Of a stretch of DNA of 64,000 nucleotides, positions 1 to 64,000 are shown piece by piece (position 1 is the first letter of the stretch; every line of letters begins with the position of its first letter). The notes beneath the pieces were generated by a model. It worked only from the letters and a program-made list of their open reading frames with translations, was not told the DNA's origin and made no database searches. Location of the stretch: positions 6,016,001-6,080,000 of the forward strand of contig OZ240241.1 in assembly GCA_965198115.1 (NCBI GenBank), read 5' to 3'. The stretch is from Candidatus Latescibacterota bacterium. Its GTDB lineage: Bacteria > Latescibacterota > UBA2968. Both the position numbers and the translations under genes were made by a program.

Positions 1-998
1 CGCTCCCCCTTGATTTCAGCGAATGCGAGAATTCGAGTCAAAGCACCCTCGAGTTCACGTACGTTCGTCGCGTGTCGTTCCGCGATGTATCGAGCTGCGT
101 CTTGTGGAAGACGAACACTCCGCGACTCTGCCTTGTGGTTGAGAATCGCGATTCGCGTTTCGAGGTCCGGTGCGTCGATACTGGCCACGAGCCCGCTTTC
201 GAACCTCGAAACCAGACGCGGTTCGAACCCCTTTAGATTCGGTGGGGCGCAATCCGAAGTCAGAACGATCTGTTTATCGTTTTGAAAGAGCGTGTTGAAC
301 GTATGAAAAAATTCTCGTTGGCTTCCTTCGGTCTGCAAGAAAAACTGAACGTCGTCGACGAGAAGAATGTCAGCTGTTCTGTAAATAGCGACGAATTCAC
401 TCGTATCACGCCGTCGAATGCTTGAGATATAGTCGGAGATGAACTTCTCAGCCGTCACGAACACGATGCGCTTGGCGGTCGCACGGCTTTGACAATAATG
501 CCCGATTGCTTGGAGAAGATGAGTCTTCCCCAGCCCAACACCGCTGTAAATCACGAGTGGATTGAATACCGTCTTCCCGGGTGATTCGGCCACTGCCTGA
601 GCAGCCGAGAAAGCGAACTCGTTTCCTTCTCCCACGACGAAGTTGTCGAAACGATACCGGGTGTTGATCGGAAAGGTGAACTCGATTTGCGGAGGTGCTT
701 CATCCTCGCTCACAGGTTTCGAGGTGGCAACGGAATCATCAGTCGTCGTGCCGGATGAGTGTAAAGAAACGACCGGCCGCCACCCTTTGGTCTCGTAAAC
801 GGCGCGCTCGATGACCCACCCGTAATGCTCGTGGATCCAATCGCCGAAGAATGCATCCGGCACAAGCAGAATGAGTTCATTGGGGTCGAAGCGATCGACC
901 TCGACAGGTTCGAACCAGGTCTGAAAACTCTGGGGCTGGACGAGTGATCGTATTGCCGGAAGACAATCGCGCCACGCGTCGGATGGCGTATCAGGCAA
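1..998 (-). CDS. dnaA: Chromosomal replication initiator DnaA (3' end outside window)
   Basis: Manual reverse-strand translation gives NTRYRFDNFVVGEGNEFAF, FNPLVIYSGVGLGKTHLLQAIG (Walker A), LLVDDVQF and LVASIDAPDLETRIAIL; TTG start at 998 with AGGT upstream; absent from the ORF track because it runs off the edge. Confidence 0.96.
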   Translation of the reverse strand, partial: MPDTPSDAWRDCLPAIRSLVQPQSFQTWFEPVEVDRFDPNELILLVPDAFFGDWIHEHYGWVIERAVYETKGWRPVVSLHSSGTTTDDSVATSKPVSEDEAPPQIEFTFPINTRYRFDNFVVGEGNEFAFSAAQAVAESPGKTVFNPLVIYSGVGLGKTHLLQAIGHYCQSRATAKRIVFVTAEKFISDYISSIRRRDTSEFVAIYRTADILLVDDVQFFLQTEGSQREFFHTFNTLFQNDKQIVLTSDCAPPNLKGFEPRLVSRFESGLVASIDAPDLETRIAILNHKAESRSVRLPQDAARYIAERHATNVRELEGALTRILAFAEIKGE

Positions 999-1221
999 AG
1001 GGGTATACCTACCCGACCGAAGGTGAAGGCGGGGACTTCACCAGAATAAGAACGATGATCTGCTGATGTGAGGAATCGGATGTTGCGGGGGATCCAGAAG
1101 CGTGCATCTTCACGGAATCGACCCGAAGCAGCGGGGACCGCTTCAGACCAGCCGCCAGGAAGCTACTTAGGGAGACTGGAGAAAGGATCCGTGAGAGATC
1201 TCCTCGTCTGGAATGGGCAGA

Positions 1222-1250
1222 AAGCTAAGCGGCTGATCGATCTGTGTCAA
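1222..1250 (-). promoter_or_regulatory. Putative sigma70 promoter for dnaA
   Basis: TTGACA (1250-1245), 17 bp spacer, TAGCTT (1227-1222) on the minus strand. Confidence 0.55.
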
Positions 1251-1371
1251 GACATAGCAAATGGATGCAAGTCCCTTAAAAACAATATGTAATATTCTTT
1301 TCACAAGATAATGTATAGAGTTTTTTTGGGGCGCAATATCTGGTGTCGCGGTCGCTCAATTTCCAAATATC

Positions 1372-1400
1372 TTGACAGGGTCGGACCGGGAAGATAAATT
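1372..1400 (+). promoter_or_regulatory. Putative sigma70 promoter for the rpmH operon
   Basis: TTGACA (1372-1377), 17 bp spacer, TAAATT (1395-1400). Confidence 0.7.
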
Positions 1401-1479
1401 GTGACTTCTTCGGAAGTTATGCATAGGCAAGCTTCATTTTTGACGATAGATCTGGGCATTCACTCCAGGACACCAGAAG

Positions 1480-1614
1480 ATGAAACGCACGTTTCAACCC
1501 CATAACAGAAAGCGCAAGAACAAGCACGGATTCCGGAAGCGCATGAGCACGCCCGGTGGCCGAGCCGTCATCAACCGCCGCCGCCGTAAAGGGCGCAAAC
1601 GCGTTAGCGTTTGA
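1480..1614 (+). CDS. rpmH: 50S ribosomal protein L34
   Basis: Manual translation [44 protein letters not shown] (44 aa); canonical position divergent from dnaA. Confidence 0.98.
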
Positions 1615-1635
1615 TACGCTCTGGGCAGGCCCTCT

Positions 1636-1956
1636 GTGGGGAAGCCCGATCTCCGTCTCCGAAAGGAAGTTCGCGCCCTCCTGAAGTCCGGTCGTGTCTA
1701 TCGCGGCCGGCTTCTTCACGTACGGATTGGTCCTTCCAACCTTTCCCGAACCCTCATTTCGGTGCGACGGAAATTCGGCTCTGCAGTCGCCCGGAATCGT
1801 GTGCGACGGCAACTGCGGCATCTCTGCCAGGAACGGGATCTGCTCACCCTGCGCGGCCACCTCATCCTTCTGAGCGTCAGCGACGGAGCTTCCACGGCGA
1901 CCTACGAAGAACTGAAGGACGACTTTCTACGGGCTGTCCGTTCGCTCGATCTGTAG
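1636..1956 (+). CDS. rnpA: Ribonuclease P protein component
   Basis: RKFGSAVARNRVRRQLR RNR motif; lies between rpmH and yidC. Confidence 0.93.
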   Translation: MGKPDLRLRKEVRALLKSGRVYRGRLLHVRIGPSNLSRTLISVRRKFGSAVARNRVRRQLRHLCQERDLLTLRGHLILLSVSDGASTATYEELKDDFLRAVRSLDL

Positions 1957-1977
1957 CACCCTCCACCAACCGACGAT

Positions 1978-3675
1978 ATGGATAGAAGAACCCTCCTGGC
2001 CTTCGGACTGATCGGCATCATCATTTTCCTGATGCCCTATTACTTCCGGTGGATCAATGGCCAGCCCCTCATCCCTGAAGAATCGCTACCGACCTACCCA
2101 GAAGCGTCACAGCCTCAGGTATTGACCCGTCCCGTGCCGGAACTCGCCACGCCCCTGGCTCCCGTCCCCGATCCGGACGCAAGCAAAGAAACCGTCACTG
2201 CTTCGACGACCGAACCCGTTCCTTACCAGGCCCGCAACGTCGTTGTCGAGACGGAGCTCTACACAGCCACGTTCTCGACACGAGGGGGCCAGATCGTCAG
2301 CTGGCGTTTAAAAGATCACGTCGATGGGGCGGGCTATCCACTCGAGCTGATCGAACCAGGAACAGCGGGTCTGGGGTTGGCCGTCGCCGGGAAGGCGCTC
2401 ACGGAGGTCGAATTCTCCCCGAACCGTTTTCATCTACAGCTTATCGCACACGAACAGGGGGAAATCACGTTCACGGCGATGAGCGGTGGGAAGACGATCA
2501 CTACGCGGATACTGTTCCAGGGCAACCGCTACCGTGTCGAATTCTCCGTGTCCTCAGTGGGTTTGGCACCAGACGACAAGGTGCGTGTCGGCTGGGACAC
2601 CTTCCCCGCCGAGACAGAAGGGGAAACAGGGGAAGGAGGTGGGTTTTACGCGTTTGATTACGACCAGGTCGTAACGAGCGCGGGCGATGTCGTCGAATCG
2701 TGGACACGGGAAAACCTGGCCGATCTCGAACAGTCTCGCCCGAGTGGCCGGATCGGGTGGTTCTCGATCCGTGGGAAGTATTTCATGAGCGCCATCATCC
2801 CCGTGCACAGCCTCGTCTACGACCTGGATCTCCACGATCCGGATGGGACGCCACGTCGGCAGGTTGCGGCCATCCAGACGCACTATCCCGGAGAACCCCT
2901 CTCATTCGGTCTCTACATCGGCCCCCTGTCCTATCGACTCCTGACGCGTCAGGATATCGATCTCTACGGCAGAGAGACCGTTGTCGGTCTGGATGACATG
3001 GTCCAATTCGGGTGGGCCTTCCTTCGCCCGGTTCTCAAGCCCGCGACGATCCTGATCATCCACGCTTTTTCTGCTCTCCGCAACGCCATTCCCAACTACG
3101 GGCTCGTGATCATCATCTTTTCGATCCTGGTCAAGATCGTCCTCTTCCCTTTGACCCGCAAAAGCACCGAGGCGACAGCCAAGATGCAGGAACTGCAACC
3201 CCAAATCACGGTGTTGCGGGAGAAACACGGGGACAACCAGCAGAAATTGAATCAGGAGATGATGAAACTCTACAAGGATCAGAAAGTGAACCCCCTGGGG
3301 GGTTGTCTCCCCCTGTTTTTGCAGGCACCGATCCTCTTTTCGTTGTTCAACGTGTTCCGAAACGCCATAGAGCTGAGACAGGCGGGCTTCGTCCTATGGA
3401 TGACCGACCTGTCCAAGCCCGATACCCTGACCATCGGGAGCTTAGACGTCCACATTCTTCCGCTCATCATGGCAGGATCGATGTTCATTCAGCAGAAGAT
3501 GACTATGAAGGATCCGAAACAAGCCGCCCTCGTCTACATCATGCCCGTCTTCATGATCTGGATTTTCTGGAGCATGTCCTCCGGACTCGTCCTCTACTTC
3601 ACGATGTACAACCTCCTCTCGGTCTTCGAACAGAGGGCCGTTAAAAAGACGGTTCCCGCACCCCAGGCCGCCTGA
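1978..3675 (+). CDS. yidC: Membrane protein insertase YidC
   Basis: N-terminal TM, large periplasmic domain, NYGLVIIIFSILVK and VNPLGGCLPLFLQAPI motifs. Confidence 0.97.
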   Translation: MDRRTLLAFGLIGIIIFLMPYYFRWINGQPLIPEESLPTYPEASQPQVLTRPVPELATPLAPVPDPDASKETVTASTTEPVPYQARNVVVETELYTATFSTRGGQIVSWRLKDHVDGAGYPLELIEPGTAGLGLAVAGKALTEVEFSPNRFHLQLIAHEQGEITFTAMSGGKTITTRILFQGNRYRVEFSVSSVGLAPDDKVRVGWDTFPAETEGETGEGGGFYAFDYDQVVTSAGDVVESWTRENLADLEQSRPSGRIGWFSIRGKYFMSAIIPVHSLVYDLDLHDPDGTPRRQVAAIQTHYPGEPLSFGLYIGPLSYRLLTRQDIDLYGRETVVGLDDMVQFGWAFLRPVLKPATILIIHAFSALRNAIPNYGLVIIIFSILVKIVLFPLTRKSTEATAKMQELQPQITVLREKHGDNQQKLNQEMMKLYKDQKVNPLGGCLPLFLQAPILFSLFNVFRNAIELRQAGFVLWMTDLSKPDTLTIGSLDVHILPLIMAGSMFIQQKMTMKDPKQAALVYIMPVFMIWIFWSMSSGLVLYFTMYNLLSVFEQRAVKKTVPAPQAA

Positions 3676-3689
3676 ACTCGATTTCCGCC

Positions 3690-5033
3690 GTGATCGCCTC
3701 CGATCAGGACACGATCGTCGCAGCTGCCACCGCCCACGGTGAGGCCGCCATCGGTATTGTCCGCCTGTCCGGGTCATCGGCCATTCCTATCGCCGCTCGA
3801 CACTGTCGTGGCTCCCTCGGTCAAGTCGAAGATCGACGTCTCACGCTCTCATCGTTCTGGATCGATGGCAAGCCGATCGACGATGTCATGGTAGTGGTCA
3901 TGCGTGGGCCGCATAGCTACACCGGCGAGGATACCGTCGAGATTCAGGCCCACGGGGGACCCGCACTGATCGATCGGATCGTGCGTGCCGTCGAAAAATC
4001 GGGTGCCAGGCGAGCTGAGCAGGGGGAGTTCACGAAGCGCGCCTTTCTGAACGGAAAGCTCGATCTTACGCAGGCCGAAGCCGTGATCGATCTGATCAAG
4101 GCGCACACCGACCTGGGCCTTGAGGCCGCCTATTTTCAGCTCAAAGGAGGACTCCGAGCGCGGTTCGAGGAGATCCGGGACCATCTTCGACGGGCGCTCG
4201 TTCTACTCGAAGCGCAACTCGATTTTTCAGAAGATGTCGAAGTCGATCCGAAAGCACTCGCACGAACGCTCGGAGAGGCTGCGCAGTCGATAGGGGATCA
4301 GATCGAAAGCTATCGACAGGGTAAACGGGTCAGGGAAGGCGCCCGAGTCGCTCTGTGCGGACAGCCGAACGTAGGGAAGTCGAGTCTGTTGAACGCACTG
4401 CTGGCGGAAGAGCGTGCTATCGTGACCGATGTTCCGGGCACCACTCGCGATACGATCGAAGAATCCGTCGATCTCGATGGGGTGCGGGTGACACTCACGG
4501 ATACGGCTGGGCTGCGAGCCACGACGGATTCGATCGAGATCGAGGGCAACAAACGGTCGATACGGGCCATCGAGCAGGCTGACCTCGTGATTCGCGTGGT
4601 CGACGGCCATCAGCCGCCCGGCGAGCAGGATCTCTCATTTCTTCGGGAAATCCATCCTCACGTGCTGGTCGTCGTCAATAAACGGGATCTGGGAACCCAT
4701 CCCGCGTGGGCAAACCGCCTGGCGTGTCCTTACGTCGAGGTGTCTGCTCTCAACGGGTCGGGACTCGGGAAGCTCCGTGCCGCGATTCGCGAGCATTGCT
4801 TGGGCGGAGAAGCGAACACCGAATCCGTCACCCACGAACGGCACGCGAGTCTGCTCAGCACCTCAAAAGAGGGCCTGGAGCGGGCACAAAAGGCCCTATC
4901 CAGGGACGAGCCCTGGGAGATCGTGAGCCTGGAGGTGGGCGAATCGATTGCGGCCCTGAGTGCCATTCTGGGTGAAACCACGCCCCAGGACACGCTCGAT
5001 GCCATTTTCACGACCTTCTGTATCGGGAAGTGA
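3690..5033 (+). CDS. mnmE: tRNA modification GTPase MnmE
   Basis: GQPNVGKSS, PGTTRD, DTAG, NKRD GTPase motifs; C-terminal FCIGK. Confidence 0.97.
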   Translation: MIASDQDTIVAAATAHGEAAIGIVRLSGSSAIPIAARHCRGSLGQVEDRRLTLSSFWIDGKPIDDVMVVVMRGPHSYTGEDTVEIQAHGGPALIDRIVRAVEKSGARRAEQGEFTKRAFLNGKLDLTQAEAVIDLIKAHTDLGLEAAYFQLKGGLRARFEEIRDHLRRALVLLEAQLDFSEDVEVDPKALARTLGEAAQSIGDQIESYRQGKRVREGARVALCGQPNVGKSSLLNALLAEERAIVTDVPGTTRDTIEESVDLDGVRVTLTDTAGLRATTDSIEIEGNKRSIRAIEQADLVIRVVDGHQPPGEQDLSFLREIHPHVLVVVNKRDLGTHPAWANRLACPYVEVSALNGSGLGKLRAAIREHCLGGEANTESVTHERHASLLSTSKEGLERAQKALSRDEPWEIVSLEVGESIAALSAILGETTPQDTLDAIFTTFCIGK

Positions 5034-5713
5034 TGTTTCACGTGAAACGTAAAGCGGGCGATTCGGCTCTGGAGATGACGCAAGACGAGTTCTCCAGATA
5101 CACAGCCACGCTCGGTCTCTCTGTCGACGACCCGACTTTCGAGGCATTCAAGTACTATGCCGAACTGCTGCGGGCCTGGTCCCAGCGGGTCCGTCTGATT
5201 TCCCACGGTGATCGAGACCACATATGGAGCCGCCATTTTCTGGACAGTCTCACGGGCGTCCACGCTCTCTCGGAGGAAGGAAAGTTACTCGACCTCGGTT
5301 CAGGAGCTGGATTCCCCGGTCTCCCCCTTAAGCTCGTCGTGCCCGGACTTCGGGTCACCCTCGTCGATTCTGCCCGGATGAAGTGTTTGTTCCTGAAGCA
5401 GGTCGTGTCGGAGCTGCATCTTGACGCCGTCGAGGTCTCCCACGGAAGGGTTGAGGACATCCGGGATCGCTCCTTCGACCACGTCCTCGCCCGAGGCATC
5501 GGCTCTCTCAACACCTTATGGGCACTCGCGTGCCCCCTGCTAGACCACGGATCCAGTCTGATCGCCTACAAGGGACCTGATGAAGCGATCCATTTAGATG
5601 ATCCAGGCCTTGTGATCAACCGTCGTGTCGTCCGAAACCCGGCCAATGGTCGGGAACGGGCCATCGTTTCCGTCAGACGGAGCGATGACGTTCCACGTGA
5701 AACACCCGTGTAG
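5033..5713 (+). CDS. rsmG: 16S rRNA m7G527 methyltransferase RsmG (alternative start at 5075)
   Basis: RHFLDSL and LLDLGSGAGFPGLPLK motifs; ATG overlaps the mnmE stop (TGATG). Confidence 0.95.
   Translation: MFHVKRKAGDSALEMTQDEFSRYTATLGLSVDDPTFEAFKYYAELLRAWSQRVRLISHGDRDHIWSRHFLDSLTGVHALSEEGKLLDLGSGAGFPGLPLKLVVPGLRVTLVDSARMKCLFLKQVVSELHLDAVEVSHGRVEDIRDRSFDHVLARGIGSLNTLWALACPLLDHGSSLIAYKGPDEAIHLDDPGLVINRRVVRNPANGRERAIVSVRRSDDVPRETPV
5034..5049. promoter_or_regulatory. parS centromere-like site 1
   Basis: TGTTTCACGTGAAACG, 15/16 match to the palindromic consensus TGTTTCACGTGAAACA. Confidence 0.9.
5689..5704. promoter_or_regulatory. parS centromere-like site 2 (inside rsmG 3' end)
   Basis: CGTTCCACGTGAAACA; translates as the tell-tale VPRET. 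Confidence 0.85.
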
Positions 5714-5741
5714 AATCCCAACAGGGATGACCATCTGAACA

Positions 5742-5791
5742 AATAGAGAACCCCCGCTCCCAAGATCATTCGGGTGCGGGGGCTCTCTATT
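5742..5791. terminator. Hairpin terminator between convergent rsmG and FAH genes
   Basis: Inverted repeat AATAGAGAACCCCCGC...GCGGGGGCTCTCTATT. Confidence 0.65.
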
Positions 5792-5807
5792 CCGTCTAAA
5801 GGCGCAC

Positions 5808-6647
5808 CTACACGCAGGTGTTCTCCAGGCGTCCGAGTCCTTCCACCTCGCAAACCACTTTATCTCCCGGCTTCAGCCAAATCTGGGGGTCTCTCGCCAT
5901 CCCGACTCCGGGTGGCGTCCCGGTGAAAATCAGGTCTCCTGGTGCAAGCGTGAACACGTGAGATAGGTAGGCGATCAACTGAGGCACGTTGAAGATCAGC
6001 TGAGCTGTGTTCGAATCCTGCACGGTTTCTCCGTTGAGTTCACAACGAATCGCCAGAGTGTGTGGATCGGCGACCTCGTCGGACGTGACGATATCGGGGC
6101 CGATCGGCGCGAAGGTGTCGAACGTCTTCCCCAGCATCCACTGGCCGCCCGGCTTCTCCAGCTGGTAGTCGCGGGCGCTGACGTCGTGACCGACGGTATA
6201 GCCGGCAACGTAATTCATCGCATCCGCCTCTGATATGTCTCGACCACCCGTTCCGATCACAACGACCAGCTCCACCTCGTAGTCCGTCTTTTGGCTCGTG
6301 GGTGGCACCCGAATTTCGCCACCCGGCCCGATGATGGAGGACGTGTATTTAGAGAAGATGATCGGTTCTTCCGGAATGGGCATGCCGCTCTCTGCGGCGT
6401 GGTCGGCATAGTTGAGGCCGATGCAAATGATCTTCTCCGGATTCAGGATCGGGGCAAGAATTCTCGCGCTGTCCGCATCGACACCGCCCCCGGCACCGAT
6501 AGCGGCCTCTGCCGCCTTCAAAGCCTGGGCCCCGCCCTCGAGGAACGATCGCGTGTCGGCAGCGATGCTCGAGAGGTCGATGATGGTCCCATTGCTTCGA
6601 GCCCCCAGGGTCGGTGCGCCCCCCTTTTCAAACGTAACCAGACGCAT
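5808..6647 (-). CDS. Fumarylacetoacetate hydrolase family protein
   Basis: KIICIGLNYADHAAE, DYEVEL, GKTFDTFAPIGP, PGDLIFTGTPPGVG motifs. Confidence 0.93.
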   Translation of the reverse strand: MRLVTFEKGGAPTLGARSNGTIIDLSSIAADTRSFLEGGAQALKAAEAAIGAGGGVDADSARILAPILNPEKIICIGLNYADHAAESGMPIPEEPIIFSKYTSSIIGPGGEIRVPPTSQKTDYEVELVVVIGTGGRDISEADAMNYVAGYTVGHDVSARDYQLEKPGGQWMLGKTFDTFAPIGPDIVTSDEVADPHTLAIRCELNGETVQDSNTAQLIFNVPQLIAYLSHVFTLAPGDLIFTGTPPGVGMARDPQIWLKPGDKVVCEVEGLGRLENTCV

Positions 6648-6683
6648 GTGTGTAATCTCCTTAATTTACTGTTAATAAAGAAT

Positions 6684-8075
6684 TTAAGTTGATGATGTCG
6701 TCATGTCTTCCGGACATACGTAATGATCGAACTGCTCCGCGGTGAGGAACCCCTGTGCAATGGCAGATTCCTTGAGCGTCAGATTTTCTTCGTATGCCTT
6801 TTTTGCGACTTTGGCGGCGTTGTCGTATCCGATGTGGGGGTTGAGGGCAGTCACGAGCATCAGGGACTCGTTCAGCGAACGCTGAATTCTATCCTCATTA
6901 GGCTCGATTCCGACGGCACAGTGCGCTTCGAAAGCCACACAGGCGTCGGCGAGCAATCGGATGGATTGCAGCAGGTTGTGAATCAGAACCGGTTTGAACA
7001 CGTTGAGCTCGAAGTTTCCCGACGCGCCCGCTATCCCGATCGTCGTATCGTTGCCCATCACCTGCGCCGCCACCATCGTCATAGCTTCACTCTGGGTGGG
7101 GTTCACCTTCCCGGGCATGATCGAGCTCCCTGGCTCGTTTTCGGGAATCCGCAGCTCGCCTATCCCACACCGCGGGCCTGATGCCAACCATCGGATGTCA
7201 TTGGCGATCTTCATGAGTGCGCCTGCGAGGACTTTGAGACTTCCACTGGCCTGGACGATGGCATCGTGGGCGGCGAGCGACTCGAACTTGTTTGGGGCGG
7301 AGACGAAAGGCATCACGGTCATTTCGGCAATCTTGGCCGCCGCACGTAAGCCGAACTCTGGATGGGTGTTGAGACCCGTGCCGACGGCGGTCCCGCCGAG
7401 CGCCAGCTCGTAAAGGTCGGGGAGGCTTCGCTCGATCCGTTCGATTCCCTTCGTGAGCTGAGCGACATAGCCCGAGAATTCCTGCCCGAGGGTCAGGGGG
7501 ACCGCGTCCATCAGGTGTGTGCGTCCGAGTTTCGTGATATGGGCAAACGTGCTGGCTTTGACATCGAGGGTGTCTCGGAGCTTCGACACAGCAGGGAGCA
7601 GCCGTCGCTGGATCTCCTCGGCTGCGGCGATGTGCATGGCCGTGGGAAAGGTGTCGTTCGACGATTGACCCATGTTGACGTCGTCGTTGGGATGGACCGG
7701 ATTCTTGCTCCCGAGCGTTCCACCCGTGAATTCGATCGCCCGGTTCGAGATCACCTCGTTGGTGTTCATGTTCGACTGTGTTCCACTGCCGGTCTGCCAG
7801 ACTCTGAGGGGAAAATGATCGTCCAACAGACCCTCGATGACTTCGTCGGCTGCCCTGGCGATCAGATCTGCCTTTTCAGAGGGTAACTTTCCCAGCTCGG
7901 CGTTCACGAGGGCGGCTGCTCTCTTGAGGATTCCCATGGCCCGAATCAGCTCCCGGGGCAGGGTTTCGGTGCCAATATCGAAGTGGATGAGGGAGCGTGC
8001 GGTCTGTGCCCCATAATAGCGATCGTCGGGGACTTCAATCTCCCCCATGCTGTCTGTTTCGATGCGAGGGCTCAT
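6684..8075 (-). CDS. fumC: Class II fumarate hydratase
   Basis: [35 protein letters not shown] signature. Confidence 0.97.
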
Positions 8076-8285
8076 GCGTTCTCCGACTGAACGGAGTTAA
8101 CCACCACGATCCGGCCAAGGTAATCGGCCCTATGTGAAGGAGCAAGCGAAAGTGGGCTGTGAAGGTCCGACACTAGGTCGAATTCCCCGAACCTCTTGCT
8201 ACCCTTTTCTGATTTAGGTAACTTGGCCGAGCTTCGCTCGAACGATAGAGTTCCGAGAAACGGACATCCACGGAGATCGAATGTA

Positions 8286-9527
8286 ATGGCTGAAGTCCCG
8301 CAAGATGGAGAGGAAATCACCCTTTCGGACGGGGTTCTGAAGGTTCCCGATCGACCGATTATCCCCTTCATCGAGGGGGACGGGACCGGACCCGACATCT
8401 GGCGATCGGCTTCTGCCGTGATGGAGGCTGCGATCCAGAAAGCCTACGGTGGGAAACGCCAGATCGCGTGGATGGAGGTCCTGGCGGGGGAGAAATCGTT
8501 CAACGAAACCGGGTCCTGGTTGCCCGACGAGACGGTGGACGCATTCAGGACTTATCTCGTGGGCATCAAAGGCCCTCTGACGACCCCGGTCGGTGGAGGC
8601 ATCCGCAGTCTGAACGTCGCGCTCCGGCAGATCCTGGATCTCTACGTGTGTCTGCGACCCGTACGCTACTTTGCGGGCGTACCGTCACCGGTTCGCCATC
8701 CAGAACTCGTAGATATGGTGATTTTTCGTGAGAACACCGAGGATATCTACGCGGGGATCGAATTCGAGGACGGGTCGGAGGAGAATACAAAGTTCAAAGC
8801 TCTTCTGCAGGAACACTTTCCGGAATCCTACAAGAAGATCCGGTTCCCGGACACGGCAGGCATCGGTCTGAAGCCGGTTTCGCGCGAAGGCACATCCCGC
8901 CTGGTCAAGGCGGCGATCGACTATGCCGTCGACCAGAGGCGCGACAGCGTCACCCTCGTTCACAAAGGGAACATTATGAAGTTCTCAGAGGGTGCCTTCA
9001 TGGACTGGGGTTACGAGGTCGCCCGGACCGACTACGGGGGAGACTTGATCGACGGTGGTCCGTGGACCCTGGTGAAGGCGAATGGCCACGAGATCGTGAT
9101 CAAAGACGTCATCGCCGACGCGTTTTTGCAGCAGATTCTGACACGGCCCGCCGAATACGGCGTGATCGCGACGATGAACCTGAACGGCGACTACGTGAGC
9201 GACGCCCTCGCTGCGCAGGTCGGCGGGATCGGGATCGCCCCCGGCGGCAACATCAACTACCAGACGGGGCACGCCATTTTCGAGGCGACCCACGGGACCG
9301 CTCCGAAATACGCGGGACAGGACAAGGTGAACCCGGGTTCGGTCCTGCTGTCGGGAGAGATGATGCTGCGTCATCTGGGCTGGCACGAAGCGTGCGACCT
9401 GATCGTTTCCGGTTTGGAGAAGACGATCTCGTCGAAGGTGGTGACCTACGATTTTGCGCGTTTGATGGATGGGGCGAAGGAAGTGAAGTGTTCCGAGTTC
9501 GGGCGGGCCGTGATCGAGAACATGTGA
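8286..9527 (+). CDS. icd: NADP-dependent isocitrate dehydrogenase
   Basis: [57 protein letters not shown]; ATG at 8286 has a GGAG RBS. Confidence 0.97.
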
Positions 9528-9564
9528 GTCGATTCTGGCGTGCCACTTGTCTTTGGGGGCTAAC

Positions 9565-10260
9565 GTGGGATCAACGAGATGGATTGCTTGGGTCACCTTG
9601 CTGGGTATGGCTTGCACCGATCAGGCCAAGACCGATCAGACCAAGATCGACCAGATGGAGCAAGAGAACGCGAACCTGCAAGAAAAGGTCAAAGATCTCG
9701 AGCGAAAACTCGCCGGCTCTGAGGCGGTCAGGACGGTCCTCAACGATCGAATGTCTTTTCTGGCCAAGCATATCGAGGGGATCAAAGCGACGATCGTTAC
9801 GACGGAGGGGGACATCGAGGTTGGCTTTTACCCCGACAAGGCCCCGATACACGCTTTCAATTTCATCACGAGGGCCGAGAGCGGGTTCTACGACGGAACC
9901 ATCTTCCACCGGGTCATCAAGGATTTCATGATCCAGGGCGGCGATCCCCTTAGCAAGGACAAGAACCCGGCCAACGACGGATCGGGCGGCCCCGTTGTCC
10001 AGATTCCCCACGAGTTCAACGATGTGAAGCACGTTCCCGGGATTCTGTCGATGGCACGAACGTCCGACGTAACCGCGGGGGCGGGGAGCCAGTTTTTCAT
10101 CATGCACGGTACGACTCCCGCGCTGGACGGAAACTACACGGTGTTCGGGAAGGTTTCCAACGGGATGAACGTCGTGAACAAGATTGCGGAAGCTAAAACT
10201 GGACAGGGCGATCGCCCATCCAAAGCGATGAAGATCATTCGCATCGACGTCAAGCGGTAG
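9565..10260 (+). CDS. Cyclophilin-type peptidyl-prolyl isomerase, probable lipoprotein with coiled-coil linker
   Basis: FYDGTIFHRVIKDFMIQGGDP, SMAR, GSQFFI, LDGNYTVFG; LGMAC lipobox-like signal. Confidence 0.92.
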   Translation: MGSTRWIAWVTLLGMACTDQAKTDQTKIDQMEQENANLQEKVKDLERKLAGSEAVRTVLNDRMSFLAKHIEGIKATIVTTEGDIEVGFYPDKAPIHAFNFITRAESGFYDGTIFHRVIKDFMIQGGDPLSKDKNPANDGSGGPVVQIPHEFNDVKHVPGILSMARTSDVTAGAGSQFFIMHGTTPALDGNYTVFGKVSNGMNVVNKIAEAKTGQGDRPSKAMKIIRIDVKR

Positions 10261-10318
10261 TGTCCATGCGATAAGGACGATCGGCGAACCCCTGGGATTT
10301 CGATTTCCTTCTTGGGGG

Positions 10319-10431
10319 TTTTCCACTTTTACACAGTCAGCTCCTATGTCCCTACATAGACCCGATCAGGTGAGAAACAGTTAGAAATCCACACGTTATC
10401 TACACCCTCGACAGCTACCCGGAGTGGATAA
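10319..10431. promoter_or_regulatory. DnaA-box cluster, candidate oriC
   Basis: TTTTCCACT (10319), TTTTACACA (10327, exact TTWTNCACA), AAATCCACA (10385), TTATCTACA (10396) and reverse TTATCCACT (10431-10423) in a lower-GC intergenic region. Confidence 0.65.
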
Positions 10432-10568
10432 CGTAAATCTGCCTCCAATATGGGGAACTCGTTGTTTTATAGTGGGTTTAGGCTTGGTAATTTCACTTGC
10501 TGGCCCATGACCTTTGGTCTATATTTTCCAGCGGCACTTGCGATTTTAGCCCCGGGAGCCTCACGCGC

Positions 10569-11159
10569 TTGATCGAGAGAGTCAAAGACGATGTGGCAGC
10601 AATGCTGCAGCCTTCCACGAACTTTCTCGTGCGGCTTCGCTGTTCGCCCGATGTTCTGACCCTCCTGGGGTTCGCACTCAATCTGCTCGCCGCAACGCTG
10701 TTCGCCCTGGGGTTCTACCGATGGGGCGGTTTGGCTGTCCTGATCGCGGGCGTTTTCGACTTCTTCGACGGGCAAGTGGCGCGTGCCGGAAAGACCGCAT
10801 CGAAGTTCGGTGCGCTCCTCGACTCGACGGTCGATCGGTATTCTGAGATCATCGTCTGGTTCGGACTGGCCGTGAGCTTCATCCGGGCCGGGTCGCTGTG
10901 GACGAGCTCGGCCCTTTTCTTCGCCATGGCCGGATCTTTGATGGTGAGCTACGTAAGAGCCCGTGCGGAAGGTCTGGGCGAAGAGTGTAACATCGGTTTC
11001 ATGCAGCGTCCCGAGCGTGTGATTGCGCTCGGCGCGGGGGGTCTGATCGGCACGATCGGCCTAACGGCCGCTGCGTGGGTGATCGCCGTGCTTTCGAACG
11101 TCACTGCCCTCGAACGTGTCCTCTACGTTCGTCGGCAGACCCGCGAAGACGAGTCCTGA
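10569..11159 (+). CDS. CDP-alcohol phosphatidyltransferase (PgsA/PIP-synthase-like)
   Basis: DFFDGQVAR...FGALLDSTVDR motif, MVSYVRARAEGLG, QRPER; TTG start with GGGAG RBS. Confidence 0.92.
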   Translation: MIERVKDDVAAMLQPSTNFLVRLRCSPDVLTLLGFALNLLAATLFALGFYRWGGLAVLIAGVFDFFDGQVARAGKTASKFGALLDSTVDRYSEIIVWFGLAVSFIRAGSLWTSSALFFAMAGSLMVSYVRARAEGLGEECNIGFMQRPERVIALGAGGLIGTIGLTAAAWVIAVLSNVTALERVLYVRRQTREDES

Positions 11160-11197
11160 ATCCCGCATCGACGTCTCTTCGTCACCGGTTCCGACGC

Positions 11198-11221
11198 CCT
11201 TCGACTACGCTCAGGGTAGGC
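11198..11221. repeat. REP-like intergenic element (CCTTCGACTACGCTCAGG type)
   Basis: Near-identical copy CCCTTCGACTGCGCTCAGGA at ~49653-49672. Confidence 0.6.
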
Positions 11222-11255
11222 TCGGGGCCGGTTCGCTTTTGGGCGATCGACCACC

Positions 11256-11885
11256 ATGGCCGGATATTTCCTGACGTTCGAAGGAATCGATGGCAACGGG
11301 AAGAGCACGCACGCTCTACGATTGGCCGAGGTCTTCAAGAGCGCCGGAAACCGTGTCGTCCTGACGCACGAGCCCGGTGCCACGCCGCTCGGTCAAAGGC
11401 TGAGATCCGAGCTGCTGAGTGGTGAGGAACCGATCTCGGATGTGGCCGAGCTGTTGCTGTTCGCCGCCGATCGGGCCCAACACGTGAGCGAGGTCATTCG
11501 CCCTGCGCTCGAACGAGGCCACGTCGTTATCTCCGATCGCTTTGCCGATTCGACACGCGCGTATCAGGGATTCGGCCGAGGTGTCGACCGGGCCCTGCTC
11601 GAACGCGCCATTTCCTTGGCAACCGGCGGCCTCACGCCCGATTTGACGATCCTGATCGACGTCGAATTGGCCGAGGCACGGGCCCGATCGGACGACGAAC
11701 CGGATCGATTGGAAAGCGAGCCGGACGTCTTTTTCGAACGAGTGCGTCGGGGCTTCCTTGACCTCGCTTCCGAAGATCCCGACCGTATTCGTGTGGTCGA
11801 TGGCTCCGGATCGCTCGATGCCACAGCCGCCGCCATCCTGGCCGCGGTCGGCGATCGTTTACCCGACCTGAAACAATCCGTCTGA
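11256..11885 (+). CDS. tmk: Thymidylate kinase
   Basis: FEGIDGNGKST P-loop, THEPG, ELLLFAADRAQH, SDRFADSTRAYQG. Confidence 0.96.
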   Translation: MAGYFLTFEGIDGNGKSTHALRLAEVFKSAGNRVVLTHEPGATPLGQRLRSELLSGEEPISDVAELLLFAADRAQHVSEVIRPALERGHVVISDRFADSTRAYQGFGRGVDRALLERAISLATGGLTPDLTILIDVELAEARARSDDEPDRLESEPDVFFERVRRGFLDLASEDPDRIRVVDGSGSLDATAAAILAAVGDRLPDLKQSV

Positions 11886-11944
11886 CGAAGCGTCAGCGTG
11901 ACGGGTGTTGGAGCACTGCCGCCGCTTCACCCGCTGGAGGCTTT

Positions 11945-13846
11945 ATGTTTCGTTTCCGAAAACTGTTCCTCCTCACGTTCCTCGTCTGTCTTGTTTCCGT
12001 CTACGTCACGATCGATTCGAGGTTGGTGACGGGGGCGGACGCCTTCGCCGACGTCGACGAGGCTATCGAGAACTTCCACGACGTGTTCAACCAGATCTCG
12101 TCGTCTTACTTCAAAGAAGTCGAGGTGGGGGAGCTCAGCGACGCAGCCATTCAGGGCATGCTCGAGGAACTGGATCCGAACACGCAGTATTACGATCAGC
12201 AGGGGAGGGATGAGCTGCGCGAGAAGATGCGCGGCAAGTTCGGTGGTCTGGGCATCAGCATCAGCAAAAAGTACGGTCCTGTGCCCGTGGTGATGAGCAT
12301 CTTCGGCGGCACTCCCGCCGATACCGCGGGTCTCGAAATGGGCGATCGCATCGTAATGATCGAGGGGGACTCGACACACGGCGACGAACTCGAGGAGGTC
12401 GTCGGTCTTCTACGCGGGAACCCGGGGACAGGGGTCACGATCACGATCGAACGCCCCGGTTCGGCGGAAACGTTCGATCAGCAGATCATTCGCGATCGTA
12501 TCAAGATCCCGAGTGTGGGTCTCAGTCGTGAGATCGAACCCGGGATCGGTTTCGTGTCGATGTCGGGCACGCTCAACAGCCACTTTGCCGAAGGCACGGC
12601 CGACGAACTGGGCGAGGCACTGCGGAGCCTGAAAGCCGAGGATCTTGATGGATTGATCGTCGATCTGCGCAGCAATCCGGGCGGGTTGCTGATCCAGGCG
12701 ATCGCTGTGGCCGATCACTTCCTCCCGCCGAATCAGAGGGTGGTCTCCACGAGAGGGCGTGAAGGGAACCAGAACGAGACCTACCGAACGCGAAAACCCG
12801 CCGTCGCGGGACACGTACCTCTGATCATACTCGTCAACGGAAGCAGTGCGAGCGCGTCGGAGATCGTGGCCGGTGCCGTCCAGGATTCCGATCGGGGGCT
12901 AATCCTGGGGTTGGACACTTTCGGCAAAGGGTCCGTCCAGACAGTGCGTCAAATCGGACGCAGCAAGGCCCTGAAACTGACGACCGCCGTTTACTACACG
13001 CCGAGTGGGCGGAGCATTCACCGGTCGGTCGATCGGGGTCGACGCGGGGGCAGGCTCCTGCTCTACCTGACGGACGCGGCCCGGGTGCCTGTCTACGAGG
13101 CCGTCGCCATCATCGGCCAGGCCGAGGATCACGACAACGCCGTCAACGAGCTGATGCAGCGGTACAGCTTGAGCACGGAAGAAGCCGAAAAGCTGATCCA
13201 GACCGATCTGTCCTCGTTCGTCGGTCTGGGACGTGGGGACGACGGGAACACACCGAAAGGAAGCGACCCCAAGAAGATTTTCAAGACATCGGGCGGTCGA
13301 ACCATCTATGGGGGCGGTGGTATCACACCCGATGTCGAGGTTGAACACCGACGTCATAAACGGATCGTCGTCGAGTATATCCGGAACTATTTATTCTTCG
13401 ACTTCGCCGTGGATTATCTGACGCGGAACAGCGTTCCGGAGTCGGTCGGAGACTTCCACGTGTCGGACGCTATCGTCGATGAATTCAAGACGTTCCTCTC
13501 GGATACGACGCAGACGCACGGGTACGAATACAAAGCCATCCCCGAGTTTCGAATGCTGGACCTTAAGAAGGCATTCGGGGACTCGGTCGAGCTGTTGGAG
13601 GAAACGAAGAGGGCGTTCGACGGGTTGGAGACCGCTGCCAGGGCAAAACGCGAGTCGGAATTCGAAGCAGCGAGAGAGGATCTCCGTCGGTTGATCGAAG
13701 AGAGCATCGCCGCCGCGGCCTGGGGGGAACGAGCAAAACAGCTGGTCAGTCTGCGCTACGATCCGCAGTTCGAGGAGGCGCTGCGCATTTTGCGGGATGG
13801 GAGGCTCTATCAGAGGAAGCTTGCGCTGGCGGATCCAGACGAATAG
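11945..13846 (+). CDS. Carboxy-terminal processing protease (S41A, CtpA/Prc family)
   Basis: PDZ GKFGGLGI, VDLRSNPGGLL, SASASEIVAGA, TFGKGSVQ, YYTPSGRSI, GGGGITPD. Confidence 0.95.
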   Translation: MFRFRKLFLLTFLVCLVSVYVTIDSRLVTGADAFADVDEAIENFHDVFNQISSSYFKEVEVGELSDAAIQGMLEELDPNTQYYDQQGRDELREKMRGKFGGLGISISKKYGPVPVVMSIFGGTPADTAGLEMGDRIVMIEGDSTHGDELEEVVGLLRGNPGTGVTITIERPGSAETFDQQIIRDRIKIPSVGLSREIEPGIGFVSMSGTLNSHFAEGTADELGEALRSLKAEDLDGLIVDLRSNPGGLLIQAIAVADHFLPPNQRVVSTRGREGNQNETYRTRKPAVAGHVPLIILVNGSSASASEIVAGAVQDSDRGLILGLDTFGKGSVQTVRQIGRSKALKLTTAVYYTPSGRSIHRSVDRGRRGGRLLLYLTDAARVPVYEAVAIIGQAEDHDNAVNELMQRYSLSTEEAEKLIQTDLSSFVGLGRGDDGNTPKGSDPKKIFKTSGGRTIYGGGGITPDVEVEHRRHKRIVVEYIRNYLFFDFAVDYLTRNSVPESVGDFHVSDAIVDEFKTFLSDTTQTHGYEYKAIPEFRMLDLKKAFGDSVELLEETKRAFDGLETAARAKRESEFEAAREDLRRLIEESIAAAAWGERAKQLVSLRYDPQFEEALRILRDGRLYQRKLALADPDE

Positions 13847-13867
13847 CCAGCCCCCACTCCGCAAGTG

Positions 13868-13910
13868 AAAGAGGCGACCGTCCCGAGCGACGATCGCCTC
13901 TTTTGTTTTT
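13868..13910. terminator. Bidirectional intrinsic terminator
   Basis: AAA-GAGGCGA...TCGCCTC-TTTTGTTTTT between convergent genes. Confidence 0.8.
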
Positions 13911-13922
13911 CAGGAGAGAAAA

Positions 13923-16757
13923 CTACTTAGCATCCAGGTTGTGGACGGCATCCCACGCTTCGTCGGGGGGTATGGCCTTGAATTCGTTACAACGTTCGAC
14001 GAAGATCTTGGCTGGGTCCGTCTTCGGCGTCGATCTTCAGACCCGCCTGGAAGTGTGCGATCGCCTCGTCCCACTTCCGTTCGCTATACATGTTGAAGCC
14101 GTTGACGTAGGCGTCGACGACATCCAGCTTGTCTCGCGACACCTCTCCTTTTCGCCCGAGGACTTCGTAAACACGGACGGGTTCATCTTTCCCGACGACG
14201 CGAATACTGTCGAGGGGTCGAACCTCCATGATATCGCCCGCTGCCCGATAGGTGAACTCGGAGATCATGGTCGTGATACCGTAGGCCTTGCCCGCGCCCT
14301 CGAGTCGTGAGGCCAGGTTGACGGCGTCGCCCATGACCGTGTAGTCCACACGGGAGTGCGATCCGAGATTGCCGACGACCATCTCACCCGTGTTCACGCC
14401 CATCCTGACACGCAGGAATTCCCCGCGTCCCTGTTCCGCCCACATCTGCCTCAGCTCGGTCATGCGGTTCTCTTCCTCGAACTTGCGACGGAGGTCCGCG
14501 CACTTCTGTTGCATGTCGATGCAGGCGAACACGGCGGCTTGAGCGTGATCGTGCATGATCATCGGTGCGCCCCAAAAGGCCATGATCGCGTCGCCTTCGA
14601 ACTTGTCGATCGTGCCCTCGTGGATGGCGATGATCTCGCACATCTCCGTCAGATACTCGTTGAGGAGCTCGACGAGCTCGACAGCCGTCAAGTTTTCCGA
14701 GATTGTCGAAAAACTGGCAAGGTCGGAAAAGAAGACCGTCATCACACGCTGATCGCCGCCGAGCTGGTTCACGAGATCCGGGTTCTCGACGAGCTGATCG
14801 ACGACCTTGGGGTCGAGGTAGTGCCCGAACGCACCCTGGACAAACTCCTTTTCCTTCTCTTTCTGCACGTAATCATACAGGGTGATCGTCAGATATCCGA
14901 TCGTCAGCGTCGCGACGGGGCCGAGCATGTCCGCCCAGATCCCCGCCTGAACGAACAGAAGGATCACCCCGATGATGTATGCCGAAAGGATGCTCACCAC
15001 GACAGCCGCTCCAGACAGAGCTTTGAACCTGGGAACGAGGACGCCGATCAGGACACCCAGTACGAGCATGACCACCATATTCTGCCAGACCGTCAAGCGG
15101 CGCAGAAAATTCTGCGTCAAGATCGTGTTGAAGACGTTGACGTGCGCCCCGAGCATGGCTTCCCGTGCCCCGAACGGCGTCGGATTCAGGTCGTGTGTTC
15201 CAGTCGCCGTCAGCCCGTAGAAGAAGATCGTGCCATCGAACTCATCGGCGCTCAGGATCCGGTCCGAGGACTGTTCGCCGTGAAGACCACCCGTGATGAT
15301 ACGGTCGAGAAAGAACAGTGGATGATCGTGCGGCTGCACGCCTCCCGACCGCACGAGTGTACGGATGATCCCTACGCCGAGGTCGATTTCTTCCAGCCGG
15401 GAGACGCTCATCCTGCCTGCCACCTCTTCGAGCGAGAGGTCGGGGTTCTCGGTGAGCACGTCGACGATTCCCAGGTTGTTCTTGATCCGGTTGAAATAGG
15501 GAGCGAGAATCTCGGCGATCGGGGCGATTTCCTCCGCCGGAACACCCATCATCTCGATGAAACCTTCCACAGAGAGCGACCGATCGGCGCGCAAGACCTC
15601 TTCCATTCCGGCGCAGTCGATGACGATGTTCCGATATTCGAGCAACAGGTCCGCGGGGAGGTCGACACCGGCCTCGCTGGCCCTGGCCAGGAAGGCATCA
15701 TCGTCGCCGAATGTGTCGGGTGTCTCTATAAGAGCCCGTTTGGCGAATTTGAGGGCGCGATTCTGAGGTTCCGTCTCTGCAAAATCCATGATCAGGTTGT
15801 AGGGGAAGTGACGATACGTTCCGTTGAATGAGCCCGCCCAGTTCACGAGTAGCTCGCATTGTCCGGAAACGGGAATGCGCAGATCGGCGACGCGTCCATC
15901 TGGAAACCTGACAGACGGCAGCACGATTCGCCCAGGTTGAAATCGAACCTGGTCGAGAGGGACGTTGAGGTAGTCGCACGCCATGGCTAGGCCGAGTGAA
16001 AAATAGACCCGGCCGTCGTAATAGATGGCCATTCGGTAGTGCCGGACGACGCCGTCGTGATCGGGTTTGGGAAGCGCGAAACCGACACCGCGGGAAGATT
16101 CGATGTAGGGAGGATGGGCACATCGATGTCCGTTGCGACGAAGAGCTGCCCACCCACTTCTCTCGCTCTGGGTACGGAGAACCGAGATAACCCTTCGACC
16201 GCCCGGTCTTTGCCCGGAGACCTCTCGCGCTGATTCTGTTCGGCGAACTCGACTGTCTTGCCTTCGGCGATTTCGAATGTCTGCGACAGATAGACGATTC
16301 CGGTCTTGTTGGCGACGTCGACGAAGTCCCGGTCGTGATCCTGCACCAGGTCGAGAACGGCCGATCGCGTGAAGCCTTCGTCCCCAAGGTCGGCAACGGC
16401 GTCCGGCGACAGACGCTCCCCGGCCGGCTCGTAGAAGAACATATCGAAGCCGACCATCCGGGCGCCGTAGGTGTGAATCGTCTCGACCATGCGAGCGTGA
16501 AGATCCCGCGTGAACGGAAACCCGTGTGTCTGGTAGGCCAGATCATCGATGTCGATCGTGGCGACCGACGGGAGCTGGAAGGGTTCTCCGAACCAGTCGT
16601 TACGCTTCCGGAAGCGGAAGTCGTAGCTGCTCGACTCGAGATCCTGGTAGAAATTGGTCATCGAGATCAGGGCGATCACGATCGCCGCGGCGATACCGAG
16701 AAAGAGCTCGATTGAAAAACCGGACTCTGACTTTACCTGTTTCTCTTCGTCGGGCAT
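13923..16757 (-). CDS. CHASE2-domain class III adenylate/guanylate cyclase; two apparent frameshifts (~16108 and ~14011)
   Basis: N-part has a TM and CHASE2 motifs (IDIDD, FPFTRDLHA, VGFDMFF); the continuation has PDHDGVVR, 3 TMs and cyclase motifs FFSDLASFSTISE, IDKFEGDAIMAFWGAP, YTVMGDAVNLASRLE; the natural C-terminus KIFVERC...WDAVHNLDAK* is in a shifted frame ending at 13923. Confidence 0.9.
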
Positions 16758-16913
16758 TGGGTGTCCTCGCTGGGGTGAGCGACATCCGGAAACGACGCCC
16801 CAGAATATAAACTGCGATAGGAGGGTGGCGCAAAACGCTGTTACGTCCAAACATAGAAAGGCGATGCCGGATCGTGTCCGACATCGCCTATGGGGAGTTG
16901 ATGTATCGCCAGG

Positions 16914-17303
16914 CTACTCGATGCCCGTCAGCTCTCCGGCCGCCTGCTCGGCGAATGGGGAATCTCCGTGGTTCTCGACGAGGTCGCTGTAGACTTTCTT
17001 GGCCTCTTCGAGTTCTCCGAGCTGGACGTGACACTGGGCGACGAAGAATTTCTGCTCGGGCACGGCCTCTCCGTTCGGATCGGCTTCGATCGAAGATGTC
17101 AGCTGCGTGATCGCATTCTTCAGGTCGACGCGGCTGGGATATCGCACGCCGCCCTTGTAATAGAGCTGGTCGAGCACGGCATCTTCGGCCTCGGCTCCAC
17201 GCACACCGGCCACGGTGCGTGTCTGCTGCGTCTCGTAGGCCTGCTTTTTGGTGACTTTCTGGATCGCCTTGAGTGGGTGAAACCTGCCAGGTCCACCCGT
17301 CAC
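16914..17303 (-). CDS. Small TPR (YbgF/CpoB-like C-terminus) protein; N-terminus uncertain
   Basis: DPNGEAVPEQKFFVAQCHVQLGELEEAKKVYSDLVENHGDSPFAEQA TPR pair; TVAGVRG motif; no clear signal peptide in frame. Confidence 0.65.
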   Translation of the reverse strand: MTGGPGRFHPLKAIQKVTKKQAYETQQTRTVAGVRGAEAEDAVLDQLYYKGGVRYPSRVDLKNAITQLTSSIEADPNGEAVPEQKFFVAQCHVQLGELEEAKKVYSDLVENHGDSPFAEQAAGELTGIE

Positions 17304-17456
17304 CTGTTATGAAAATACGGCAAATCGGGGTGGGAGCACGTGATTCAGGACACGCCAGAGAAGAATTTCATGACCCGTTTAACATGTTGTTTTAAACAGG
17401 GATACATAATTTGTGCGGTTGAAAAAGTGCGTGGCGTCACACCGGGAACGAACTTT

Positions 17457-20400
17457 CTAATCTAGAAATTCGAGCTGTCCCTGCAAGGAAGGCTCGAGCT
17501 CAACGGCGCGACGATACGACGCTTTAGCCTGTGCCGCATCGCCCTGCAGATGTCGGAGAATCGCGAGGTTCAGATGGAATCCGGCATTTTGGAGCTGGCG
17601 TTCGAGGGCCCGTTCGAACGATTCCGCCGCACCGGGATAGTCGCGTTGGTGGATCAGCACGACGCCTTTGCCGTTGAGGGCATCGGCATTCCCCGGGTTG
17701 AGGGAGATGGCGCGATCGAACGCCTCGGTCGCACGATCGTAGCGTTTGAGACGAAGGAAAGCGGCTCCGTCATCGTAGGCCTTGTCAGAAGCGATGCGCT
17801 GCAACGGCCCGACGGATCCGGTCGTTGACGCGGTCACGGAGATCTCCGACAACGGTCGCCCGCCGGTGATCACGTCGAGCTGTCCTTCGTAGGACGCGTC
17901 GTAGGCCACAGCCTTCTTGTAGGCGGCGATCGCCTCGTCCTTCTTGCCCTGGAGGTGATACGTGATCGCCAGGTTAGCCTGATAGCCAGCGTTGTTGGGA
18001 TCGATGGCGATGGCCTTCCGATAGGCGTCGATGGCCTCGGTATACTGATGCTTGCGGGTGGCGATGACGCCCTTGCCATTGAGCGCGTCGGCATTCTCAG
18101 GATTCAACGAAAGCGCTCTGTCGAATTGCTCGGTTGCGCGATCGTCCCGTTTAAGCCTCAGGTAGGCGGCGCCGTCGTCATAGGACTTTTCGGATGCGAT
18201 GCGCTGGAGCGGGTCGACTTTTGTGGGCCGGGTCGATACGGCGCCCGTGAGGAAATCGAGGGTACCCGCAAAGTCCCGATTGATCCGGACCGCCTCCTGA
18301 TAGACCTGTTGCGCGTCGTCGCCTCTGCCCTGGAGGTGGTAGGTGAGCGCGAGGTTGATCCTGAAGCCAGCGTCATTCGGGTTGAGCTCGAGCGCCTTGT
18401 TGTAAAGCTCGAGCGCCTCGTCGTAGCGCCGCCGCTTGGTCATGACGACGCCCAATGCGTTGTAGGCGTCGGCCAGACCCGCGTCCATCTTGATCGCGTC
18501 GGTGAAGGACGTTTCCGCCCGCTCGAGCTGGTTCAGTCGCAGATAGGCTGCACCGGCATCGTAGAGTCCCTCGGCACTGTCGAGGGAGACGCCGGAGACG
18601 AGCGCGATCCGGTCCAGACGCGTCTCGAAATACGCCAGGTCGCGGTTGAAGAGAGCTCTTCGATCGAGGCTTGGGACGGAATGGCGATGTCTGAGTCGGG
18701 GACGACACCCGGGCGAAACGTCTGCTGGGCCTCGGAGACGAGAATTTCGTTGATGAAGCCGCGTTCTTTCCGCACGTAGTACTCTTCGGCCCCGTTCCGC
18801 CACGCGTCGGAGAATGACGATCCGAATAGCGTCGTTTCCACGGGCAACCAGATGCGGTTGTCCCACAGGACGTATTCACGCTCGTTCAGGAAGTAGTCGC
18901 CGGCATCCTGAACAGAGATGCCACTGTCGAACATCATGTAGATGTGGCCGTATTGCGGGTCGTTGACGTCCAGGATGGCGGTCGGGATGTTCAGATTCTC
19001 GAGCATCGAGCAAAACAGCGCAGTGCAGTCGTCGCAGTCACCGATCTTCACGTCGAGGTATTCGTAGGGGTACTTAACGGAGTCGAAAACAGAATCGTCC
19101 TGGAAGATTTCGAGATACGGTGTGGTCTGATCCTGCTGATAGCGGAGACCGTGTGCGCCGATGGCGTCGAAGATGAGGGCGGCCTTCCCAATGTTGTTGT
19201 TCCCGAATTTTTCCCGGAGCAGGTCGGCATAATTCCCGACGAGGCCCCGAGCGAACGCGTCGACGGTTCTGCTTTCGGGCGTGATAAAGGCGGCGATGCG
19301 GCGCGGGTTGGACCAGCTGAGCTTGCCCTTCCCGAGGACGTAGACGCTGTTGAGCGTGCGGGTCGACGTCTTGTTCGCTCTGCCCTGACGGTAGCTCACC
19401 TTGACCGTCGGCTGTACGAGATTGTCGTAGTAGGACGGTTGCGTCGACAGCAGGTCCTGTGGGAACGTCAACGTGAAGCCGTATCGTTCTGTCGATTGAG
19501 CCGGGAGAACGACCGTCTCTTCGTGGGGGGTCTTGGTCAACGTCGGGACATCGATGCTGACGGTCACCGGCAGGGCGTTGGCGGACGCGTTCCGCAGGAC
19601 GACGTCGACGAAGTCGGCCTCCTCATAGGTTCGGTAGAGAGACTTGAAAATAGGTGCAGGCCGCACGATGGCGTCTTTGATGTTGACGATCGACGCGTTG
19701 TAGGAAAGGCCTAGAGTGACGTGGTGCGTCGGGGGCAGGACAGGGTGATGCTCGAACGCATAGTCGAGTTGCGCCGAATTCCACTTGAGGCCGAAGCCGA
19801 GGGCAAAAGCCAGTGTCTGATCCGCCCCCGTTGGCGGACTGAGTGGTCGATTGACGCCGCCCCGCAACAGGAGGGCGGCCAGCGGCTGGTATTCGGCACC
19901 GAAGTGGAAATCATCGCTGTCGACGTCGAGGGCGAGTTTCACATCGGGGTGTGGCTGGACGGATACACCGCCCCGGATGGTCTGTTCGAGCAGCTCTTCT
20001 TCGAATTGCGTGGTGTCATCCTGGAGTTTGGTTCCGCCGATGTCCTGTAGGGCGACCCCGAACCGCAGTTTATCGAAGGGCGGTTTTTTTGGAGTGAAAA
20101 CGAGACCGACGTCAAGACCGAATCCGCTGGCGTTGCGCAGGCTCACGTCGTCGAGTTCGATCGTCTGGAACACGCTCTTAAGTCCGACTCCGAGGGAGAA
20201 GCTGCGGTGGAGCTGCATCCCGTAGGTCAGGTTGACCACGTTGAGGGCATCGCTGAGTTCGGTGTCCCCGAAACTTTCGCGAACCCAGCCAAGACCGATG
20301 GCGTGACGCTCGAACAGCGGGAAAACGTAGGACGCATAGGAGCTGTTGATGTCGAGACCGAACCGGTCGGCATAGGAGAAAACGACTTCCTGACGTTGGA

Positions 20401-20587
20401 GGGTCGGAAGCCCTGAGGGATTCCAGAAAGTGGCCGAGGCGTCGTCAGCCAACCCCGTCACGGTGCCTCCGAGACCAATCGTGCGGGCAGTCGTGGCGAA
20501 AGTGGGTCGCTGGGCCTAGCTGTTACCGGCCAGAGCCACGACGCAGACCGATACGAGAACGGTCAGCCTGGTGAGGGTGTGTGGCAT
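17457..20587 (-). CDS. PorV/PorQ-like beta-barrel + transglutaminase-like domain + TPR array; in-frame TAG at 20518-20516 and frameshift ~18652
   Basis: ATG 20587 gives a signal peptide, then ARTIGLGG...ADDASATFWNPSGL (PorV/FadL-like plug motif) and alternating beta-strands ending HHVTLGLSY; GDCDDC...GHIYMMFD Cys/His/Asp core; TPRs continue after a 2-nt insertion (EELFNRDLAYF). Confidence 0.8.
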
Positions 20588-21492
20588 CAGGGCGTATCGT
20601 TCCGGTAGAGGATGCTGGCCTCGAACGACGGGAACTGGCTGTTCACGAGATAGATGTCGAGGTCGCCATCGCCATCGAAGTCGCCGACAGCCGCGTCGAT
20701 ACCGTAGGATCCTCCGATCGACAGACCAGCGGCGGCCGTCTCATCCGTGAAGGTTCCCGATGTCTGAAGCAGAATCTGGCTGACTTGCCCGGCACTGGAG
20801 TTGGCGCCGTTGACGAGCAGGACATCGAAGTCGTTGTCTCCGTCGAAATCCGCCCAGGCGCTTGCCCATCCGATCCACGTGGTCGCTGTCCCGGCCAGGT
20901 CGCCTGTCGCGACATTCGTGAATACATCATCACCGTCGTTCCGGTAGAGGGCGTTGCCGCCGACGTTGACGACCGCCAGGTCGAGGTCACTGTCTCCGTC
21001 GTAGTCGACCCACCGGGCGGCGTGTCCGATGTCGGTGTTGTCGATGGAAGCTTCGCACGCGACCTCTGTGAAACGGCCTGTACCATCGTTCTTGTAGAGT
21101 GCGTTGCTCTGCTCGCGATTGACGACGTAGAGATCGAGGTCTCCGTCACCGTCGTAATCGCCCCACGCGGCGTCTTCGCTGTCCCCGAGATGATCGACGG
21201 CGGCGGAGAACCCGACCTCGGAAAAAGTGCCGTTCCCGTTGTTGCGATACAACCGGTTGACGCTGGCGTTCGCGTTCGCAGCCCAATTGGTGACGTAGAG
21301 ATCAAGGTCGCCGTCGCCGTCGTAGTCGCCCCACGTGGCGCTCGTAGCGACGCGGGAAGCGTTGGGCATCGAATTGGCGACACCCGCACTGCTCGTCACG
21401 TCGGTGAATTGCATCTGGGCACATACCGGTTTTGCCCAGAGCAGGAAAATCGACGTGGCGGCAGCGAGACAGGTTTTGGGTAGATGGGTCAT
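20587..21492 (-). CDS. Secreted FG-GAP/VCBS repeat beta-propeller protein
   Basis: Signal peptide; five to six (W/V)GD(Y/F)DGDGDLDLY repeats; stop overlaps the next start (TGATG). Confidence 0.9.
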   Translation of the reverse strand: MTHLPKTCLAAATSIFLLWAKPVCAQMQFTDVTSSAGVANSMPNASRVATSATWGDYDGDGDLDLYVTNWAANANASVNRLYRNNGNGTFSEVGFSAAVDHLGDSEDAAWGDYDGDGDLDLYVVNREQSNALYKNDGTGRFTEVACEASIDNTDIGHAARWVDYDGDSDLDLAVVNVGGNALYRNDGDDVFTNVATGDLAGTATTWIGWASAWADFDGDNDFDVLLVNGANSSAGQVSQILLQTSGTFTDETAAAGLSIGGSYGIDAAVGDFDGDGDLDIYLVNSQFPSFEASILYRNDTP

Positions 21493-21503
21493 GGAGTTCG
21501 TTT

Positions 21504-24500
21504 CTACCGATTCACGACAGCTACGGTTTTTTGGGTCTGCTCGCCGTTGGCATTAATGACAACGATGTAGAGACCGCTTCTGACGATTTCATTGCGATGA
21601 TCACGACCATCCCAGGTCAGGAGATTGCGCCCTGCATTCATTTGACGACCTGGCTCGAGGACGCGTTGTAAACGTCCCCCGCGGTCGTAGATCTCGACAC
21701 GCACGGTGGCGGTCGCACCCAGATCGAAAGAGAGATCCGTGGTGGTGACGAGTGAGGGTATGGCGATCCGAGGACGTCCCGGTCCCGGTGGAGCCAAGCG
21801 GCGACCAGCGGGAGAGAAGGCCCGGTTGGAGAACTCGATATTTGAAATGGAGCCTGTCCCACCGGCTCCTGATCCGCCGATGAAGAGGCCATAGGTGCCG
21901 AAGTCGGAGATGGAAACCCGGACGACCTGCTGTTCGATCGTGCCTCCGACACGCGTCCATTCGCCCCCCACAAGCCGGAAGATGGCAAGTTGGTCGGATG
22001 TCGTAGCCCCGGGTATGACGATACTGAACGTGGCGGGCTTTCGAAGTTCGATGACCGGTTCGGATGTGATTACGTAGGCCAGGGCCGATGTTTCCGTCGC
22101 CTCGGACGGTGCCGAGTCGATGAAAACGGTCTCGATCTGCACGTCGGGATTCTGGGATAACGTATCGGGCAAGACATTGGGCGAGAGTTCGAGCGTGGCT
22201 GCGCCATCGCTGCTCTGCACGAGGCCGCCCTGACCCCGCGCGATCAGAGCGGGTATGACGGACTCGAAGGGGTTCATCGTGTTCCCCTTCAGGTCGATCG
22301 CCCCCTCCACGCGCACGATGACCGTACCACCCGGTGTCTGCTCCGTGATTTCCACTTCACCGATCCAGAGTCCCCCGCTGTAACTGATCTGTTCGAAAGG
22401 AAGGGGATCATCGATGCCCGTGAGTTGGAGTGTGACCGTGGGGCTGACGGTGTTGTCCATCCCGGCCGGTTCATCTGAGAAGTTGAGTACCACACTGGCT
22501 CTGCGACCTGTTGCCAGCACACGCGGTCTTACCTGAACGCTGTCTACGACCGGTTCAACGGTGTCGACGAGGAAAGACTGTTCGACGCTCCAGGCGGACG
22601 CAAGGAAGCCGAGGTCGACGCTGCGGATCGCCCAGAAATAGGTGCCGGTTTCGAGGTTGATCAGCTGTAGGGATGATCCTCGAACATCGCCAAACCCCGT
22701 GGGACCTGCACCGGACCGAATTTCATTGCCGTCCGGTGTAGACCCGACTCGCACCTGATAGCTCAATGCACCGTCGGCCGTCGGGGTGGTTCCCCGATCG
22801 GTCGCCGGCAACCAACCGAGGGTCACGGCAGATCCCACACTGGCAGCAGTCAGGCCATCCGGAGCCTCGGGGTTGCGGTTCGGGTTGAATCGGGCTTCGA
22901 GGTTATCGTTGACGCGGCTGGACGGGACGAAACTGGCCGTCGCCTGCCCCATACTTGCGAGATCCAGGTCGCCGTCCGAATCAATGTCCGCCCAGGACAA
23001 CGACGAGGACGTGACGCCCACGAGAACATCGATCGGCTCCTGGCCGAACAGGCCATTGTCGTTCCTGTATAGCTGAAGTATCTGGCTCCCGTCCACCACA
23101 CCGCTCACGGCCAGGTCGAGGTCCCCGTCGTTGTCGAAATCTGCCCACCCCACTTCACCGGCTGCAAAACCCGTAAGGTTGGCGTCGATGCCTGTCAGCA
23201 AACCGGTCCCAGGATATAGGTCAACGCGCTGCTGCCGGAAGCATCGTCCCTGTTTGTCGTTCCCCGTCCGCCGATTCGCCCGATACGACGAGATCCAGGT
23301 CCCCATCACCGTCTGAATCCCCCCACGCGAGATCGCCCCCGCGTAACCCGGGGAGATCGATGGCAGGATCTTCTGTGACGGACCCCAGCGGTTCGTTCCG
23401 GGCAATGTAGGTGGCCGGTTCGGACGTATTGGTGTGGCCGGTGACGGCGAGGTCAAGGTCTCCATCGTTGTCGACATCGGCCCAGGCAACGGACCCGACG
23501 ACGCGTGTGGCGCTGAAGAATCGGTCCTCGCGCAGAATCCCGGCGGCATTCGTGAACAACTGAAGCGTGGCTTCCCACGTCGCATTCCAGCCGGACAGGA
23601 CGAGATCGAGGTCGCCGTCGTTATCGTAATCCGCCCAGGCCAGATCGCCACCGGATACGGGTGTGAGATCGGCGTTGCCGGTGTCCTGGACGAGGGTTCC
23701 GAGGGGCTCGTTCAGGTAGATCACGGCCTGACGGAATCCGTCTGTTCCATAGCCGGTCGCGGCGAGGTCGAGGTCGCCGTCTCCGTCCAGATCGCCCCAG
23801 GCCAGTCGCCCGCCATACAGGTTGATCAGCCTGTCGGAGTTGGGTTCGTCCAGGACAAGGGTCGAAGGTCCGCCAAGGGGGCTACCGATTCGGCCCGCAT
23901 CGATTCGACCATTGCGGAAGAGAACGGTGCGTGGGTCTCCGCCGGCGGCCGGGAGGCCCAAGGCGATGAGGTCGGGGTCGGCGGTCGTGATGCCCGATGC
24001 GATGAGGTCGAGGTCACCATCGTTGTCGACATCGCCCCAGGCAAGGGCGCTGTAGCGAAGGTTCTCGGCTCGCAGCGCGGGTTGCGCGGCATCTTCGGTG
24101 AAGCTGCCTGCCTGGTTCACGTAGAGGCTGAGCGTACCTACGCCGGACGCCGTCGCACCGGACAGGGCGATGTCGAGATCGCCGTCGCCATCGTAGTCTC
24201 CGAAGGCGGCTTGCCCGAGGTGGATGTTGTCGAAGGTGTCCGTTGTGGCGGAAAGGACCCCGCCCTGGCTGAGATAGAGTTGGGTCAGAGGGCTGCAGGT
24301 GTCGGCCGGTCCAGTGAGCCCGGTGACCAGCAGGTCTGGATCGCCATCGCCGTCGACATCGGCCCAAGATGTGGAGGAGGCCCAGACGCCCGTGAGGGTC
24401 GACGATTGGGTAAAAGTCTGCCCTTCGACCGTGGGGATCGAAGCCGCGATAAGAGTAGCCGCGGCGAGCGCTCGGAAGATGATGGACTTCCCTGCCCGCG

Positions 24501-24522
24501 GACAGGAGATGCGATGACTCAA
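21504..24522 (-). CDS. FG-GAP repeat protein with FN3/Ig domains and FlgD-Ig/T9SS-like C-terminal domain; disrupted at ~23200-23260
   Basis: TTG 24522 with AGAAGGA RBS, signal peptide, WADxDxDGDLDL repeats in ORF 23221-24609, continuing in ORF 21504-23651 with FN3 (TYFWAIRSVD) and EIYDRGGR...WDGRD...SGLYIV...KTVAVV. Confidence 0.85.
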
Positions 24523-24643
24523 GTGGTGTCCTTCTCGTGGCCCGTTGGAGGCTCCAAAACTACCCGTAAAACGCCGGGCAATGTAGTGAGCGGCGGACCG
24601 TAAAGTCAAGCTTTTGAGGCTTTACGAATGTTGGAAGGAACAC

Positions 24644-24681
24644 AAAAGGGCCGTCGGCCCTGATGACCGACGGCCCCCTTT
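24644..24681 (-). terminator. Intrinsic terminator after the giant surface protein
   Basis: GGGCCGTCGG...CCGACGGCCC stem followed by a T-tract on the minus strand. Confidence 0.75.
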
Positions 24682-24702
24682 CCTGCAATGCTGCCCGTGA
24701 AC

Positions 24703-27700
24703 CTATTTGAGCAGCAACATCTTGTGGACCTGCGAGTAGGTCTGGGTCTCGCTGGTCGCGTGGACGCGGTAGAGATACACGCCGCTGGCCACACCCCGTC
24801 CGAACCGGTCCTTGCCGTTCCATCGCAGGGCGTAAAACCCGGGGACGTGCCGCTCGTCGGCGAGCGTGATGATTTCCTGTCCGAGGATGTTGTAGACGAT
24901 CAGCGAGAGATCGGCTGCTTCGGGAACCGCATAGCGAATCGTCGTCTCGGGGTTGAACGGGTTGGGGAAGTTGTGCTCGAGCGCAAAGTCCTCGGGTAAC
25001 AACGACAGACGCGCACCGATGTTTTCGGCGGCGCTGACGACGAGGCTTCCATCGATGATGAGACCTTCAACGATGTTCAGAAGATCGCCTTGCGGATGGT
25101 CCTCAGTCAGGATGAACCGGACCCGCGCGAAGGTCCCCTCGGCTGCCGTTACGGCATCGCCCATCGTCACGGCCCCGGCGATAAAGACCTCTTCGGCCTC
25201 GGCGTCGTGGTCGAGCACACCGAAGGCTTCGGCCTCACGTCCGTCGATCAACAACAGGCCGTCGGGCTGATACGCCTCGACAAACTTCAAGGACGCGGGA
25301 TCGTAGTCCAGGGTAATCCCCATCCCCTTCAGGTCCCGGGCGTTCTGGACGGTAATGTCGACCACCCACTCCCCACCCGATTCGCTGCTGACCGGGCGAC
25401 CGACGAGTTCGATCCGCGTGGTCGTGTCGATGCTGTAGGCCGCGATGACCGCCGACTTGGATGCGGCGGCGTCGGGTTGCACGTAGGTCAGGTTGAACCG
25501 GTTTACCATCTGGACGAAGTCGGTGAAGTTGACCAAACCGTCGTTGTTGAAATCACCTCCATCGATGAAGTTCGCATCGCCGCTCGCCGAGTTGAAGGCT
25601 CCGACGAGCGATACGAAGTCGGTGAAGTTGACGGCAAAATCGCCGTTGATGTCACCTATATACGGTGGCTCTTCGAGGTCGACGGCAAAAGATCCCGTCA
25701 GGAATTCGCTGTCGAACGTCCCATCGCTCGCCTTGATCCGGTAGTGATAGGTCGTGCCGTCGTCGAGCGTGCGGTCTACGGTCCACGCCGTGATGGCGCG
25801 GCTGTCGGTCGAGCCGAGACCCGCACCCTCGGCCAGGCCCGATTCGACGGTAATCGCATCCGTGAACTCGGATGTCGTCGAAATCTGGAAAGTGTAGGTG
25901 AGATCGGCGCCGGGGTTGAGGTCGGACGCCGAGCTATTGTTGACGACGAACGTCGGCGAGGCCGGATCGCCCTGTTTGACGAACAGAGACGGCACCGACG
26001 GTCCCCCATCGGCGGCGGGTGTGACGGATCCCGTCGCGTCGGACGGATCGCTCTGTGTCTGCTGCAGGCCCAGTGCCCGGATGCGATAGTCGTAGTTCGT
26101 GCCGTTGACGACGTTGTTGTCGATGTAGGTGGTGATGTTCTCGAGCGTCGCGATGGGCGAGAAGTCCCCGCTTCCTTCGGATCGCTCGATGACATTCCCG
26201 GTGAGGCCGCCCGATGTGCTTTCCGTCCAGGTCAATGCAACAACGTTGTTTCCGGCCGTTGCGGCCAACGCAGTCGGGGGAACCACGGTCGGCGATTCAC
26301 CCTCTGCGAGGGTCGTGAAAGTGAGCAGGCTGCCCGAAGCCGGCCCGTTCCCGGACCGGTCGATGGATTCAACCTGGTAGGAATACTCGGTGCTCGCCGT
26401 GAGATTCGTGAGGGTGACGGAGTGGTCGGTCACGTCTTACGCGTCGCCCGAATTGAAGTCCAAACTGCCGCTCAGCCCGAACTGAACCGAGCTGTCGGAC
26501 AGCTCGTTCGTACTCCAGGTGACGACGGCCTCGTTGTCGGAAGCGACGACCGAAACGCTGCTGATTTCGGGTTGTAGGATGTCGGGTTCGGACTCGGTCG
26601 TGAACTCGAGAATCGAGCTCGTCGCCGGGCCGTTGTTGCTCTGATCGATCGACGCGACCTGGTAGAAGTAGGGCGTTCCCGCGTCGAGGTTGGTGAGGGT
26701 CAGGCTATGGGTGGTGTTGAAGTCTTCTTCAGTGACGATCTCAGTCAGGTTGTCGGACGCCGTGCCGAATGAGATTTCGGCGTCGGCTGCCTCGCTCGTC
26801 ACCCAGCTGATCGTCGCCTGACGATCGTTGAGGTAGATGACCGATGGGTTGGTGGAAATGACCGGTGCTGTGAGATCTTCGGAAGCAGGTGTCGATCCGA
26901 ACACGACCGCACTCTTGGTCGCGCCGTTGCCTGACGCGTCCGTCGATCCAACCTGGTAGGCAAAGGTCGATCCTGCCGCGAGTTTTGTGAGCACCAAACG
27001 GTGCGTGGTCTCGTTCGTTCCCGAAACTTCCTGGCCATCAAGGGTGGATTCGTCTGTCCCAAAATCAACCGTGCTGTTTGCACTCTCGTCCGTTTCCCAC
27101 TCGACTGTGAGACTCGACGAGGTGCTGGCGACGACGGTCGGGCCACCCGTGATAACCGGGAATTGCGTGTCTTCCTCGGTCGAGGTCGTAAAGCTTCCGA
27201 ACCCACCGGGGACCTGCTTCTTCGTCGTTGTCGGGTCGATGCCCAGAACCGTGTTTCCGGCTGCGTCGGTCGAACTGACCTGGAACAGGTAGTCGAGTCC
27301 AGGTGCGAGTCCGGTGACCGTTACAGAATGGCCACGTACAAGCTCGTTGTCCTCGAAAACGATCTTCGAGGCGTCCCCAAAGATGGGTGCGCTCTCGATT
27401 GACGCGTCGGGAGAACCCGGCAGGACACCGACGGCCACGCTGGAGGTCGACAGCTTGTCCGTGCGCCAGTGGAAGATGACGAAGTCGTCGCCGATCTCTG
27501 CGAGCGGACCTTCCAGGATGATCGGCGGGTTCGTGTCCTCGGACAATCGCGTAGTGAAAGTGTGATCGTTGCTGAGACCTAGTACCGCCGCATTCGCGTC
27601 GGTCGTGACGATGTTCCCCGCGGCATCCGCGGATCCGACGGCATAATGGTATTCCGTGCCGGGCACCAGATCGGTGATGGTCTGGGAATGGAATCGTGCT

Positions 27701-30700
27701 CCCTCGGCTGTTTCGAAGAAGTTGTCGTAGTCGATCGTCAGACCGTAAGAGAGCCGTGTGTCGGCCGGCACGTCGGTCAACCACTCGATGGTCGCCGAGG
27801 TTGCCTGGAGATTGACGACGCGGGGTCCACGTGTGATGGTCGGTGGCGTGTCGTCTTCGATGAGAGGTGTCGTGAACGACAGCCCCTCCGTGATGCTTTC
27901 GTTTCCTTCCGTATCGACCGTCGTCACTTCATACGTGTATGTGGTACCTGCAATCAATCCCGCCAGTCTCAGGGCGTGCCGTCTTTCGACGCTCAGGTCT
28001 TCGACGGACTCTTCGTCCTCGCTTCCCTGTTTGGCCGCTGCTTCGGGCCGGAAGGTGATGATGGCGCTGTGAATCTCGTTGGCGCCCCACGTAATCGTCG
28101 CCCCGTTGGGAGTGACACCGATCGCGACGGGTCGCGAGAATACGACGGGAGCCACTGTGTCGGGCGCGCCGAGGGTGGCGAACGAAAGCTCGCCAAGGTT
28201 ATAGGTTGGGCCATTTCCGGCCAGGTCGGTGACGGCGAGTTGGTTGGTCAGTCGGATTTCGTGACGCCGTGCCGGTGCGGTGGTCGTGATCGACTCACCC
28301 TGGATTCCAGTCGTGTCTCCCAACACACTCGTCGTCGAGTCGTATTGGACCGTAACGGTCGCCGGCTCGTTCGTTTGGAGCACGATGAGGGCCTCAGTAT
28401 TGCTCCGGCGAGGCACGACGGGCGGCCTCACGATTCTGGCATCGACCGTGTCTTCATCGGCCGTTGTCCTGAAGGCGAACATCTCGCTCAGTATTTCATT
28501 GCCTGATGCATCGACTGACCGGACCTGATACGCATAGGCCGTGTCGGCCAGCAAGTTGGACAGCGCGAGACGGTGCTCGTTCACAAGATCGTCCACGACG
28601 AGGCTGTCCGTCAGGTCGGCGGAAACCTGTTTGGCAACGCCGCCGACGGCCGATCCTAGCGCATAGAAGATCGCGCTGCTGCTTGGTTTGGTGGTGATCC
28701 ACCGGACGGCGGCCGCATTGAAGCCCGTGGCGATTGCCGGCCGTCCGACGATGCGGGGTCGCTGCGTATCGACGGTGGTACGCAGCTGGAATCGCCGTGG
28801 TTGCGGAGTTTCGAATGTGTTACCGAGTGCGTCCGTCAAACTGAGCGAGAAAAAGTAGGGCTGGCCGGTCGTGAGCCCAGACAGTCGCAATTCGTGGATT
28901 TTGGACTCTTCGGTACTGCTGACTGTCTCTGTCAGGGCGGCCTGGTCCGTACCGAATGACACAACGGCGTTCGAGGTTTCATCCGTCTCAAGGACGATGG
29001 TCACGCCGTCGGTCGTGATACCGACGGCTGCGGGACCCCTCACGATGCGTGGCGGCCGCGTATCGGCCATCCTGCGCGTGACGAGGATGAGCGGTCTGTT
29101 CGGGAACGGTTCGGATTCACGCCCCTGGGAGTCGATGGCAGTCACTTGATAGAAATAGCGGGTTCCGGGTGAGAGACCCGTGAGCTCGACCCGATGACGC
29201 CTACCCGTCGTGGTTTCGGTGGCGGTCAGGTCGAGGTTGTTGGGATCGGTACCGGCCATCACGCTGCCTGTACCGTCTCGGTTCGTCCCCCACTGGATGA
29301 TGGCGGATTCGTTCGTGACGCGGAGTGGAACGACCGGGTCGGATACGACCGGGGCATCGCTGACATTGGAGCCGAGCGTGAGCGTGATGTTCGGCTCGAT
29401 GGTGGTTGGCGTTTCGGCGACGTAGGTCACCTGCGAGAAGGTGATCTGCGTTCCGCGAAATTCGGGTCGTGTGCGGAGACGGAGAAGACCGAGCGGAACG
29501 TTGCCGCTCACCGGCACGGACGACGTCGCCCTGACCGAGATCGAGTTGCCCTCGACGCTGATGAGGGACGGCGCGACACCACCGGGTGGTTCGATGTTCA
29601 GGACGGCGTTGGGTGTACCTTCGACGCCCGACGGAGGAAACGCAAGGCTTTCGACCGTGAGGGAGAGGCCGTTGAAGTTAGGGGCCAGTTCGATGAGCAG
29701 CGTGCCCGCTCGTGAGGGATCGGCTCCCGCGCTCACGGGAGAGAGGCTCCCGATGTCGAACGAAATGAGATCTCCGACGACCATGGGCTCGGAGAGCTTG
29801 ATTGTGAACGAACCGGTTGCGGAGGTGATGTTTTGGAACCGCACTCGGATCACTCATTCGGATCTGCGCCTGTACACCGAGGCCGCCTTCGAAGTTGGAC
29901 CCGAAGATCTCGACAGCGACGGTGGATCCCCCTTCGGCGATGACGGACAGCGACTGTGGAACGAGCGCGTTGTTGCCGGTACCGTTCTGAATATCGACGT
30001 CGCCATTCGCGAACGAGGAAGGGCTGGTGGGGGGTAAACCGCTCCCCGATGACGTCTGTACCCCACCCGTGGGTTCTATGTTGAGCACGGCGTTCGGCGC
30101 GCCTTCGACACCCGAAACCGAGAAAACGAGGGATTCGACGGTGAGAGACAGTCCATTGAAGTCGGGGGCGAGCTCGAGAATCAGAGTACCCGCCCGAGAC
30201 GGATCTGAACCGGCGTTAACACCGGTCAGGCTGCCGATGTCGAACGAGATGAGATCTCCGTCGATCATCGGCTCGGAGAGTTTGATCGTGAAGGAACCCG
30301 TGGCGGAGGTGACGGATTGGACCGCACTGGGGTCACTCATTCGGACTTCGACTTCAACCCCGAGGGCGCCTTCGAAGTTCAATCCGTAGACCTCGACGGC
30401 TACCGTCGATCCGCCGTCGGCGTGACCGAAAGCGCAGACGTATCGGGGCTGCCGTCACCCGATCCGACCTGGATGTCGAACGCTCCGTTGGCGAACGAAG
30501 ACGGCTGCGCGGTCGGCAGACCGCCTCCGTCACCTCCACCGTCGGCCCCGGGCACGGCGGCCACGAAGGGCGGCGCAGGAATAAATTCCGTCCCTTGGGG
30601 CGCGATGTCGTTCAGATCCACCTCAACCCGAACTCCGAAGCTCGTTACGTCAACCAGATTGCCGGCGAACATCTGGATGGGGATCGGGCCTCCCGGGTTC

Positions 30701-31309
30701 GCACGACTCCGATTTCGGTTTTGATTACCCGGATCCCTGTTCAGGTCGGCTGCGAACGTTTTGGGTATGGCACTCTGGTTCGCAGCTCCGAGTTCGATGT
30801 TGGGTTGCAACGTGGTCGTCCCGACAGAGACTTCCGAGGCCGTCAATTGCAGCGTGGTGAAGGTGGCCGACAGCGTAAACGTGAGTCTGCCGATGAACTG
30901 AAGCCCATCGCCGTCGTCGGCAGGGGCGAAAATACTGATCCAGTTGGCCCTGAGTTCGCTCCCATCGATCGATGCCGGCAACGTTTGTGGGAAGAAGGAC
31001 CCCCCCCGCCGTGACGATGCTCGAAGCGACGATGGCGCTGGGATCGCTGAGCTGAAAGACTACCTCGACGCCGTTCTGACCGGCGAAATCGGAGGCGAAG
31101 ACTTCGATGACTATCGTTTCACCTGGTAGGGCGATCACATCGCGTGTGTCCGTCAGGGCCTGATCGCCCGTGTCGACGGCAATGTCGATTCCGACCTGTT
31201 GCGCGTCGGCTGTACCCGGGCCAAGGGCCCAGAGGGAGAGGGCCACCGTGATGACGGCCAGCCCAATCCGGCTGATGTCGCAGAGGCTAAGCGTCCTCAC
31301 TCGACTCAT
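24703..31309 (-). CDS. Giant (~2200 aa) secreted protein: Ig/cohesin-like N-terminal repeats, ~10 FN3-like repeats, dockerin-like pair, cohesin-like domain, T9SS type-A-like CTD; broken by frameshifts (~30990, ~30420, ~29836) and an in-frame TAA (26439-26437)
   Basis: ATG 31309 with GGAGGA RBS and signal peptide; ORFs 30725-31426, 30400-30981, 29678-30382, 26437-29853 and 24703-26433 join; repeats HxxxLxxLxxGTxYxYQVxSxDxxGN; GDINGDFAVNFTDF / GDFNNDGLVNFTDF; LEHNFPNPFNPETTIRY...ASGVYLY...KMLLLK. Confidence 0.87.
29580..30525 (-). repeat. Intragenic tandem duplication (~480 bp unit)
   Basis: Two near-identical copies of RMSDPSAVQxxTSATGSFTIKLSEPMxxGDLISFDIGSL...AGxDPSRAGTLxxELAPxFNGLSLTVESL...GVEGxPNAVLNIEP, also recognisable at DNA level. 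Confidence 0.85.
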
Positions 31310-31475
31310 ACCATTCCTCCAAACGTGGGGGTATAGACCTAAATAGTCTTGGTTTCTGAACAAAAGAAGCCGTCTCGGATTCGATCCGTGATTGCAAAAT
31401 CTACTGACAATATGGTCGGGGGCCAAATGCTTGTCGTGACGGGCCCGTAGACACGTCTCGGAAGCAAGTATACGC

Positions 31476-32591
31476 CTACGGTTCCGCGAGTTCTGTGCGG
31501 TCGGTCACAGGGACCTGAGGATCCAGCTTTTTGCGAAAATGGCTGTCGAGGTCGGGCCCACCCATTGCGCGGAGGTCGTCGAGGATGAATAGATCGACGT
31601 TGGAACGGTCTTGAGGCACCCATCGACTGGCCTGCTCGGCGTCGAACAGGCCGATGACGGGTCTTCCCATGGATACGGCGAGGTGGAAGATGTCGGTGTT
31701 GGCCGCTACGACGCGGTCGCAGGCCCCGATCAGGGCTACCTGCCTGGGCAGATCTTCGTTCTGGAACATCAGGGCTCTTTGCCCGAGCACTTCCTTGATC
31801 TGGTTCGCTTCTTTTCGCTCGTGGTAGTTGAAGAAAATCAGGACCCGTGCGTTTTTGGCCGCCGCCTGCGCGATCGTGAGCCATTGCCTGACCGTCAGGC
31901 CCTCTGTGGGCGGCGCGCTCACATCGATTCCGACGTAGCGATCGTCGGGGCCTCCGCCGACGAGGAATCGATCGCGGATTTTCCGTGCTCCCTCATCCGA
32001 TACGGTCCACGAAACGCCTTCGCGCGCCTCGGGGATTCCGAGAAGATCGAGCAGCATGGAGAGCCGATCGGGTTCGTAGGCGGGCGCTTCTCCGGGTACG
32101 ATGCGAATGTTGAAGAAGGGTGTTTCGTCCTTGCGAAAACCGACTCGAATGCGAGCACCGCTTTTGTAACAAAAATAGATGGGGCAAAAGTCCTCATCGG
32201 TACAGAAGCAGAAGGCGAGATCGTATTGTCGTTGGCGGAGCGAAGAGATGACCTCACGCCGTCTCGGCCCGAGCGGTAGCAGGAAATTGTCGTAAAGGAA
32301 GACGTTGTCGATGAAGGGGATCTCGCCCGCGATGTAGCCTTTTTTGCGATGGGCGAGCAAATCGAGACTGGCTTCGGGATATCGTTCTCGGATCGCCCAG
32401 AACTTAGAGGCGCCGATGAACAGGCCACCCGGCCGACTGTCGGGTACGAGCAGGATGCGGCTGGGATTCTGGAGCGCATCGGCCACGGAGAAGGCGGGTT
32501 CCGAGTCGGCCGGCTTGGGTTCTGCCAGTTGAACTGCGAGGGGGGTCACGAGGGTGCGCCGCATCCAGTGCTGCAGACGAATCGCCGCCAC
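31476..32591 (-). CDS. Glycosyltransferase family 9 (heptosyltransferase-like) protein
   Basis: RILLVP, IRERYPEASLDLL, LRQRQYDLAF, SGARIRVGF, HLAVSMGRPVIGLF; GTG 32591 just downstream of the ATPase stop. Confidence 0.78.
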   Translation of the reverse strand: MAAIRLQHWMRRTLVTPLAVQLAEPKPADSEPAFSVADALQNPSRILLVPDSRPGGLFIGASKFWAIRERYPEASLDLLAHRKKGYIAGEIPFIDNVFLYDNFLLPLGPRRREVISSLRQRQYDLAFCFCTDEDFCPIYFCYKSGARIRVGFRKDETPFFNIRIVPGEAPAYEPDRLSMLLDLLGIPEAREGVSWTVSDEGARKIRDRFLVGGGPDDRYVGIDVSAPPTEGLTVRQWLTIAQAAAKNARVLIFFNYHERKEANQIKEVLGQRALMFQNEDLPRQVALIGACDRVVAANTDIFHLAVSMGRPVIGLFDAEQASRWVPQDRSNVDLFILDDLRAMGGPDLDSHFRKKLDPQVPVTDRTELAEP

Positions 32592-32592
32592 G

Positions 32593-33639
32593 TCAGTCTT
32601 TCCAGAGCCGGGATTCGAGGGCGACGCCCCGGGACATCTTCCGGTAGGATTTCCGATCGTAGCGCAGCTGTCGGTCGGTGACGCCCAGGTTGAAGAGGAT
32701 GTTGTAGATACTCTTGGACACCTTCGACGTGGGCTGCTCGAGGAGAAACGGTCGCATGTTCTCGCGGGCATCGACAACGCGCTCGTCGTATTCGATGTGA
32801 CCCAGATACTCCATCCGGACGCTCAGGTATTCCTGGACGAGGTAAACGAATCGCTCAGCGTCTTCGAGCTGACTCTTTTTTCGCACCTTGTTCATGATGA
32901 GTTTGGGCGAAAAGTGGTCGATCAGGTGCTGACCCTGTTCTCCGAATTCGGGACGGTGGTCGCCCAGTTTCTCGATCAGATGCCGGATTTTGGTCGCACG
33001 CTGTCCGCTGTTACCGAAGTTCAGGATGATCTCGCGAAGGATCGTATTTCGGCCGAAGTGTTGGAGCAGACGACGGTAGACGGCGTTTTTGACGAAGGCG
33101 TAAGCATCGATTTTGGCCTGGGGCTCCGGATTGCAGACGACGATGCCCTCGTTCGAGATGACGAAGAAATCGAGGGTGTTGAATGCTGTGCCGGCACCGA
33201 GATCGACGAGGATGAAGTCGGCGTCGAGGTTGTTGATGTGTCGCTTGAGTTTTTCTTTCCGCTGGTGGGGCAGGTTCGCGAGCCCGATCAGCTCGCTCCC
33301 GCCGCATATGACGCTGAGATTGCTGCTCGGCGTCGGAAGGATGACGTCTTCGAGGTTGGGAAGACGCCCGCTCAGAAAGTCGTTGAGGTTCCGTTTGGGG
33401 ACGGGCATCCCGAAGGAGAGATGCAGATCCGCCCCTCCCAGGTCGGCGTCGACCAGAATGACCTTGTAGCCGAGGATGGCCAGTCCGACACCGAGATTGG
33501 AAGTGAGGACGGTTTTGCCAGTACCTCCCTTGCCGCCCGCTACCGCCCAGGTCCGTTTCTCGAGGGTGAAGTTATCGAGAAGGATCGTGGCCTGATCTTG
33601 TGCCTTGTCACGGAGCATGGATGTTGGGGTTTGGTCCAC
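32593..33639 (-). CDS. MinD/ParA-family ATPase (FlhG/FleN-like)
   Basis: Deviant Walker A GGKGGTGKT, LVDADLGGADLH, DFILVDLGAG, PEPQAKIDAYAFVK. Confidence 0.9.
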   Translation of the reverse strand: MDQTPTSMLRDKAQDQATILLDNFTLEKRTWAVAGGKGGTGKTVLTSNLGVGLAILGYKVILVDADLGGADLHLSFGMPVPKRNLNDFLSGRLPNLEDVILPTPSSNLSVICGGSELIGLANLPHQRKEKLKRHINNLDADFILVDLGAGTAFNTLDFFVISNEGIVVCNPEPQAKIDAYAFVKNAVYRRLLQHFGRNTILREIILNFGNSGQRATKIRHLIEKLGDHRPEFGEQGQHLIDHFSPKLIMNKVRKKSQLEDAERFVYLVQEYLSVRMEYLGHIEYDERVVDARENMRPFLLEQPTSKVSKSIYNILFNLGVTDRQLRYDRKSYRKMSRGVALESRLWKD

Positions 33640-33687
33640 TCCAGGAGCGCAGGGAGGGGAGAGAGCCGGACGGGGTAAAACCGGTGT

Positions 33688-33716
33688 AACATAATGTAAT
33701 ATAGGAAGTTTGTCAA
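33688..33716 (-). promoter_or_regulatory. Putative sigma70 promoter for the ATPase/GT9 genes
   Basis: TTGACA, 17 bp, TATGTT on the minus strand. Confidence 0.55.
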
Positions 33717-33760
33717 TCCTTATCCCGGCGAACCAAGTGACTTACGAGCGGAGATTTCGC

Positions 33761-33789
33761 TTGCCTGCCCAAGGTTCGTGAAGTATAAT
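33761..33789 (+). promoter_or_regulatory. Putative sigma70 promoter for the Pro-rich protein gene
   Basis: TTGCCT, 17 bp, TATAAT. Confidence 0.7.
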
Positions 33790-33844
33790 CATGACGCTTT
33801 GTCACAGCCCTAACCTTTTGCAGATTCAGCAGATGGAGCGCATT

Positions 33845-34609
33845 ATGACTTCTTCCGACCATTCCTCCGGAAACCTCTACCAAGAGGTGCTCGAATTGGC
33901 CAAACGCGAGATCGACGAAGCCGTCGGGCAGATGGAGGACCTCAAACGCTCCATCCAACTGCTGGAAGCACGTGTGGAAGCAGCCAAGTCCATCTACGAG
34001 TCAGTTGCTGCCCGGCTGAATCTGGAGGACGAGGGCGCCTCGGGATATGCTTCGGCCTACGAGGAACCGCCCAAAGAGGTTCCGGAACCCCCCGCACCGG
34101 CCGAAGAAGCTCCACCACCCGTTGCCGCCCCTCCGCAGCCGGCCGCAGCGACACCGAGTGAGCCCGAGGCCGTGCCACCGGCAACAGCGCCTTCGCCGCC
34201 TGAACCTGCTCCAGCCGAACCGAGCCCTGTAGAGGTGGCAAACGAGGTGCCAACGGATGATCTGAGTCTGATTCGACAGCACCTGGCGCAGAAGCTGGAC
34301 GGAAATGGAGCCGGAAACGGCCCCGCGCCCGAGGCTACTCCAGCACCAGCACCCGCCCCGCCCTCCGTCCCTGCTGAGCCTCCCGCTTCGACCGACGACA
34401 AAGACGCATTCAGTATGGACCTGATTCGGCGACATCTGGCTGAAAAGGCGCAGACCGACGAGTCTACGGCCACACAGGCTCCGCCCCCACCGCCCGCGGA
34501 ACAACCTGATCCCGCGCCTGCGCCAGAGGCGGCCGAACCCTCGCAGGGCGGTCTGTCGGATGCGGATCGCGAACTGATCGGCGCCTATCTGCGGTCCAAA
34601 CAGAGCTAA
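33845..34609 (+). CDS. Hypothetical protein: N-terminal coiled coil + Pro/Ala/Glu-rich region with three short amphipathic motifs
   Basis: ATG 33845 with GGAG RBS downstream of the promoter; heptad region LYQEVLELAKRE...ARLNL; motifs LSLIRQHLAQK, MDLIRRHLAEK, ELIGAYLRSK. Confidence 0.75.
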   Translation: MTSSDHSSGNLYQEVLELAKREIDEAVGQMEDLKRSIQLLEARVEAAKSIYESVAARLNLEDEGASGYASAYEEPPKEVPEPPAPAEEAPPPVAAPPQPAAATPSEPEAVPPATAPSPPEPAPAEPSPVEVANEVPTDDLSLIRQHLAQKLDGNGAGNGPAPEATPAPAPAPPSVPAEPPASTDDKDAFSMDLIRRHLAEKAQTDESTATQAPPPPPAEQPDPAPAPEAAEPSQGGLSDADRELIGAYLRSKQS

Positions 34610-34740
34610 AGCCTCCCCCAGATTGGGTCCCTACTCCCTCACGAGCGCCGGGTTGTTTCCGTGTGCAGAGGCTGCTGCGTTGTCGCTTTTCTACGTCCAC
34701 ATCGATGTGGTGACTCCGTCCAGTCGGTCGGAGTTTTTTA

Positions 34741-36186
34741 ATGAGTACACTCGAAGCTGATCGCATCAAGCAGATGACACTCGAAGAGCGTTGTCTCTAC
34801 ATCGACAGTCTGACACCCGAGGGGGGCCTCTACACCGATGCCCAACGTCCGGTCCACCCGGACGCGAACAGCAGCTGGCAGGTGGGACCGGAAGCGTGGA
34901 TGCTGCCGGCGACCGTCGTCGATCACCTTCAGACCCTCGGCGATCACCTGCTGAAGTTCTATCGGGCGCTGAACCTGCTCTACCATCAAAGCTGGCGGGG
35001 CACTCAGCCGACCTGGGTTGCCGAGTATCTGGATCAGGGAAAGCCCGAATCGGTGGTCTCTCTTGGTCGGATGAACCGATTCAGGCAGCACCTACCCGGG
35101 GTGATACGTCCGGATCTGATTCCCACCCGGCAAGGGATGATCGCGACGGAACTGGATTCTCTGCCCGGCGGGATCGGCTTTACAGGGTCTTTGGGCCAGC
35201 GCTACGCCACCCTGGGCGACACGATCCTGGGCGGATCCGACGGGATGATTTCCGGGTTTTCCGATATGCTGCACGACGTGGCCGGGATCGACCGGCCAGT
35301 GGTCGCCGTGGTCGTATCGGAAGAATCCTCAGCGTGGCGACCGGAAATGGCGTGGATGGCGGACCAGCTTCGTGCCCGCGGTCTGGATATTCGTGTGATG
35401 GGCCCCGAGGACGTGATTTTCACGGAGGAGGGTCTGTTCAACGATTTCGAGGGATCACGCGAGAAGATCGACGTGATCTATCGGTTCTTCGAGTTGTTCG
35501 ACCTGAAGAACATTCCGAAGATGGACCTGATTCTGTATGCGGCGAAGAAGAACCAGGTGAAGATCACGCCGCCGTTGAAGAGCTATCTCGAAGAGAAAAT
35601 GACGATGGGCCTCCTCAGGCACGCCGAGCTGCAAGACTTTTGGCACCAACACCTGGGCGAAGCTTCGATCGCATTCCTGGACGCGACCTTTCCTCAAACC
35701 TGGGTCCTCGATCCCACTCCCCCACCCCCCTACGCCGTGATCCCCGGTCTTACGTTCGGCGATCGGCAGCTCTCGGATTGGCGTCAGTTGGCGACCCTCG
35801 GACAGAAGGACCGGCAGCTGGTGATCAAGCCGTCAGGATTTTCAGAGCAGGCCTGGGGAAGCCGGGGTGTTTCGATCGGGCACGATATGTCGGAGAGCGA
35901 CTGGACGAAGGTCATCGAAGAGACGCTTGCCGCCTTCGAGAAAACCCCACACATTCTACAGCGGTTCCACAATGGGGCGACTTTTCCGGTCGAGTACTAC
36001 GATTTTGAAACGGCGACGATGAAAGGGTTCCGGGGGCGTGTCCGTCTCCAGCCCTACTACTTCGTCGTGGGAGACGAGGCCCGGCTCTCGGGTGTTCAAG
36101 CGACGGTGTGTCCGCCGGACAAGAAGCTTCTTCACGGGATGGTGGACGCGGTGGTTTTGCCCTGTTCAGTGACCATTGACAAGTGA
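34741..36186 (+). CDS. ATP-grasp-fold amide ligase, glutathionylspermidine-synthase-like, substrate unknown
   Basis: VIRPDL...TELDSLPGGIG, IYRFFELFD, EEKM, LVIKPSGFSEQAWGSRGV, ILQRF. Confidence 0.7.
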   Translation: MSTLEADRIKQMTLEERCLYIDSLTPEGGLYTDAQRPVHPDANSSWQVGPEAWMLPATVVDHLQTLGDHLLKFYRALNLLYHQSWRGTQPTWVAEYLDQGKPESVVSLGRMNRFRQHLPGVIRPDLIPTRQGMIATELDSLPGGIGFTGSLGQRYATLGDTILGGSDGMISGFSDMLHDVAGIDRPVVAVVVSEESSAWRPEMAWMADQLRARGLDIRVMGPEDVIFTEEGLFNDFEGSREKIDVIYRFFELFDLKNIPKMDLILYAAKKNQVKITPPLKSYLEEKMTMGLLRHAELQDFWHQHLGEASIAFLDATFPQTWVLDPTPPPPYAVIPGLTFGDRQLSDWRQLATLGQKDRQLVIKPSGFSEQAWGSRGVSIGHDMSESDWTKVIEETLAAFEKTPHILQRFHNGATFPVEYYDFETATMKGFRGRVRLQPYYFVVGDEARLSGVQATVCPPDKKLLHGMVDAVVLPCSVTIDK

Positions 36187-36204
36187 CCCGTGACCATTGA
36201 CCAG
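36168..36204. repeat. 7-bp tandem repeat (TGACCAT/TGACAAG/TGACCCG) spanning the ATP-grasp stop
   Basis: Five degenerate units; reverse-complement-type array at 52404-52440. Confidence 0.7.
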
Positions 36205-36206
36205 AG

Positions 36207-37049
36207 ATGGCTTTGACTAAATCGACCGAAAAGAAACTCGACGCACTTCTCGAGCGGTTGGATGCGATGCGGAGCGTGCTGATCGCTTTCTCCGGTGGTG
36301 TGGACAGCACGTTTCTGGCGGCGGCCGCTCACCGTGTGCTGAAAGATCGTGCGCTGGCAGTGACGGCGGTGTCGGCGAGCTATCCCGACGGCGAGATCGA
36401 GAAGGCCCGAGAGGTGGCCGAGCAGATCGGCATCGGTCTAGAGCTGGTCTACACCGACGAGCTCGACAATCCCGACTACGTCAAGAACGCGCCCGATCGC
36501 TGTTTCCATTGCAAGTCGGCGCTGGCCGATAAGATGGAGGAGCTGGCCGGTCAGTACGCTGGGCGATTCGAGCATCTATTGTACGGGGCCATTTCCGACG
36601 ACGTGGGTGATTACCGACCCGGGATGAAGGCGGCATCGGACCGTGGGATCGAGGCGCCACTGATCGAGACGGGATTTACGAAGGAAGATGTGAGAGCCGT
36701 CTCCAGGGCGTGGAATCTTCCGACGTGGAACGATCCGGCCTCGGCCTGTCTGTCCTCGCGAATCCCCTACGGCACGGAGGTGACGCCGGAGGCGTTGTCG
36801 ATGATCGATCGTGCCGAGCAGGTGCTGAAGTCGGCCGGTTTCCGGCAGGTTCGAGTACGTCATCACAACGAGATCGCGCGTATCGAGCTGCCGCCGGACG
36901 ATCTCGTCCGGGTGATTGCCGACGGGCTGAATCAGTCGATCAGCCGGTCTCTCAAGGAGATCGGCTACAAGTACGTCACACTCGATCTGGAGGGGTATCG
37001 AACGGGTAGCCTGAACGAAGTGCTCGTCGACATTCAGGGCGCCGATTGA
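36207..37049 (+). CDS. larE: ATP-dependent sulfur transferase LarE
   Basis: AFSGGVDS PP-loop, DRCFHCK, DYRPG, ASACLSSRIPYG, VRVRHH, TLDLEGYRTGSLN. Confidence 0.92.
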   Translation: MALTKSTEKKLDALLERLDAMRSVLIAFSGGVDSTFLAAAAHRVLKDRALAVTAVSASYPDGEIEKAREVAEQIGIGLELVYTDELDNPDYVKNAPDRCFHCKSALADKMEELAGQYAGRFEHLLYGAISDDVGDYRPGMKAASDRGIEAPLIETGFTKEDVRAVSRAWNLPTWNDPASACLSSRIPYGTEVTPEALSMIDRAEQVLKSAGFRQVRVRHHNEIARIELPPDDLVRVIADGLNQSISRSLKEIGYKYVTLDLEGYRTGSLNEVLVDIQGAD

Positions 37050-37612
37050 TGCAATTCCTGGAGATCAAGAAGTTCGGGTGCCCGACGCTCAAGCAACCCG
37101 CGTCGGAGATCGAGACGATCGATGATGACGTAGAAACCTTGGTGGACCGGATGTTCGCGACGATGTATGCCGCCGAAGGCATTGGTCTGGCCGCACCCCA
37201 GGTAGGTGTCTCACAACGCGTCGTCGTACTGGATGTGCGCCCGAGCGACCCGACCCGCGAGGCGATGGCCCTGATCAATCCGACGATCGTCGAGGCATCG
37301 GGCGAAATCGTGGGTGAGGAGGGATGTCTGAGCATTCCCGGTGTTGCCGGTGACGTGAAGCGGGCGTCGGATATTCGAGTGGAGGCGACCGACCCCGACG
37401 GGTCGCCGATGGTGGTGACCGCCACCGGGATCGAAGCTCGGGTCCTGCAGCACGAAATCGATCACCTGGATGGCGTTCTGGTCGTAGAACGGTTCAGCGC
37501 GATCCGCTGCAACTTGCTCCGAAGTCAGCTGCGGAAGATTCGGAAAGAGGGAAACCACCAGGAAACAGGGCCCGTCGAGGTGGAGGCGGTGGTCTCGGAG
37601 TCCTCGCCTTGA
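37049..37612 (+). CDS. def: Peptide deformylase
   Basis: GIGLAAPQVG, EGCLSIPG, QHEIDHLDG. Confidence 0.97.
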   Translation: MQFLEIKKFGCPTLKQPASEIETIDDDVETLVDRMFATMYAAEGIGLAAPQVGVSQRVVVLDVRPSDPTREAMALINPTIVEASGEIVGEEGCLSIPGVAGDVKRASDIRVEATDPDGSPMVVTATGIEARVLQHEIDHLDGVLVVERFSAIRCNLLRSQLRKIRKEGNHQETGPVEVEAVVSESSP

Positions 37613-38445
37613 CCGAGGAGTTCGTCGATCTGCACTTGCACTCGACCCGGTCGGATGGCTCTTCGACGCCAACGGAGGTGGTCGAGCGCGCGGCCGGTCT
37701 GGGTCTGGGCGTGATCAGCCTGACGGACCACGACTCGGTGGAAGGTGTCGATGAGGCGCAGTCGGTCGGTCGCCAGCTGGGTGTGGAGGTCGTGGCCGGG
37801 GCAGAGTTGAGCGCCCACCTGGACAATCGCGACGTGCACATCCTCGCCTATTTCGTCGATCCCCTCCACGAGCCGCTCCAGGCCTGTCTGCAGATGTATC
37901 GCGGCGAACGACAGAACAGGGCTGGCAGAATCGTAAAAAAGCTCAACAGTATGGGGATCCGGATCACGTTCGAGCAGGTGGTGGCCAAGGCCGAAGGCGG
38001 CGCCATCGGACGGCCTCACGTGGCCGACGTGCTCGTCGAGGAAGGATTCTGCTTCTCGCCGAACGAGGCCTTCAACAAATACCTGGGCTATGGGAAGCCG
38101 GCCTACGAGAGCAAGTATGTGATGTCGCCGAGCGAGGCAGTCGATGTCATCCACGAGGCCGGAGGTATCGCCGTGATCGCGCACCCCGCGTTGTATGGCG
38201 ACGACGACCTTCTGCCCGCGCTCGTGGCTGAAGGAATCGACGGGATCGAGGTCTGGCATATCAGACACAACGCCGGCCACATCGACCGCTATTCGGCCTT
38301 TGCCCAGGAGAATGGACTGCTGGTTTCGGGCGGGTCGGATTGTCACGGCGACGGACGTGGGGAGGCTGTGATGGGCAAGGTCACCGTCGCCCGATCGGTG
38401 TATGACAACCTCGAGCGGGGCTGGCGATCTCGCGTGTCGGCCTGA
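37609..38445 (+). CDS. PHP-domain phosphoesterase (TrpH/YciV-like)
   Basis: DLHLHSTRSDG, TDHD, HILAY, GRPHVA, AHP, GGSDCHG. Confidence 0.92.
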   Translation: MTEEFVDLHLHSTRSDGSSTPTEVVERAAGLGLGVISLTDHDSVEGVDEAQSVGRQLGVEVVAGAELSAHLDNRDVHILAYFVDPLHEPLQACLQMYRGERQNRAGRIVKKLNSMGIRITFEQVVAKAEGGAIGRPHVADVLVEEGFCFSPNEAFNKYLGYGKPAYESKYVMSPSEAVDVIHEAGGIAVIAHPALYGDDDLLPALVAEGIDGIEVWHIRHNAGHIDRYSAFAQENGLLVSGGSDCHGDGRGEAVMGKVTVARSVYDNLERGWRSRVSA

Positions 38446-38509
38446 CGGATCTTCGACTCTCGTGTGAATCGAGCCGAGCGAAATCGCTCGGCTTCTTCTA
38501 TTTTTAGGT

Positions 38510-39514
38510 ATGTCCGAAAACCGTCCATCCGACCGGCCCGTCCTGCTTTCCGAGGGTCGCGCAGACCAGTACTTTCTGAACACCCGTGATATCTTGCGCT
38601 GCGAGGGGCTCGACCCCACGGCAACGATGGAGGTATTTTCGAACGGGGCAGGTGTTCTTTGCGGTGTGGACGAGGTGGTTGACCACCTCCGGTCCTCTCC
38701 CGCGTCGAGTCACCTGACGATCGAGGCTGCCGAAGAGGGCGCCAAAATATTGTCGAAGGAGGTCGTTCTTCGACTCGAAGGGCCCTATTCATCTTTTGGC
38801 GTTTTCGAAACCGCCCTGCTGGGTACACTCTCCCACGGAACCGGATGGGCGACGGGTGCCGCACAGTGCGTGGAAGCAGCGGGGGACATTCCCGTCATCA
38901 GCTTCGGGGCACGGCACGTCCATCCAGCTGTGTCGGATCGAATGGAATACGCTGCGATGGTCGGGGGCTGCGTGGGCTGTGCAACACCCGACGGTGCGGC
39001 TCTGGCCGGAAAATCGGCTTCAGGGACGATGCCCCACGCGATGATCCTCGTGTTCGGAGATACGGTCCGGGCGGCCGAAGCGTTCGACCGGCGGATGCCC
39101 GAAACGACCCATCGTATCGTCCTCGTGGATACGTTCCGAGACGAAGTCGAGGAGAGCGTGCGTGTCGCAGATACACTCGGAGGCCGTCTATGGGGGGTTC
39201 GGCTCGACACGTCTTCGGAGATGGGGGGTGTGACGGTCGATCTGGTTTGCCGGACTCGTGAGGCCTTGGACGCGGGTGGACACGACGGAGTCAAAATTCT
39301 GGTGAGTGGTGGGTTCGACTCGAAGAAGATTGACGAATTCGTGGCCGCGGCCTGTCCGGTCGACGGATTCGGCGTCGGCAGCGCCATCAGTGGGGCGCGC
39401 CCGATCGATTTTACGGCAGATCTGAAGGAGATTGACGGGCGTGCCGTGGCCAAACGGGGGCGTAGACCCGGGCGGTCGAAGGCCACACGACTGCGTCCCG
39501 TTCACTCAGGTTGA
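38510..39514 (+). CDS. pncB: Nicotinate phosphoribosyltransferase (short type)
   Basis: ADQYF, SFGARHVHP, GTMPHA, LVDTF, VRLDT, KILVSGG, FGVGS, AKRG. Confidence 0.88.
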   Translation: MSENRPSDRPVLLSEGRADQYFLNTRDILRCEGLDPTATMEVFSNGAGVLCGVDEVVDHLRSSPASSHLTIEAAEEGAKILSKEVVLRLEGPYSSFGVFETALLGTLSHGTGWATGAAQCVEAAGDIPVISFGARHVHPAVSDRMEYAAMVGGCVGCATPDGAALAGKSASGTMPHAMILVFGDTVRAAEAFDRRMPETTHRIVLVDTFRDEVEESVRVADTLGGRLWGVRLDTSSEMGGVTVDLVCRTREALDAGGHDGVKILVSGGFDSKKIDEFVAAACPVDGFGVGSAISGARPIDFTADLKEIDGRAVAKRGRRPGRSKATRLRPVHSG

Positions 39515-39534
39515 AGGGCGACATCGGAGAGTCT

Positions 39535-39783
39535 ATGCAGATCAAGGTTCTGTATTTCGCGACTTGTGCGGATATCGTAGGGAACAGAGAGCAGACGATC
39601 GACCTCCCCCCGGGGTCCGTACTGGACGATCTTATCCAGGCGGTCATCAGCGAGCACCCTCGCCTTGCTCCCGTTCGCCAGAGCGCGATGATTTCGCTTA
39701 ACCAGGAGTATGCGAACGGCGATGCCGCGCTGTCGGATGGGGATGAAGTGGCCCTGATTCCGCCCGTGAGTGGAGGCGAATAG
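39535..39783 (+). CDS. moaD: MoaD/ThiS-family sulfur carrier ending in GG-E
   Basis: MQIKVLYFA...LSDGDEVALIPPVSGGE*; GGAG RBS. Confidence 0.92.
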   Translation: MQIKVLYFATCADIVGNREQTIDLPPGSVLDDLIQAVISEHPRLAPVRQSAMISLNQEYANGDAALSDGDEVALIPPVSGGE

Positions 39784-39822
39784 AGCGGGAGCACGGTTAC
39801 CGTGCTCCGAATGGAGAGAAGT

Positions 39823-40281
39823 ATGGGCAAGGACATTTACGAACTCGTCGATGCTCCCATCAAGCCGGACGCACTCCACGATCTGGTTCTGAGTCACCAC
39901 GACGGGGCCATTACGACCTTTGCGGGGGTCGTTCGGGACAACACGAAAGGGCGGGCGACGCATCATCTCGTTTACGATGCCTATAAGGAGATGGCTGAGA
40001 AAAAGATGCGCGAGATCGGCGACGAGTTGAAAGAACAATGGGAAATCGACTGTGTGGGGATGCTCCACGGAACCGGTCGTATGGAAATCGGGGACATCAG
40101 CGTGCTGATAGCCATCTCGTCCGCCCACCGGAGGGCGTCGCTGGAAGCCTGTCACTACGCCATCGATCGGTTGAAGGAGACCGTCCCTATTTGGAAGAAG
40201 GAAGTCTGGGAGGACGGTGAAGCGTGGATCGAGGGGGACCCCTCGTCACCTCCGCCAGCTTCGATGGAGGATGGGGCGTGA
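39823..40281 (+). CDS. moaE: Molybdopterin synthase catalytic subunit
   Basis: GAITTFAGVVR, YDAYKEMA, SSAHRRA, IDRLKETVPIWKKE. Confidence 0.94.
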   Translation: MGKDIYELVDAPIKPDALHDLVLSHHDGAITTFAGVVRDNTKGRATHHLVYDAYKEMAEKKMREIGDELKEQWEIDCVGMLHGTGRMEIGDISVLIAISSAHRRASLEACHYAIDRLKETVPIWKKEVWEDGEAWIEGDPSSPPPASMEDGA

Positions 40282-40769
40282 ACACCTCGGACACCGTTCA
40301 CCCGCCGGGTTTCAGTTGGGTGATCGACGGGGAACTCGCAGGAATGGCTCATCCGGAGGGGTCGTGGACGCCCCTGGCGGAGGTGCTGGAGGCTCTGTCC
40401 GCGATCGGCATCGGTGGGATCGTGTCATTGTCGGAACGGCCGCTCGAGGCGAAAACCGTCTCAGAAGGCGGGTTCGTGTATCTACACGCACCTATTCCTG
40501 ATTTCGGTGTCCCCCGTCTTGATACGATCGAGACGGTGAATGCTTTTGTCGATCGCTCCAGAGAGGCCGAACGGGGTGTGGTCATACACTGCGGAGCAGG
40601 CCTGGGTAGAACCGGAACGATTCTGGCGTGCTACCTGGCCCATAGAGGCTCGAGTGCACAAGAGGCTATCGAGCACGTTCGGAGTCTACGTCCCGGTTCA
40701 ATCGAGACGCCTGATCAGGAGAATGTGGTTATGCGATTCGAGGCCCAACGGCGGAGTTCGTTGAATTGA
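40278..40769 (+). CDS. Dual-specificity protein phosphatase
   Basis: PIPDF general-acid loop, HCGAGLGRTG P-loop, RPGSIETPDQ; GTGA overlap with moaE. Confidence 0.92.
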   Translation: MNTSDTVHPPGFSWVIDGELAGMAHPEGSWTPLAEVLEALSAIGIGGIVSLSERPLEAKTVSEGGFVYLHAPIPDFGVPRLDTIETVNAFVDRSREAERGVVIHCGAGLGRTGTILACYLAHRGSSAQEAIEHVRSLRPGSIETPDQENVVMRFEAQRRSSLN

Positions 40770-41644
40770 TCGGGTTGACGGTCGTTTGCCAGCTGACGCT
40801 GGCGAAAGCGACCCCCCTGTTGCTGGCCGCCCTGGGCGGGCTCTTTTCGGAGCGGTCCGGGGTCGTGAACATCGCGCTCGAGGGGATGATGCTAGTGGGC
40901 GCCTTTTTCGGGATTGTCGGGAGCATCTACTTCGATTCCGCCTGGCTCGGATTGGTGTCGGGAGCCTTGGCGGGAGCATCGCTCGCCTTCGTGCACGCAG
41001 CTGCGACGGTCTGGTTACGCGCCGACCAGATCGTGAGTGGGACTGCGGTGAATCTTTTCGCGATCGGTCTGACGGGATATTTGCTCTTCGTGGTGTTCGG
41101 GGCACACGGGAGCAGCCCGCTGGCTCCGAAGCTGCCGATTGTTGGAAGTGGCGTGCTCCGCGCATCTCCCCTCACCTACCTCGGTCTTTTCCTCGTCGTT
41201 GTCACCTGGGCCGTCATTTACCGAAGCCGCTGGGGTCTACGCGTCAGAGCCGTCGGGGAATCTCCTGCGACGGTGAGGGCTTCGGGTCTATCCGTCGAGC
41301 GGCTTCGGTTCGTAGCCGTCGTCGTGAGCGGTGTCCTGGCCGGCTTGGGTGGCGCCCACCTTTCTCTAGGCGATTTGAGTCAGTTTGTGGAAAGGATGAC
41401 GGCTGGTCGTGGCTTCATCGCGCTGGCGGCCCTCATTTTTGGGCGGTGGCATCCTTTTGGGGTGCTGGGCGCCTGCCTGTTTTTCGGCGTCGCAGAGGCG
41501 GTCGCGGACACTTTGCAGGGATGGACGGCGGTGGTTCCGTCCCAGGTTTTCCTGGCCTTGCCTTTCGTACTGACGATGGTGGTCCTGGCCGGGTTTATGG
41601 GACGAACACGGCCTCCGGCAGCGTTGGGGATGTCGGAGGAATAG
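40766..41644 (+). CDS. ABC transporter permease (nucleoside/sugar family)
   Basis: ATPLLLAALGGLFSERSGVVNIALEGMML, MTAGRGFIALAALIFGRWHP, PPAALG. Confidence 0.92.
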   Translation: MIGLTVVCQLTLAKATPLLLAALGGLFSERSGVVNIALEGMMLVGAFFGIVGSIYFDSAWLGLVSGALAGASLAFVHAAATVWLRADQIVSGTAVNLFAIGLTGYLLFVVFGAHGSSPLAPKLPIVGSGVLRASPLTYLGLFLVVVTWAVIYRSRWGLRVRAVGESPATVRASGLSVERLRFVAVVVSGVLAGLGGAHLSLGDLSQFVERMTAGRGFIALAALIFGRWHPFGVLGACLFFGVAEAVADTLQGWTAVVPSQVFLALPFVLTMVVLAGFMGRTRPPAALGMSEE

Positions 41645-41650
41645 TTCTGG

Positions 41651-42292
41651 ATGAGACCGAGCGACCACGGACTCCCCTACGATCCTGAGTTGGCCGTTCG
41701 TCACCTCTGCTCGTGCGAGCATATGGCGGAGACGATTCAGCGCGTCGGTCCGTGTCGCTTGAGGGCGGATCGAAGACTGTCGCTGTATGCGGCGCTGATG
41801 CGATCGATCACTTATCAGCAGCTGTCAGCCAAAGCGGCAGGGGCGATCTGGCGAAAGGTTCGTGAGCTGTTCCCGGGCCGCTTGCCCCGGCCAGATCGAG
41901 CCATCGAGCTGTCCCACGACGATCTGCGATCGGCCGGTCTGTCGAACGCCAAGGCACGGGCGATCAGGGATCTGACGTCGAAAGTGTTGGATGGGACTGT
42001 TCCCTCGCGTCGACGGCTGAACGGGATGGAGGATGAAGCTGTGATCGAGGCGCTGACGCAGGTTCTGGGTGTGGGTCGATGGACGGCCGAGATGATTCTG
42101 TTGTTTTACCTGGGACGACCCGATGTGTTTCCGGTTGGCGATCTGGGGGTGAGGAAGGGCATCAGCCTGGTCTACCGACAAGAGCGGGTGCTGGAGCCGG
42201 ATGAAATCGAGCCGTTCGGCGATCGCTGGCGTCCCTACCGATCCGTTGGGAGCTGGTATATGTGGCGGGTGCTGGACGTGGAGACACCTTGA
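41651..42292 (+). CDS. DNA-3-methyladenine glycosylase II (AlkA family)
   Basis: SITYQQLSAKAA, HhH LGVGRWTAEM, PDVFPVGDLGV, WRPYRS. Confidence 0.92.
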   Translation: MRPSDHGLPYDPELAVRHLCSCEHMAETIQRVGPCRLRADRRLSLYAALMRSITYQQLSAKAAGAIWRKVRELFPGRLPRPDRAIELSHDDLRSAGLSNAKARAIRDLTSKVLDGTVPSRRRLNGMEDEAVIEALTQVLGVGRWTAEMILLFYLGRPDVFPVGDLGVRKGISLVYRQERVLEPDEIEPFGDRWRPYRSVGSWYMWRVLDVETP

Positions 42293-42385
42293 GAGAACGG
42301 GTGTTCAATTGTTCAGTGTTCAGGGAAAACCACGCTTCGGGCGCAGTCCCTGCTGTGGCTGGCCGCCGGTCGGTGGAGTCTGACG

Positions 42386-42877
42386 GTGAGTTGTGAGATT
42401 CGGAGGGCGGCGGTGCAGGATTGGCCCGGGATCTGGCAGGTGGTCGAGGAAACTGTAAGACCCGGTGACACGTATGCGATCGATCCGGACATCTCAGAGA
42501 GTGATGTGAAGCGCATCTGGTGGACGGATGCGATTGAGACTTTCGTTGCCGAGGCCGAAGGCGAGATCGTCGGGACGTATATCCTGAAACCGAACCAGGG
42601 CGGCTGCGGTGATCACGTGGCGAATGCGGCGTTTATGGTGGCGGAACGGGCGAGGGGAAAGGGTGTGGGCGAGGCGATGGGTCGGGACGTTATCGAGCGG
42701 GCGGCTGCAGCGGGCTATCGGGGGATGCAGTTCAACTTTGTGGTGTCGACGAACACGGGCGCTGTCCGGCTATGGAAGAAACTGGGATTCGATATTGTCG
42801 GGACGTTGCCCAGGGCATTCAGGCATCCCACGAAAGGCGAAGTCGACGCGTATGTGATGTATCGATCGCTCGTGTGA
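42386..42877 (+). CDS. GNAT-family N-acetyltransferase
   Basis: GDHVANAAFMV, ARGKGVG, MQFNFVVSTNTGAVRLWKKLGF. Confidence 0.92.
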   Translation: MSCEIRRAAVQDWPGIWQVVEETVRPGDTYAIDPDISESDVKRIWWTDAIETFVAEAEGEIVGTYILKPNQGGCGDHVANAAFMVAERARGKGVGEAMGRDVIERAAAAGYRGMQFNFVVSTNTGAVRLWKKLGFDIVGTLPRAFRHPTKGEVDAYVMYRSLV

Positions 42878-42880
42878 CGG

Positions 42881-43864
42881 TTACGCGTCGAGGAAGTCTT
42901 TGACGCGTGGATGATCGAGCACCTCGGGGTTGAGGATGTGATCGGGCTGGCGCCCTTCGATGGCGTCGGTGATCTGATCGAAGGTGCATTGGTCGAGACG
43001 CGTGCACGAGCCGACGGTCATTCCGCCGTTGTGGTTCGTGCAGATGATGCGAGGGTTTCCTTCGTGGATGGCACGCGGTCCGTTCACGGGGTCATCGACG
43101 ACATAGTAGTAAAGCCGGTTTTCACGGATGGCGCGGTTGACGTCGTCGTCGTCGACGAGGTTGCCCCGCGAGGGGTTGATGAGCGACGCGTGAGGCTGCA
43201 TCGCGCAGAGCAGGTCGTAGGTCACGATCGTGTCGTCGCCTGCGACGTGGATCGAGACGGTGTCGCATTGCTCGAACAGCGCTTTCGGGTGGTCGACGAC
43301 CTCGGCGCCGTAGTTCGCCGCGACTTCGTGAATGTCGGGTCGGATGTCGTAGACGAGGAGCCGTCCGTTTTCGCCGAGCAGGGGCACGGCTCGCTTGGCA
43401 ACTTCCTGACCGATGCGGCCGAAGCCCAAGAGACCGAGCGATCCCCCTTCGATGTCGAACGTTCGGATGAGCGAGAAATCGCCGCCGTGTGATAGGTGGT
43501 TGAGGGTGTAGGTCCGTTTGAGGGTCGCCGTCCACTGGGCGATTGTATACTCGGCGACCGTGTCCATATGCACGGGCGAAGTGGTGATGATGACGCCGAC
43601 CTCGTTCGCCTTCCTCTGATTCACGTTTTCGAATCCCACGCCCCAACGCGCGATAATGCGCAGGTCTTTCGCCGTTTCGTAGAAGCCATCGTGAATGGGC
43701 TTGGAGTTGGCGATGACGGCGACGACGTTCTCCGCCTCGGCCGCCGTGAGCTCGTCGGGGTAGAATTCTGTCGTGGCCATCTTGTTCAAGGCCGCGATTC
43801 CGTTCGAGCGGACGTCCGATTCGAAATCCGGGTTTTGTAGGGCGGGCGTGAGAAGGATGCGCAT
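42881..43864 (-). CDS. D-isomer-specific 2-hydroxyacid dehydrogenase family protein
   Basis: IARWGVGFENV, TVAEY, GLLGFGRIG Rossmann motif, INPSRG, TNHNGG. Confidence 0.85.
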   Translation of the reverse strand: MRILLTPALQNPDFESDVRSNGIAALNKMATTEFYPDELTAAEAENVVAVIANSKPIHDGFYETAKDLRIIARWGVGFENVNQRKANEVGVIITTSPVHMDTVAEYTIAQWTATLKRTYTLNHLSHGGDFSLIRTFDIEGGSLGLLGFGRIGQEVAKRAVPLLGENGRLLVYDIRPDIHEVAANYGAEVVDHPKALFEQCDTVSIHVAGDDTIVTYDLLCAMQPHASLINPSRGNLVDDDDVNRAIRENRLYYYVVDDPVNGPRAIHEGNPRIICTNHNGGMTVGSCTRLDQCTFDQITDAIEGRQPDHILNPEVLDHPRVKDFLDA

Positions 43865-43890
43865 TGAGTAATCTCCAAAAACAGAAACAA

Positions 43891-43920
43891 GCCACTGAGG
43901 ACACTGAGAACACGGAGAGG
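43891..43920. repeat. 9-bp tandem repeat (CACTGAGGA/CACTGAGAA/CACGGAGAG)
   Basis: Reverse-complement-type copy at 53464-53491. Confidence 0.65.
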
Positions 43921-44047
43921 GTCGGTGAACCTGGACCCGGTGGCCCTATCAGGGGAGCTTGTTCGAGGTAGGACAGAATTCCGTTTTCTGTCGCGGCAAG
44001 ATAGCATTCTGAGTTGGTCGTAGGAAGCGTAGAGATCTGAGATCAAG

Positions 44048-46444
44048 ATGCTTTCCAACTACATCAAAGTCGCCTGGCGGCATCTGTTGCGTGAGAAGGT
44101 GGTCAGTCTGATCAGCGTCGTCAGTCTGTCACTGGGTATCGCGTGTGCTTTGCTGGTGTTCGTCTTTCTGCAGATGGAGTGGGTTCGCGACGATTTCCAC
44201 GTGAACGCAGAGCGGGTGTTCCGCATCGATGGAACGAACGAGGCGGCAAACGACAGGTGGAACGAATCCTTTGCACTTCAATCGGCTGAGCTGGGGTCCG
44301 AACTTCAGACAATGTTGCCCGAGGTCGTGGAATCCGTCGCCCGCTGGGGCCCCAGTTTCGGACGGTTGCGTCGAGACGATTTTACGATTCGATTCGACAT
44401 CACCTACGTAGACAGTTCGCTTTTCTCGATGTTTTCGTTCGACATCGCGTACGGCGATCGGGCACCGTTCTCCACGCCGAACGAAATCGTGCTGACGTCG
44501 AAGACGGCCGAACGCTATGCGAAAGGCGGTGATGTGGCATCTCTCATCGGGGAGTCGTTTACCTTCTACACGAGTGGGAATACCCCCTTCCAAGTCACGT
44601 GCACGGCCATTATCGACGGCCCGACGTATCGATCGAGTCTGCAATTTGAAGGTCTTGTTCCCTTCGACCTGATGGCGGGCTATCAGGAGACGGGAGATGC
44701 GGTTCTGACCTTCGCGATGCTCGAACGACCGGAAGACAGGGTCGCTCTTGAAGGTGCGTTGCCCGATCTGGCGAAACGGATGTTCGCGAAGCAGAGCGAC
44801 GAGCTCCGGGGGAAGGGCCAGTGGTCGCAGGAAGAGGATCCGTTTGCGCTTCACACAGTCGCGCTGAACGAGATGCTCGAGAACCGCACACCGGGCGATA
44901 TGCTGCGGGTGATGTCAGAAGCGATGGTGTGGATCGTCGGCGTGCTGGGAGGGCTCGTGCTGATGGTGGGCGCCGTCAATTTCACCGTGCTTTCTCTCGG
45001 GCGTGCCGTCTACAGAGCAAAGGAGATCGGGCTGCGCAAGGTGACCGGCGCGCAAGGCGGTCAGGTCATCGGTCAGCATATCGTGGAGGCAGTCCTGCTC
45101 TGCGTCATTTCGACTTGCGTGGGTGTCTTTCTGGCGGACACGCTGATGCCACCTCTGTCGGCGCTGTTCTCGATTCCGAACTACGAACTCCGGTGGTCGG
45201 CCACGCCCATCTTTTGGGTTTTCCTCCTCTGTCTGCCTCTTGTTGTGGGATCGCTCGCCGGGTTCTATCCAGCCTATGCCGCGTCACGAATAGAGCCGGC
45301 AGCGGTGATGCGTGGGATCGGAATGCGAGCCCGGAAGGGTCGTCTGGCCCGGTCCCTCGTCGTGATTCAGTTCGGGGCTGCGGTTTTCCTGCTCGCCTCA
45401 ACGGAGGTGATGCTCGGGCAGTATTACCACGGCCGCGCGATGGACCGCGGCTACGACCCGAATTCGCTGCTGGTGATCGACGTGAACAGCGACGACTATG
45501 AACTGATCTACCCACGTTATCGGGCGCGCGTCATCGGGCTTCCGGGCGTCGAAGGCGTTGCGGGGTCTTCGAGGGCGCTCGGTGTGGGGGCAAACTATTA
45601 CAGGTCGGAAGAGCCGGAGATGCACATTTTCCACACGAGCGTGACCCCGGAATTCGCATCGACCTTCGGTCTGACGATTGTGGAAGGACGTGACTTTCGC
45701 CCGAACGGGCCTTTGGACGAGGTCCTGGTGAATCAGAAACTCGTAGAAGAGATGGGTTGGGACGATCCGATCGGTCAAGTCGTTCCCTTTAAATACGGTC
45801 TGGTCGACCACCCGATCGTCGCAGGCGTCGTCGAAGACTTCATCTATCTATTGCCAATGGCCCCTGTGTATCCGTTCGTCGCCCACCGTGACACGTCCCA
45901 ACAGACTGCGAGGGTCTGGGTTCGTTTCGATCGGTCGGAAACCGGAACGATCGTGCCTCAGTTGAAGGAGGCCTGGCGTGAAGTCGCCCCCGCCGCTCCG
46001 ACTGATCTGGAGATTCTTTCAGACTACATCGGGGCGAGGGATGAGGATGAGATCAAACTGTTCGAGTCCGTGGGCTACGCATCTTCGGTATTCGGAACCT
46101 TGATATCCTGTTTGGGTCTGTTCGGGCTCGCGCTGCACACGTTAGCCACGCGGACGAAAGAGGTCGGCGTCCGGAAGGTGCTGGGTGCGTCCGTCCCGTC
46201 GGTGTTCGTTCTGTTGTCCAAACATCTGATTCTTTTGTCGGTTGCCGGGTGCGTGCTGGGGAGCCTGGGTTCCTACTACGTGGTTGGGCTGCTGGTGCAG
46301 AATTTCGCCCACCAGGAACCGATCGGTATCCATCACTTTGCCGTGCCTTCGGCTGCCTTGATTCTTTTGGCGCTGGGCTCGATCTGCTACCATACGGTGA
46401 GGACGGCGTATTTGGATCCGACTGAGGAACTCAAATACGAGTGA
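44048..46444 (+). CDS. MacB/FtsX-type ABC transporter permease (duplicated architecture)
   Basis: MLSNYIKVAWRHL, RAKEIGLRKVTGA, LAGFYPA, RTKEVGVRKVLGAS, DPTEELKYE. Confidence 0.93.
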   Translation: MLSNYIKVAWRHLLREKVVSLISVVSLSLGIACALLVFVFLQMEWVRDDFHVNAERVFRIDGTNEAANDRWNESFALQSAELGSELQTMLPEVVESVARWGPSFGRLRRDDFTIRFDITYVDSSLFSMFSFDIAYGDRAPFSTPNEIVLTSKTAERYAKGGDVASLIGESFTFYTSGNTPFQVTCTAIIDGPTYRSSLQFEGLVPFDLMAGYQETGDAVLTFAMLERPEDRVALEGALPDLAKRMFAKQSDELRGKGQWSQEEDPFALHTVALNEMLENRTPGDMLRVMSEAMVWIVGVLGGLVLMVGAVNFTVLSLGRAVYRAKEIGLRKVTGAQGGQVIGQHIVEAVLLCVISTCVGVFLADTLMPPLSALFSIPNYELRWSATPIFWVFLLCLPLVVGSLAGFYPAYAASRIEPAAVMRGIGMRARKGRLARSLVVIQFGAAVFLLASTEVMLGQYYHGRAMDRGYDPNSLLVIDVNSDDYELIYPRYRARVIGLPGVEGVAGSSRALGVGANYYRSEEPEMHIFHTSVTPEFASTFGLTIVEGRDFRPNGPLDEVLVNQKLVEEMGWDDPIGQVVPFKYGLVDHPIVAGVVEDFIYLLPMAPVYPFVAHRDTSQQTARVWVRFDRSETGTIVPQLKEAWREVAPAAPTDLEILSDYIGARDEDEIKLFESVGYASSVFGTLISCLGLFGLALHTLATRTKEVGVRKVLGASVPSVFVLLSKHLILLSVAGCVLGSLGSYYVVGLLVQNFAHQEPIGIHHFAVPSAALILLALGSICYHTVRTAYLDPTEELKYE

Positions 46445-46510
46445 TTACGAAAGACAGGCGAGTCCTTCGGTACGCGACCTGCGGTACTCAAGGCAGGCAG
46501 GTGAGCAGGT

Positions 46511-47002
46511 GTGGCGACGGTTGATGTTCTGGGGGATCCTATGGGACTGACTGATCGAGCGGAGGCTTTGCGAGGGCAGGCTGAGGAAGAGGCGCAGCGG
46601 CTCGGGCATATGTATGTGTCGACAGGGCACGTTCTACTGGCGATTGCCCGCCACGCAACCGATCAGATCCGCGTGGCCTTGATTCATCTTGAGGTGGAGA
46701 CGAATGAGTTGATCGAACAGATTAACGCGTCGGTTTCAGGATCGGGTGTTCAGGTCAGTAGGCAAGACATTCCCTTTTCGCCCCGCGCTACGAAGGTGTT
46801 CGATCGAGCCAGCGACGTCGCAGCGTCTCTGGGTGCCACGTCTGCCGATAGCGAGCACGTCTTACTCGCTCTGCTTGAAGATGAGGAGGGCGTTGCAGCC
46901 CAGGTGTTGGAGCACTATGGTGTGGATTACGCGTCGATCTTGAATCAGTTGGGGAGCGACAGGGGAGCGGGAGACCAGGGGAACGGGCGTGGTGATGGCT
47001 GA
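46511..47002 (+). CDS. Stand-alone Clp N-terminal domain protein (alternative start 46541)
   Basis: AEEEAQRLGHMYVSTGHVLLAI and PFSPRATKVF...SEHVLLALL Clp_N repeats; no AAA+ domain. Confidence 0.85.
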   Translation: MATVDVLGDPMGLTDRAEALRGQAEEEAQRLGHMYVSTGHVLLAIARHATDQIRVALIHLEVETNELIEQINASVSGSGVQVSRQDIPFSPRATKVFDRASDVAASLGATSADSEHVLLALLEDEEGVAAQVLEHYGVDYASILNQLGSDRGAGDQGNGRGDG

Positions 47003-47023
47003 AGGCACGATTGCTTTGTTGTA

Positions 47024-47045
47024 AAAGTGGCCCCGGGGCCACTTT
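47024..47045. repeat. Perfect 22-bp palindrome
   Basis: AAAGTGGCCCC|GGGGCCACTTT. Confidence 0.85.
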
Positions 47046-47067
47046 CTATAAATAAAATTACAACTAG

Positions 47068-48696
47068 CCTGAATCATGCATGAATTTGAGTTTAGGTTGT
47101 TTTGGAGTGATGTGATCACGCACAGGATTTGTTCTCGGCTTCTTCGGATGTCCAAGGTCCCGTAAGCGGTCTCTACGAGTCGCAAGAGTCACGATTTTCG
47201 TCCGGAACAGGTGTTGTTTTGCGACGTGTACATAGCTGTCCCCGGTATAGATCGGCGTTGTTACTGCGTGTTCGTTTCGAGCCTGGTGATGATTGACACC
47301 AAGACGTTTTTGAGTGGATACGATGTTGGAAAATGGAATCGGATTCTTCGTGCGCTTTCAATGACTCTCGCGCCGATTTTGAGGAAACGGTTCTGTATCG
47401 TGTTGACCTGAGGTTTGGTCCACGCGGTGCCCTTGAGTCCCTGTGATCGGAGTGCGTGAAGCAAGGTGTATGCAGCACTGTGTAGAAAGAGTCGGAACTG
47501 GTTGGCTTCAAACTTGTGGCACGATGTTCGATCGGAGTGAAGGAATGTTTTGTGGTCCTTGATGAAGCCTTCCGTGCGTCCCCTTGCGCAGTAGATACGA
47601 TCATAGATAAAGCCGTCTCGATTACTCTGTAAATTGGTCACGCGGTATCTTGGATTTGCTTCGCCGTTTGTGACTTCAGCCTTGTGAATGATCCGGCGAG
47701 GCTGCCGGTAGGTGCCAGCCTGATATGAGAAGGATGAGAACAAGCGAATCGTCTCCTTATGCTCGCTCAGACGTAGCGCTTGGTCCATCAGGTTTTGTCC
47801 AGCCGCTTTGAGCTTGGAGTTGGCGCCCTGGCCCAGAACGTAGTAGATACCGTTGTCTTCGCAGAAATCGTGCATCTCTGGTGAGCTGAACTTTGAGTCT
47901 GCGCGAACGATGATCTCCACGTTTGGCCAAGATCCGCGTAGGTGTTCCACCAAGCGCTTGAGAATAGAAACGACCTGTTTACCGTTCGTCGGATGCCCGG
48001 GTCTCAAGATCGTCGTAATGAGCTTGCCGCTTTGGCCTTCATAGATATGTAGCGGCATATAGCAGTGTTCATTGTAATACGCGTTGAAGAGTGAAAATTG
48101 TTGCGCACCGTGCGTTGGGTCATCCGTGTCGTCGATATCGAGAATGATGCTTGGGGGTGCCTGGTCATACGATGCGATGAACCCGTCTACAAAAGCCCGT
48201 GCGAGCCGATACAAATCCGAGCGTCGCACATCATTCTCAAGTCGTGTCATCGTTGATTGGCTCCCGAGATCAGGACCGGAAAGAGGAAGCCGATCGCAGG
48301 CAGCCTTGACGCCCGGATCGTGGCGCAAATCATCACAATCGACGGCATCTTCATAGCCGCAAGCGATCTGAAAAACACGCTGCTTCACAAGATCCAAAAG
48401 CGTGTGATCGATATAGCTTGGGTGACGACGATCTCGCAAAGCATCTACCATTCTGGCGATCAATCCCATCTGAGACTCAAGGGCGCGAAGCAACAGAACT
48501 CCACCGTCACTCCTGACGGCGCCACCGGCAAAATCAGCCTCAACTACCTTGCCCGAAATGCTTGCGAATGGTAACCGGATCTGACTAGGTTCTATCACGG
48601 TAGTTCCTTCCAAGTGTTGTTTTGATGTGTCAGCCCTAATGTAGGGAAAAACAAACACTTGTACAAGGAGACTACCTTTTTTATGCATAATTCAGG
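47068..48696 (-). mobile_element. IS1380-family insertion sequence
   Basis: Terminal IRs CCTGAATCATGCATGAA (47068) and TTATGCATAATTCAGG (ends 48696); CTAG on both flanks (47064-47067, 48697-48700); visibly lower GC. Confidence 0.93.
47261..48598 (-). CDS. IS1380-family DDE transposase
   Basis: SDGGVLLL, IACGYED, LDIDDTDDPTHGAQQ, VRADS, YCARGRTEGFIK, ANQFRLFL; GTG 48598 with GGAAGGA RBS. Confidence 0.94.
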   Translation of the reverse strand: MIEPSQIRLPFASISGKVVEADFAGGAVRSDGGVLLLRALESQMGLIARMVDALRDRRHPSYIDHTLLDLVKQRVFQIACGYEDAVDCDDLRHDPGVKAACDRLPLSGPDLGSQSTMTRLENDVRRSDLYRLARAFVDGFIASYDQAPPSIILDIDDTDDPTHGAQQFSLFNAYYNEHCYMPLHIYEGQSGKLITTILRPGHPTNGKQVVSILKRLVEHLRGSWPNVEIIVRADSKFSSPEMHDFCEDNGIYYVLGQGANSKLKAAGQNLMDQALRLSEHKETIRLFSSFSYQAGTYRQPRRIIHKAEVTNGEANPRYRVTNLQSNRDGFIYDRIYCARGRTEGFIKDHKTFLHSDRTSCHKFEANQFRLFLHSAAYTLLHALRSQGLKGTAWTKPQVNTIQNRFLKIGARVIESARRIRFHFPTSYPLKNVLVSIITRLETNTQ

Positions 48697-49605
48697 CTAG
48701 GCCTCTTCAGCCACCTCGCCGAAGGTCCACTCACCGCTGCTGAGCTCGCCACCCTGCTCGACGTGAGTGCCGATAAGCTCTCGATCCTCTGCTACGCCCT
48801 GGTTGCCGCTGACCTTTTGACCGTCACCGAAGGCCGTTTCGCGAACACCGTCGAATCCGGAAACTATCTCGTCCGCGACAAGCCGCAGTTCCTGGGCAAC
48901 CGTCACCACATCTGGTCGCGCATCTGGCCCGCCGCGATGCAGGCTGCAGAATCGATCCGGACTGGTGCGCCCCAGGCCCCGTTGGACTTCGGCACCTTGT
49001 CCGGCGAAGAGCAGTTTGCGTTTTTCAACGGACTCCATCCCGCATCGATCAACGGTGGGCGTGACTTCGCCGCAAATCACGACCTTTCCGGATTTTCGAC
49101 ATTGGTGGATGTAGGCGGTGGGTCCGGCGGTTTCACTCTCGGCCTCGTCGAGCGGTGGTCGCATCTCAAAGCGACGATCGTAGACCTTCCCCACATCATA
49201 CCTCTCACACTGCGCTTTCTCGAGGAAACCGAATCGGAAGATCGAATCGCCGTTGTCGGCGCCGACCTCGTTGCCGGTCCGTGCCCGGAAGATTTGACGA
49301 ATGCTTTCGACATTGCCGTTCTCAGAAACTTCCTGCAGGTCCTCTCGCCCGACGACGCCCGATCCGCCCTCCGCAACGTAGCCGATGCAATGACTACCGG
49401 TGGACGCCTCTACGTCTCCGGTCACATCCTCGACAACACGCGAACAACACCCAGGGACACCGTATCTTTCAACCTGGTGTTCCTCAACATTTACGAAAAC
49501 GGCCAGGCCTATACTCGACACGAGTATGAAACCTGGCTCGAGGAAACGGGATTTAATGGTATTGAGTTTTTGAGTGACGAGCTTGTGACCGCCCTTAAGC
49601 CATAG
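48697..49605 (+). pseudogene. 5'-truncated O-methyltransferase (Methyltransf_2 with dimerisation domain)
   Basis: The frame begins mid-domain at the IS edge (LGLFSHLAEGPLTAAELA), then LVDVGGGSG and VGADL; no start or N-terminus on the left IS flank. Confidence 0.8.
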
Positions 49606-49621
49606 ACGTTCGTCACCGGTA

Positions 49622-49700
49622 CGTGGGGCTAAAGCCCCACGCCAAAAGGCAGCCCTTCGACTGCGCTCAGGATAAACTCCGCCCGCTGAAGCGGGCCGGT
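49622..49700. repeat. Cluster of REP-like hairpins
   Basis: CGTGGGGCT-AA-AGCCCCACG, CCCTTCGACTGCGCTCAGGA, GCCCGCTGAAGCGGGC. Confidence 0.65.
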
Positions 49701-49869
49701 AAGACAACCACTCGCGAAAGAGGATTTATACCCCAGCATGCTTCTGAGGCCCATTCTTGTCCCTCTAAGATCATCGATTGTGGGACGACTGCGAAAAGTG
49801 GTCCCGGCTCAACACACCACCGGGATGACAAAATCTCCCTCGATTTCCCGATTTCCTAATTCCTTAATT

Positions 49870-50964
49870 TCATAATGTCTCAACGCACTCCTGCTTCACT
49901 CGATGTCCTCCATCCACCTCTTCTATCCCCATAGGCCGCGTCAAAGCGATCTCCTTCTCCTGCGTCGTCATCACCGGAAAGGCGTACCGATCATTGCGAT
50001 GCTTCATCGCTCCGCGCTCCGTCTCCCACGTCACGACGAATTCGCGATGAGCGGATAGCCTTCCCTCCGCTTCCTTCCGCCCGATCTCGACGACGTCGTC
50101 CATTCGGTCGGCAATCGTCGACTCGAGCTCTGGATTCAACTCATATCCCACGCTGTTCCGCCCTGTCATCGCCGCAGCCAGACCTGTCGTCCCCGTTCCC
50201 AGAAAGGGATCCAGCACCACATCTCCCCGAACCGAATACATATAGATAAGTCTTCGAGCCAATTCGAGAGGAAAGGCCGCACTTCGATCGCGGCCTCCCC
50301 GATCGAGCGATTGGGACGTGCCCTTCAGGTCCATCCACACATCTGAAAACCAAGCGTTGCGCTCTTCCCAGAAGATCGCACTCGATCGGCGGAGCTTTTT
50401 TTCCTGATCGGTCTCGAACACACGCTTCCCACCCTTCCGCAGGATCAGGATATACTCGTGCTCCAGCGTGACATAGGCACCCACCGGCAGCATTCCCGAT
50501 CCCATAAACTTGGTCGGCGCATTCGTCGGCTTCCGCCACAGGATTACGGGCAACGGCGAAAACCCGAGGTCTTGGGCTGCACGAAGTACTCTCGCGTGGT
50601 TGGGGTAAAGTTGAAAGTCATCGCCAATCGTCCTCACCGCATCCCCGACGTTCAGACAGGCGAAGCCGCCCTGGCGCAGCACGCGCCAGCATTCCCTCCA
50701 CACCTCATCCAATTGTCGATGCATCGCCTCGAACGCCCCGACTCCATCGTCCTCTGCCAGCCTGTTCGCGGTTCGCGGGTCTCGGTTCCCGAGCGCATCA
50801 TCCCACATCGCGATCATCGGATACGGGGGCGACGTTATAACGAGATCCACCTCACCATCAGCAACGGCAGTCATGTCCGCAGCATCTTCGAAATAGACAG
50901 TGTGCGAAGTCTCGATTGCCGTATTTTGCACTTTGCATTCTCCATTTTGCATTGTTAACGACAT
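49870..50964 (-). CDS. Beta-class site-specific DNA methyltransferase (N4-cytosine type), M.MthZI/Zim-like
   Basis: TSPPYPMIAMWD (motif IV) precedes VLDPFLGTGTT (motif I); WRKPTNAPTKFMGSGMLP and TLEHEYIL resemble, from memory, archaeal CTAG methylases. Confidence 0.9.
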   Translation of the reverse strand: MSLTMQNGECKVQNTAIETSHTVYFEDAADMTAVADGEVDLVITSPPYPMIAMWDDALGNRDPRTANRLAEDDGVGAFEAMHRQLDEVWRECWRVLRQGGFACLNVGDAVRTIGDDFQLYPNHARVLRAAQDLGFSPLPVILWRKPTNAPTKFMGSGMLPVGAYVTLEHEYILILRKGGKRVFETDQEKKLRRSSAIFWEERNAWFSDVWMDLKGTSQSLDRGGRDRSAAFPLELARRLIYMYSVRGDVVLDPFLGTGTTGLAAAMTGRNSVGYELNPELESTIADRMDDVVEIGRKEAEGRLSAHREFVVTWETERGAMKHRNDRYAFPVMTTQEKEIALTRPMGIEEVDGGHRVKQECVETL

Positions 50965-51091
50965 CCTTAGATTAGGGCCACCATCCGGAGATGTCTAGCA
51001 CGAAAACACGCGCAGGTGTCACTTCGAGCGGAGTCGAAGGGTCGAGAAGTCCGACCCAAATTCCATAGTTTCCTGATTCCCTAATTTCCCA

Positions 51092-52372
51092 ATGAACCTC
51101 TCCAATCAGCCACCCAGGTGCCCCTCGAACGCATCGCTCGCAGGCATCGTCGGCGTTGCCCGCCTGATCGACAAGGCGCGAGCGCACGTCAACGAAACCC
51201 TCGGCGATTTCGTCTACGGCAATGACTCTGGACTCGACCGAATTACACTCGAATTCCTCGAAATCGACGCCGATGACTTCGCCGAGGCCGCTGCTCGATA
51301 CAGCGACGAAGAACTCGCCGATTGGATTCATCGGGCGACCGATCTGACCGAAGCGGACATCGTGGCCTTCAACACCCACCATCTCGAGCGCGAGCCTGAC
51401 GAAGCCGGGATGGAGCGTCTGAAGACGCGCGTCGAACGTTACAAACCGGCAACGGTCCCCACGACCGTATTCGCTTCGATCGAGCTCGACGACTGGGGCA
51501 CCTTTCGCGAATGCGACCTCACGACCCACGCCCCGCGCTCACCTTATGACCGTGCGGTCGCCGGCATCTATGGTCTCGCGCGGATGGCCGACAAGGCGCG
51601 AGCCGACAAAAGCGGCAAACTCCACGATTACATCTACGACTGCCCGATCGACCAGGCCATCACTGCCTTCCTTTGTTTCACGGCGAAGGCCTACCAGGAA
51701 GCCGCCTGGCTCAATCCGAACGACATCGAGCTGGGCGAATGGGTCGACGCCAACAGCGATCGATCGGGCGCCGAGAAAGCCGCCTTCAACGCCGCCGTTG
51801 CCTCTCGACGACCCGCCGACGACCACGAACGCGAAGTTTTCGACAAAGGCATCGCTCGTGTTGCGCCTGGGCGAATCGACATCAAAGCCTGGTTCGATCT
51901 GCTCGACCTCGACGACGAAGCCAGCTACGGCACCACCGACCTGACGCGTCACCCACCGCGCAGTGTATTCGACGCGTCCGTTGGAGGCCTCATCCATCTC
52001 GCGCGAATGATCGACAAAGCCCGAGCAAAGAACAGGGGAACGCTCGGCGATTTCTGGTATGGCGAGGACTCCGGTTTCGACCGAAACCTGCTCGGCTTCC
52101 TCGACCTCACCCCCGACGCCTTCCAGACACTTGTCGCCAACGCTACGTCAGACGAAAAAGTGCTCGCCCAACTCGACATCAAATCCGAGTCCGATCGCGA
52201 AGCGTTCAATCAGGATCTATCCACACGCGGCCCCGATAACCCCGATGCAATGAAACGGCTCGCCGAAAGAATCCTGGCCCTCGATCCCACGCGAAGCGAT
52301 ATCACGACCTACGCCGGCTGGACCCAACTCGACGATGCCGTAATCTGGTCCCGCCGCAAAGCCGGTGTTTAG
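51092..52372 (+). CDS. Protein with three tandem DUF5069-like domains
   Basis: Three repeats of PR(C/S)...GxxxxARxxDKARA...GxLxDxxY...D. Confidence 0.82.
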   Translation: MNLSNQPPRCPSNASLAGIVGVARLIDKARAHVNETLGDFVYGNDSGLDRITLEFLEIDADDFAEAAARYSDEELADWIHRATDLTEADIVAFNTHHLEREPDEAGMERLKTRVERYKPATVPTTVFASIELDDWGTFRECDLTTHAPRSPYDRAVAGIYGLARMADKARADKSGKLHDYIYDCPIDQAITAFLCFTAKAYQEAAWLNPNDIELGEWVDANSDRSGAEKAAFNAAVASRRPADDHEREVFDKGIARVAPGRIDIKAWFDLLDLDDEASYGTTDLTRHPPRSVFDASVGGLIHLARMIDKARAKNRGTLGDFWYGEDSGFDRNLLGFLDLTPDAFQTLVANATSDEKVLAQLDIKSESDREAFNQDLSTRGPDNPDAMKRLAERILALDPTRSDITTYAGWTQLDDAVIWSRRKAGV

Positions 52373-52403
52373 ACAGCCCCATTCGCAAGCGATAGCGGTT
52401 TCT

Positions 52404-52464
52404 TTGGTCACTGGTCGATGGTCACCTGTCACTGGTCAGTCCCACCACCCACCGTCCACCAACT
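52404..52464. repeat. Adjacent 7-bp tandem arrays (TGGTCAC-type, then CCACCGT-type)
   Basis: ttggtcactggtcgatggtcacctgtcactggtca followed by ccaccacccaccgtccacc. Confidence 0.65.
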
Positions 52465-52467
52465 CCA

Positions 52468-53232
52468 ATGTCCGTCCCTAACGCTCAGCTCATCGACCTC
52501 CTCCGAGCTTCAAGCCGCATCCTCATCTTCACCGGCGCCGGCATCTCCACCTCCTCCGGCATTCCTGACTTCCGTGGTCCTCAAGGAGTCTGGAAGACCC
52601 GCCAACCGGTCTATTTTCAGGAATTCCTGGCCAGCGAGGATGCGCGCATCGAGTACTGGGATCAGAAACTGGAAGGCTGGGAGGCATTTCGCGACGCCGA
52701 ACCGAACACCGTACACCACGCTGTGGCCAACCTGGAGCGATCGGGCAAGGTCGAGTCCGTCGTTACGCAGAACATCGACGGCCTGCACGCAAAGGCCGGA
52801 ACGTCGGATGAACGTTTAGTCGAAATCCACGGCACGAACACCGAAATCGAATGTCTCGACTGCGGCCGTAGATCGAAACCGGACCTCTACTTCAAGGCTT
52901 TCGCCAAAACCCGAACCCCTCCTCGATGCGGTTGCGGGGGCCTCGTCAAAACGGCCACCATCAGCTTCGGACAAAACCTTCGCCCCGACGACATCGAACG
53001 GGCAACCGTGGCCGCCGGTCGTGCCGACCTCGTGGTCGCCATGGGCAGCACACTCTCCGTCTACCCCGCGGCCTCCATTCCGATCGAAGCGACCAGGGGC
53101 GGGGCCAAATACGTCATCATAAACCGCGGCGACACGGACCACGACGGCCAACCCTTCGTCACCCTCCGTATCGAAGCCGACGTCATCGACGCTTTTCCCC
53201 CGGCGGTGTCCGCAGTTTTGTCCGACGTTTAG
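52468..53232 (+). CDS. cobB: NAD-dependent protein deacylase, Sir2/CobB family
   Basis: FTGAGISTSSGIPDFRG, TQNIDGLH, EIHG, CxxC/CxC zinc site, GSTLSVYPAA. Confidence 0.93.
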   Translation: MSVPNAQLIDLLRASSRILIFTGAGISTSSGIPDFRGPQGVWKTRQPVYFQEFLASEDARIEYWDQKLEGWEAFRDAEPNTVHHAVANLERSGKVESVVTQNIDGLHAKAGTSDERLVEIHGTNTEIECLDCGRRSKPDLYFKAFAKTRTPPRCGCGGLVKTATISFGQNLRPDDIERATVAAGRADLVVAMGSTLSVYPAASIPIEATRGGAKYVIINRGDTDHDGQPFVTLRIEADVIDAFPPAVSAVLSDV

Positions 53233-53297
53233 ATTTCTCCACGCAAGGTCATCGCGGAAGGCTGTCCTGTATCATCTGCAATAGGGGCGAAGCCAGT

Positions 53298-53370
53298 CGT
53301 CACCGCCCACCGCCAACAACCGACCTGGTTTTTCGTCCACCGTCCACTGTTTACCGTCTACACGGTCTAC
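53298..53370. repeat. 7-bp degenerate tandem repeat (CCGTCCA type)
   Basis: caccgcccaccgcc...cgtccaccgtccactgtttaccgtctacacggtctac. Confidence 0.55.
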
Positions 53371-53496
53371 CTTGATCCCCACCCCGAAATTGCCTTTCAT
53401 TCCACTACGCCGTTCGTACCACGGTAGTTAGAACCACTCCCGAATACGTGGTTCCCGAGCCGTTCTCCGTATTCTCCGTGTCCTCAGTGGTAAGCT

Positions 53497-54153
53497 TTGG
53501 ATCCTCTCCTTACACAGGTCAAATCTCGCGTCGTCGGCTCCTTGATCGAAAAGGAAGTGACGACCCCCCAATACTATCCTCTCACACTCAACGCGCTGAC
53601 CAACGCGTGCAACCAAAAGTCGAATCGCAATCCTGTCATGACTCTGGAGGAAACCACCGTCCAGCGAGCCCTCCAGCAACTCATGGACAGGGGCTACGCA
53701 CGACGCATCGTCAGCGACGACAGTCGCGTTCCCAAATACCGCCAGCTGTTCACAGAAGCGTTGGGCTTCGATGACAGAGTGCGGGCGGTCGTGGGAGTCC
53801 TTCTCCTGCGCGGATCACAGACCGTGGGTGAAATTCGGGGTAGGACGGAGCGGCTCTACAAGTTCGAATCACTGGACGAAGTGGCCGACGTGCTCGAAAC
53901 ACTGAGCACGAGGGAACCAGATCCCTACGTTCAGCGTCTACCCAGACAGCCGGGCACGAAAGAATCCCGTGTCGCTCATCTCTTCTGCGGCGACGTCGAG
54001 GTCGAAGAAGCAGAAATCGTCGATACAGCTACCGTGACCGTCCAGGCCGAAAACGAACGCATCGCCCAACTCGAAGAGCAGGTCGCCACACTGCAGCAGC
54101 AACTGACCGACTTACAGTCTCAATTTCAAACATTCCGCAAACAATTCGAGTAA
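53497..54153 (+). CDS. YceH/DUF480 family protein
   Basis: RVVGSLIEKEVTTPQYYPLTLNALTNACNQKSNRNPVM, LLLRGSQT, PGTKESRVAHLF. Confidence 0.92.
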   Translation: MDPLLTQVKSRVVGSLIEKEVTTPQYYPLTLNALTNACNQKSNRNPVMTLEETTVQRALQQLMDRGYARRIVSDDSRVPKYRQLFTEALGFDDRVRAVVGVLLLRGSQTVGEIRGRTERLYKFESLDEVADVLETLSTREPDPYVQRLPRQPGTKESRVAHLFCGDVEVEEAEIVDTATVTVQAENERIAQLEEQVATLQQQLTDLQSQFQTFRKQFE

Positions 54154-54196
54154 TTGTTGCCCGTCCCTCGATTCTCGATATTCGAATCTCATTCCT

Positions 54197-54709
54197 ATGT
54201 CCGATCTGACCCACATCCTCCGCTTGCTCGATGATCCCTCGGAGTCCGTCAAGACTGCCATCGCGACCGCCCTCAGGGATCTTGGCCCCGACCTCGACTC
54301 CGCGCTCAACGATCTGGACCCACCCCCAACGGATGCTCAGCGGGCTCAGATCAGGTATCTTGTCGGAGAAACGGATCCCGACTCGGACGAAAAGCAGCTC
54401 TTCGAAATCGGCCAGCTCGTCAAGCACAAGCGCTATGGCTATCGTGGCGTGGTCGTCGACGTGGACGATTCGTGCCGGGCCGACGAGCAATGGTATCAGG
54501 GAAACCGAACCCAACCCGAACGCAACCAGCCCTGGTATCACGTGCTCGCAGACGGGTCGGACGGAATCTACTACCCCGCTCAGTCGAGTCTCGAACCGGA
54601 TGACGAATCCACCCCCGTCGAGAATCCCTACGTGGCACACTTCTTCACCGATTTCGCCAACGGCCGATACATTCGAAACGATCGCCCCTGGCCCCACCAC
54701 GAAGGCTGA
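54197..54709 (+). CDS. hspQ: HspQ/YccV-like protein with N-terminal helical extension
   Basis: FEIGQLVKHKRYGYRGVVVDVD, QPWYHVL. Confidence 0.85.
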   Translation: MSDLTHILRLLDDPSESVKTAIATALRDLGPDLDSALNDLDPPPTDAQRAQIRYLVGETDPDSDEKQLFEIGQLVKHKRYGYRGVVVDVDDSCRADEQWYQGNRTQPERNQPWYHVLADGSDGIYYPAQSSLEPDDESTPVENPYVAHFFTDFANGRYIRNDRPWPHHEG

Positions 54710-54764
54710 GTCTCATTTTGCATTTTAGCTTTTGAATTTGTATCCAGTTCCTCAGGAGAAGACC

Positions 54765-57668
54765 ATGACCTTGCGGCGTAGCTCCACGCTCCTTCTTTCG
54801 CTAACCGTTCTCCTATGGGTCACCCCTGCAGACGCTGGTTACAAGCGCATCAACGAGCCCAACCCTGCCGACGCCTCCAACGTCGCCATCTACCAGCTCG
54901 ACAACGGCCTGACCGTATACCTCACAGAGAACCACGAAAAGCCTGAATTCTACGCGGAGCTGGTCGTGCGGGCGGGCTACAAACACGATCCCCCCGAAAC
55001 GACCGGACTTGCCCATTACCTCGAGCACTTGCTGTTCAAGGGCACGCAAAAGATGGGCACGATCGATTGGGAAAAGGAAAAGCCCCACATCGACCGAATC
55101 GAAGAGCTCTACGAGCAACGGTTCGAGGAAACCGATCCGGAAAAGCGCGAGGCCATCTACGCGGAGATCAACAAGGAGTCCCAGATGGCCGCTCAATACG
55201 CGATCCCCAACGAAATCGATCGTCTTTATCAGGCCATGGGAACCACCTACGTGAATGCCCACACGTGGTTCGAAGAAACTGTCTATAAAGTCGGTCTGCC
55301 CTCGAACCGGCTCAAACAGTGGGCGGCGATCGAATCGGAACGGTTTCAGAATCCGGTCTACCGACTCTTCCAACCCGAACTCGAGATCGTCTACGAAGAG
55401 AAGAATCGAGCAATGGACAACAAGGAGCGCATCATCAACGAAGTGCTCGACCGAGCGGTGTTCAAAGTACACCCCTACGGCCAGCAGACCGGACTGGGCT
55501 CCGTCGAACATCTCAAGAAACCGTCGCTACGCAACATTCATCGGTTCTTCAGCAAGTATTATATCCCCGGAAATATGGCATTGATGATATCCGGTGATCT
55601 TGATACAGGCGAGACGATCGCTCTTGTCGATCGACATTTCTCCGCGTGGAAGAGAGGTCCGGTTCCCGAGTCACCGACTTGGGACGAGCCACCACTGAGC
55701 GGTATCGAACGTGTTGAAGCGACGTACGAGGGCGAAGAAAAAGTGCTCATCGCATTCCGAACGGCGCCTATCAGCCACATCGACGCTCCCGCCATGACAG
55801 TCGCTGATGAGATTCTCGACAACGCCCGCGCCGGACTCATGAACCAGCTTGTCCAGCGACAGGAAGTGCGCGGCGCATCCGCACATCGCGTGCTCATGAA
55901 CGATGCAGGTGTCGAGCAGCTGGAAGGGATTCCGAAGAAAGATCAGACCCTCGAAGACGTCGAGAAGCTTCTACTCGAACAAATCGACAGACTCAAAGCC
56001 GGCGACTTCAACGAGAACCTCATCACTGCCATCATCAACAACCAGAAAAAAGACCAGAAAGCCGAGCTGGAGGGGAACAACACACGCGTTGCCCGCATGC
56101 GGAATTCGTTCGTCCGTTTCGAGGATTGGGACCACACGGTCGGGGAGCTCGACCGGATGGCTCGAGTGACCAAAGAGGATGTGGTCAGAGTCGCAAATCG
56201 ATACTTCGGCGATGACTATGTTGTCGCCTACAGAAAAGACGCACCACACGAAGTCCCGAAAATCGAAAAACCCAAAATCGGCCCGATCGACATCGACGCG
56301 ACCCGCGAGTCGGAATTCGCCGCACGCGTGGCAGCCATACCTGCGAAGGAAATCGCACCCGACTTCGTCGATGCATCAGACTACACGCTCGTCGAATACG
56401 CGCCGGGCGCTCGTTTGTTCTACGCGAGGAATCCCGTCAACGACTTGTTCCTGTTTGAAATCAGTGTCGATCTCGGCTTCAACCAGGACAACCGAATCCA
56501 GTTCGCCCAAAAAATGCTCGACGTGTCCGGAACGGGCGATCTCAGTTCGGAACAGGTGAAGACCGAGTGGTTCAAGCTGGCAACGGACTTCAGCTTCGAC
56601 ACGGCGAACAATGAATCGAGCTACTCCATCTCGGGGCTCGACGAGAATTTCGCGTCATCGCTCACTCTGATGATGCGAGTCATCAAGGAGCCTGTGGCGA
56701 CCAAAGAGACGCTCGACGAGATGATCAACATCGTACTCGCCAACCGAGAGGATGCAAAGAAGGATCCTCGATCCATTCGATCCGCCCTCGCCCACCTCAA
56801 CAGAAACGGGCAAGAGTCTCGCTGGCTTCGCCAGCTGCCCAACGATGCGATTCAACAGTTCGCAGTCGCCGAGTTGCATACCCTTGCCCGCAGCCTCCTG
56901 GACTACGAACAGACCCTCTACTACGTGGGATCGCTACCGCTCGAAACAGTGCTCGCGGAACTCCGCTCGCAGCATCCCATTCAGAACGAGCTGAAGAAGC
57001 CGCCACCCTTCATGAACCTCGCGATACAGGCGCCGGAGTCCCACGTTCTGCGAATCTTCCACAAGGAAATGGCACAGGCGCAGGTCTACGTAGAGTACGG
57101 CGGCGAGGTCTTCAACGAGGCCACTGTCCCGTCCGCACAGGTCTTCCGGGAGTATTTCTCCGGAGGTATGTCAGGACTCGTCTTCCAGGAAATCAGGGAG
57201 GCCCGCGCACTGGCCTACGCCGCTTACGCGGGCTACGAACTCGGCAGCCGCGTCGGTGTACAGAACATGGCCTGGGGCGGAATGGGCACGCAGGCAGACA
57301 AGACTGCCGAGGCAATCGAAGCCTATCTCGAGCTCCACGATCAGATGCCCGTCACACAGGAAAGGTTCGATGCTGCCAAGGCGGCCCTCGTGAATACCTA
57401 CAAGAATGGCAAAACCGGATTCCGTGAGGTCCTCGGCACGGTCAGATCGTGGGAACGTCTGGGCCTGAACCCTGACCCACGGAAGGCTCGCTTCGAGGTC
57501 ATCAAACAAGCGGACCTGAACACACTGACGGGTTTCCACGGCAAACACATCAAGGGTCTTCCAAGACTCATCTCCATCGTCGGGGACACATCGAAAATCG
57601 ACGTGGGCCGTTTGAGCAAGATCGCTCAGCCCGAGTACGTCACCCTCGAAGACATCTTCGTCTTTTAA
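54765..57668 (+). CDS. M16 (insulinase-family) zinc metallopeptidase, secreted
   Basis: Signal peptide; GLAHYLEHLLFKGT (HxxEH); LVFQEIREARALAY; ATG 54765 with AGGAG RBS. Confidence 0.94.
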   Translation: MTLRRSSTLLLSLTVLLWVTPADAGYKRINEPNPADASNVAIYQLDNGLTVYLTENHEKPEFYAELVVRAGYKHDPPETTGLAHYLEHLLFKGTQKMGTIDWEKEKPHIDRIEELYEQRFEETDPEKREAIYAEINKESQMAAQYAIPNEIDRLYQAMGTTYVNAHTWFEETVYKVGLPSNRLKQWAAIESERFQNPVYRLFQPELEIVYEEKNRAMDNKERIINEVLDRAVFKVHPYGQQTGLGSVEHLKKPSLRNIHRFFSKYYIPGNMALMISGDLDTGETIALVDRHFSAWKRGPVPESPTWDEPPLSGIERVEATYEGEEKVLIAFRTAPISHIDAPAMTVADEILDNARAGLMNQLVQRQEVRGASAHRVLMNDAGVEQLEGIPKKDQTLEDVEKLLLEQIDRLKAGDFNENLITAIINNQKKDQKAELEGNNTRVARMRNSFVRFEDWDHTVGELDRMARVTKEDVVRVANRYFGDDYVVAYRKDAPHEVPKIEKPKIGPIDIDATRESEFAARVAAIPAKEIAPDFVDASDYTLVEYAPGARLFYARNPVNDLFLFEISVDLGFNQDNRIQFAQKMLDVSGTGDLSSEQVKTEWFKLATDFSFDTANNESSYSISGLDENFASSLTLMMRVIKEPVATKETLDEMINIVLANREDAKKDPRSIRSALAHLNRNGQESRWLRQLPNDAIQQFAVAELHTLARSLLDYEQTLYYVGSLPLETVLAELRSQHPIQNELKKPPPFMNLAIQAPESHVLRIFHKEMAQAQVYVEYGGEVFNEATVPSAQVFREYFSGGMSGLVFQEIREARALAYAAYAGYELGSRVGVQNMAWGGMGTQADKTAEAIEAYLELHDQMPVTQERFDAAKAALVNTYKNGKTGFREVLGTVRSWERLGLNPDPRKARFEVIKQADLNTLTGFHGKHIKGLPRLISIVGDTSKIDVGRLSKIAQPEYVTLEDIFVF

Positions 57669-57747
57669 CCAGGATGACGATATCGTTCCTCAAAGTGGGG
57701 CAGTGGCGCGACACACGTCGGCCCGCTGCCACATTTGGTTCCTTGCG

Positions 57748-58882
57748 TTGACGGCTGACGATCTCCGCATCCTCTGCTCCGACCTCGGAAGACGCCTGCT
57801 CGAAGAAGCTGACGCACTGCCTCACGACATTCTCCTCCGTCAGACACAACTCAGAAAATCCTATCCGCCCGAAGCCGCACGCGCAGCCACGAGTCTTTTG
57901 GAACTCCGCAAAACGGGCCAAGGCGAAATTTTCGGCTGCCGATCGCATGTTTTTCGACCGACAGGGGCTCGAACAGGCATCCGGTGACGTAATCGCCACC
58001 CATCGGGCAGAACGCTTTCACCGATTCGACTGCGTTGCCGACCTCTGCTGCGGCATCGGCGGAGATACCCTCGCGTTGACTCACGTTTCGAACGTCGTAG
58101 CCGTCGACATCAGCCCGGTTCGTGCGGCCATCACGGGTGCCAACCTGCAGAGCCTCGATCGGCCGGCCAAAGTCGTCTGCGCCGATGTCAGGCAATGGCT
58201 TCCCGACATCGACGCAGCCTTCCTCGATCCCGATCGTCGCGCGACCGGTCGCCGCGTGTTTCACACGGCCGACTACGTTCCGCAGATCGATGCCCTGCCC
58301 GCGGTGGCGAATCTCGGCATCAAAGTTGCCCCCGGTATCGATCACGCTGAGATTCCACAGGATTGCGAGGCTGAGTTCATCTCGGTCGAGAGGGAATGCC
58401 GGGAAGCCGTTCTCTGGAGGGGCGCCCTCAGGTCTGACGCCAAAATCAGAGCCACCGTATTACCTGCCGGGAAATCCATGTCGTGGTCGGATGTGGAATC
58501 CGTCGAGATCACGGATGTGAAGAGCTATCTCTACGAACCGGACAGGGCAGTGATCCGCGCCCACCTCATTGACCAGCTGGCGTCGGATCTCGTAGCAACC
58601 AAATTGGATGACCTCGTCGCCTACCTGACGTCGGACAGTCTCTCGAAAACGCCCTTCGCTCGAGCCTTCGAGGTCCGGGACGTCCTGCCCTTCAGCGTCA
58701 AACGTCTACAGGGATACGTGTCGGAGCATCGAATCGGCATCATCGACATCAAACGGCGTCGGTTTCCAATGGAACCCGACGCCGTCCGTCAACAACTCAG
58801 GCTGAAGGGGCAGAACCGGGCCACGTGCATCCTGACCCGCACCGGCGGGGGCCCGATCGCCATCTTCTGCGCACCGACGTAA
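57748..58882 (+). CDS. Class I SAM-dependent methyltransferase with THUMP-like C-terminus; apparent +1 frameshift in the A-run at 57910-57913
   Basis: Removing one A restores ELRKRAKAKFSAADRMFFDRQGLEQAS; ADLCCGIGGD, FLDPDRR, LYEPDRAVIRAHL. Confidence 0.82.
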
Positions 58883-59003
58883 GGGCGGACCCCGTCGGCC
58901 ATCGTCTTGTCACAATTCCGTCGAAGCTATATCTTTAAGCCCTTGATGAAACAATCACATACAGTTTCATGACCTCCGACTCTGACCTCTGACACCAGTT
59001 CCC

Positions 59004-59462
59004 ATGACGCCTAAACAGACCAAACTCGCACTCGGCATCACCGTCATCGTCATCAGCATCGTCTCGCTCGTCGTCACCGGCGTCCAAAAAACGTCGATGT
59101 ACTACTTCACGGTCGCCGAACTCGAGGCACGCGAAGCCGATTTCATCGGGAAGAAGATCAAACTCGCGGGAAAAGTCGTACCGGGATCCATCATTCGTGA
59201 TAACGCCACGCTGAACCTCAGTTTCCGTGTCTGGGAGCCCTTGGGCGAAGAAGATCATACCCTCCCGCGTGTCGTCCATTACCAGGGCATCGTGCCAGAC
59301 ACGTTCCGCGATGAATCGGACGTCATCCTCGAGGGAAAAACGCGAAGCGACGGGACTTTCGTTGCCGAACACCTGCTGGCCAAGTGCCCGTCCAAGTACG
59401 AAAGCAAGAGCTACGACGAGATGAAGGCGCTCCACAAAGACAAACCTGTCTCCAAATCCTGA
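59004..59462 (+). CDS. ccmE: Cytochrome c maturation heme chaperone CcmE (CxxxY variant)
   Basis: N-terminal TM, YYFTV, GKVVPGS, YQGIVPDTF, LLAKCPSKY. Confidence 0.92.
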   Translation: MTPKQTKLALGITVIVISIVSLVVTGVQKTSMYYFTVAELEAREADFIGKKIKLAGKVVPGSIIRDNATLNLSFRVWEPLGEEDHTLPRVVHYQGIVPDTFRDESDVILEGKTRSDGTFVAEHLLAKCPSKYESKSYDEMKALHKDKPVSKS

Positions 59463-59463
59463 C

Positions 59464-61482
59464 ATGCCCGCGTTAGGATCCTTCCTCCTCCACCTCGCAC
59501 TCTTCGCATCGGTTTACGCAGTCATCGCCGGTATCGCGGCTGCCAAAACACGACGTCTCGATCTCACCATCAGTTCTGAGCGAGCGATCACGGCGCAGTT
59601 CGTTCTCATCCTCATTTCTTTCATCCTGCTCGAAGTCCTGCTCCTGACCGATCGTTTCGACGTTTACTTTGTCGCCAAAAGCTCCAGCCGCGATCTTCCA
59701 ACACCCTACAAATTCACCGCGCTCTGGTCGGCCATGGAGGGTTCTCTGCTCCTCTGGTCGTTGGTCCTGGCCTCCTTCACCTTCGCTGCAGTCCACATCG
59801 TCAAACGCAGAAGGGGGCCCGGCGCAGCCTACGCCACGGCCATCATGGCGGCGAACCAGGTCTTCTTCCTCGGCATCATCCTGCTCTACGAGAATCCGCT
59901 ACGACTCATCAGCGACGTCGAGAATGTGCCGATCGGATTCTCACCCCCCGACGGCCAGGGCATGAACCCGCTCCTCGTTCACCCTGTCATGGCCATTCAC
60001 CCACCCATTCTCTACAGCGGCTACGTCGGATTCGTCGTGCCGTTCGCGTTCGCCATGGGCGCTCTCATCAGCCGGAACCTCGATGAGGAATGGATCCGGA
60101 CTACCCGTCGCTGGACGCTCGTACCGTGGTTCTTGCTCGCGGTCGGTCAATTGCTAGGCGGCAAGTGGGCTTATGTCGTTCTCGGGTGGGGCGGATATTG
60201 GGGATGGGACCCAGTCGAAAACGCGGCCCTACTACCGTGGCTGACTGCGACCGCGTTCATCCATTCGGTCATGATTCAGGAAAAGAAGGGCATGCTCAAA
60301 GTCTGGAACATTGTGCTCATCCTCACGACCTATGCCCTGTGCATCTTCGGCACCTTCATCACCCGGAGCGGCGTCGTCTCCTCGGTCCACACATTCGCCC
60401 AATCGCCGATCGGCCCACGATTCCTGGGCTTCGTCATTGCCATTATCGCTTTCTCCTCCTACTTCCTCGTCAAGCGGTTCGACCTGCTCAAGTCCGAGGC
60501 GCATTACGATTCACCCGTTTCGCGCGAGGGCGGATTTCTACTCAACAACCTGCTCTTCCTCGGTGCGACCTTCGCCGTCCTGTGGGGAACGATGTTTCCG
60601 GTGCTCTCGGAGGCCGTCACAGGATCGAAGATTACAGTGGGCCCCCCGTTCTTCAACACTGTGATCATTCCGATCGGACTGACCCTGATGCTCCTCACGG
60701 GCGTTGGACCTCTGCTCGCCTGGCGCAAGACGTCATCCGCTGGACTCAAGAAACACTTTACGTGGCCGTCTCTGGTTGCGCTCCTAACTGGGGCGGGTTG
60801 TGTCGCCCTCGGAATGCGCGATGTCTACGCCATCATCTCTTTCAGCCTGTGTGCGTTCGTCATCGTCACGATCGCCTCCGAATTCCACCGTGGCGCCAAA
60901 GCACGGGGCAGCAGCTCGAACGAGCCCTATTTCAAGGCCCTCTGGACACTGTGTGGCCGCAACAAACGTCGGTACGGCGGCTACATCGTACACTTCGGAT
61001 TCGTGCTCCTCTTCATCGGCTTCACCGGCAACGCCTTCAACGAAATGGGCGAGGTCTCACTCAAAAAAGGTGACAGCTTCGAAATCGGCGGCTACCGCGT
61101 CGATTACGAAGGTTACGACTTCAACCGGGGACCGATGATAGAAGTCATTCAGACCCAGCTCGGAGTCTACGTCGGCGGACAGCGTCTGGGAACCCTCTAC
61201 CCGGAGCAGCACATCTACTACAGGCGCCCGGACCAGCAGCGTACCACCGAAGTCGCTGTCCGCTCTGACTTGCGAGAGGATCTCTACGTCCTCTACGAAG
61301 GCCAGAGCCAGGATGGCACCGCGTTCTTCACTTTCTACGTAAACCCCCTCGTCATGTGGGTCTGGATCGGTGCGTGGGTCATGACCATCGGAATGGTCGT
61401 CGTCATCTCGCCCGACAAACGCGAAAAGATTCGTCGTCGACGGCTGGCCGGAGCTCCGCAGCAGCAGGAGGCCGTAGCATGA
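59464..61482 (+). CDS. ccmF: Cytochrome c heme lyase CcmF
   Basis: EGSLLLW, GMNPLL, IHPP, WAYVVLGWGGYWGWDPVENA (WWD motif), RYGGYIVHFG. Confidence 0.97.
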   Translation: MPALGSFLLHLALFASVYAVIAGIAAAKTRRLDLTISSERAITAQFVLILISFILLEVLLLTDRFDVYFVAKSSSRDLPTPYKFTALWSAMEGSLLLWSLVLASFTFAAVHIVKRRRGPGAAYATAIMAANQVFFLGIILLYENPLRLISDVENVPIGFSPPDGQGMNPLLVHPVMAIHPPILYSGYVGFVVPFAFAMGALISRNLDEEWIRTTRRWTLVPWFLLAVGQLLGGKWAYVVLGWGGYWGWDPVENAALLPWLTATAFIHSVMIQEKKGMLKVWNIVLILTTYALCIFGTFITRSGVVSSVHTFAQSPIGPRFLGFVIAIIAFSSYFLVKRFDLLKSEAHYDSPVSREGGFLLNNLLFLGATFAVLWGTMFPVLSEAVTGSKITVGPPFFNTVIIPIGLTLMLLTGVGPLLAWRKTSSAGLKKHFTWPSLVALLTGAGCVALGMRDVYAIISFSLCAFVIVTIASEFHRGAKARGSSSNEPYFKALWTLCGRNKRRYGGYIVHFGFVLLFIGFTGNAFNEMGEVSLKKGDSFEIGGYRVDYEGYDFNRGPMIEVIQTQLGVYVGGQRLGTLYPEQHIYYRRPDQQRTTEVAVRSDLREDLYVLYEGQSQDGTAFFTFYVNPLVMWVWIGAWVMTIGMVVVISPDKREKIRRRRLAGAPQQQEAVA

Positions 61483-62030
61483 TCTCCTGTCACGGCCCGC
61501 TCATCCTGAGTAGGGGTCTAGCAAGACTGTTCAGTCACGTTCGCGACGGTAAAGCATCCCCGTATCGAAGGACGAGCTGGATCGCGTTGATGTGTCTTCT
61601 TCTCGGCCACTGTGCTCCAGTCCAAGGAGAAGTCACCGAAGCCCAGGTCATGGACGTGGCCGTCGAACTCGCCTGCCTCTGCGGCGACTGTCCCAACCGG
61701 CCGTTGGATGAGTGTCGCTGCGGATACGCGGGGACACAGCGCAATCGGATCGCAGACGAACTCGAGAGCGGAAAAACTAGAGATCAGATTATCGCGGGAT
61801 TCGTCGTCGAATTCGGGGATCGAATTTTCGTCACCCCGCCAAAGGAAGGGTTCAACCTCATGGCCTGGTTCATGCCTTTCTTCGGGATCCTCATCGGAGG
61901 TTATGCAGTTCAGTCCATCATGAAAGGCTGGTCCAGAAGCCACGCCCGAAGTGCACCGTCGTCAGCGGACACCGTTTCTGAATCCGATCGTGCTAAACTG
62001 GAAGAGGCCCTGGGCGAACGCGACTCATGA
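61479..62030 (+). CDS. ccmH: Cytochrome c biogenesis protein CcmH
   Basis: ATGA overlap with ccmF and AGGAGG RBS; LACLCGDC...LDECRCGYA, FVTPPKEGFNLMAW. Confidence 0.85.
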   Translation: MISCHGPLILSRGLARLFSHVRDGKASPYRRTSWIALMCLLLGHCAPVQGEVTEAQVMDVAVELACLCGDCPNRPLDECRCGYAGTQRNRIADELESGKTRDQIIAGFVVEFGDRIFVTPPKEGFNLMAWFMPFFGILIGGYAVQSIMKGWSRSHARSAPSSADTVSESDRAKLEEALGERDS

Positions 62031-62070
62031 GTCGGTCGCCCGCTTTCCAATGTTCTATCTTAAATCTTAA

Positions 62071-62427
62071 ATGTTCGAAGCCCTTTACATCTTGTCCGCC
62101 GCCGCCGTCCTGGCGTTCATCTTCGCCCCGCTGTTTCGCAAACAGGGCGAGGTCCAGCGGGCCAGCAACCGCGAGTCACGTCGCAGGCAGCTTCTTGAAG
62201 AGCGCGAGCGCACACTCGAGGCCATTCGCGAACTCGACTTCGACTTCCGCATGGGCAAGCTCGAAGACAATGACTACCGACAGATCCGCTCACGTTACGA
62301 GGCCGACGCCATCGCCGTCATCAAGAAGCTCGACGAAGGCAACGGCCGCGCGGACCCGATCGAAGACCTCGTCGAACAGGAAATCGCCGCCGTCCGCCGC
62401 TCCCGCAAAGGTCCTACGACGTCGTAG
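62071..62427 (+). CDS. Small membrane protein of the ccm operon (CcmI N-terminus-like)
   Basis: TM ending APLF, then AIRELDFDFRMGKLEDNDY...RYEA. Confidence 0.75.
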   Translation: MFEALYILSAAAVLAFIFAPLFRKQGEVQRASNRESRRRQLLEERERTLEAIRELDFDFRMGKLEDNDYRQIRSRYEADAIAVIKKLDEGNGRADPIEDLVEQEIAAVRRSRKGPTTS

Positions 62428-62494
62428 TCGTTCCTTAGTCCCAGGACGCGGTGTGATCGAATCAGCTATAACAAGTTTATTGAGCCTGCCAGTA

Positions 62495-62808
62495 TCATCG
62501 ATGTTGCGAAGCCCCCAAGTCTTCAACAGACCACCGACCCATTCCCCGAATAGGGCCTCGAACCCGATCCATCCTCTCATTCGTGTTCATCTGTGTTCAT
62601 TTGTGGTTCCCCGCCTTTTGGTTTTCACATCAGCGGTCGCACACGTGTTCAGACGGGCAAGGTCATCGATGTTGCAAAACCTGCCGATCTTCAAGGTACC
62701 CCCTCACGGTTCCCCGACTAGGGCCTCGATCCCCACCCTACGCACCATCTGTGTCCATCTATGTTCATCTGTGGTCCCCTGTCTTTTGGTTTTCACATCA
62801 GCGGGCGC
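62495..62808 (+). repeat. 168-bp in-frame tandem duplication containing 10-bp ATCTGTGTTC-type microrepeats
   Basis: Copies start TCATCGATGTTGC at 62495 and 62663 and both end CTTTTGGTTTTCACATCAGCGG; partial third copy at ~63882-63935. Confidence 0.8.
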
Positions 62809-63844
62809 TCAGACACTTTCCGGAACCGTCACCAACAGCACCCTCTCGCGACCCGAAGCCGGTCTCCCCGTCCAGATCGTCAGCCACAGCGCGACCGATG
62901 CAACGGTCATGGCCGATACAACCGACGCAAACGGACAGTTCAGCTTCAACCTACCCGAGACGCCGAGTAGCGAGATCCCGATCCTCATCTCAACGCGATA
63001 TCTCGGGGTCGACTACACATCCGACCGCGTCACGGACCCGACCGCACTCATCGAGATCCTCGTCTACGAGACATCCGAGGATCCATCAGACCTGAGCGTC
63101 GTCTCGCACCATCTGATTGTCGACGCTGCGACCAACCAAGCCTCTCAGATCTACATCTTCCGCAACGACAGCGATCGAACCTACAAAACTGGGACGGGCC
63201 ACGGACACGGCATCGAACTCCCGCTTCCCCAGAATGTCACGCAGTTCTTCGAGGGACCGCAGGGTCTGCACAACCACGGCTCGACGCTCGTCGACGCCCG
63301 ACCCGTTCCACCCGGTGGTATCCAGCTCGCCTACTCGTTCGAGCTTCCCCCCGACCGCCAGTTCGCTCAACACCTCGTGTTCGACACACAATCTGTCGAC
63401 CTCCTCGTCACCCCCACGGACACGCCCATCACGCAGACTTCGCTGGAAGACATCGGTCCAATCACGCTGGGACAACGGGAATATCGGCGACTTGGCGCAA
63501 AGAATCTCAGGAGAGGACAACACATCGCTTTCACGGTTGGCGGTCCGACCTTCTCAGATCAAGGTGGCTGGGCGACCGAAAAGAATGGTCCGTGGATACT
63601 GGGCAGCGTCGCGTTGATCGCTCTGCTCGCCGTCGTCTTCATCAAAGTCGGCCAACGCCGCCAGACCAACAGCGGTCCCTCACCGGGCGAACTCGGTCCC
63701 GACGTGCGTCGCACCGCACTCCTCGAGCAAATCGCCGACCTCGACGACCGCCTCGACGCCGGACGAATCGAGAAAGACGATCACGCCCGACGCCGCGAAG
63801 CCCTCAAAGCCGAAGTCGTAGACCTCACCCGAGACAAAGCCTAA
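62669..63844 (+). CDS. Periplasmic carboxypeptidase-regulatory-like domain membrane protein of the ccm operon (start uncertain; 62501 possible)
   Basis: AQTLSGTVTNST...TTDANGQFSF, YLGVDY, C-terminal TM and LLEQIADLDDRLDAGRI...RREALK. Confidence 0.75.
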   Translation: MLQNLPIFKVPPHGSPTRASIPTLRTICVHLCSSVVPCLLVFTSAGAQTLSGTVTNSTLSRPEAGLPVQIVSHSATDATVMADTTDANGQFSFNLPETPSSEIPILISTRYLGVDYTSDRVTDPTALIEILVYETSEDPSDLSVVSHHLIVDAATNQASQIYIFRNDSDRTYKTGTGHGHGIELPLPQNVTQFFEGPQGLHNHGSTLVDARPVPPGGIQLAYSFELPPDRQFAQHLVFDTQSVDLLVTPTDTPITQTSLEDIGPITLGQREYRRLGAKNLRRGQHIAFTVGGPTFSDQGGWATEKNGPWILGSVALIALLAVVFIKVGQRRQTNSGPSPGELGPDVRRTALLEQIADLDDRLDAGRIEKDDHARRREALKAEVVDLTRDKA

Positions 63845-63946
63845 GTTCAGACACAAAGCTGCACGGGTGTCTCTCGGTGCTTTCCCCGAATAGAGCCCCG
63901 ATCCCGACGAACCACCCTTTCGTGTATTTCGTGGTAGGTTCTTCCT

Positions 63947-64000
63947 GTGCCCCAACCCGCCATCCAGATTCAAACCGTCACGAAACGCTTCGGACCCTTC
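63947..64000 (+). CDS. Start of an ABC ATP-binding protein, probably heme exporter CcmA (truncated by the window)
   Basis: MPQPAIQIQTVTKRFGPF resembles an ABC ATPase N-terminus; ccm context. Confidence 0.6.
   Translation, partial: MPQPAIQIQTVTKRFGPF

What the first reader, a model, noticed from the sequence alone, without database searches (positions are those of the whole stretch)
13923..31309. Candidate trans-envelope sensing/attachment system: T9SS-type cargo + PorV-transglutaminase-TPR fusion + TPR adaptor + CHASE2 adenylate cyclase
Seen: six co-oriented genes, one pair coupled by a TGATG overlap. They encode a giant CTD-bearing surface protein, two FG-GAP propellers, an outer-membrane barrel fused to a Cys-His-Asp domain and TPRs, a small TPR protein and an inner-membrane CHASE2 cyclase. 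Established: PorV shuttles T9SS cargo in Bacteroidota, and in Sinorhizobium meliloti the TPR/beta-barrel protein NsrA signals to a CHASE2 adenylate cyclase (CyaK). Inference: this is one module linking secreted adhesins through the barrel and periplasmic TPRs to cAMP synthesis, i.e. surface-contact sensing built from T9SS-like parts outside Bacteroidota. I know no description of this combination.
Basis: partly seen in the sequence, partly recalled or inferred. Interest (0 to 1): 0.8.

Follow-up and report, generated by a model that had tools for sequence, protein, structure and literature searches.

The report
Secretion barrel protease feeds cAMP sensor
These six genes, all damaged in this genome but intact in relatives, include a four-gene unit kept together in several uncultured bacterial groups (a surface protein, an outer-membrane barrel fused to a predicted periplasmic cysteine protease, a small exported protein with a conserved AGVRG peptide, and a membrane sensor predicted to make cAMP) that likely relays an outside signal across the cell envelope and offers a testable guess at what CHASE2 sensors detect.

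Summary
The six co-oriented genes and the TGATG overlap are real, but all six are broken or truncated here, and sequencing contigs carry the same lesions. Relatives hold intact copies. The conserved unit is four genes, not six: cargo with a ZU5-like+CTD tail, PorV-family barrel-Ig-transglutaminase-like(Cys-His-Glu)-TPR, small exported TPR protein with a TVAGVRG motif, and CHASE2 cyclase. The giant adhesin is lineage-specific (11 of 39 loci). In 121 genomes enzyme, small protein and cyclase occur all together in 43, none in 74, split in 4. A marine clade keeps the four genes in another order. One lineage that lost the cyclase also changed the catalytic His to Arg and AGVRG to AGVPP, yet kept barrel and cargo. 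FecR proteins beside proteobacterial CHASE2 receptors carry G-[VI]-R-G too (5 of 6). Best model (0.5): a dedicated T9SS shuttle whose periplasmic protease processes the AGVRG protein, which switches the cyclase. No interface could be modelled. Searches found no paper on it; this scan noted the module three times before on other DNA.

The parts
24703..31309 (-). Giant FN3/dockerin surface protein with type A CTD (about 2050 aa in G001); broken here; accessory, not part of the conserved unit
   Evidence: Pfam and NCBIfam; intact 2059-aa frame in L021; lesions; present in 11 of 39 loci
21504..24609 (-). Cargo: FG-GAP repeat protein ending in a ZU5-like domain plus FlgD_ig-type CTD (PRAFSP...KTVAVVNR); frameshifted, about 1.1 kb deleted
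   Evidence: such a cargo in 61 of 65 genome loci and 35 of 35 marine loci
21504..22316 (-). ZU5-like + CTD tail, the predicted barrel-specific sorting signal
   Evidence: alignment of 53 tails; FlgD_ig 17 of 17, ZU5 5 of 17 (1 over cut-off), CHU_C 11 of 17 all under cut-off; only 2 such tails in G000, each beside one of its 2 barrel-enzyme genes
20587..21492 (-). Second FG-GAP protein, signal peptide, no CTD; shortened in frame; accessory
   Evidence: 62 of 71 genome loci, absent from the marine clade; stop overlaps next start as TGATG
17457..20587 (-). PorV-family 14-strand barrel + Ig-like + transglutaminase-like domain + TPRs; TAG at 20516-20518 and frameshift near 18656
   Evidence: NF033709 107.9 bits; model pLDDT 88.7 of intact P0001; Z 30.1, rmsd 2.7, 270 aligned to 6h3i_F and Z 31.0 to FadL homologue 3dwo
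18686..19339 (-). Transglutaminase-like domain; Cys 19034-19036 (GDCDD), His 18944-18946, Glu 18836-18838
   Evidence: profile match; invariant residues; fold Z 10.5 to 3kd4 (rmsd 3.1, 136 aligned) and Z 9.2 to LapG 4fgo (rmsd 3.5, 143 aligned); codons read
16914..17306 (-). Small TPR protein; start and signal peptide deleted here, present in relatives
   Evidence: 60 of 67 genome loci, 29 of 30 marine loci
17196..17216 (-). TVAGVRG motif, predicted substrate of the enzyme and signal for CHASE2
   Evidence: Ala and Arg invariant in 46 of 46; pattern occurs once in 7.1 million six-frame residues of G000, here; AGVPP in G080/G087
13923..16757 (-). Inner-membrane CHASE2 class III adenylate cyclase (1 TM, about 520-aa periplasmic region, further TMs, cyclase); two frameshifts
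   Evidence: Pfam; TM scan and catalytic motifs; 51 of 58 genome loci, 23 of 24 marine loci

Best explanation
In the intact relatives this is likely an outside-in signalling device built on a dedicated type IX secretion shuttle: the barrel is predicted to hold its own ZU5+CTD surface protein outside, its fused periplasmic cysteine enzyme likely cuts the small exported protein at the AGVRG motif, and the processed motif would switch the CHASE2 cyclase to make cAMP; the copy in this window is a damaged relic with lesions in all six genes. Shown: gene content, lesions, co-occurrence, folds, conserved residues, one correlated loss. Inferred: (1) barrel-cargo pairing, from 1:1 gene pairing and the PorP/SprF precedent; (2) periplasmic location of Ig-enzyme-TPR, because it follows the last strand of an even-stranded barrel; (3) proteolysis rather than acyl transfer, from the LapG-like fold; (4) the small protein as substrate; (5) the motif as CHASE2 signal; (6) the trigger, probably a change in cargo occupancy or load on contact. 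The sign (activation or relief of inhibition) is not known; I favour activation by the freed AGVRG end.
For: Adjacency (six-frame counts where the flank is long enough): small protein 60 of 67, cyclase 51 of 58, cargo 61 of 65 genome loci; the same 7 loci lack both small protein and cyclase. Marine clade (a member of the P0246 cluster is named Ca. Neomarinimicrobiota), 55 of the 80 loci examined: order secretin, cyclase, cargo, barrel, small protein; 29 of 30, 23 of 24, 35 of 35. Genome-wide: enzyme 47, small protein 45, cognate CHASE2 45 of 121; all three 43, none 74; in 41 close genomes barrel-enzyme and cyclase are in the same 11 while SprA is in all 41. Correlated loss: G080 and G087 lack the cyclase in the locus and at E 1e-40 genome-wide, have GRIY for GHIY and AGVPP for AGVRG, keep barrel, cargo and FG-GAP gene, and sit inside the cyclase-linked clade on a long stem (0.35, support 100, quick tree). 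Cargo pairing: 2 ZU5+CTD tails in G000, each beside one of 2 barrel-enzyme genes, against 18 hits of the type A profile; 5 of 5 further barrel-type paralogues have such a cargo, 6 of 6 non-barrel enzyme loci do not. The Ig-enzyme-TPR cassette also follows other input-like domains: barrel in 36 of 147 representatives; Reg_prop in 8, NHL-type propellers in 4, ankyrin in 1, STAND NTPase in 1 of 30 scanned. Cyclase residues kept: GD.VN..R in 51 of 51 full-length copies, D-K-F/Y-x-G-D in 54 of 59. FecR proteins beside CHASE2 receptors in named proteobacteria carry G-[VI]-R-G in 5 of 6 loci (background 0.06 per 1000 aa).
Against: The cyclase is unlinked in 4 genomes: G042 and G048 keep it beside a PP2C phosphatase and Ser/Thr kinase and no small protein was found; G126 and G127 have all three parts but apart, with no ZU5+CTD cargo seen beside the enzyme gene. 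The correlated loss is a single event (two sister genomes). Loci were collected with motifs of this family, and kin are not independent. Ten barrel-enzyme paralogues form a separate clade with no small protein or cyclase next to them except L146, which has a small protein, so the enzyme can be kept without them in cis. Four divergent small proteins have AVAARR/TVAARR in place of AGVRG. G-[VI]-R-G lies inside the FecR domain and may be only its structural signature; the six FecR loci are homologous to each other and 1 of 6 lacks it. No activity, cleavage site or expression was measured.
Confidence: 0.5

Rival explanations
1. Same four-gene pathway without cleavage: the small protein is a pseudo-substrate adaptor that is held in, or acylated/cross-linked by, the enzyme's active site and released to CHASE2 when the barrel changes state.
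For: Transglutaminases, acyltransferases and inactive family members share the fold (Z 6-9); all co-occurrence and loss data fit equally; TPRs on both proteins could scaffold.
Against: Cys, His and Glu are invariant in 48 of 48 and His is lost just where the cyclase is lost, which favours catalysis over mere binding; the best characterised structural neighbour, LapG, is a protease (PMC4359373 passages).
Confidence: 0.2
2. LapG-like housekeeping of the cargo: the enzyme trims, releases or anchors the surface protein (or links the barrel to the cell wall, as PorE does for PorP), the small protein inhibits it, and the cyclase is only co-regulated.
For: LapG fold; barrel-enzyme paralogues sit beside cargo without cyclase; PorP-PorE-PG1035 precedent (PMC9143113, abstract).
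Against: G080/G087 keep barrel and cargo with His replaced by Arg; small protein and cyclase are missing from the same 7 loci and stay adjacent to each other in G126 when the barrel gene is elsewhere; many enzyme fusions have no barrel or such cargo.
Confidence: 0.17
3. One reading: all six genes form one contact sensor with the giant adhesin as input and a TPR-TPR relay to the cyclase.
For: All six are syntenic in close relatives wherever the contigs reach and all six are damaged in G000.
Against: Giant gene in 11 of 39 loci and it has an ordinary type A tail (35-53 bits in 16 of 17 such tails against 18-29 for the module's cargo); second FG-GAP gene absent from the marine clade; the best conserved part of the small protein is the motif, not its TPRs.
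Confidence: 0.08
4. An inherited operon of envelope genes with no shared pathway.
For: Kin share gene order; four genomes have the parts unlinked.
Against: Linkage survives reordering in another phylum-level group; joint presence/absence in 117 of 121 genomes; residue-level correlated loss.
Confidence: 0.05

Closest known systems
Sinorhizobium meliloti NsrA - CyaK/CyaD1/CyaD2 - Clr (PMC13001267 and PMC7529298, passages read)
   Same: An outer-membrane beta-barrel protein is needed for an outside protein signal to raise cAMP made by inner-membrane CHASE2 cyclases.
   Different: NsrA's barrel is about 600 aa at the C-terminus (residues 600-1200, S7 Fig legend); here it is a 14-strand N-terminal PorV/FadL-type barrel with its own secreted cargo, a fused cysteine enzyme and a separate AGVRG protein. 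No homology between NsrA and this barrel was tested.
T9SS type B CTD cargo with cognate PorP/SprF shuttle, and PorP-PorE-PG1035 (PMC12618676 abstract, sections 4 and 10; PMC9143113 abstract)
   Same: A cargo gene with an extended C-terminal signal is paired with its own barrel gene; the cargo is thought to stay on the barrel; periplasmic TPR, Ig-like and propeller parts accompany it.
   Different: The barrel scores as PorV/PorQ family; the tail is a ZU5-like domain plus a CTD that does not pass the type B model; the barrel is fused to an enzyme and tied to a cyclase; the hosts are outside Bacteroidota and GldK/GldM were not detected.
Pseudomonas LapA/LapG/LapD (PMC4359373, passages read)
   Same: Periplasmic transglutaminase-fold cysteine protease beside a large surface protein and an inner-membrane nucleotide-signalling protein.
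   Different: LapG is soluble, has C-H-D, cleaves the adhesin and acts inside-out under c-di-GMP; here the enzyme is barrel-tethered, likely C-H-E, and the membrane partner makes rather than reads the messenger.
CHASE2 receptor + FecR-domain protein operons (BiofilmReg, PMC5192318, passages read; loci L247-L252)
   Same: A CHASE2 receptor of unknown input is encoded beside an exported partner; the partner carries G-[VI]-R-G in 5 of 6 loci seen, and two loci add a TPR protein upstream.
   Different: The partner there is a FecR-domain protein, here an unrelated TPR protein; no enzyme-barrel fusion or T9SS cargo there. The passages I read do not mention the motif.

Membership tests
PorV/PorQ family barrel (NF033709) | Profile score over the curated cut-off | tested here: met
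   107.9 bits, cut-off 90
PorV/PorQ family barrel (NF033709) | 14-strand FadL-type fold | tested here: met
   model; Z 31.0 (3dwo) and 30.1 (6h3i_F), tied, rmsd about 3 over about 270 residues; that 6h3i_F is PorV is recalled and named in earlier finding e1-4515662
PorV proper (NF033710) or PorQ (NF033711) | Equivalog cut-off | tested here: not met
   38.6 of 250 and 39.1 of 220 bits; stronger stand-alone family members lie elsewhere in G000
T9SS shuttle | Binds a CTD and docks on SprA | not testable with these tools
Type B CTD (TIGR04131 / PF13585) | Profile match over cut-off | tested here: not met
   CHU_C 12.6-19.2 bits in 11 of 17 tails, cut-off 27; TIGR04131 absent from the window protein's list at E 0.01 and from the best five shown for 25 tails
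Type B CTD (TIGR04131 / PF13585) | Gene linked to a cognate barrel gene | tested here: met
   61 of 65 and 35 of 35 loci; 2 of 2 in G000; usually one FG-GAP gene lies between in Latescibacterota
Type A CTD (TIGR04183), module cargo | Profile match over cut-off 23 | tested here: inconclusive
   18.5-28.5 bits, 15 of 25 over cut-off, against 35-53 for 16 of 17 ordinary tails
Type A CTD (TIGR04183), giant protein | Profile match over cut-off 23 | tested here: met
   28.4 bits, 37.5 for the tail of L041
Complete Bacteroidota-type T9SS | SprA, PorV, PorU-like sortase | tested here: inconclusive
   SprA over cut-off; 8 PorV-family hits over cut-off; PorU-like 1991-aa protein, best stretch 207 bits, under cut-off 420
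Complete Bacteroidota-type T9SS | GldK/PorK ring and GldM/PorM motor | tested here: inconclusive
   no match in G000, but no control genome rang either
Transglutaminase-like superfamily | Fold | tested here: met
   the top rows are this superfamily, Z 10.5 (3kd4), 9.2 (LapG), 8.7 (PNGase); Pfam Transglut_core and DUF553 match paralogues weakly
Transglutaminase-like superfamily | Conserved Cys-His-acid triad | tested here: met
   C102, H132, E168 invariant in 48 of 48; geometry not measured
LapG/BTLCP proteases | Soluble C-H-D protease that cleaves an adhesin and binds LapD | tested here: not met
   fused to a barrel, 14% identity to LapG over the aligned part, third residue likely Glu, membrane partner is a CHASE2 cyclase
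CHASE2 class III adenylate cyclase | CHASE2 and cyclase domains with membrane helices between | tested here: met
   Pfam 119 and 78.5 bits in the intact copy; TM scan
CHASE2 class III adenylate cyclase | Metal-binding Asp pair, adenine-selecting Lys, Asn and Arg | tested here: met
   55 of 59, 54 of 59 and 51 of 51; roles of these residues from established knowledge; the window copy is frameshifted
NsrA-CyaK system | Homology to NsrA | not tested
   no NsrA sequence was on hand; the primary paper was not held

The most novel reading that the evidence does not exclude
CHASE2 receptors in general read one short peptide, A/x-G-[VI]-R-G, which different systems unmask in different ways: from a FecR-domain partner in proteobacteria and, here, by a cysteine protease hard-wired to a type IX secretion shuttle, so that a secretion barrel itself reports to cAMP whether its surface protein is loaded or engaged. 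This would name the long-unknown CHASE2 input and define a receptor class made from a secretion component.
Probability: 0.25. Interest if true: 0.9.

Novelty: new variant of a known kind. Interest (0 to 1): 0.7.

Why it matters
The input of CHASE2 domains is stated to be unknown (PMC5192318, passage read) and the steps between NsrA and CyaK are not given in the passages I read. This module supplies a concrete chain with single residues to mutate (Cys, His, motif Arg) and a seven-residue candidate signal that can be synthesised. It also suggests that type IX secretion parts outside Bacteroidota were rebuilt into receptors, with a third kind of sorting tail (ZU5-like + CTD) paired one-to-one with enzyme-bearing barrels. 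The window's own copy is damaged; work should use an intact relative such as G001 (L021).

Tried and rejected
Foldseek on the whole protein returned only TPR matches; on the enzyme domain nothing under E 0.001. Sequencing-error explanation of the frameshifts: rejected, with the caveat that the runs may be the assembly's source. No RNA holder was listed. Longer fusion forms of the small protein: only 2 TPR-only matches, weak evidence. ESM Atlas: no usable feature hit for the motif; top scores 0.80-0.86 for the enzyme part, leads only. No solved relative of the periplasmic CHASE2 region by sequence. GldK and GldM not found, controls silent. The S41 protease at 11945-13846 is intact, convergent and conserved only in close relatives: not part of the module. 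Weak anti-phage ProA match (16.7 of 1500 bits): dismissed. My gene caller missed the small gene in L055 and L106; six-frame counts replace those for small protein, cyclase and cargo. 25 of the 80 metagenome loci (L213-L237) were not mapped. The careful tree did not finish; the quick tree was used. My recollection that secreted SH3 partners of CHASE2/M48 operons carry a similar motif could not be tested: the plasmid searches gave FecR-type loci only. Literature searches with no description of this module: 0 papers; 1 review by title; 0; listings only; subscription journals and bioRxiv supplements were not searchable, and no supplements were read.
Full report
Observation. The same-genus genome G001 has all six intact (L021), which allowed the breaks to be mapped: every gene in the window is frameshifted, stopped or cut. 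Contigs from runs X1 and X2 match the 17.7 kb with no difference; they are one sample and may be the assembly's source, but they were assembled separately, so the lesions are probably real. Of 254 G001 genes sampled, 213 were found in G000; outside the module 18 of 207 are broken, inside 4 of 6 are broken and 2 truncated. The window therefore shows a decaying copy. Joint decay of one operon is weak evidence of shared function and I do not lean on it.

Who has it. Homologues are named Latescibacterota, Handelsmanbacteria, KSB1 and Zixibacteria by their sources; the window most likely belongs to Latescibacterota (about 90% identity to such records, inference). Of 79 genome loci, those with enough flank hold the small TPR gene in 60 of 67, the cyclase in 51 of 58 and a ZU5+CTD cargo in 61 of 65; the same 7 loci lack small gene and cyclase. 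The second FG-GAP gene is in 62 of 71 and the giant gene in 11 of 39. A marine clade (one cluster member named Ca. Neomarinimicrobiota; 55 of 80 loci mapped) has the order secretin, cyclase, cargo, barrel, small gene and no second FG-GAP gene: 29 of 30, 23 of 24, 35 of 35. The core is thus four genes, kept through a rearrangement. These loci were collected with the enzyme's motifs and are related, so the counts are not independent trials.

Genome-wide presence. In 121 genomes of the phylum the enzyme domain is found in 47, the small protein in 45, the cognate CHASE2 region in 45; 43 have all three and 74 none ('not found' at the thresholds used, with candidates capped per genome). SprA is in 41 of 41 close genomes, the module in 11, so it is an optional addition to a T9SS-like pathway. 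The exceptions are informative. G080 and G087 lack the cyclase; their enzyme has Arg for the invariant His and their small protein has AGVPP for AGVRG, while barrel, cargo and FG-GAP gene are whole. They nest inside the cyclase-linked clade on a long stem (quick tree). It is one event, but it ties catalysis and motif to the cyclase and not to cargo handling. Against the model, G042 and G048 have only paralogue-type barrel-enzyme genes, no small protein, and a cyclase beside a kinase and phosphatase; G126 and G127 have all parts unlinked, small gene and cyclase adjacent in G126 only.

Anatomy. The intact barrel protein folds (pLDDT 88.7) into a 14-strand barrel matching 6h3i_F and FadL (Z 30-31), an Ig-like domain, an enzyme domain and TPRs. 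It passes the PorV/PorQ family cut-off, not those of PorV or PorQ proper. The enzyme domain has the transglutaminase-like fold (Z 10.5 to 3kd4, 9.2 to LapG) with invariant Cys, His and Glu. Following the last barrel strand, it should be periplasmic (established outer-membrane topology, not measured). The same cassette is fused to propeller, ankyrin and STAND inputs in other proteins, as expected of an output enzyme. The cargo's last 270 residues are a conserved ZU5-like domain plus a CTD distinct from ordinary type A tails and short of the type B cut-off. G000 has two such tails, each beside one of its two barrel-enzyme genes; 5 of 5 other barrel paralogues have one and 6 of 6 non-barrel enzyme loci do not. 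This mirrors the cognate pairing of type B cargo and PorP/SprF shuttles (PMC12618676, abstract and sections 4 and 10; PMC9143113, abstract). The small protein has a signal peptide in relatives, TPRs, and a TVAGVRGAEAED stretch whose Ala and Arg are invariant. The cyclase keeps its catalytic residues.

A shared motif. The three best plasmid matches of the cyclase are CHASE2 cyclases beside FecR-domain genes. Those FecR proteins, and two of three more, contain G-[VI]-R-G: Ensifer, Shinella, Paracoccus, S. meliloti Ak57 and Paraburkholderia yes, Ruegeria no. An unrelated TPR protein beside a CHASE2 cyclase carrying the same peptide suggests that CHASE2 reads it. The caution is that the motif lies in the FecR domain itself, the FecR proteins are homologous, and I did not count it in FecR proteins without CHASE2 neighbours. 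That some FecR proteins self-cleave at Gly-Thr is recalled, not from a call.

Mechanism. Most likely (0.5): SprA exports the cargo, its barrel keeps it on the surface, a change in the cargo's state activates the periplasmic enzyme, which cuts the small protein at AGVRG, and the product switches the cyclase. Linkage, folds, residues and the correlated loss are shown; every binding and catalytic step is inferred, and no complex could be modelled. Rivals: uncut adaptor or acyl transfer (0.2), LapG-like cargo housekeeping (0.17), the six-gene version (0.08), mere co-inheritance (0.05).

Known systems and novelty. It works like NsrA-CyaK, a barrel upstream of CHASE2 cyclases (PMC13001267 and PMC7529298, passages; the primary NsrA paper was not held), uses a shuttle logic like PorP/SprF, and an enzyme fold like LapG (PMC4359373, passages); it is a member of none by the tests above. 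SprA beyond Bacteroidota is known (PMC12611786, passages), so T9SS parts in these phyla are not themselves new. Searches found no description of the module, within a library that lacks most subscription papers; no supplements were read. This scan noted the module before on other DNA (e1-9987574, e1-3650527, e1-4515662), and noted sister CHASE2/SH3/M48 operons (not tested here); these are leads, not support. Added here: the decayed state of this copy, the one-to-one ZU5+CTD pairing, the His/motif/cyclase correlated loss and the motif shared with FecR partners. Verdict: real, undescribed as far as searched, a new variant of barrel-to-CHASE2 signalling; interest 0.7.

Noticed in passing
G000:C1:4353936-4370808 (L032, L039, L040): Second barrel-enzyme gene with its own ZU5+CTD cargo (Reg_prop propellers) and an NHL propeller without CTD, downstream of a 1991-aa PorU-like sortase gene; no small protein or cyclase beside it. 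It might feed the same cyclase in trans.
   Followed up: partly
G036:C1:3017715-3054583 (L030, L036, L031): About 37 kb inserted inside the enzyme domain of the barrel gene, with IS3-family transposases near both ends: a second genome in which the module is disrupted.
   Followed up: partly
L158, L181, L206, L210: In the marine clade the module directly follows or is interleaved with a secretin gene (best match PilQ, 179.5 bits, under cut-off 284), which hints at cAMP control of pili.
   Followed up: partly
P0247-P0387; L033, L148, L149, L154, L155, L157: The Ig-enzyme-TPR cassette is a large family (2931 clusters at E 0.001) fused to Reg_prop+Y_Y_Y, NHL, ankyrin, TPR arrays and STAND NTPases; one is named from a spirochaete. 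Undescribed output module as far as my searches go.
   Followed up: partly
L140, L141 (G048, G042): The cognate CHASE2 cyclase sits beside a PP2C phosphatase and a Ser/Thr kinase, without the small protein: possibly rewired to another input.
   Followed up: partly
L147 (G053): Two CHASE2 cyclase genes in tandem behind the module; small protein with TVAARR.
   Followed up: no
L144, L145, L146: Extra copies of the small protein with GGVRG or AGVRG, two of them with no enzyme or cyclase gene in the fetched flanks.
   Followed up: no
G000 whole genome: 8.4 Mb against 5.6 Mb for its genus-mate, about 9% of sampled orthologues broken and several transposase-like frames near C1:4.34 Mb (names recalled): a genome in decay. 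It has 22 cNMP-binding matches and 6 class III cyclase matches.
   Followed up: partly
genera g4 and g7: 0 of 20 and 0 of 14 genomes have the module, though all 28 of them tested for SprA have it: whole-genus losses.
   Followed up: no
window 11945-13846 (+) and 31476-33639 (-): Intact flanking genes: S41 C-terminal protease, GT9 glycosyltransferase and MinD/ParA-like ATPase; 33791-36186 has two ORFs with no NCBIfam match.
   Followed up: no
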